This document shows, one piece after another, positions 1 to 35,641 of a DNA stretch of 35,641 bases (position 1 is the stretch's first letter; the number at the start of each line of letters is the position of its first letter). Origin of the DNA: Planctomycetota bacterium (GTDB lineage Bacteria > Planctomycetota > Planctomycetia > Pirellulales > Pirellulaceae); assembly GCA_036124135.1 (NCBI GenBank), contig JAZADA010000342.1, forward strand, positions 1 through 35,641, in the 5' to 3' direction. The notes under the pieces were generated by a model that ran no database searches, was not told the DNA's origin, and saw only the letters and a program-made list of their open reading frames with translations. Both the position numbers and the translations under genes were made by a program.

Positions 1-78
1 AAAGGAATGTCGCAGTGTCATGGCTTGCGGTTGGAGTCGCTTGTGTTTCTGGGGCCGGAACATTGAACGGGACTGAAA

Positions 79-1839
79 TTATTGGTACTTGTTGCGTTCC
101 AGGTAGCTGATCCGCGCCTCTGTTCGATCGGCGATGATCGCTTCCAGTTGTCCGTTCGTACTGCGCGCCGTTGGATTGACGAACGTACTGATGAACTGGC
201 CGTTTCCGCCCACTTCAAAGAGATACGATTCGTCGTTGTCCTGGCTGCTGAAGACCGTCACGATCGACCCTTCTCGATCGCCCAGGAAGGTTGCGCCCGC
301 TGAGTCAGCAACGAGGAAGTCATTGTCAAAAATAACGGCAGGTACGTCCGTGCCGGGTAACGTACCCAGGCGTGCCTGCAGCTTGGCATCTTCCTGCGTC
401 AGGACGAGACCGCTGTGCCGGTCTTTCCAGCGAGTGACCAGGCTGCCTGCCTGTGGGTTGGCTGTTGCCGGATCTCCATCCAGGTCAGCGGCATCGAGCC
501 AGAATCTGAGGCCGGGAAGTTTTGCCAGTTGCGTGATGTCCAGGAGAACTTCTTCGGCAGTCAGTGGTCGATTGAAAACAAGTACTTGCGAAACTCGGCC
601 ATTGAAAAACGCCGTCGAGGCCTTGCCGCTACCGTTGGTAGCACCGCCCAGCGAAACATAGGTTGGTTTCTTAAGCCCCTGGTACCAGTGCCCACGATTG
701 CTGCCTGCCAGGCTTCCTTGCTCGGTCGATAATCGACCATCCGTGAAGTACTGCCACTTGCCCTTCGTGCCGTTGACAACGGTCCGGTGCGGCTTGTTGT
801 CCGTCACGTGGCGGCGATCGAAATAGTAATCATTGCCCAGGGCTCCACCCATCGCCTGGATCCCGAAGCCGGCCTGCAGTGCCAGTCGCTCCTTGAGACG
901 GGCCGACAGGATGGCCAGTTCCTTGCTGGCGTTGGCGGCTTCTGCCTGGAGCTGCTTGCCCTTGGCAGTGGCCCAGTCCGCCTCTCCCTTGCGATAAAAA
1001 GCAGCCGGTGTGGGACCTCCGATCTGGAAACCGTCTCCCCGCAGCGGGGGTGGAATCTGGACCGTGGCAAAGAAGGCCTTGAGGCGGTAGAAATCGGCCG
1101 TGGGGATCGGATCATACTTGTGATCGTGACATTTCGCGCAGCCAACAGTGAGGCCCAGGAAAACGCTGCCAACGGTGGAGGTCATTTCACTCAGTAATTC
1201 GTGCCGTGATTCATCCCCCCGCGGCTCCGTGAAGGGAGCCAGTCGCAGGAAGGTCATCGCCACCAACGGTTCGGGTTTCACGTTGGGTAACTCGCCGGCT
1301 CCCAGGATATCCTGTAATTCGTCACCAGCCAGTTGTTCACGGATGAATTGGTCATAGGGCTTGTCTCGATTGAACGAGTCAATGACGTAGTCCCGGTATC
1401 GCCAGGCATGGGGCATATCGGGGTCTCCCTCGTAGCCGGCCGTGTCTGCATAGCGTGCCAGGTCAAGCCAGTAACGAGCCCAGTGTTCCCCGTAACGGGG
1501 ATCATCAAGCAGCTTGTTAACCAGTTTCGAATAGGCTTCCGGTGACTTGTCCTGGAGGAAAGTCGCAGTCTCTTCCGGGGACGGTGGCAAACCGATCAGG
1601 TCCAGGTAGAGTCGTCGCAGTCGTACCTGGCGCTCGGCACGTTGAGCCGGCTGCAACTGGCGTTCCTGGAGTGCCTTGAGAACGAAGGCATCGATATCAT
1701 TGGACTTCCATTCCGCCTGGGTGACTTCCGGGATGGCAGGTTGGACCGGTAACCGGTAAGGCCATTCCTTTTGTTGAGCCAACAGGCTGGAAGCCAGCGA
1801 GCTGATGACCAGGATGGATGGGATGAATAAACGAAACAT
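79..1839 (-). CDS. Secreted DUF1549 (PSCyt2)-domain protein with a LamG-like C-terminal region and no recognisable DUF1553 tail
   Basis: 586-aa ORF with a signal peptide ([23 protein letters not shown]). DUF1549-type strings are present: [54 protein letters not shown] and [11 protein letters not shown]. The C-terminal half carries LamG-type strings ([20 protein letters not shown]; [23 protein letters not shown]). The TAA stop is at 79-81. Confidence 0.9.
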
Positions 1840-1856
1840 GTCTTGCCAGCTGTGGG

Positions 1857-2321
1857 TTACTCGGATTCGATTTCGGCAAAAACGCTTAGTTGAATGGCGG
1901 CGTTTAGTGGCATCTCGTGAATGCCCAGGGCAGTCCGGGTATGTTTTCCCCGATCGCCAAAAACCTCGAAGAAAAGGTCACTGGCCCCGTTGAGTACCTG
2001 GGGTTGTCCCTGGAACCCAGGACTGCTGTGTACGTTCCCTTCCAGTCTTAGGATTTTAGTAATGCATGACAGGTTGCCGGCCGCAGCCTTGAGCTGGGCG
2101 ATCGCATTGATCGCGCACAGGCGCGCGGCCTGGTACCCATCCTCGACCGTAACGTCGTCACCACATTTTCCAGGGTACTGGATCTGGCCGGCGACGAAAG
2201 GCAACTGACCAGATGTCATGATCACGTTACCGGTTTGAATCCACGGGACATAGTTTGCCACGGCCGGTGGTGCTTCCGGAAGCGTGATGTCCAGTTCGGC
2301 CAGTTTTTCTTCAGGGGTCAT
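1857..2321 (-). CDS. RidA/YjgF/UK114-family protein (putative reactive-intermediate deaminase)
   Basis: 154-aa ORF of typical family length. Strings match the family: [60 protein letters not shown]. It ends 17 nt upstream of the 79-1839 gene on the same strand, so the two are probably co-transcribed. Confidence 0.85.
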
Positions 2322-2767
2322 GGGGGAGGTTCTTTCCAGGGAGTCCTTCGAAACGTCCGCATATTATAGACGAAACGAGCGTTGCAGTAACGGATTCCCA
2401 GCGCAAACCGTGGGACGTTATGAAAAGAGAGTGAAAAGTCGTGTAGGCTGTCTGACCGGATGTTTTGCAAACACAGGTGAATAGCGATGGTTGCTGTGGG
2501 TGACGATTTCACTTACGGCAATGGATCGATTTTGAGGGGGTTGGTACCGCTAGCGAAACCAGTCGGCATCGGTTCCCAGGGGAATTTCGATACGGCTACC
2601 GGCTGCAGGTCCATAAAAACACCGCTGGTCCCCCTATTTACCCTATTCTTTTAGCGCCAATCTGGAGTCGTGTTGATTGTAACCATCGCCGATATAAACT
2701 ATACATTAAGTTCTCTTGATGGGTTCTTGGAGCTCAATTGGTCTTGTTGACGGAGATTGGATTCGTG

Positions 2768-4891
2768 ATGAAACAAATCATTGCCCCCATGACCATGCTG
2801 GTTGTATTTGGATCCGGTTTTTTGCACGCTGCTGAGACGCTGGATACGGTGCTGGCTGCTGAGAACAAGGATCGAGGCGTGACCCATGTCTCGGTTGGCA
2901 AGATCGACGACATGGCCTATTTGCGTCGCGTGAGTGTTGACCTGATTGGACGCATTCCAACCATTGCCGAGGTGGATGAATACCTGGCCTGGCCGCAGGC
3001 AAAGCGACGTGAATTGCTGGTTGACAAGTTGATTGCCAGTGATCGATTTGCAGATCGCTGGACCGTTTTCTTTGCAGACCTGTTGCGGTTGCGCAGCAAC
3101 GTGACAGGTGGTTCTGCATTGATCGCTTATGTTCACCAGGCCATTCAAAATGACTTACCTTACAACCAACTGGCATCCCGTTTGATTGCCACCAATGGCA
3201 AGGCTGGTCGAGTGCCCGAGGTTGGATTTATCCTGGGAGATAATGCGGATCCACTGGCGATGGCCAGTGTCACGTCCCAGGTTTTCCTGGGAGTACGGAT
3301 TGGTTGTGCCCAGTGCCATGACCATCCTTTTGATAAGTGGACACGCAAGGACTTTTACTCGGTCGCTGCTTACTTCGGAAAAACACGCCGTTACGAGAGC
3401 AACTTTACCCGTGCGGTCTACACGTCCGAGGGAAAACAGACCACGGTCCTGTGGCCTCCGGAGGACGAGGCAGATCCGGCGGATCGCCAGGCGCTGACTC
3501 CTTCCTTCCCGTTCACCATGATGGACAAGAAGGCCAAGCCGGCATTCATCGTGCGTTACGAGGCCCTGCTCCAGGAACGTGCAGCGAAGAAAGCCGCCAG
3601 CAAGGGAAAGGGGCCATCGCTGGATGCGTTGTTGGCCGATGCAGACAAGAAAGTCACGCAGGCTACCCGTGGTGATGTTGACCTGGGGCAGGACGAGGCC
3701 CGCAAGGAAATCAACAAGATCAATATCAAGGACAGCCTCTATCGTCCCAGCGAGTACCGGGAACAGCTGGCGGCGCTGATCACGAGTCCTCGGAATCGTT
3801 ATTTTTCCGAGGCCTTTGTGAACCGCGTCTGGAAGGAACTGGTCGGACGAGGGTTTGTTGAACCCGTGGATGATTTTCGAGCCGATAATCCGGCCAGTCA
3901 CCCGCGTACGCTCGGCCTGCTGGCTGATAATTTCGTGGCCAGTGGTTTCAGTTTTCGGCAGCTGGTGCGCACGATCATCCAGACGGACGCTTACCAGCTG
4001 AAACAGGTTCCTCGTGATGTGACGGAACTGGTTCAGGAAGAACTGGAAGCCGCCTTCCTGGCAACGCCCATGCGTCGAATGTACAGCGAGTCTCTTTATG
4101 ACAGCATCGTCACGGCAGGACACCTGTTCGACGTGAAGTACACGGCCGGTCAGAATGAGAGGGTGATCGAGCAGGAGATTCGCGTCTTGCTGGGTGGCGA
4201 GGACAAGACCCAGCCCGTGGCCCAGGCCATTATCGATGGTGCTGGAGAGGGTGATGCTGCCGAGATGAAAAAGATGAAGACGGCTGGTACAGCGACGCGA
4301 GCAGGTTACAAGCTGGAAGAAGCGATCGAACTGGATTTCGCCGCGCTGCTCAAGCCGGATGATGAAGTAAAGATCGATCGCATGCAGGTGAAAACCGCTG
4401 AAGAACTGGAAGCTGAGCGGATGGCCATGGAGCGAGTTGTCAGCCGACCTGGCATGAAATATGAAACGAAGATCGTCAAGCGAACGATTGATGATAATCC
4501 ACGGTTTAGTTCCTCCCTGCGGATGGCCAGTCCTGCCCCGATCGGGCACTTTGTGCGTGTTTTTGGGCAGACGTCCCGCAATGACCTGGGCGAAGCACGG
4601 AACCAGACTCCGTCGATGCGACAGGCCCTGATGATGCTCAACGGGCGCCTGACCCATGAAGCATCGCGCGTGGGTGACCTGGAACCAATCCATAAGTACC
4701 TGGCGGGCAAGCAACCCCGGTTGGATCAAGCGGTCAAGTTTGCTTACCGCGAGATCCTGACACGGGAGCCTTCCGCGGATGAAATGGCAAATGCCATGGA
4801 TATCCTGCAAGGGGCAAAGACCGCCACGGATGGCATGGCTGATTTGCGATGGGTTTTACTCAACAGTAATGAGTTTCGCTTTCTGCCGTGA
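2768..4891 (+). CDS. Secreted DUF1549 (PSCyt2) + DUF1553 (PSD1) protein
   Basis: The ORF track opens at 2738. I prefer the ATG at 2768 because it yields a signal peptide (MKQIIAPMTMLVVFGSGFLHAAE). DUF1549 strings: VSVDLIGRIPT, ASDRFADRWTVFFADLLR, CAQCHDHPFDKWTRKDFY. DUF1553-type tail: FSEAFVNRVWKELVGRGFVEPVDDF, QALMMLNG, LLNSNEFRFLP. Confidence 0.92.
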   Translation: MKQIIAPMTMLVVFGSGFLHAAETLDTVLAAENKDRGVTHVSVGKIDDMAYLRRVSVDLIGRIPTIAEVDEYLAWPQAKRRELLVDKLIASDRFADRWTVFFADLLRLRSNVTGGSALIAYVHQAIQNDLPYNQLASRLIATNGKAGRVPEVGFILGDNADPLAMASVTSQVFLGVRIGCAQCHDHPFDKWTRKDFYSVAAYFGKTRRYESNFTRAVYTSEGKQTTVLWPPEDEADPADRQALTPSFPFTMMDKKAKPAFIVRYEALLQERAAKKAASKGKGPSLDALLADADKKVTQATRGDVDLGQDEARKEINKINIKDSLYRPSEYREQLAALITSPRNRYFSEAFVNRVWKELVGRGFVEPVDDFRADNPASHPRTLGLLADNFVASGFSFRQLVRTIIQTDAYQLKQVPRDVTELVQEELEAAFLATPMRRMYSESLYDSIVTAGHLFDVKYTAGQNERVIEQEIRVLLGGEDKTQPVAQAIIDGAGEGDAAEMKKMKTAGTATRAGYKLEEAIELDFAALLKPDDEVKIDRMQVKTAEELEAERMAMERVVSRPGMKYETKIVKRTIDDNPRFSSSLRMASPAPIGHFVRVFGQTSRNDLGEARNQTPSMRQALMMLNGRLTHEASRVGDLEPIHKYLAGKQPRLDQAVKFAYREILTREPSADEMANAMDILQGAKTATDGMADLRWVLLNSNEFRFLP

Positions 4892-4946
4892 TCATAGACG
4901 ACGATGTAATTAAACTTTGTGCGACGACGATAGCGTTAACACGAAC

Positions 4947-4952
4947 GAGGAG
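4947..4952 (+). promoter_or_regulatory. Shine-Dalgarno-like GAGGAG upstream of the DUF1501 gene
   Basis: GAGGAG lies 9 nt upstream of the ATG at 4962. Confidence 0.5.
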
Positions 4953-4961
4953 AATTGATTC

Positions 4962-6215
4962 ATGGGATGTAATGAATACAAGCTAAGCCGACGCGCCATG
5001 ATGGGTGCCACAGGTGCATCGTTGCTGGGATTGAGTATTCGCGACCTGCTGGCTTTTGCCGGTAAGGATCACGCGGCCAAGGCCGAGCACGTGATTCTCT
5101 TCTGGAACGGTGGGGGAATGTCCCATATCGATACCTGGGATCCGAAGCCAGGCCGTCCGACCCAGGGTGAGTTCGATCCGATTTCCACCTCCGTACCGGG
5201 GATCCAGATCTCGGAGATTTTCCCGAAGTTGTCCAAGCAGATGCATCATGCGGCATTGATTCGATCCATCGCCGGTACCCAGGGTGCCCATGGACGAGCT
5301 ACTTACAACCTGCAGACCAGTTACCTGCCTGGCGCCAACCTGCGTCACCCGGGTGTCGGTTCAGTCGTGGTTCACGAACTGGAAAACCAGAGCGATCTAC
5401 CTCCCTACGTGACGATCAGTGGACAGGCCCCGCGGGCCAGTTACCTGGGCCAGCAGTGCGAGGCCTATTACGTTGCGGCCCCGGGTGAAAAAGATCCCTA
5501 CCTGGCATTCCCGGAAGGAATCGCCAAGGTCCGTGGTGATCGCCGACTGGAAGAACTGGCAAAATTCAACAAGGGTTTCAAGGGGCGTTCCAAGGACAGT
5601 CGACTGGCCGCCACGCAGACATCGATTAACGAAGCGGTGCGATTGATGCGTAGCCCGGCGCTGGAAGCCTTTGCCCTGGACAAGGTGAAACCTGCGACGA
5701 TTGAACGTTACGGGGATACGAACTTTGGTCGCGGTGCCCTGCTGGCTCGCAGGCTGGTAGAGACGGGTGTCCGGTTTGTCCAGGTGAATCGCGGCGGATT
5801 TGATACGCACAGTAACAATTTCCCGGCCATGACCTCGCACGGTGAAGTCATGGATCCGGCATTGGCCTCGCTGATCGAGGACCTCCAGGAGACAGGCATG
5901 CTGGAGAAAACCCTGGTGCTCATGTTGAGTGAGTTCGGTCGTACGCCCCGAGTCAACGATAATGCTGGTCGGGATCACTGGCCAGGCGTTTTCAGTTGCT
6001 TCATGGCGGGCGGCGGCATCAAGGGTGGCCAGGTCATCGGTTCTTCCGATGAAGATGGAGCGATGCCCAAGGATCGCCCCGTCGAGGTGGCCAGCATTCA
6101 TGCAACATTATGTCATGCACTAGGTATTAATCACGACAAGGAAGTCATGACGCCCCTGCAGCGTCCTATGAAACTGGTAGATAACGGGAAGCCCGTTATG
6201 GAACTGTTTGGCTAG
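4962..6215 (+). CDS. DUF1501-domain protein (sulfatase/alkaline-phosphatase-like fold) with a Tat-type signal
   Basis: 417-aa ORF with a twin-arginine-like N-terminus (SRRAMMGATGASLLGLS). DUF1501 strings: FWNGGGMSHIDTWDPKP, RFVQVNRGGFDTHSNNF, LSEFGRTPRVNDNAGRDHWP, AGGGIKGGQVIGSSD. It starts 70 nt after the DUF1549/1553 gene, which is the classic planctomycete gene pair. Confidence 0.93.
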   Translation: MGCNEYKLSRRAMMGATGASLLGLSIRDLLAFAGKDHAAKAEHVILFWNGGGMSHIDTWDPKPGRPTQGEFDPISTSVPGIQISEIFPKLSKQMHHAALIRSIAGTQGAHGRATYNLQTSYLPGANLRHPGVGSVVVHELENQSDLPPYVTISGQAPRASYLGQQCEAYYVAAPGEKDPYLAFPEGIAKVRGDRRLEELAKFNKGFKGRSKDSRLAATQTSINEAVRLMRSPALEAFALDKVKPATIERYGDTNFGRGALLARRLVETGVRFVQVNRGGFDTHSNNFPAMTSHGEVMDPALASLIEDLQETGMLEKTLVLMLSEFGRTPRVNDNAGRDHWPGVFSCFMAGGGIKGGQVIGSSDEDGAMPKDRPVEVASIHATLCHALGINHDKEVMTPLQRPMKLVDNGKPVMELFG

Positions 6216-6258
6216 TTCGCCTGCCAGTTGGATTTGATACAATAGATTGGTTTTACGG

Positions 6259-6301
6259 AAAAACCTGGCATGACCACGTGGGTGGTCTGCCAGGTTTTTT
6301 T
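6259..6301 (+). terminator. Rho-independent terminator after the DUF1501 gene
   Basis: The left arm CCTGGCATGACCAC (6264-6277) pairs with GTGGTCTGCCAGG (6282-6294), leaving one bulged T and a GTGG loop. An A-run precedes the hairpin and seven Ts follow it (6295-6301). It lies 44 nt after the stop codon at 6213-6215. Confidence 0.8.
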
Positions 6302-6342
6302 GACGAATAGTTACTTCCGGACAAGCAAGGTTTCAAGGTTCT

Positions 6343-8748
6343 ATGACACGTTCAAGTATCGTTATTGCGTTGGCTGCCTGGTTGGTTTTCCCAGCTTGCG
6401 GTGGAATGGTTCAGGCCCAGGAAGAAGCCCCTGCGAAACCCGTGTTGCGAGGTTCGCTCGTGGAAGATCGCGCTGCTCGACAACTGGTCGAGGCAGGGGA
6501 TGCACGGCTGGATGCCAGTGAAACGGAAAAAGCACTGGAACTCTGGAGATCGGTGATCGAAAGGTATCCGCGCAGCCGCGTACGCTACACGGCTCACATG
6601 CGGCTGGGTAGCTATTACCTGGACCGGGAACGTGACTATGATCGTGCACGAACTCACTTCGAGGCCGTTAGTTCAGAAGAAAATCGAGATGATACCCAGC
6701 GTGCCGATGCCACGCTCAATGTCGGAGTCTGTCATTACCATGGGAGACTTTATGGTAAGTGCTTCCAGGTCATGCGTGGTGTGATCGAGGAGTTCCCGGT
6801 CAGCGCCCAGGTAAACCAGGCCTACTATTATATCGGGCTCGGACATTTCCAGCAGGGACACTACAGTCGCGCTATCGAGGCCCTCGAGAAAGTAGGCACC
6901 ACGCTGACGGATGAAGACAGCAACAATGGTAAGCTCGAAGCCGGCAAACGATTTTTTATCAAGATCGAAGATGCGGACCTGGCGGTACTTGATGCCGAGG
7001 ACAGCATCACCGTGATCTGTAAGTCGAGCAATGGTGACAGCGAGAAGGTTCCGTGTTTCCCGGTAGGGCGTAACGTGCGCGTGGTACTGGGGTCGATCAT
7101 GACACAACTGGGAGTGCCGCAGCCTGGTAACGGAATGTTGGAGGTCAAGGGCGGTGACAAGATCCAGGTCTTGTATACCGATGCACACACCGAGGATAAG
7201 AAGGTTGACCGGGAAGTGATCTCCGAGGTGATCGTCGTTGGAGATGGTATCGTGCAGATCAAGGATGGAGCCTACCGGGAGAGCCTCAACGGAGTGGTAC
7301 TCGGCAAGACCGTGAATATCGAGATCAGTGACGCGGATCGTGATGTGACCGAGAAAGCCGATACCATCAAGGCCACGGTCGCAATTTATCGACGTAAGAC
7401 CGAAGAAGAAGTCGAGGCGGAAATGGCAGCCCAGGTGGCCAAGGACGGGGTACCTGATGAGGCCCAGCCGGCTCCCAAGCCTGCCGAGGCCACTGCGGTT
7501 GATGATTTGCCGTTGCTGGCAGAGGAAAAAAAGATCGATCCATTCAAACGTATTGAAACGTTTGACATTACGTTGACGGAGGCCGTTGTCGAGCGCAAGC
7601 TCCCAGTGATTTCGGAGCCGGCACCGGCCGAAAAGGAAGCAGACACGCCCGTGAAGGTAGGGGAGGCCGCTTCGGATCCGCCCGTCGAGGAAAAACCAGC
7701 GACCCCCGTTCCACCGCCGTCCAATGCGATTCACACGGGCATCTTTCGTACCACGGTTTCCGTTGTGCGTAACGAGAAAGCCCTGGGTGATGCCATCCTG
7801 CAGGCGTTACCTGGTGACGAGGTCCGTATTACTTACCAGGACCAGTTAAACACGGGTGAAGGAGTCCAGGCCGTAGCAGCCAAGGGACGTTGCCTGGAAG
7901 GAAATATCGGTGGTGTACGCGTCACCCGTGTATTGATATCGGACGAGGAATTGCGGGTCCAGACCCAGTTGAAGACAGCAGATGCGCTGACCAGGATCGC
8001 CAACCGCTACAAGGAATTTGGACTCAAGGAAAAGGCCAAGGATAAATATCGCCAGGCCCTGGATGTCTGTGAAGAGGTGATGCCCGATGTCCAGAAATTA
8101 CGGGGGCGATTGCTCGAGGAGACTTACGTCCAGCTCTGGCATGTCTATTTTGAAATGGATCAACTTAACCTGGCCGCTGCCATGTGCGCACGTCTGCAAC
8201 GCGAGTTTCCCTCCAGTGGTTTTGTCGATGATGCGCTCCTGCAACTGGCCGATGTGGCACGGGCCGAGGGAGATCTAAATCGATCAATCGGTATCTACAC
8301 GCGTTTGGTGAACATGAAGACCAGCCAACTGCGCGGCGAAGCCCAGTTTGGTATCGCGGAATGTTTCGAGGCCATGACCAAGGCGCAGACCAGCGAAGCC
8401 GGGATCGCCCAGATGCGAGACCGTGCATTCCAGGAATACAAGAAAGTCTATGATCGATTTCCGGAAAGTGGTCGCGTGGGTGAGGCGGTTGCCAAGATGG
8501 CCTCCCACTACTACGACCAGAAGGATTATGCCCGCGCTATTGATACCTTTGAAACGGTCCTCGAGAGCCACCCGGATGCTCGCTTCCTGGATGTCATTCT
8601 CTTTAACTATGGCCGCTGCCTGTATCGCATGAATCGCCAGGGACAGGCACGCAGGCGATTCGAACAATTGATTGGTGATTTTCCGGAAAGCCAGCTGGCA
8701 CCGGATGCCAAGAAAATTGCCGAGGCATTAATCAAGTCAGGATTTTGA
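6343..8748 (+). CDS. Secreted TPR protein with a central beta-repeat region (TPR - repeats - TPR)
   Basis: 801-aa ORF with a signal peptide (MTRSSIVIALAAWLVFPACGGMVQAQE). The N- and C-terminal regions show YbgF/BamD-like TPR periodicity, for example RYPRSRVRYTAHMRLGSYY, EFPSSGFVDDALLQLADV and DFPESQLAPDAKK. The central part holds two copies of the repeat module also found in the next gene. An acidic/proline-rich linker sits between them. Confidence 0.9.
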   Translation: MTRSSIVIALAAWLVFPACGGMVQAQEEAPAKPVLRGSLVEDRAARQLVEAGDARLDASETEKALELWRSVIERYPRSRVRYTAHMRLGSYYLDRERDYDRARTHFEAVSSEENRDDTQRADATLNVGVCHYHGRLYGKCFQVMRGVIEEFPVSAQVNQAYYYIGLGHFQQGHYSRAIEALEKVGTTLTDEDSNNGKLEAGKRFFIKIEDADLAVLDAEDSITVICKSSNGDSEKVPCFPVGRNVRVVLGSIMTQLGVPQPGNGMLEVKGGDKIQVLYTDAHTEDKKVDREVISEVIVVGDGIVQIKDGAYRESLNGVVLGKTVNIEISDADRDVTEKADTIKATVAIYRRKTEEEVEAEMAAQVAKDGVPDEAQPAPKPAEATAVDDLPLLAEEKKIDPFKRIETFDITLTEAVVERKLPVISEPAPAEKEADTPVKVGEAASDPPVEEKPATPVPPPSNAIHTGIFRTTVSVVRNEKALGDAILQALPGDEVRITYQDQLNTGEGVQAVAAKGRCLEGNIGGVRVTRVLISDEELRVQTQLKTADALTRIANRYKEFGLKEKAKDKYRQALDVCEEVMPDVQKLRGRLLEETYVQLWHVYFEMDQLNLAAAMCARLQREFPSSGFVDDALLQLADVARAEGDLNRSIGIYTRLVNMKTSQLRGEAQFGIAECFEAMTKAQTSEAGIAQMRDRAFQEYKKVYDRFPESGRVGEAVAKMASHYYDQKDYARAIDTFETVLESHPDARFLDVILFNYGRCLYRMNRQGQARRRFEQLIGDFPESQLAPDAKKIAEALIKSGF
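6940..7862 (+). repeat. Two protein-level copies of the 'DxDxD...G-F...GDxVxxxYxD' beta-module in the 801-aa protein (about 6940-7195 and about 7303-7862)
   Basis: Copy a reads FFIKIEDADLAVLDAEDSITVICKSSNGDSEKV...LEVKGGDKIQVLYTDAHTED. Copy b reads VNIEISDADRDVTEKADTIKATV...[about 110-aa E/P/A-rich insertion]...NAIHTGIFRTTVSV...LPGDEVRITYQDQLNT. Coordinates are approximate. Confidence 0.6.
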
Positions 8749-8818
8749 TAGCACGCCGCTACCCTTGTTTCCTCCCCGAACCATTCTTGCGTGAAAATAA
8801 CTTACAGGGCTTAAACTT

Positions 8819-17559: not shown

Positions 17560-18003
17560 ATGAAAGAGCGTCGTCGACGAAAATTACTGGCAGAACCACC
17601 GGCGAGTGCCACCGGTGATATTGCCTTTAACCTGATCGTGTTTTTCCTGGTTTGTGCCTCGGTGCAACCGGATAGTGGGCGCGAGCAGACACTGCCACGA
17701 AGTGAAGAAGAGGAAAACCAGCAGCAACCCGCTGAGAATATTAAAGTGCAACTGACACGTGATGCCGTCTATCTTAACGGGAGCGTGATGCCTCCTGCTG
17801 ACTTCCCAGGTAACTTTCGGCAAGGTCTTAGTCGGGCCCTGTCCAAGGCCACCCGGCAGTCGGATCGTGTCGTGGTGGTCAAGAGTAAACCAGAGACTCC
17901 TTACTCCTATTGGATTACGATTACCGAGTTGATCGAACAGGCGGGCGGGGTCGTGACCATCCAGCGTGAAGAAGAAGAAGAAGTCATCGTCCCTGGGACC
18001 TAA
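17560..18003 (+). CDS. ExbD/TolR-family protein (paralog 1)
   Basis: 147-aa ORF starting 3 nt after the ExbB-like stop. The N-terminus has a basic stretch followed by a TM segment with the conserved Asp (ATGDIAFNLIVFFLVCA; D20 codon at 17617-17619). The periplasmic domain (IKVQLTRDAVYLNG...VVVVKSKPETPYSYWITITELIEQAGG) matches the family fold pattern. It ends in an acidic tail (REEEEEVIVPGT). Confidence 0.88.
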   Translation: MKERRRRKLLAEPPASATGDIAFNLIVFFLVCASVQPDSGREQTLPRSEEEENQQQPAENIKVQLTRDAVYLNGSVMPPADFPGNFRQGLSRALSKATRQSDRVVVVKSKPETPYSYWITITELIEQAGGVVTIQREEEEEVIVPGT

Positions 18004-18007
18004 CGCA

Positions 18008-18013
18008 GAGGAG
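18008..18013 (+). promoter_or_regulatory. Shine-Dalgarno-like GAGGAG for the second ExbD gene
   Basis: GAGGAG lies 6 nt upstream of the ATG at 18020. This supports 18020 over the track start at 17966. Confidence 0.6.
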
Positions 18014-18019
18014 AACCTG

Positions 18020-18424
18020 ATGAAAATCAAGCGTCGTTCTTCCCAGGCGGAAGTACCCAGCATGGCGATGGGAGATATTGCCTTTAACCTGCTGATTTTT
18101 TTCGTGATCCTGGCGCGTGCCGAGGATGACAGCCACTTGCACTGGGAGCCCGCCGTGGCCACGGAGATCACGGCGTCCGGAGCCGCGCGGGTGGCAGTAT
18201 TAATTGATAGTGATAACAAGTTTTACGTGAATGGTCAGCAAGTCGGAGAGTCCCAGCTGGCTGGCGAGATTGATGCACTACTGGGCGATGCACCGGCCGG
18301 TGAACGCGTCGTACTGTTAAAAGCGCACAAGGATGCCCAGGCCATGTACTTTGAGCCCGTGATCGAGGCGATTAGTGAAAAAGGCGGGGACCTGGTGCAC
18401 GTACTTGAACAAAGGCAGGAATAA
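18020..18424 (+). CDS. ExbD/TolR-family protein (paralog 2)
   Basis: I prefer the start at 18020 (MKIKRRSSQAEVPSMAMGDIAFNLLIFFVILA), which retains the conserved TM Asp. Periplasmic domain: VAVLIDSDNKFYVNGQQV...VVLLKAHKDAQAMYFEPVIEAISEKGG. The track start at 17966 would overlap the upstream gene and add a poly-Lys leader. Confidence 0.88.
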   Translation: MKIKRRSSQAEVPSMAMGDIAFNLLIFFVILARAEDDSHLHWEPAVATEITASGAARVAVLIDSDNKFYVNGQQVGESQLAGEIDALLGDAPAGERVVLLKAHKDAQAMYFEPVIEAISEKGGDLVHVLEQRQE

Positions 18425-18427
18425 ATC

Positions 18428-18907
18428 ATGAATGATACAGGACAATCGGATCATCGACCTGGCGGCAGCGGCATAGGTCGCGATCTGCGTTCGGTACGAG
18501 ACAATGGGACCGCTTCCCTGCACGAGCTGCGGGAATTTATCACCCAGCTGAAAGGCCGCCGCCCCCAGGAGGTGATGGGAATCGTGACCGGGAATGGCCT
18601 GGTGCAGGGTGTCATGATCTCGACAGCCAGTTTCGTTGTGCTCCTGCTGCTCTTTACGGCAATCCCGTTTTTCATGCCTGGTAAGGAACCCGTGGCTGAC
18701 AAGGCAACGGCTCCTGCGGCCAAGGCAGAAGCAACTCAGTCCACGGGCCAGACGCAGGCGGATAACAAGGAACAGGAGCAGGCCGGGGCAAAGACGGCTG
18801 GAGAAAATGTCTCGAATGCACTTGGCATCGGGGAAACGAAGGCCTCCAGCCTGGAAGAGAATCCCTTAGAAAACAAACTGGATAACCTGCTGGACGACGT
18901 GGAGTAA
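18428..18907 (+). CDS. Single-pass membrane protein with an A/K/E/Q-rich low-complexity ectodomain (TolA/TonB position, no TonB C-terminal domain)
   Basis: 159-aa ORF starting 3 nt after the ExbD2 stop. It has one hydrophobic segment (VMISTASFVVLLLLFTAIPFFM). This is followed by ADKATAPAAKAEATQSTGQTQADNKEQEQAGAKTAGE...LENKLDNLLDDVE. I recognise no family. Confidence 0.7.
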   Translation: MNDTGQSDHRPGGSGIGRDLRSVRDNGTASLHELREFITQLKGRRPQEVMGIVTGNGLVQGVMISTASFVVLLLLFTAIPFFMPGKEPVADKATAPAAKAEATQSTGQTQADNKEQEQAGAKTAGENVSNALGIGETKASSLEENPLENKLDNLLDDVE

Positions 18908-18921
18908 CAGGAACCCTGGTC

Positions 18922-20403
18922 ATGTCATTACCGACCTTGCGAAATCGAAACGAGCTCGGAGGCGCCATCCTGGTTGGCCTCGTCTGGGCTGCCATCGTCA
19001 TTGATTGGCTGTGGGTTTTGATGCTGCCGTCGATAATCCAGTATTCGCTGCTGGGAGCGATTGCCATCGCCAGCATGGCCTGGTTGATACGATGCTATTT
19101 CGTCCACGGTGCCAGAACTCCCTGGTTCTGGGTGGTTTTCACGATCACGTTTCCCGTCTTCTGGCAGTTCCTGCTTTACAATGCAGACCAGTTTGATTTC
19201 GAATTGCTGCGCAGTTACGTGGCACGTACGGGCCTGGTGATGCTGTTCCTCATCGGACTGCTGTGGAATATCTGGGGCGTGGAACAGATTGCCCAGCGCA
19301 TCGAGTCGGAACGTCGCCAGTACCAGGAGTTTGACCTCCAGGAAGTACTGCAGCAGAAGCAGCGCATCACGAAAGTTGATACCTGGAATCCGTTTGATCC
19401 GGCGGCCTGGTATTACGGTCGCAAGTCGCCGCGGTTGAACCAGTCCGTGTCTGGCTTCGTTACCTATAGCTACCTGTTTATCATGGTCTGCATGATCTTG
19501 AGCCAGGTGAGAGGCTGTACCCGGTATTACGATTTACCGGCCGGGGGTGGAGAGCAGCAGACCGTGGCCCAGGTCGTGAAGGTCCAGAAAATTATCCGCA
19601 AGAAATTCGTTGTGAATCCTTACAGCGCCATCCTGTTTGATATCCCGGAAATTGATGAGGTCAAGCTGGAGTTGAACGAGGCGACTGCGCACCAGTACAA
19701 GATCGGTTACGGGGAAGGTGAAGGCGCGGGATTCGCCGGGGGGACCTCCAAGGGCGTGGTCGCTCTCTATCGGCTGGAATATCCCGGTGGTGACTGGGAC
19801 CAGGACTTTGGTATCGGTGGTGACATGAACATGTTGATCAAGTACCAGGAGTTGACATCCCAGAAAATTGACAAGCAAACCAGGGCGGTGACGCCAGCGC
19901 AACTGGGAACCTTTGACACGATTCGTTGTCCACCCCTCATCTATATTACGGGCCAGGGTACGATTTCCCTGGGCAAGAATGATATCAAGATCTTGAAGGA
20001 CTATATCAATAACAAGCATGGTATGCTGTTCGGAGATAATGGGGGCAGCAAGCATTTCGACAGACAGTTCAAGAGTATGATGCAGGCGATTGCACCTGAT
20101 GTGAAACCGGTACTGATTCCAGCGGATGACAAGATCCATCGAGTGCCGTTTACGATTCCCAAGTTTCCTTACGTGGCACCGCACGGTGGCACGCAGGCAA
20201 TGGGATGGTTCAAGGACGGACGCTGGATCTGTTACTACCATCCCGGGGATATCGGAGATGCCTGGGCGGATGGCCACGCTGGTATTGCGCCCGAGGTATG
20301 GAACATGTGTTACCGACTGGGAGTGAATGTTATTAATTATGCCCATGCCGAGCATGCCAAGTGGCGCATGGCACAAGCCAAAAAGAAGGGTGACAAGGGA
20401 TGA
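18922..20403 (+). CDS. Polytopic membrane protein with a C-terminal DUF4159-like domain
   Basis: 493-aa ORF with about five N-terminal hydrophobic helices (ILVGLVWAAIVIDWLWVLML, LLGAIAIASMAWLI, WFWVVFTITFPVFWQFLLY, GLVMLFLIGLLWNIWGV, FVTYSYLFIMVCMIL). The C-terminal region matches the DUF4159 pattern: PPLIYITGQGTISLGKNDIKILKDYINNKHGMLFGDN, FDRQFKSMMQAIAPDVKPVLIPADDKIHRVPF, YYHPGDIGDAWADGH, YRLGVNVINYA. Confidence 0.85.
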   Translation: MSLPTLRNRNELGGAILVGLVWAAIVIDWLWVLMLPSIIQYSLLGAIAIASMAWLIRCYFVHGARTPWFWVVFTITFPVFWQFLLYNADQFDFELLRSYVARTGLVMLFLIGLLWNIWGVEQIAQRIESERRQYQEFDLQEVLQQKQRITKVDTWNPFDPAAWYYGRKSPRLNQSVSGFVTYSYLFIMVCMILSQVRGCTRYYDLPAGGGEQQTVAQVVKVQKIIRKKFVVNPYSAILFDIPEIDEVKLELNEATAHQYKIGYGEGEGAGFAGGTSKGVVALYRLEYPGGDWDQDFGIGGDMNMLIKYQELTSQKIDKQTRAVTPAQLGTFDTIRCPPLIYITGQGTISLGKNDIKILKDYINNKHGMLFGDNGGSKHFDRQFKSMMQAIAPDVKPVLIPADDKIHRVPFTIPKFPYVAPHGGTQAMGWFKDGRWICYYHPGDIGDAWADGHAGIAPEVWNMCYRLGVNVINYAHAEHAKWRMAQAKKKGDKG

Positions 20404-22022
20404 TCAAGCAGAAATTCACGGGATGGATGATTCTCGCCGCGATACTGGTATTGCCATCTTCGCTGCAGGCGCAGAAAAACCTGGAAATCATGTCCCTGGA
20501 ACGCTGGGCCAAGCTGCGAGAGGTGGAACGGTACCAGCTGAATATTGCCGAGAAGTATTACAAGGAAGGGAAATATAAGGTCGCCCTGACCGAGTACGAG
20601 AAATACCTGGCACTCTACGAACGAAGCGAGGCGGCTCCCTATTCCCAGTTGAAGTGGAGTCTTTGCCTGAACCAGTTACGTCGCCAGAACACGGCGATCA
20701 AGGAAGGCTTCCAGTCGGTGATCGACTATTGGCCTGATGCTCCCGAAGCAGCCAAGGCGTCGTACTTGATGAGCCGGACCTACGTGACCATTGGTCGTAT
20801 TCCCACGGCCAAGAAAGCGTACCAGCGGACGATCACCGATTATCCCAAGGATCCCGTGGCGGTCTATTCGCTCAATGGGTTGGCGGAGATCGCGATCGCG
20901 GAAAAAGATGAAAAGAGCCTGCTCAAGATCCGCAAACGCCTGGTCTTTGATATCCCGCGCAACAAGGCCGTGGCAGGGACCTGTGCCACGGCAGCGACTT
21001 CGCTGGCCGGCTATTACTTTGCCAAGGGGATGTTTGATGATGGCCTGAAGTGCCTGGCAACCAATTACAAGGACAAGCAACTGACCTACTACGTTTATTA
21101 CTACGTCCGTTCTCCGATCAGCACACTGGTGGGAAAGGAAGAAACCCAGGCGCTGGGTCACAAGTTGGCAGATCGGTCGGTGGCTCACCTGAAAGCAGAT
21201 TTTATCACCGACTATTCCACCGAGGAACTCAAGAAAGCGGCCATGACGGAATGGTACCAGCTGATCGCAGTCGAGATGAGCGCGCGGCGAGATGACAAGG
21301 TGCTGGCCGCCTATAACACGATGCTCAAGGTCTTTGGTTCCAGTGATGAAGTCCTGGGACGGCTGGGTGACTACCATGCAGGGCAGCTGCGTTACGAACA
21401 GGCTCGCGCGATTTACCGGAAGTTCAAGGATCAGGTCCAGGGACTATCCAGGATTGCGGCCAGTTACCGAGGTGAAAAGAAACCGGCCGAGGCGATCAAG
21501 ATTTACCAGCAATTGGCAGGCCAGGATCGAGAAAATGCAGCTTCCTGGAAAGGACAGCAAGCTGCTACCTACCGGGAATCCAGTCAGTATCCAGAAGCGA
21601 TCAAGGTTTACCGGGAATTGCTCCAGTCCGACGCTGCGAACGTGCAGACCTGGCTCTGGGCACTGGCCACCACGCAAGAGGATGCCGGGTTGCTCAAGGA
21701 AGCCATTGGGGCTTATCGGCAGTGTGATAATTTCCCAAACAATTACAGGGAGATGGCTGATTGCCACCTGCGTTTGAAGCAGTACAACGAAGCCCTCGTT
21801 CTCTATAACCAGATCCGCCAGGGGCATGAAGCCTCTGCTCCCTGGGCCCAGTTGCAGATTGGCTATACCTATGAAAAGCTCAAGGCCACGGAACCAGCTA
21901 TCAAGGCGTTTCAATTGTGTTGCAAGAAATACCCTACCGCCTCGTCAGCCAGCAAGGCCCACGCGCATTTGCAGAACAAGTACAAGATTTCAGTGACTCT
22001 CGGTGGCGCTACCAAGGAGTAA
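20400..22022 (+). CDS. Secreted TPR-repeat protein
   Basis: 540-aa ORF whose ATG overlaps the upstream TGA (ATGA at 20400-20403). It has a signal peptide (MIKQKFTGWMILAAILVLPSSLQAQ). TPR-like periodicity runs throughout, for example AEKYYKEGKYKVALTEYEKYLALY, DYWPDAPEAAKASYLMSRTY, DYPKDPVAVYSL and MADCHLRLKQYNEALVLYNQI. Confidence 0.9.
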   Translation: MIKQKFTGWMILAAILVLPSSLQAQKNLEIMSLERWAKLREVERYQLNIAEKYYKEGKYKVALTEYEKYLALYERSEAAPYSQLKWSLCLNQLRRQNTAIKEGFQSVIDYWPDAPEAAKASYLMSRTYVTIGRIPTAKKAYQRTITDYPKDPVAVYSLNGLAEIAIAEKDEKSLLKIRKRLVFDIPRNKAVAGTCATAATSLAGYYFAKGMFDDGLKCLATNYKDKQLTYYVYYYVRSPISTLVGKEETQALGHKLADRSVAHLKADFITDYSTEELKKAAMTEWYQLIAVEMSARRDDKVLAAYNTMLKVFGSSDEVLGRLGDYHAGQLRYEQARAIYRKFKDQVQGLSRIAASYRGEKKPAEAIKIYQQLAGQDRENAASWKGQQAATYRESSQYPEAIKVYRELLQSDAANVQTWLWALATTQEDAGLLKEAIGAYRQCDNFPNNYREMADCHLRLKQYNEALVLYNQIRQGHEASAPWAQLQIGYTYEKLKATEPAIKAFQLCCKKYPTASSASKAHAHLQNKYKISVTLGGATKE

Positions 22023-22040
22023 TCTCCAGAAGGATTTACA

Positions 22041-22571
22041 ATGCCCAGATCACTTTCCTGGTTACTGGTGGTATTACTGTTGGCCATCGCTGGCGTGGTC
22101 GGCCTGTGGACCTCGCAGCGTGCCCATCGTTACTACTATCCGGATATTCCCAGCGAGTTATATACAGGCACCGATTTTCCCCTCGATCGTGAGTTCGAGA
22201 GAACCGGACGCTATGAGATCAGTTGCGATGCAGCCCTGGATGATGTGATTTTCAAAGTTGTCGCGGAAAAAACGGGAGCAGCCGTCGAGGTGCATGAATT
22301 CAACTTCTGGACCCGCTTGTGTCATACCAGTGAATACCGTGGATATGGGTTTTCCATCGAGCAGCCGGGGCTTTACGAACTGACAGCTTCGTCGTTGCCA
22401 GCTGGGACCGAAGTGCATTTTGGTTTCGTGGATACCCCTGCCATCGCTCGGTGGATGTATATCGGGATTCTTCTCGGATCCAGCCTGGCTGGACTGGCCT
22501 TCCTGCTGCTCTATGGACTGATGATAGGGAGCCTGCCAGCGCAGGACCTCACACCACCTCCCGTTGAATAA
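22041..22571 (+). CDS. Small bitopic membrane protein of unknown function
   Basis: 176-aa ORF starting 18 nt after the TPR gene. It has an N-terminal TM segment (LSWLLVVLLLAIAGVVGLW) and a C-terminal TM segment (WMYIGILLGSSLAGLAFLLLYGLMIG). These flank a beta-looking domain of about 110 aa. I recognise no family. Confidence 0.65.
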   Translation: MPRSLSWLLVVLLLAIAGVVGLWTSQRAHRYYYPDIPSELYTGTDFPLDREFERTGRYEISCDAALDDVIFKVVAEKTGAAVEVHEFNFWTRLCHTSEYRGYGFSIEQPGLYELTASSLPAGTEVHFGFVDTPAIARWMYIGILLGSSLAGLAFLLLYGLMIGSLPAQDLTPPPVE

Positions 22572-22700
22572 TCCTGGTTGGGTGTTCAAGCGTCGAGGAC
22601 AGGTTAAGTTTCCATGAATGCTGCTGGTTCAATGCCATGGCAACCGTTAGACTTGGCGGACAACAGAGGATCAGGAATTATTGGATACGGAGAATGATTT

Positions 22701-24290
22701 ATGTGGGATCGATCAGATATTAGTAGTTCCGTTCGTTTCGAGGGTGGGATCAGCCGCCGTCTGTTTCTTGCTTATGGGAGTGCGCTCTCCTCGATCCCGT
22801 TGCTTGGTATTACCAGCCGTGCCGAGGAAAATCCCCGGTTTAGCAGTACTCCCTTTTCGTTGGGCGTGGCTTCGGGTGATCCGGACAGCCATGGCATGGT
22901 CCTCTGGACCAGGCTGGCTCCTAAACCCCTGGTGCCCGGTGGTGGTATGCCTCCCCAGGCCGTGGAGGTTGCCTGGCAGGTTGCCGAGGATGAGGCGATG
23001 AAGAAGGTCGTGGCTTCCGGGACTACGATCGCTACCCCGCAACTTGGACATTCCGTGCACGTGGAAGTCAGTAATCTCAAGCCAGATCGCTGGTACTGGT
23101 ATCGCTTTCGGGCAGGCAATGCGGAAAGCCCGATCGGTCGTACGCGAACCATGCCGAATCCCACGGTGATGCCCAAGCAGTTGAAGTTCGCTTTCGCTTC
23201 CTGCCAGAACTACGAGCAGGGACTGTTCACGGCCTATGAGCAGATGGCACGAGATGACGTGGACCTCGTCTGTCACCTGGGAGATTACGTCTACGAGTAC
23301 GAGTCGGGGCGCAACGGAAAGGTTCGCACGCACCAGGGTCCGGAAATCCAGTCGCTGTCCGATTATCGTATCCGACATGCCCAGTACCGGGCTGATCCGC
23401 TGTTGCATGGGATGCATGCCCAATGTCCCTGGTTCGTGACCTGGGATGATCACGAGTTTGATAATAATTGCGCGGATGATATCTCGGAGGAAGCGGGAAT
23501 CGATCCGGTGGTTTACCTGAACCGACGAGCGGCTGCCTACCAGGCCTATTACGAGATGATGCCACTGCGAGCAGGTTCGTTACCCCGTGGGCCTCACATG
23601 AAGCTCTACCGGCAGGCATCCTTTGGACGACTGGCCCAATTCATGGTGCTTGATGAACGGCAATATCGAAGTGATCAGCCGAATAACGATGGAAAGCATC
23701 CGCTTAATGCTGCGGCCTTGAACCGGGAGCAGTCGATGCTGGGCAGCAAGCAACGAAACTGGTTGACGCGGTCCCTGCTCCAGTCTCGCAGTACCTGGAA
23801 CGTATTGGCCCAGCAACTCATGATGGGCATGGTAGGATTTCCCGGTAATACACCGAACCCGGTCTATTCGATGGACCAATGGCCCGGGTGTGCGGCGGAA
23901 CGAATGCAGTTGATGCGATTCCTGAAGGAACGTCGTGTTCCCAATCCCGTCGTCCTGACCGGCGATATTCATTCCAACTGGGTAAACGAGCTAAGGATCG
24001 ATGACCGGCAACCGGAACAGCCGGTCGTGGCGACTGAATTCGTGGGTACCTCGATTTCCAGCGGTGGCAATGGAACTGCTAAACCAGCAGGACTTGATGA
24101 CCTGCTGGCCGGGAACCCGTGTATCAAGTTCCACAACAGGGAACGTGGTTACGTGCGCTGCACCGTGACGCCCGGTACGTGGACCAGCGATTACATGGTC
24201 GTTGATGACGTCCTGGAGCCGGGCGGTAAGGTTTCCAGGAGAGCTTCCTTCGTCGTGGAAGCAGGAGATCCCACGGTAAAATCAGGCTAG
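22701..24290 (+). CDS. phoD: PhoD-family alkaline phosphatase/phosphodiesterase with a Tat signal
   Basis: 529-aa ORF with a Tat-like N-terminus (ISRRLFLAYGSALSS). PhoD strings: PFSLGVASGDPDSHGMVLWTRL, WYWYRFRAG, FAFASCQNYEQGLFTAY, LVCHLGDYVYEY, PWFVTWDDHEFDNN, MVLDERQYRSDQ, VVLTGDIHSNWV. Confidence 0.92.
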   Translation: MWDRSDISSSVRFEGGISRRLFLAYGSALSSIPLLGITSRAEENPRFSSTPFSLGVASGDPDSHGMVLWTRLAPKPLVPGGGMPPQAVEVAWQVAEDEAMKKVVASGTTIATPQLGHSVHVEVSNLKPDRWYWYRFRAGNAESPIGRTRTMPNPTVMPKQLKFAFASCQNYEQGLFTAYEQMARDDVDLVCHLGDYVYEYESGRNGKVRTHQGPEIQSLSDYRIRHAQYRADPLLHGMHAQCPWFVTWDDHEFDNNCADDISEEAGIDPVVYLNRRAAAYQAYYEMMPLRAGSLPRGPHMKLYRQASFGRLAQFMVLDERQYRSDQPNNDGKHPLNAAALNREQSMLGSKQRNWLTRSLLQSRSTWNVLAQQLMMGMVGFPGNTPNPVYSMDQWPGCAAERMQLMRFLKERRVPNPVVLTGDIHSNWVNELRIDDRQPEQPVVATEFVGTSISSGGNGTAKPAGLDDLLAGNPCIKFHNRERGYVRCTVTPGTWTSDYMVVDDVLEPGGKVSRRASFVVEAGDPTVKSG

Positions 24291-24334
24291 ATCATGGATC
24301 GCTGGATGACCTTGTAACCAAAGGAATATCTGTC

Positions 24335-25858
24335 ATGCGAAGTTTCCTGAGTGGTTTGTTGCTGGCCCTGCTGGTTGGTTGTGGTTCGCAAAATAGTGAC
24401 GAACAGGTAAACAACCCGGCGGGCCAGGTGAATGTCCCTGCGAAACTGACGGCCGAGCAGGCCGAGATGATCCTGTCCATGAAAGTTGGTCAATGGGAAA
24501 TTGAACACCTCGTGGAACGGGACGGATCGAATCCGTTTCCTAGCCAGGAGATCCTGCTGGGTCGCTGGAAAGAGAAGGGGAAATCGGTGGAGGCTGTCGG
24601 CCACGATTTCGGTAAGGACCTCCTGTATTTCTTCGAGATGATTCACGATCAGGATCTCGGCGTGGTAGTCGGCAAGATCACTTTGAGCAATGGCAGGGAG
24701 ATGGTTAAGCACTACTCGTGGGATGAGTCTACCAAGACGATTCGGATCAACATGGCCAAACCGACCAGCCTCGATGGTAAAAAATATTCCGTGGTCGTGG
24801 ACCGCCTGGATAAAGATACATTTACTGGCAAAGTGACCGTGACGGAGGATGGCAAAACGATTGGCACCCAGTCCTCTCGGGGTCAGCGGTTTGGGCCGGC
24901 CTCCGATAAGGAATTCGAGGATTTCAAGCAGCTGTTCCGATCGGAATCAACCGGTGTGTCGATGGAACCGAGTCAGCCCGACGTGGTTGCTGAGGATGAG
25001 GAGATCCCGGACTTTCCAGACAAGAAGATGACGGCCCAGCAGGCCCGGGAAAGCCTGGCGCGGGGTGTTGGCCAGTTCCAGGGACAAGGGACGAGGGGAC
25101 CGGTCAATGGAGAGCAGGTTGCCACGCGAGACAACTGGCAGGCACGTTTGGTTGCCGGGGAAATTGCTGCTGAAATTGTCGGACGGTTTGAAAGTGAGAA
25201 CCAGGAAATCCTGTACCAGGGCAACATTCACTACGACGAACAACTGGGACTGTTGGTACTGCAATATGCCGATTCTGCGGGTCTTGAACGGACGGAGCAT
25301 TATTACTCGGATCCCATAACCGGCAGGAGTTATGTCCGGTCCGTTGCTCCGGCATTGCCCCCGGGAGTTTCCGTCAAGCAAATTCGTGATGAAGGTGAGG
25401 ATGGCCATGGAAAAGGCAAGGTACAGGTGACACAGGATGGAAAGCTGGTGTTTCGAGTCCAGTATGCGTTCGAGAAGATTGGCCCGGTTGACGGTCGGCA
25501 GTTTGAAAAAATGTTGGCCGAACAGGAGCAGGCCATGGAAGCGCTGAAGTCCAACAAGCTGGCCTTCGTTCCGTACACGACGCGGGACGCACTCCCCGGT
25601 TCCCGCGGCAACAAGGATGTTCGGATCGTGTTTCAGAATGATTTAGAGAACGTCATCAAGTACTGGTACGTTGAGGGAGAGGAAAATAAGCTGTACGGAG
25701 AAATGCAGCCAGGTGAACGCAGGCCGCAGCAGACTTTTACCGGTCATGTCTGGTTGATCACGGACGAGGATGATAAGCCGTTGGGATACTTCATTGCCGG
25801 TGGTGTTGATGCCACGGCCCGTATCGTGCCGGTGAAACCGGCTGGGAATCCCGAGTAG
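24335..25858 (+). CDS. Lipoprotein with two tandem homologous modules and a VHL-beta-domain-like C-terminus
   Basis: 507-aa ORF with a lipobox (LLLALLVGCGSQ). The internal duplication covers about 24446-24902 and about 25028-25483. Matching strings are TAEQAEMILSMKVGQW / TAQQARESLARGVGQF and GKVTVTEDGK / GKVQVTQDGK. C-terminus: VRIVFQNDLENVIKYWYVEGEENKLYGEMQPGERRPQQTFTGHVWLITDEDDKPLG. Confidence 0.85.
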   Translation: MRSFLSGLLLALLVGCGSQNSDEQVNNPAGQVNVPAKLTAEQAEMILSMKVGQWEIEHLVERDGSNPFPSQEILLGRWKEKGKSVEAVGHDFGKDLLYFFEMIHDQDLGVVVGKITLSNGREMVKHYSWDESTKTIRINMAKPTSLDGKKYSVVVDRLDKDTFTGKVTVTEDGKTIGTQSSRGQRFGPASDKEFEDFKQLFRSESTGVSMEPSQPDVVAEDEEIPDFPDKKMTAQQARESLARGVGQFQGQGTRGPVNGEQVATRDNWQARLVAGEIAAEIVGRFESENQEILYQGNIHYDEQLGLLVLQYADSAGLERTEHYYSDPITGRSYVRSVAPALPPGVSVKQIRDEGEDGHGKGKVQVTQDGKLVFRVQYAFEKIGPVDGRQFEKMLAEQEQAMEALKSNKLAFVPYTTRDALPGSRGNKDVRIVFQNDLENVIKYWYVEGEENKLYGEMQPGERRPQQTFTGHVWLITDEDDKPLGYFIAGGVDATARIVPVKPAGNPE

Positions 25859-25867
25859 TCAGCCAGT

Positions 25868-26977
25868 TCATCCTGGCGAACGGGCTACCTGGTGCTTTTC
25901 CAGCAGTGGCCATTTGAATTGGACCCCGTGACCGGGCCGACCGGGAGCCGTGGCCTGTCCCTCCGCAATGACGAGGGGACTTTCCAGGAATCGCTCCAGG
26001 CCAAATCCGTGAACTTCCAGGTAGGAAGCATTGGGTATGGCGGACAGCAGGTGAACATGGAGGTCGTGCACGCCATGCGAGGTAACTGGTAGCTGGCATG
26101 CCTCGGCGTGGTGAGCAACCTTCAGCCAGGCAGTGATGCCGCCGATGTTGGCCACGTCCGGTTCCGGGAAAGCGGCACCACCAGCCGCGATCAGTTTTTC
26201 GAATTCGTAAACCGTATGCAGGTTTTCACCGCTGGCTACAGGGATTCCCCCCTCGGCCTGGATGCGATGATGCCCCGTGAAATCTTCTGGAATGGTTGGT
26301 TCTTCCAGCCAGTACAGGTGCTGGTCCGCGAATGCCTGTGCAGCCAGGATGGCCTCGTCCACGGTCCATCGCATGTTGGCATCGACCATCAATGGGATAT
26401 CCGGTCCCAGTAAGGTTCGCATGGCTGAAACGCGTTGTACGTCCTCTGCCAGTAATTCACGTCCGACTTTCATCTTGATGGCTCGGAAACCCAGCTCCAG
26501 GTTTTGCTCAGTTTGTCGTAACAAATCATCCAGTGGTAATTGTAGATCGATCCCTCCGGCATAGGCGGCGACCTCCGGGTTCGTACCACCAAGAAACTGC
26601 CAGAGTGGTTGGTTGGCCCGACGAGACTTCAGGTCCCAGAGTGCAATGTCGACTGCTGCGATCGCGAAGGAAGCCAGGCCACCGCGGCCCACGAAGTGCA
26701 GGGCCCACCACATTTTTTCCCAGAGCGTGTCGATCCTGTCGGCGTCCTCTCCGATCAACAGCGGCGTGAGATCCTGGGACAGCAGGGATAGGATCGCGGC
26801 TCCTCCGGTCTTGCCAACGGTGTAGGTGTAACCGGTTCCCTCGGCTCCCTCGTGGTCCTGGATCGTAACCGTGACTAACCCAAAGTGGGTCATTTCACCG
26901 TGCATCGAATCAGTGAGTACCTGGGGGAGGGGGATATGGAAAAGTTGGCAATCAACCTTTTCAATGGTCACGTTCAT
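25868..26977 (-). CDS. Enolase-superfamily enzyme, mandelate racemase/muconate lactonizing subgroup (probable acid-sugar dehydratase)
   Basis: Catalytic and metal-ligand strings are FRAIKMKVG (KxK), MVDANMRW, YWLEEP, ASGENL and VTSHGVHD. I prefer the start at the ATG at 26977 (MNVTIEKVDCQLFHIPLP), which gives the canonical N-terminus. The track start at 27058 adds 27 atypical residues. Confidence 0.9.
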   Translation of the reverse strand: MNVTIEKVDCQLFHIPLPQVLTDSMHGEMTHFGLVTVTIQDHEGAEGTGYTYTVGKTGGAAILSLLSQDLTPLLIGEDADRIDTLWEKMWWALHFVGRGGLASFAIAAVDIALWDLKSRRANQPLWQFLGGTNPEVAAYAGGIDLQLPLDDLLRQTEQNLELGFRAIKMKVGRELLAEDVQRVSAMRTLLGPDIPLMVDANMRWTVDEAILAAQAFADQHLYWLEEPTIPEDFTGHHRIQAEGGIPVASGENLHTVYEFEKLIAAGGAAFPEPDVANIGGITAWLKVAHHAEACQLPVTSHGVHDLHVHLLSAIPNASYLEVHGFGLERFLESPLVIAEGQATAPGRPGHGVQFKWPLLEKHQVARSPG

Positions 26978-27150
26978 CCCTTTCAGATTGCAGGCAGCAA
27001 GAATTTGCGAAGTGTCCGGTTTGGCTGGTTGGTACGAGACTGACCAGGTATCCATCACTATATTTCAAGTTGCCTGGAACGGCGACCCTGGCCGAACTGT
27101 TAACCTGGGGCCAGGGGGGTAGGTGAGGATGGGCAGTGAACCATCAGGCT

Positions 27151-27768
27151 CTACTTGGAGGCGGCCAGCTTAAACACCTTTTCGGCCAGTGACATCAACT
27201 CTTTAAGCGACTCATCGGTTCGCTTAAAGTCGTGGGATAACTTGACGATTCGTTGCTCGGAATAAACGAACTTGAGTTCGGTGCGATCATCAAAGAGGCG
27301 ACTGCGTCCGTCACGTGAACGAGACATCGACACGTCGATGTGCTTGAGGTTACTGGATTTCGCATGAAATTCGATGGTGTTGAACACTTGCTTGCTCTGG
27401 TTGAGTTCACCGTTGAACAGTGACTTGTGAATTACGATGTAGGTTTTGATCTGTGGATGTTTCTCCAGTGCCCGATCCAGTTGCTGCAGGAGATCCCAGA
27501 GGTGCTTGTTATTGTTGCGAGCGTAAATACTAATCGCCTTTTCTTTTCGATAGACGCCTGCCAGGCAGGTGTTGTTTCCGTTGAGCCTGGGGAATGTTGG
27601 TGAAACAACCACCCAGGTAGTTGTTGTTGGAACATAGTTAGATAGGTCGGTTCCATAGACGCGAGCAGGTTTTGTTACTGGAGTTGGCTCTTGTGACTGA
27701 AGATGGGCAGGAAACAACAGACAACAGGTGGAGAAAAAGATTTGCAGCAGGTGTCGTGATTCCGACAT
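27151..27768 (-). CDS. Secreted hypothetical protein (orphan)
   Basis: 205-aa ORF with a signal peptide (MSESRHLLQIFFSTCCLLFPAHLQSQE). I recognise no family. By eye it is visibly more AT-rich than its neighbours. Confidence 0.65.
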   Translation of the reverse strand: MSESRHLLQIFFSTCCLLFPAHLQSQEPTPVTKPARVYGTDLSNYVPTTTTWVVVSPTFPRLNGNNTCLAGVYRKEKAISIYARNNNKHLWDLLQQLDRALEKHPQIKTYIVIHKSLFNGELNQSKQVFNTIEFHAKSSNLKHIDVSMSRSRDGRSRLFDDRTELKFVYSEQRIVKLSHDFKRTDESLKELMSLAEKVFKLAASK

Positions 27769-27910
27769 ATGATAGGTCTCCTGGCCGAGACGCGTGAGAT
27801 GCTCCTGGTCAATATACTTGATTCTAATGGTCCCATGTCACAGGACGGCCCCGTTTTTGATTCGTGGTTGATGTCGTCCTTGTTTTCCGTTGCAAATAAG
27901 GCAAACCGGG

Positions 27911-27922
27911 AGGATATATCCT
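27911..27922. promoter_or_regulatory. Perfect 12-bp palindrome AGGATATATCCT in a divergent intergenic region (candidate operator)
   Basis: AGGATA|TATCCT lies at 27911-27922. A further AGGATATA half-site copy sits about 40 bp downstream, within TAATAGGATATACG. Both lie between the divergent genes 27151-27768 (-) and 28020-29396 (+). Confidence 0.3.
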
Positions 27923-28019
27923 AGCCAGTACGTCTGTCGTGGGGCTATATTAATAGGATATACGAGCCGCGTGCCCGGTTGGGTACGATCCACGTCAGCA
28001 TGCCCTTGGAGTTAGTCAA

Positions 28020-29396
28020 ATGCTCAAGATAACTGGTCAGGGAAAATCCCATACATGTGACGGCGTGACACGTCGTGATGTCTTGCAGGTAGGAGCGTTG
28101 GGAGCCGTGGGGCTGACCTTACCCCAGTACATGGCAGCCGAGGCCAACGGGGCGATCAAGGACAAGGACGATGATCGCGCCTGCATCATGATTTTCAATC
28201 TCGGTGCACCCAGTCATGTCGATACCTTTGATATGAAGCCCGATGCACCGGCCGAGGTGCGGGGACCTTTTAAGCCGATCAAGACCGCGTCTCCCGAGAT
28301 CCAGATTTCCGAGATCTTGCCGCAGCATGCCAAGGTCGCAGACAAGTTTTCCCTGGTCCGTTCCTGTTACCATACCAGTGCTGCCGTACACGATGCCGGT
28401 TGGCAGATGATGCAGACCGGCCGCCAGTTCAGCGGGGGTGTGAATTACCCACATGCAGGTGCAGCCATGAGTTACCTGCGCGGTCGTAAGACGGACTTGC
28501 CGCCGTTTGTCGTGCTCCCGGAAACCATGGGCCGTGGTGGCGGTAATCTACCCAACGGACAGGCAGGTGGTTTCCTGGGTAAGGCGCACGATCCCTTTGC
28601 CCTGATGGCGGATCCTTCCAAGCCGGAATTCCAGGTGCCTGACCTGTTGCCCCCGGATGATATTGGCACTGCCCGGCTCAACCGCCGGCGCCGGATGCGG
28701 GACGTGGTTGACCAGACGGTCAAGAATTTCGAGGCCACGGAGAATGCCCAGTTGCTGGATAAGAATTTCCAGGCAGCGTTTCGCCTGATGACCAGCAGCC
28801 AGGCCCGAGATGCTTTTGATCTTTCGAAGGAGCCCAAGAAAGTACGTGAGCGATACGGGATGACACGCTTTGGCCAGTGCTGCCTGCTTGCTCGTCGCCT
28901 GATTGAAGCGGGCGTGCGATTTGTCACGATCAATACGTTCCTGACCGTGTTCGACGAGATTACCTGGGATATCCATGGTTCGAAACCGTTTACCTCGATC
29001 GAGGGTATGAAGAACATCGTGGCGCCCCTCTATGACCAGGGATACAGCGCCTTGCTGGAAGATCTCGATCAGCGGGGTCTGCTCGATAAGACGCTGGTCT
29101 GCAACCTGGCCGAGTTTGGCCGCACGCCGCGAGTGAATCCTGCAGGTGGTCGTGATCACTGGCCGCAATGCTTTACCTGCGGATTTGCCGGAGGTGGTGT
29201 GCAGGGAGGGCGGGTCGTGGGAGCGAGTGATCCCATCGGTGGCGTTCCCGTGGATCGCCCGGCTGGACCCAGCGAAGTGGTTGCGACCATCTTCCGTAGC
29301 CTGGGATTCGACCTGGAGTCAACATTGCCCGGGCCGGCTGGCCGGCCGTTTCCATTGGTTGACTTCGGACACCACGAGATTTCTGAATTGTTTTAA
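28020..29396 (+). CDS. DUF1501-domain protein with a Tat-type signal
   Basis: 458-aa ORF with a TRRDVLQVGALGAVGL N-terminus. DUF1501 strings: IFNLGAPSHVDTFDMKPDAP, RFVTINTF, LAEFGRTPRVNPAGGRDHWP, AGGGVQGGRVVGASD. It is a paralog of the gene at 4962-6215. Confidence 0.93.
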   Translation: MLKITGQGKSHTCDGVTRRDVLQVGALGAVGLTLPQYMAAEANGAIKDKDDDRACIMIFNLGAPSHVDTFDMKPDAPAEVRGPFKPIKTASPEIQISEILPQHAKVADKFSLVRSCYHTSAAVHDAGWQMMQTGRQFSGGVNYPHAGAAMSYLRGRKTDLPPFVVLPETMGRGGGNLPNGQAGGFLGKAHDPFALMADPSKPEFQVPDLLPPDDIGTARLNRRRRMRDVVDQTVKNFEATENAQLLDKNFQAAFRLMTSSQARDAFDLSKEPKKVRERYGMTRFGQCCLLARRLIEAGVRFVTINTFLTVFDEITWDIHGSKPFTSIEGMKNIVAPLYDQGYSALLEDLDQRGLLDKTLVCNLAEFGRTPRVNPAGGRDHWPQCFTCGFAGGGVQGGRVVGASDPIGGVPVDRPAGPSEVVATIFRSLGFDLESTLPGPAGRPFPLVDFGHHEISELF

Positions 29397-29454
29397 TTTC
29401 ACGGGCTAGCTTTTTCAGGCTGGAAACCGGGTGAAATTTGAAGAGATATGTTCC

Positions 29455-29460
29455 AGGAGG
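29455..29460 (+). promoter_or_regulatory. Shine-Dalgarno AGGAGG for the Big_2-DUF1549-DUF1553 gene
   Basis: AGGAGG lies 5 nt upstream of the ATG at 29466. This supports 29466 over the track start at 29448. Confidence 0.6.
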
Positions 29461-29465
29461 TTTTG

Positions 29466-31967
29466 ATGCGATTTGAACACGGCGTGGTACGGCCCGGCCG
29501 ATCGCTGGCTTTCATGGCCTTGCTACTGATCAGCATGGTAGGCAACCTGGTGGCAGCAGAATCGCTGGCGATCTTGCCCGCGGACTTCACACTCACGGGA
29601 GCCGGGTCCCAGCATCGCTTGCTGGTACAACGCATGATCGACGGTGAGTACTCCGGGGAAGCAGCCAAGGTAATCTTTTCTTCTGACAATCCCGACGTGG
29701 TCGTGATTCGAAACGGTGTGGCCGTTTCCATGGGTGACGGTACCGCCCAGATCAAGGCCGTCAGTGGACAGCTGACAACGACGACCCGTGTGCGTGTTGT
29801 AAAGGCAGGCCAGGTCATTCCGCGCAGTTTTCGTAATCATGTCTTGCCAGTATTTGCCAAGTCGGGTTGCAACTCCGGATCCTGTCACGGTGCCCTGGCT
29901 GGCAAGGGAGGATTCAAGTTGTCGCTGCGAGGCTACGATGCAGCAACGGATCACTCGACGATTACCAGGCAGGCGCGTGGTCGACGGATCGAGTTATCGG
30001 ATCCGGGCCGCAGCCTCATCCTGGCGAAACCCTCGGGGGCAATTCGCCACAAGGGCGGATTGCGTTTTGATGTCGGTTCATCGAATTACCAGGTCGTGGC
30101 TGACTGGATCTCTGCTGGTGCACCGGCACCTCGAGCCGATGATACCCAGTTGGAACGCCTGGAAATCCTTCCCCCGGTCAGTATCTTGAAGCCGGGTAAA
30201 ACACAGCAGATGCTGGTGCGTGCGCACTACTCGGATGGACGCGTGGAGGACGTGACTCACTGGGCCAAGTACGCCTCGGCTAATGAAACCGTGGCCAGTA
30301 TCGACGATGATGGTCGTGTCATGATCATGGGTTATGGAGAGGGGGCCGTGACGGCCTGGTTCTCCCAGAAAATCGTCATTGCTCGCTTTTCGGCACCCCA
30401 TGAGAACCAGATTGCGGACCAGGTATTTGTCGAGGCTACTCGACATAACTTTATCGATGAACTGGTTTTGAAACAGTTACAAAGACTGCGATTGCGGCCC
30501 TCGACACTTGCCAGTGACCAGGAATTCTTGCGACGCGTGTTCATTGACACGATCGGGACACTACCGACCGTTGCAGAAACCACTGGATTCCTGGCGGACG
30601 AGGATCCGAACAAGCGTGACAAGCTGATTGACAGTTTGTTGGAGCGTCCTGAATTCGTGGATTACTGGACCTACAAGTGGTCCGATGTGCTGCTAATCAA
30701 TGGTCAGAAATTGAGGCCGGCAGCCGTGAAGGCTTACTACACCTGGCTGCGAGAGAAAGTGAAGGCTGGCACTCCCTGGGATCAACTCGTCCGAGACGTG
30801 GTAACCTCCAGTGGCAGTAGCCATGAAAATGGAGCCACTAATTTCTTTGCGCTCCACCAGGATCCGGAGGGAATGAGCGAGAACGTGGCCCAGGCATTCC
30901 TCGGGTTGTCGATTGGTTGTGCCAAGTGCCACAATCATCCGCTGGAGAAATGGACCAATAACCAGTACTACGCCATGGCCAACATGTTTTCACGTGTACG
31001 GGCCAAGGGCTGGGGTGGAGACGGTCGTAATGGGAATGGCCTGCGGACACTTTTTGTCGTACCAACCGGTGAACTCGTGCAACCGTTGACGGGGAAACCA
31101 CAACCTCCAACACCACTGGATGGCCAGCCGTTGGCATTTGACGATGCAACCGATCGCAGGATCGCCCTGGCAGCATGGTTGACTGCCCCGGACAATCCTT
31201 ACTTTGCCCGCTCGATCACGAATCGTGTCTGGGCGAATTTCATGGGAGTTGGCCTGGTGGAGACGGTGGATGACATGCGTGTCTCCAATCCAGCAACCAA
31301 TGAGCAGTTGCTGGCTGCCAGCGCCCGCTACCTGGTAGAGCACCAGTTTGACCTGAAATCACTGATGCGGGTCATCATGCAGTCTGCCACTTACCAGCGC
31401 AGTAGCATGCCGCTGGAGCAGAACCAGGCAGAGAAGCGTTTCTACGCTCGCTATTACCCGCGGCGCATGATGGCCGAGGTGTTGTTGGATGCGATCTCAC
31501 AGGTTATCGATGTTCCCAGCACGTTTAACGAAATTGCTTTCAATGGTGCCGATAAACAGAAAACCGACTTTTATCCCCGCGGTACCCGTGCCATTCAATT
31601 ATACGATTCGGCCGTGGCGTCCAATTTCCTCAAGACGTTTGGCCGTAATGATCGGGCGATCACCTGTGAATGTGAACGTTCCGATGAACCGTCCATGATC
31701 CAGGTGCTGCATATTTCCAATGGTTCGACCATTAACAACAAGATGAAAAGCAAGGACAGCCATGTCACCAGGTTAGCAGCTTCGGAGAAACCGTTTTCCG
31801 AGATCATTGATGACGCTTACCTGCGTTGCCTGTCTCGTCATCCGACGGACCAGGAAGCCAAGGCCCTGTTGGCCATGATGCAGGAGTCCAAGGATGATCG
31901 CCGTATCGCGGTCGAGGACCTTTACTGGGCCGTACTCAGTAGTCGAGAGTTCTTGTTTAACCACTAG
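29466..31967 (+). CDS. Secreted protein with bacterial Ig-like (Big_2-type) domains plus DUF1549 (PSCyt2) and DUF1553 (PSD1)
   Basis: The signal peptide follows the ATG at 29466 (MRFEHGVVRPGRSLAFMALLLISMVGNLVAAES). Ig-like strings: FSSDNPDVVVIRNGVAVSMGDGTAQIKA and YASANETVASIDDDGRVMIMGYGEGAVTAWF. DUF1549: RRVFIDTIGTLPT, ERPEFVDYWTYKWSDVL, CAKCHNHPLEKWTNNQYY. DUF1553: FARSITNRVWANFMGVGLVETVDDM, ITCECERSDEPS, VLSSREFLFNH. Confidence 0.92.
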   Translation: MRFEHGVVRPGRSLAFMALLLISMVGNLVAAESLAILPADFTLTGAGSQHRLLVQRMIDGEYSGEAAKVIFSSDNPDVVVIRNGVAVSMGDGTAQIKAVSGQLTTTTRVRVVKAGQVIPRSFRNHVLPVFAKSGCNSGSCHGALAGKGGFKLSLRGYDAATDHSTITRQARGRRIELSDPGRSLILAKPSGAIRHKGGLRFDVGSSNYQVVADWISAGAPAPRADDTQLERLEILPPVSILKPGKTQQMLVRAHYSDGRVEDVTHWAKYASANETVASIDDDGRVMIMGYGEGAVTAWFSQKIVIARFSAPHENQIADQVFVEATRHNFIDELVLKQLQRLRLRPSTLASDQEFLRRVFIDTIGTLPTVAETTGFLADEDPNKRDKLIDSLLERPEFVDYWTYKWSDVLLINGQKLRPAAVKAYYTWLREKVKAGTPWDQLVRDVVTSSGSSHENGATNFFALHQDPEGMSENVAQAFLGLSIGCAKCHNHPLEKWTNNQYYAMANMFSRVRAKGWGGDGRNGNGLRTLFVVPTGELVQPLTGKPQPPTPLDGQPLAFDDATDRRIALAAWLTAPDNPYFARSITNRVWANFMGVGLVETVDDMRVSNPATNEQLLAASARYLVEHQFDLKSLMRVIMQSATYQRSSMPLEQNQAEKRFYARYYPRRMMAEVLLDAISQVIDVPSTFNEIAFNGADKQKTDFYPRGTRAIQLYDSAVASNFLKTFGRNDRAITCECERSDEPSMIQVLHISNGSTINNKMKSKDSHVTRLAASEKPFSEIIDDAYLRCLSRHPTDQEAKALLAMMQESKDDRRIAVEDLYWAVLSSREFLFNH

Positions 31968-32031
31968 ACATTTACGTGTAAGAAAAATGAGATCGTGAGT
32001 GCCTGGGCACCGCGGAGCAGGAGAAGAGGTT

Positions 32032-35641: not shown

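Follow-up and report, generated by a model that had tools for sequence, protein, structure and literature searches.

What does a Ton/Tol-type motor drive when its usual partners are not encoded beside it? The question is raised by a window of 35,641 nt (the whole stretch of DNA analysed) on contig JAZADA010000342.1 (GCA_036124135.1) from a Planctomycetota bacterium of the Pirellulaceae. It contains an ExbB-ExbD-ExbD stator within nine plus-strand ORFs, g1 to g9 (6343-22571). As a sequence-only reading of this DNA had claimed, profile searches found no TonB C-terminal domain, TolA domain III, TolB, Pal, or TBDT encoded in the window. The locus may encode a dedicated PMF-driven envelope machine of the Ton/Tol/Agl-Glt class with its own non-canonical partner set, a reading that stands evenly poised between right and wrong.

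The cluster lies directly 3′ of a strong terminator, a hairpin with a U-run on the + strand (6256..6302) that ends the upstream DUF1501 gene and forms the 5′ boundary. The hairpin has a folding energy of -33.7 kcal/mol (z = -8.8), which none of 200 shuffles equalled, and only 40 nt separate it from the first ATG of g1. The successive intergenic gaps from g1 to g9 are 70, 38 or 86, 3, 16, 3, 14, -4, and 18 nt. Start codons were picked by ortholog consensus, namely ATG 16561 for ExbB (g3) and ATG 18020 for the second ExbD (g5). The g2-g3 gap is 86 nt with ATG 16561 and 38 nt with a TTG start, and the 16 nt between g4 and g5 refer to ATG 18020. At -4 nt the stop of g7 overlaps the start of g8 (ATGA), and overlap or abutment is also present in loci L001, L010, and L011. 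A gap of 129 nt follows g9, and a folding scan found no comparable hairpin in it or in the internal gaps. The ORF coordinates, gaps, and terminator of the sequence-only reading were thus reproduced. Its nine-gene operon is overstated: all nine ORFs are tightly spaced, but only eight of them are conserved. The ninth, g9 (22041..22571, +), encodes a 176-aa protein with hydrophobic N- and C-terminal segments and, of 80+ loci, is shared only with that of the closest relative, L005 (76% identity); its position elsewhere is taken by gidA, rpsB, or priA. It is probably co-transcribed with the cluster here and lies outside the conserved system. The conserved unit comprises the eight genes g1-g8 (6343-22022). 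Planctomycete genomes that carry it number in the hundreds.

The stator subunit g3 (16561..17556, +; alternative TTG start 16513) belongs to the ExbB/TolQ family; a signal peptide that looks cleavable precedes an acidic low-complexity periplasmic extension and a three-TM core. It matches MotA_ExbB (PF01618) at 86.9 bits and is equidistant from the solved TolQ and ExbB structures. Its best NCBIfam match is TolQ, with a score of 95.5 far under the equivalog cut-off of 221. None of the orthologs compared varies at either pore Thr. At the position of the TM3 Glu, g3 and 43 of 57 orthologs have Val. This counts against the machine reading, since the Glu matters for function in ExbB and TolQ of E. 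coli. The ExbD/TolR-like subunits g4 (17560..18003, +) and g5 (18020..18424, +; longer ORF 17966) match PF02472 at 50.2 and 49.7 bits. They are only 28% identical and so form a heterologous pair. The TM Asp, within GDIAFNL, is present in both paralogs, as had been claimed, and does not vary across the ortholog alignments.

The surrounding genes were followed in a synteny survey of 80 Planctomycetia genomes, with testable loci per gene as denominators. The first ExbD is kept in 69/69 loci, the second in 72/72, g6 in 72/73, ExbB in 59/64, the giant g2 in 53/58, and the downstream TPR gene g8 in 72/79. The g6 and DUF4159 (g7) genes adjoin the ExbD pair almost always, and the three TPR genes flank this set in most genomes but lie apart from the motor core in some. 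In L034, L073, L085, L086, L087, and L088, g1 is directly upstream of the giant and the preceding gene differs. Locus L085 is that of the cultured Anatilimnocola floriformis. Distant relatives have a five-gene core of ExbB, ExbD, ExbD, a small single-pass protein, and a TM-DUF4159 protein, which is found at 29-40% identity in the remote loci L089, L091, L093, and L094. One related protein among the distant relatives bears the label Lentisphaeria. Synteny with exbB-exbD-exbD in about 70 Planctomycetia genomes, together with the core in remote relatives, supports the view that the locus genes form one conserved system. The sequence-only reading had named loss of synteny between the TPR/DUF4159 genes and exbBD as evidence against itself; the synteny holds.

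Three secreted TPR proteins accompany the motor. The first, g1 (6343..8748, +), is an 801-aa 'mini-giant' paralogous to g2 and comprises N-terminal TPR repeats, two giant-like DxDxD beta-sandwich repeats, and a C-terminal YbgF/CpoB-type TPR module (TIGR02795, 106.9 bits against an NCBIfam cut-off of 90.1). It has 1169 homologs, with 59-99% identity among the 120 matches listed, and some carry the JGI name 'TolA-binding protein'. The TPR domain of E. coli CpoB binds TolA. The giant itself, g2 (8819..16474, +), has 2551 aa. Its N-terminal helical/TPR solenoid (~1230 aa) is followed by an all-beta array (~1060 aa) and, at the C-terminus, by a YbgF/CpoB-type TPR module like that of g1 (aa 2325-2531; 15791..16411, +). 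This module reaches 123.6 bits against the same TIGR02795 cut-off and matches CpoB (6g5s) and YbgF (2xev) in the PDB. The third protein, g8 (20400..22022, +), has 540 aa. CpoB-like TPR ends had been ascribed to all three; this is sustained for g1 and g2, whereas the match in g8 is N-terminal and, at 68 bits, under the cut-off.

The central region of the giant (aa 1240-2300; 12536..15718, +) is all-beta in its AF2 model (pLDDT 79.5) and contains about ten chained beta-sandwiches of Ig/MG-like type, in which DxDxD...ETxxxSGxF motifs recur. Within this region, a discoidin/CBM32-like domain lies at about 12872-13093 (+) and a CBM6/35-like domain at about 13630-14030 (+). F5_F8_type_C is matched in 17/20 giant orthologs at sub-threshold scores (24-26 bits against 28.2), CBM_6 is matched in 3/20, and the PDB profile matches are CBM32/CBM35 modules. 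The earlier description of the giant as lectin-like is therefore partly upheld, although its non-TPR portion is mostly made up of Ig/MG-like beta-sandwiches. Glycan binding is suggested by these weak discoidin and CBM profile matches. Its proposed role as the glycan-binding output element of the machine finds no support, because the giant and the downstream TPR gene are absent from some loci (L030, L038, L040, L055, L072, and L094), while g6 and g7 nearly always adjoin the ExbD pair.

These features bear on an alternative, in which the motor would pull the CBM/discoidin array or g7 and so capture or take up macromolecules, with polysaccharides drawn into the enlarged periplasm of planctomycetes or through it, a Ton-like import without a TonB-dependent barrel. 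Dextran uptake by planctomycetes is energy-dependent. The discoidin/CBM32-like and CBM6/35-like matches recur among giant orthologs, the distant variant L091 also encodes a PA14 protein and a further DUF4159 protein, and the variant L094 lies among heparinase, sulfatase, and polysaccharide-deacetylase genes. However, the CBM-type matches of the window giant are weak and under Pfam cut-offs, the locus has no gene for a transporter or an outer-membrane pore, the conserved core can dispense with the giant in some genomes, and the flanking genes differ among genomes and are mostly housekeeping rather than polysaccharide-utilisation genes. Energised uptake is thus considered unlikely.

The genes that stay with the motor encode two membrane proteins. 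The smaller, g6 (18428..18907, +), is a 159-aa N-in single-pass protein. Its 71 orthologs define a conserved cytoplasmic juxtamembrane motif, ELREFxxxLKGRSPQEVLG (18524-18580, +), and a conserved C-terminal peptide, ALGIGETK..NPL...LDxLLDG (18815-18904, +). Between them lie the TMH (about 18599-18676, +) and a variable linker rich in A/E/K/Q/T. Instead of a globular domain, every g6 version has a short acidic-hydrophobic peptide at its end, and neither g6 nor g9 has a family match even at E <= 5. In 4/4 distant counterparts the TMH carries Ser-x3-His-x6-[Leu/Thr], an SHLS-like motif of TonB/TolA type. The His is absent from the window g6 and from that position in all 71 Planctomycetia orthologs; to judge from these alignments, the Planctomycetia g6 has lost it. 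A profile of the His-bearing relatives did not find TolA or TonB in the PDB. Because of these two results the TolA/TonB link of g6 is at the motif level only. The topology and the distant helix motif agree with the earlier TolA-like label, and they support a TolA/TonB-like layout for g6, minus the globular C-terminal domain.

The larger, g7 (18922..20403, +), is a 493-aa polytopic inner-membrane protein. As the sequence-only reading had it, a DUF4159 match (PF13709, 105 bits) follows five predicted TM helices (18922-19509, +), of which TM5 is the most conserved in the alignment. The post-TM segment PAGGGEQQ..VVKVQKIIRKKFVVNPFSAI..GYGEGxGAGFAGGT (19510-19752, +) is very highly conserved and is modelled by AF2 with low confidence, and the periplasmic DUF4159 domain spans 19765-20343 (+). 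Full-length identity is 47-91% among the 120 matches listed of 909. Foldseek matches are DUF4159 and GATase-like structures only, first the standalone DUF4159 protein Hoch_4089 (4i66; E 8e-9, TM 0.80) and then the glutamine-amidotransferase domain 8hx9. Foldseek on the AF2 model indicates a class I glutamine-amidotransferase-like fold for the domain, not a vWA fold. The g7 domain superposes on 4i66, and PF13709 is matched end to end. In contrast to the ~200 residues of 4i66, g7 adds five TM helices and the conserved TM5-plus-linker module. A query of TM5 plus the segment retrieved only 140 cluster representatives among 1.84 billion, and DUF4159 was present in 10/10 distant representatives scanned.

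Another proposal is an Agl-Glt-like surface machine, in which the motor would move an adhesion or surface-structure complex (fibres, holdfast, or crateriform-associated) along or across the envelope. To our knowledge, gliding is not reported for these bacteria. The comparison with Agl-Glt (AglRQS and GltA-K of Myxococcus xanthus) is apt, as had been suggested, and a precedent for the dedicated machine as well, since that system has the identical stator plan of one TolQ-like and two heterologous TolR-like subunits together with TPR pillars (PMC11761067). A TolQ-like pentamer holding a heterodimer of two different TolRs (PMC11761067) is predicted here as well, as are single-pass inner-membrane proteins whose disordered periplasmic segments engage TPR pillars. 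In GltG such a segment wraps the TPR pillar GltD, and the protein has a cytoplasmic FHA domain (PMC11761067). Both systems have a giant TPR protein, and an FHA domain occurs on the membrane partner in some relatives, namely at the N-terminus of one distant g7 relative (P0375) on a single branch. The beta array resembles S-layer proteins in Foldseek (Nitrosopumilus 8c8m, E 2e-21; then alpha-2-macroglobulin 4u48 and PorU 6za2), but the TM-scores are only 0.12-0.17 because these are generic strings of Ig-like domains. The locus lacks GltA/B/H/K-type outer-membrane barrels, a CglB-like adhesin, and TonB-CTD-like domains. The giant is secreted with a beta-sandwich/discoidin array, whereas GltI is cytoplasmic (PMC11761067). 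DUF4159 has no Glt counterpart, and the likeness of the TPR proteins to GltD/GltE is one of type. A surface machine is accordingly very unlikely.

A trans-envelope sensing or regulatory device, in which the stator with g6 and g7 would report the envelope state to the cytoplasm without mechanical work, is slightly less probable again. The signal would pass by way of the conserved cytoplasmic g6 motif and an FHA domain like that of P0375, and R. baltica exbB and exbD (RB12053, RB12055), only putative orthologs of the locus genes, are induced by salt stress (PMC2754498). However, the FHA domain is limited to one distant branch, the locus has no kinase, sigma/anti-sigma factor, or DNA-binding partner, and the secreted scaffold, at more than 3,800 residues, suggests a structural role.

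The Tol-Pal/CpoB and Ton systems provide the remaining comparison. Like Tol-Pal, the locus has a TolQ/TolR-like motor, a long-linker single-pass protein resembling TolA domains I and II, and TPR modules above the tol_pal_ybgF cut-off. In contrast, TolR (25.6 against 127.3) and CpoB (66.8 against 383) score, like TolQ, far under their equivalog cut-offs, a heterologous pair occupies the position of the TolR homodimer, and the TPR proteins are 3 to 10 times the size of CpoB. The ExbB/ExbD families, the essential TM Asp, the pore Thr ring, and the S-x3-H-x6-L helix of distant g6 counterparts are shared with the Ton system, whereas the TonB C-terminal domain, the TBDT, the g6 His, and the ExbB TM3 Glu are not. 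An ordinary Ton/Tol stator energising a TonB or TolA encoded elsewhere, with TPR proteins, g6, and g7 as mere neighbours, is the least probable alternative: tonB is frequently unlinked to exbBD (PMC12204202) and g3 is equally similar to TolQ and ExbB, but unrelated neighbours would not be expected to keep their adjacency to the ExbD pair in remote lineages with rearranged TPR genes, the gene spacing is of the translational-coupling type, and Planctomycetes are reported without pal and with no Tol-Pal locus catalogued (PMC12204202 SI).

The dedicated machine proposed here is not entirely new. It had been called undescribed, but Williams-Jones et al. (2025, Mol Biol Evol; PMC12204202) foresaw its operon plan in their survey of PVC "vWA force transducers", in which clusters comprise TPR, tolQ-like, a tolR pair, and a transducer; no mutant phenotypes are reported there. 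That transducer is a single protein in which a disordered linker joins an SHLS TMH to a C-terminal vWA domain (PMC12204202). Here its position is taken by two genes, g6 without a globular domain and, in Planctomycetia, without the His, and g7 with five TM helices and a periplasmic DUF4159 domain of GATase-like rather than vWA fold. The locus also differs in having three TPR proteins, one of them a giant.

The best reading of the near-constant adjacency to the ExbD pair is that g6 and g7 would be the obligate partners of the motor. A pentameric ExbB channel would hold an ExbD1-ExbD2 heterodimer inside its pore, as modelled for AglR5-AglQ-AglS. In the role of TolA/TonB, g6 would dock its TMH on the stator exterior and send its disordered linker across the periplasm, where the C-terminal peptide could substitute for globular domain III as a partner latch. 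Its partner may be either the DUF4159 domain of g7 or the TPR modules of CpoB/YbgF type in g1, g2, and g8. As the second membrane partner, g7 would offer TM5 and the unstructured post-TM segment as a candidate stator-contact or 'motor-box'-like element and its GATase-like domain as a candidate docking head. The TPR proteins would form a periplasmic scaffold, with a beta-sandwich/discoidin/CBM-like array reaching peptidoglycan, outer-membrane, or surface glycans. Each contact (g6-stator, g6 peptide-TPR/DUF4159, g7-stator) is proposed from synteny, topology, and analogy. The earlier term 'envelope-spanning' is unproven because the locus does not encode an outer-membrane component. Biologically, the machine would most likely serve to coordinate or tether the envelope layers in an energised manner, in bacteria reported to be without Pal. 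The locus may reveal how bacteria without Tol-Pal power their cell envelope.

Homologs of g7, the 493-aa DUF4159 protein at 18922-20403, number 909 at E <= 1e-5; among the 120 listed, all are full-length, identities range from 47 to 91%, and all those with an organism label belong to Planctomycetota. When one genome per species is scanned, a relative is found in at least 306 species-level genomes, and the best 80 of these 306 are all Planctomycetia (Pirellulales and Planctomycetales), the closest being a deep-sea Pirellulaceae MAG at 89% identity. The nine proteins of the window cluster were mapped by tblastn on the related loci, and only loci long enough for each position were counted. The two ExbD genes, g4 (17560-18003) and g5 (18020-18424), are present in 69/69 and 72/72 testable loci, respectively, and the 159-aa single-pass protein g6 (18428-18907) in 72/73. 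ExbB (g3, 16561-17556) is present in 59/64, the 2551-aa giant (g2, 8819-16474) in 53/58, and the 540-aa TPR protein g8 (20400-22022) in 72/79. The 801-aa TPR protein g1 (6343-8748) has 1169 homologs; among the 120 listed, identities are 59-99% and several are named 'TolA-binding protein' by JGI. It lies immediately upstream of the giant wherever this position is visible, including in the cultured Anatilimnocola floriformis, and the gene before g1 is variable; thus, the conserved operon is g1-g8. The product of the last gene, g9 (176 aa, 22041-22571), contains two hydrophobic segments and matches no family. The sequence-only reading proposed an operon of nine genes, of which the first eight are conserved, but g9 is kept in the closest relative only and is rejected as a system component for this reason.

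Loci L030, L038, and L040 have the order ExbD-ExbD-g6-g7-g8 with no adjoining ExbB or giant, and the order in L055 and L072 is ExbB-ExbD-ExbD-g6-g7, with neither giant nor g8. The L086 locus contains an RNase_H_2-family gene (22258-22325, minus strand) after ExbD2 in place of g6 and g7, which suggests that the cluster was split there or interrupted by an insertion. In L088, genes of a Mu-like phage (major capsid, Gp36, and portal) occupy 505-3453, within a few kb of the g1 ortholog on its upstream side, and probably belong to an unrelated prophage. The related loci are mostly MAG contigs, and some of their gene calls, for example the split giants in L087 and L088, may be assembly errors.

ORF calls bear out nine consecutive plus-strand genes from 6343 to 22571, with gaps of 70, 38 or 86, 3, 16, 3, 14, -4, and 18 nt, and 129 nt after the last gene. 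An alignment of about 60-70 orthologs favours the ATG of ExbB at 16561 and that of ExbD2 at 18020, which are the starts behind the 86-nt and 16-nt gaps of the sequence-only reading. The proposed upstream terminator corresponds to a hairpin at 6256-6302 (-33.7 kcal/mol, z = -8.8 against shuffles) with a U-run after it, and is convincing as an intrinsic terminator. The internal gaps and the 129-nt downstream gap fold no better than shuffled sequence, so terminators or structured RNAs within the intergenic gaps are discarded. The hairpin end and the g1 start codon are 40 nt apart (6303-6342), and a sigma-70-like site was not found on the plus strand. With this space only, the promoter overlaps or precedes the hairpin, or the operon relies on read-through.

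The genes around the operon are planctomycete hallmarks, comprising pairs of PSCyt2/PSD1 and DUF1501 proteins, a PSCyt1-WD40 protein, and PhoD. The PSCyt2/PSD1 and DUF1501 pair directly upstream of g1 (2738-6215) has orthologs in L086 (6167-9716) and L087 (3154-6725). The upstream DUF1501 protein is 70% and 63% identical to those of L086 and L087, whereas its identity to the window's own second DUF1501 protein is 35%. In L087 the distance from DUF1501 to g1 is 5 nt. L085 and L088 do not have the pair in front of g1. On the minus strand, a 507-aa ORF (24335-25858) has a weak VHL beta-domain match (E 0.0011) and no significant family, and a 205-aa ORF (27151-27768) has no significant family match. 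A 941-aa protein (31999-34824) contains a PSCyt1 cytochrome c domain and a WD40 beta-propeller, and lies beside another DUF1501 and PSCyt2/PSD1 pair.

All domains that had been named from the sequence were recovered with Pfam and NCBIfam. The stator protein g3 contains the three-TM core PF01618 (86.9 bits, cut-off 22.9), and its N-terminus is signal-peptide-like and followed by an acidic periplasmic extension. Solved structures of TolQ and ExbB resemble it to the same degree, and HMMER aligns it to the TolQ structure 8odt. The pore-lining threonines of TM2 and TM3 (equivalents of TolQ T145 and T178) are Thr in 57/57 orthologs. Both g4 and g5 match PF02472 (50.2 and 49.7 bits, cut-off 25.4), and the TM Asp in their GDIAFNL motif is conserved throughout 68 and 72 orthologs. 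They share 28% identity and are thus a heterologous ExbD pair. The TM3 Glu of E. coli TolQ and ExbB is functionally important. At this position (TolQ E173, ExbB E176; window ~17390-17400) g3 has Val, and the 57 Planctomycetia orthologs among L001-L086 have Val (43), Glu (9), Thr (3), Leu (1), and Gln (1). The Glu is kept in three distant stators.

No family match is found for g6 up to E <= 5; it has no canonical TonB_C or TolA domain III, the presence of which would have refuted the sequence-only reading. Its 71 orthologs share a cytoplasmic juxtamembrane motif, ELREFxxxLKGRSPQEVLG, one TMH with a variable low-complexity periplasmic linker, and a C-terminal peptide, ALGIGETK..NPL...LDxLLDG. 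The layout and the acidic-hydrophobic C-terminus are retained in four distant counterparts (L089:532-1005, L091:9523-9951, L093:9524-9973, and L094:9509-9982). When compared to the window TMH (18599-18676), the TMH of these four has an invariant His within S/A-x3-H-V-x5-[L/T]-S-x-G-[F/Y]. The pattern is similar to the Ser-x3-His-x6-Leu stretch of the SHLS motif, by which TonB and TolA bind to their motors (PMC12204202). The His is found at that position in 0/71 Planctomycetia orthologs. When all PDB sequences are searched with a profile built from the four distant His-bearing proteins, TolA and TonB are not detected and no match is significant, and true homology of g6 to TolA or TonB is not supported on this ground; the relation is a motif-level and architectural resemblance. 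The conservation patterns suggest changes in the Planctomycetia branch at two residues, the ExbB Glu and the g6 His, that are generally regarded as key to motor function or to the binding of the transducer. Strict co-variation of the two losses is not supported, since L003 has the Glu and is without the His.

In g7, a periplasmic DUF4159 domain (PF13709, 105.2 bits, model positions 2-201 of 202) comes after five TM helices, and the loop charges fit an N-in, C-out topology. Its AF2 model (pLDDT 71) comprises the five helices and a C-terminal alpha/beta domain. By Foldseek, this domain matches 4i66, the only solved DUF4159 protein (E 8.4e-9, TM 0.80), and superposes weakly on the glutamine-amidotransferase domain 8hx9; a vWA structure is absent among the 50 matches listed. 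These superpositions point to a predicted class I GATase-like fold rather than vWA. An invariant catalytic-type Cys was sought by inspection and not found, the nucleophile-elbow position being GDNGGS, and GATase catalysis is not proposed for DUF4159 on that basis. The majority of invariant residues in the membrane part lie in TM5. The stretch immediately behind it, residues 197-277, ranks with the best-conserved parts of the protein and yet has pLDDT < 50, as would be expected if it folded only upon contact with a partner. By analogy with the 'motor box' of TonB and TolA, TM5 and residues 197-277 may contact the stator or the ExbD domains in the periplasm. The literature searched contains no functional paper on DUF4159 or the cluster.

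The Tol-Pal system is defined by TolA domain III, TolB, and Pal, none of which is encoded in the window. Scores for the Tol-Pal equivalog models TIGR02796 (TolQ) and TIGR02801 (TolR) stay below the cut-offs, at 95.5 bits against 221 and 25.6 against 127.3, respectively. The CpoB/YbgF TPR module of Tol-Pal is present in g1 and g2. Planctomycetes are reported to be without pal, with a possible tolB in Aquisphaera only and no Tol-Pal locus catalogued (PMC12204202 SI). Because pal is reported missing and a Tol-Pal locus is not catalogued, envelope tethering or coordination is the preferred role of the cluster. The nearest published statement on such a locus is that of Williams-Jones 2025 (PMC12204202), which concerns the PVC vWA transducers. 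Their gene order (TPR, tolQ-like, two heterologous tolR-like, transducer) is shared by the window locus. In contrast, the vWA transducer combines an SHLS TMH with its conserved His, a disordered linker, and a C-terminal vWA domain in one protein, while the window has a head-less g6 and a separate g7. Membership in the published family is rejected, since the g7 domain is DUF4159/GATase-like and g6 is without a C-terminal domain.

A Sec-type signal peptide and numerous TPR repeats are found in each of the TPR proteins g1, g2, and g8. Against the curated cut-off of 90.1 for the tol_pal_ybgF TPR model TIGR02795, g1 reaches 106.9 and g2 123.6 bits, whereas g8 stays below it at 68 bits. The full-length CpoB model NF008068 gives 36 and 66.8 bits, far below its cut-off of 383; thus, these proteins carry the CpoB/YbgF module and are not CpoB orthologs. 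The cut-off of the BamD models is not reached by the TPR proteins, which have generic TPR matches and a weak Tgl match (23 bits against 225). As a reduced paralog of the giant, g1 comprises TPR, two DxDxD beta-sandwich repeats (aa ~197-350), and a CpoB-like TPR end. The ortholog profile of giant residues 1240-2300 matches discoidin/CBM32 and CBM6/35 modules in the PDB, and F5/8 type C is found in 17/20 giant orthologs. In the AF2 model of this region (pLDDT 79.5), about 10 sandwich domains form an all-beta chain, with strings of Ig/MG-like domains as best folds, namely a Nitrosopumilus S-layer protein, a bacterial alpha-2-macroglobulin, and PorU. The giant had been described as lectin-like, which is plausible for one or two domains; its non-TPR part is mainly an Ig/MG-like sandwich string. 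Glycan capture or uptake, the most credible of four alternatives to envelope tethering or coordination, would draw on the discoidin and CBM modules. A surface-structure machine is second in credibility; the S-layer protein among the best folds is in its favour.

Remote relatives were sought with g7 residues 160-285 (TM5 and the conserved post-TM segment) against 1.84 billion cluster representatives, and 140 proteins were matched. DUF4159 directly follows the segment in 10/10 of the distant representatives scanned (29-41% identity), and their N-terminal regions are variable and often far larger. One representative, P0348, is labelled Lentisphaeria, and fragments of giants are labelled Verrucomicrobiota, Akkermansiaceae, and Urbifossiella. 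In another, P0375 (L089:1063-3651), the membrane region and DUF4159 are preceded by a cytoplasmic FHA domain at the N-terminus (59.5 bits), which recalls Myxococcus GltG. A signalling device is the third alternative in credibility, and the FHA domain would suit it. The L089 order is ExbD, small protein, FHA-DUF4159. L091 has a 2667-aa TPR giant, a 166-aa protein, ExbB, ExbD, ExbD, a 142-aa protein, DUF4159, a 662-aa protein, a second DUF4159, and a PA14 protein. In this 70% GC variant, the g8 TPR protein is replaced at 12005-16362 by the 662-aa protein, which is without a Pfam match, the second DUF4159 protein (303 aa), and PA14. L093 has a 2577-aa giant, two TPR proteins, ExbB, ExbD, ExbD, a 149-aa protein, and DUF4159, and L094 has ExbB, ExbD, ExbD, a 157-aa protein, and DUF4159, with the giant absent. 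Judged by gene order, the co-travelling unit is ExbB, two ExbD, the small single-pass protein, and the TM-DUF4159 protein, and the TPR proteins are frequent, rearrangeable accessories.

The Agl-Glt system has an AglR-type pentamer with an AglQ/AglS heterodimer of TolR-like subunits; at the gene level, the window matches this plan with one ExbB-type and two ExbD-type genes. The TonB-CTD-like domain of GltG/GltJ, the OM barrels GltA/B/H/K, and the CglB adhesin have no counterpart in the window. GltG wraps the TPR pillar GltD with a disordered segment in the periplasm and carries FHA domains in the cytoplasm (PMC11761067); by these two features, Agl-Glt is the closest characterised mechanistic analogue. 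In the Ton system, TonB comprises an SHLS TMH, a Pro-rich linker, and PF03544, and acts with a plug-and-barrel transporter. In contrast, g6 has neither the His nor TonB_C, PF03544 is absent from the nine proteins and the flanking ORFs, and no such transporter is encoded in the window. The lack of TonB_C, TolA domain III, TolB, Pal/OmpA, and a TonB-dependent transporter among the window ORFs agrees with what the sequence-only reading had stated. An ordinary Ton stator with unrelated neighbours, which the equal similarity of g3 to TolQ and ExbB would allow, is the least credible of the four alternatives in view of the nearly constant adjacency of g6 and g7 to the ExbD pair. Judged by their defining features, Ton, Tol-Pal, and Agl-Glt do not include the locus, which is best read as a 5:2-motor-driven envelope system with its own partner set. 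A Zorya-like anti-phage system is discarded, as PADLOC gives only a 16.6-bit ZorA match on the shared MotA/ExbB core and none for the other genes. The literature searched on planctomycete ExbB/TolQ and related subjects contains no functional study of the cluster. The exbB and exbD genes of R. baltica are salt-induced (PMC2754498) and are candidate relatives of the window stator.

The proposed mechanism starts from the family memberships, topologies, synteny, heterologous ExbD pair, and conserved stator Asp and Thr observed here. Following the model of AglR5-AglQ-AglS (PMC11761067), an ExbB pentamer would hold a heterodimer of ExbD1 and ExbD2. The g6 protein would sit at the stator periphery like TolA or TonB, with its linker across the periplasm, and its C-terminal peptide would bind either the TPR modules of CpoB type or the DUF4159 head of g7, which would be a second obligate membrane partner. 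The TPR domain of E. coli CpoB binds TolA. The TPR and beta-sandwich proteins may form a periplasmic scaffold toward glycan layers.

To our knowledge, ExbB/TolQ-type 5:2 motors are understood only through their TonB, TolA, flagellar, and Agl-Glt partners. The cluster suggests a new transducer design, with a TolA/TonB-type anchor that ends in a short peptide and a globular head on a separate membrane protein. Planctomycetes divide without FtsZ. A more far-reaching reading, considered rather unlikely, is that the system replaces Tol-Pal in Planctomycetia or the wider PVC group. A PMF machine with a tail-less TolA-like tether and a DUF4159 partner would then transmit force onto giant TPR/beta-sandwich scaffolds, and would couple the inner membrane, peptidoglycan, and outer membrane in FtsZ-independent budding or division and in the upkeep of an enlarged, invaginated periplasm. 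If true, this would be a third major class of force transducer beside TonB/TolA and the proposed vWA class, with its globular head in trans. The loss of the SHLS His and of the stator TM3 Glu represents two natural experiments that bear on models of motor grip on transducers and of proton conduction. The locus, with its five-gene core and TPR scaffolds, is a conserved parts list for how planctomycetes energise and coordinate their unusual envelope.
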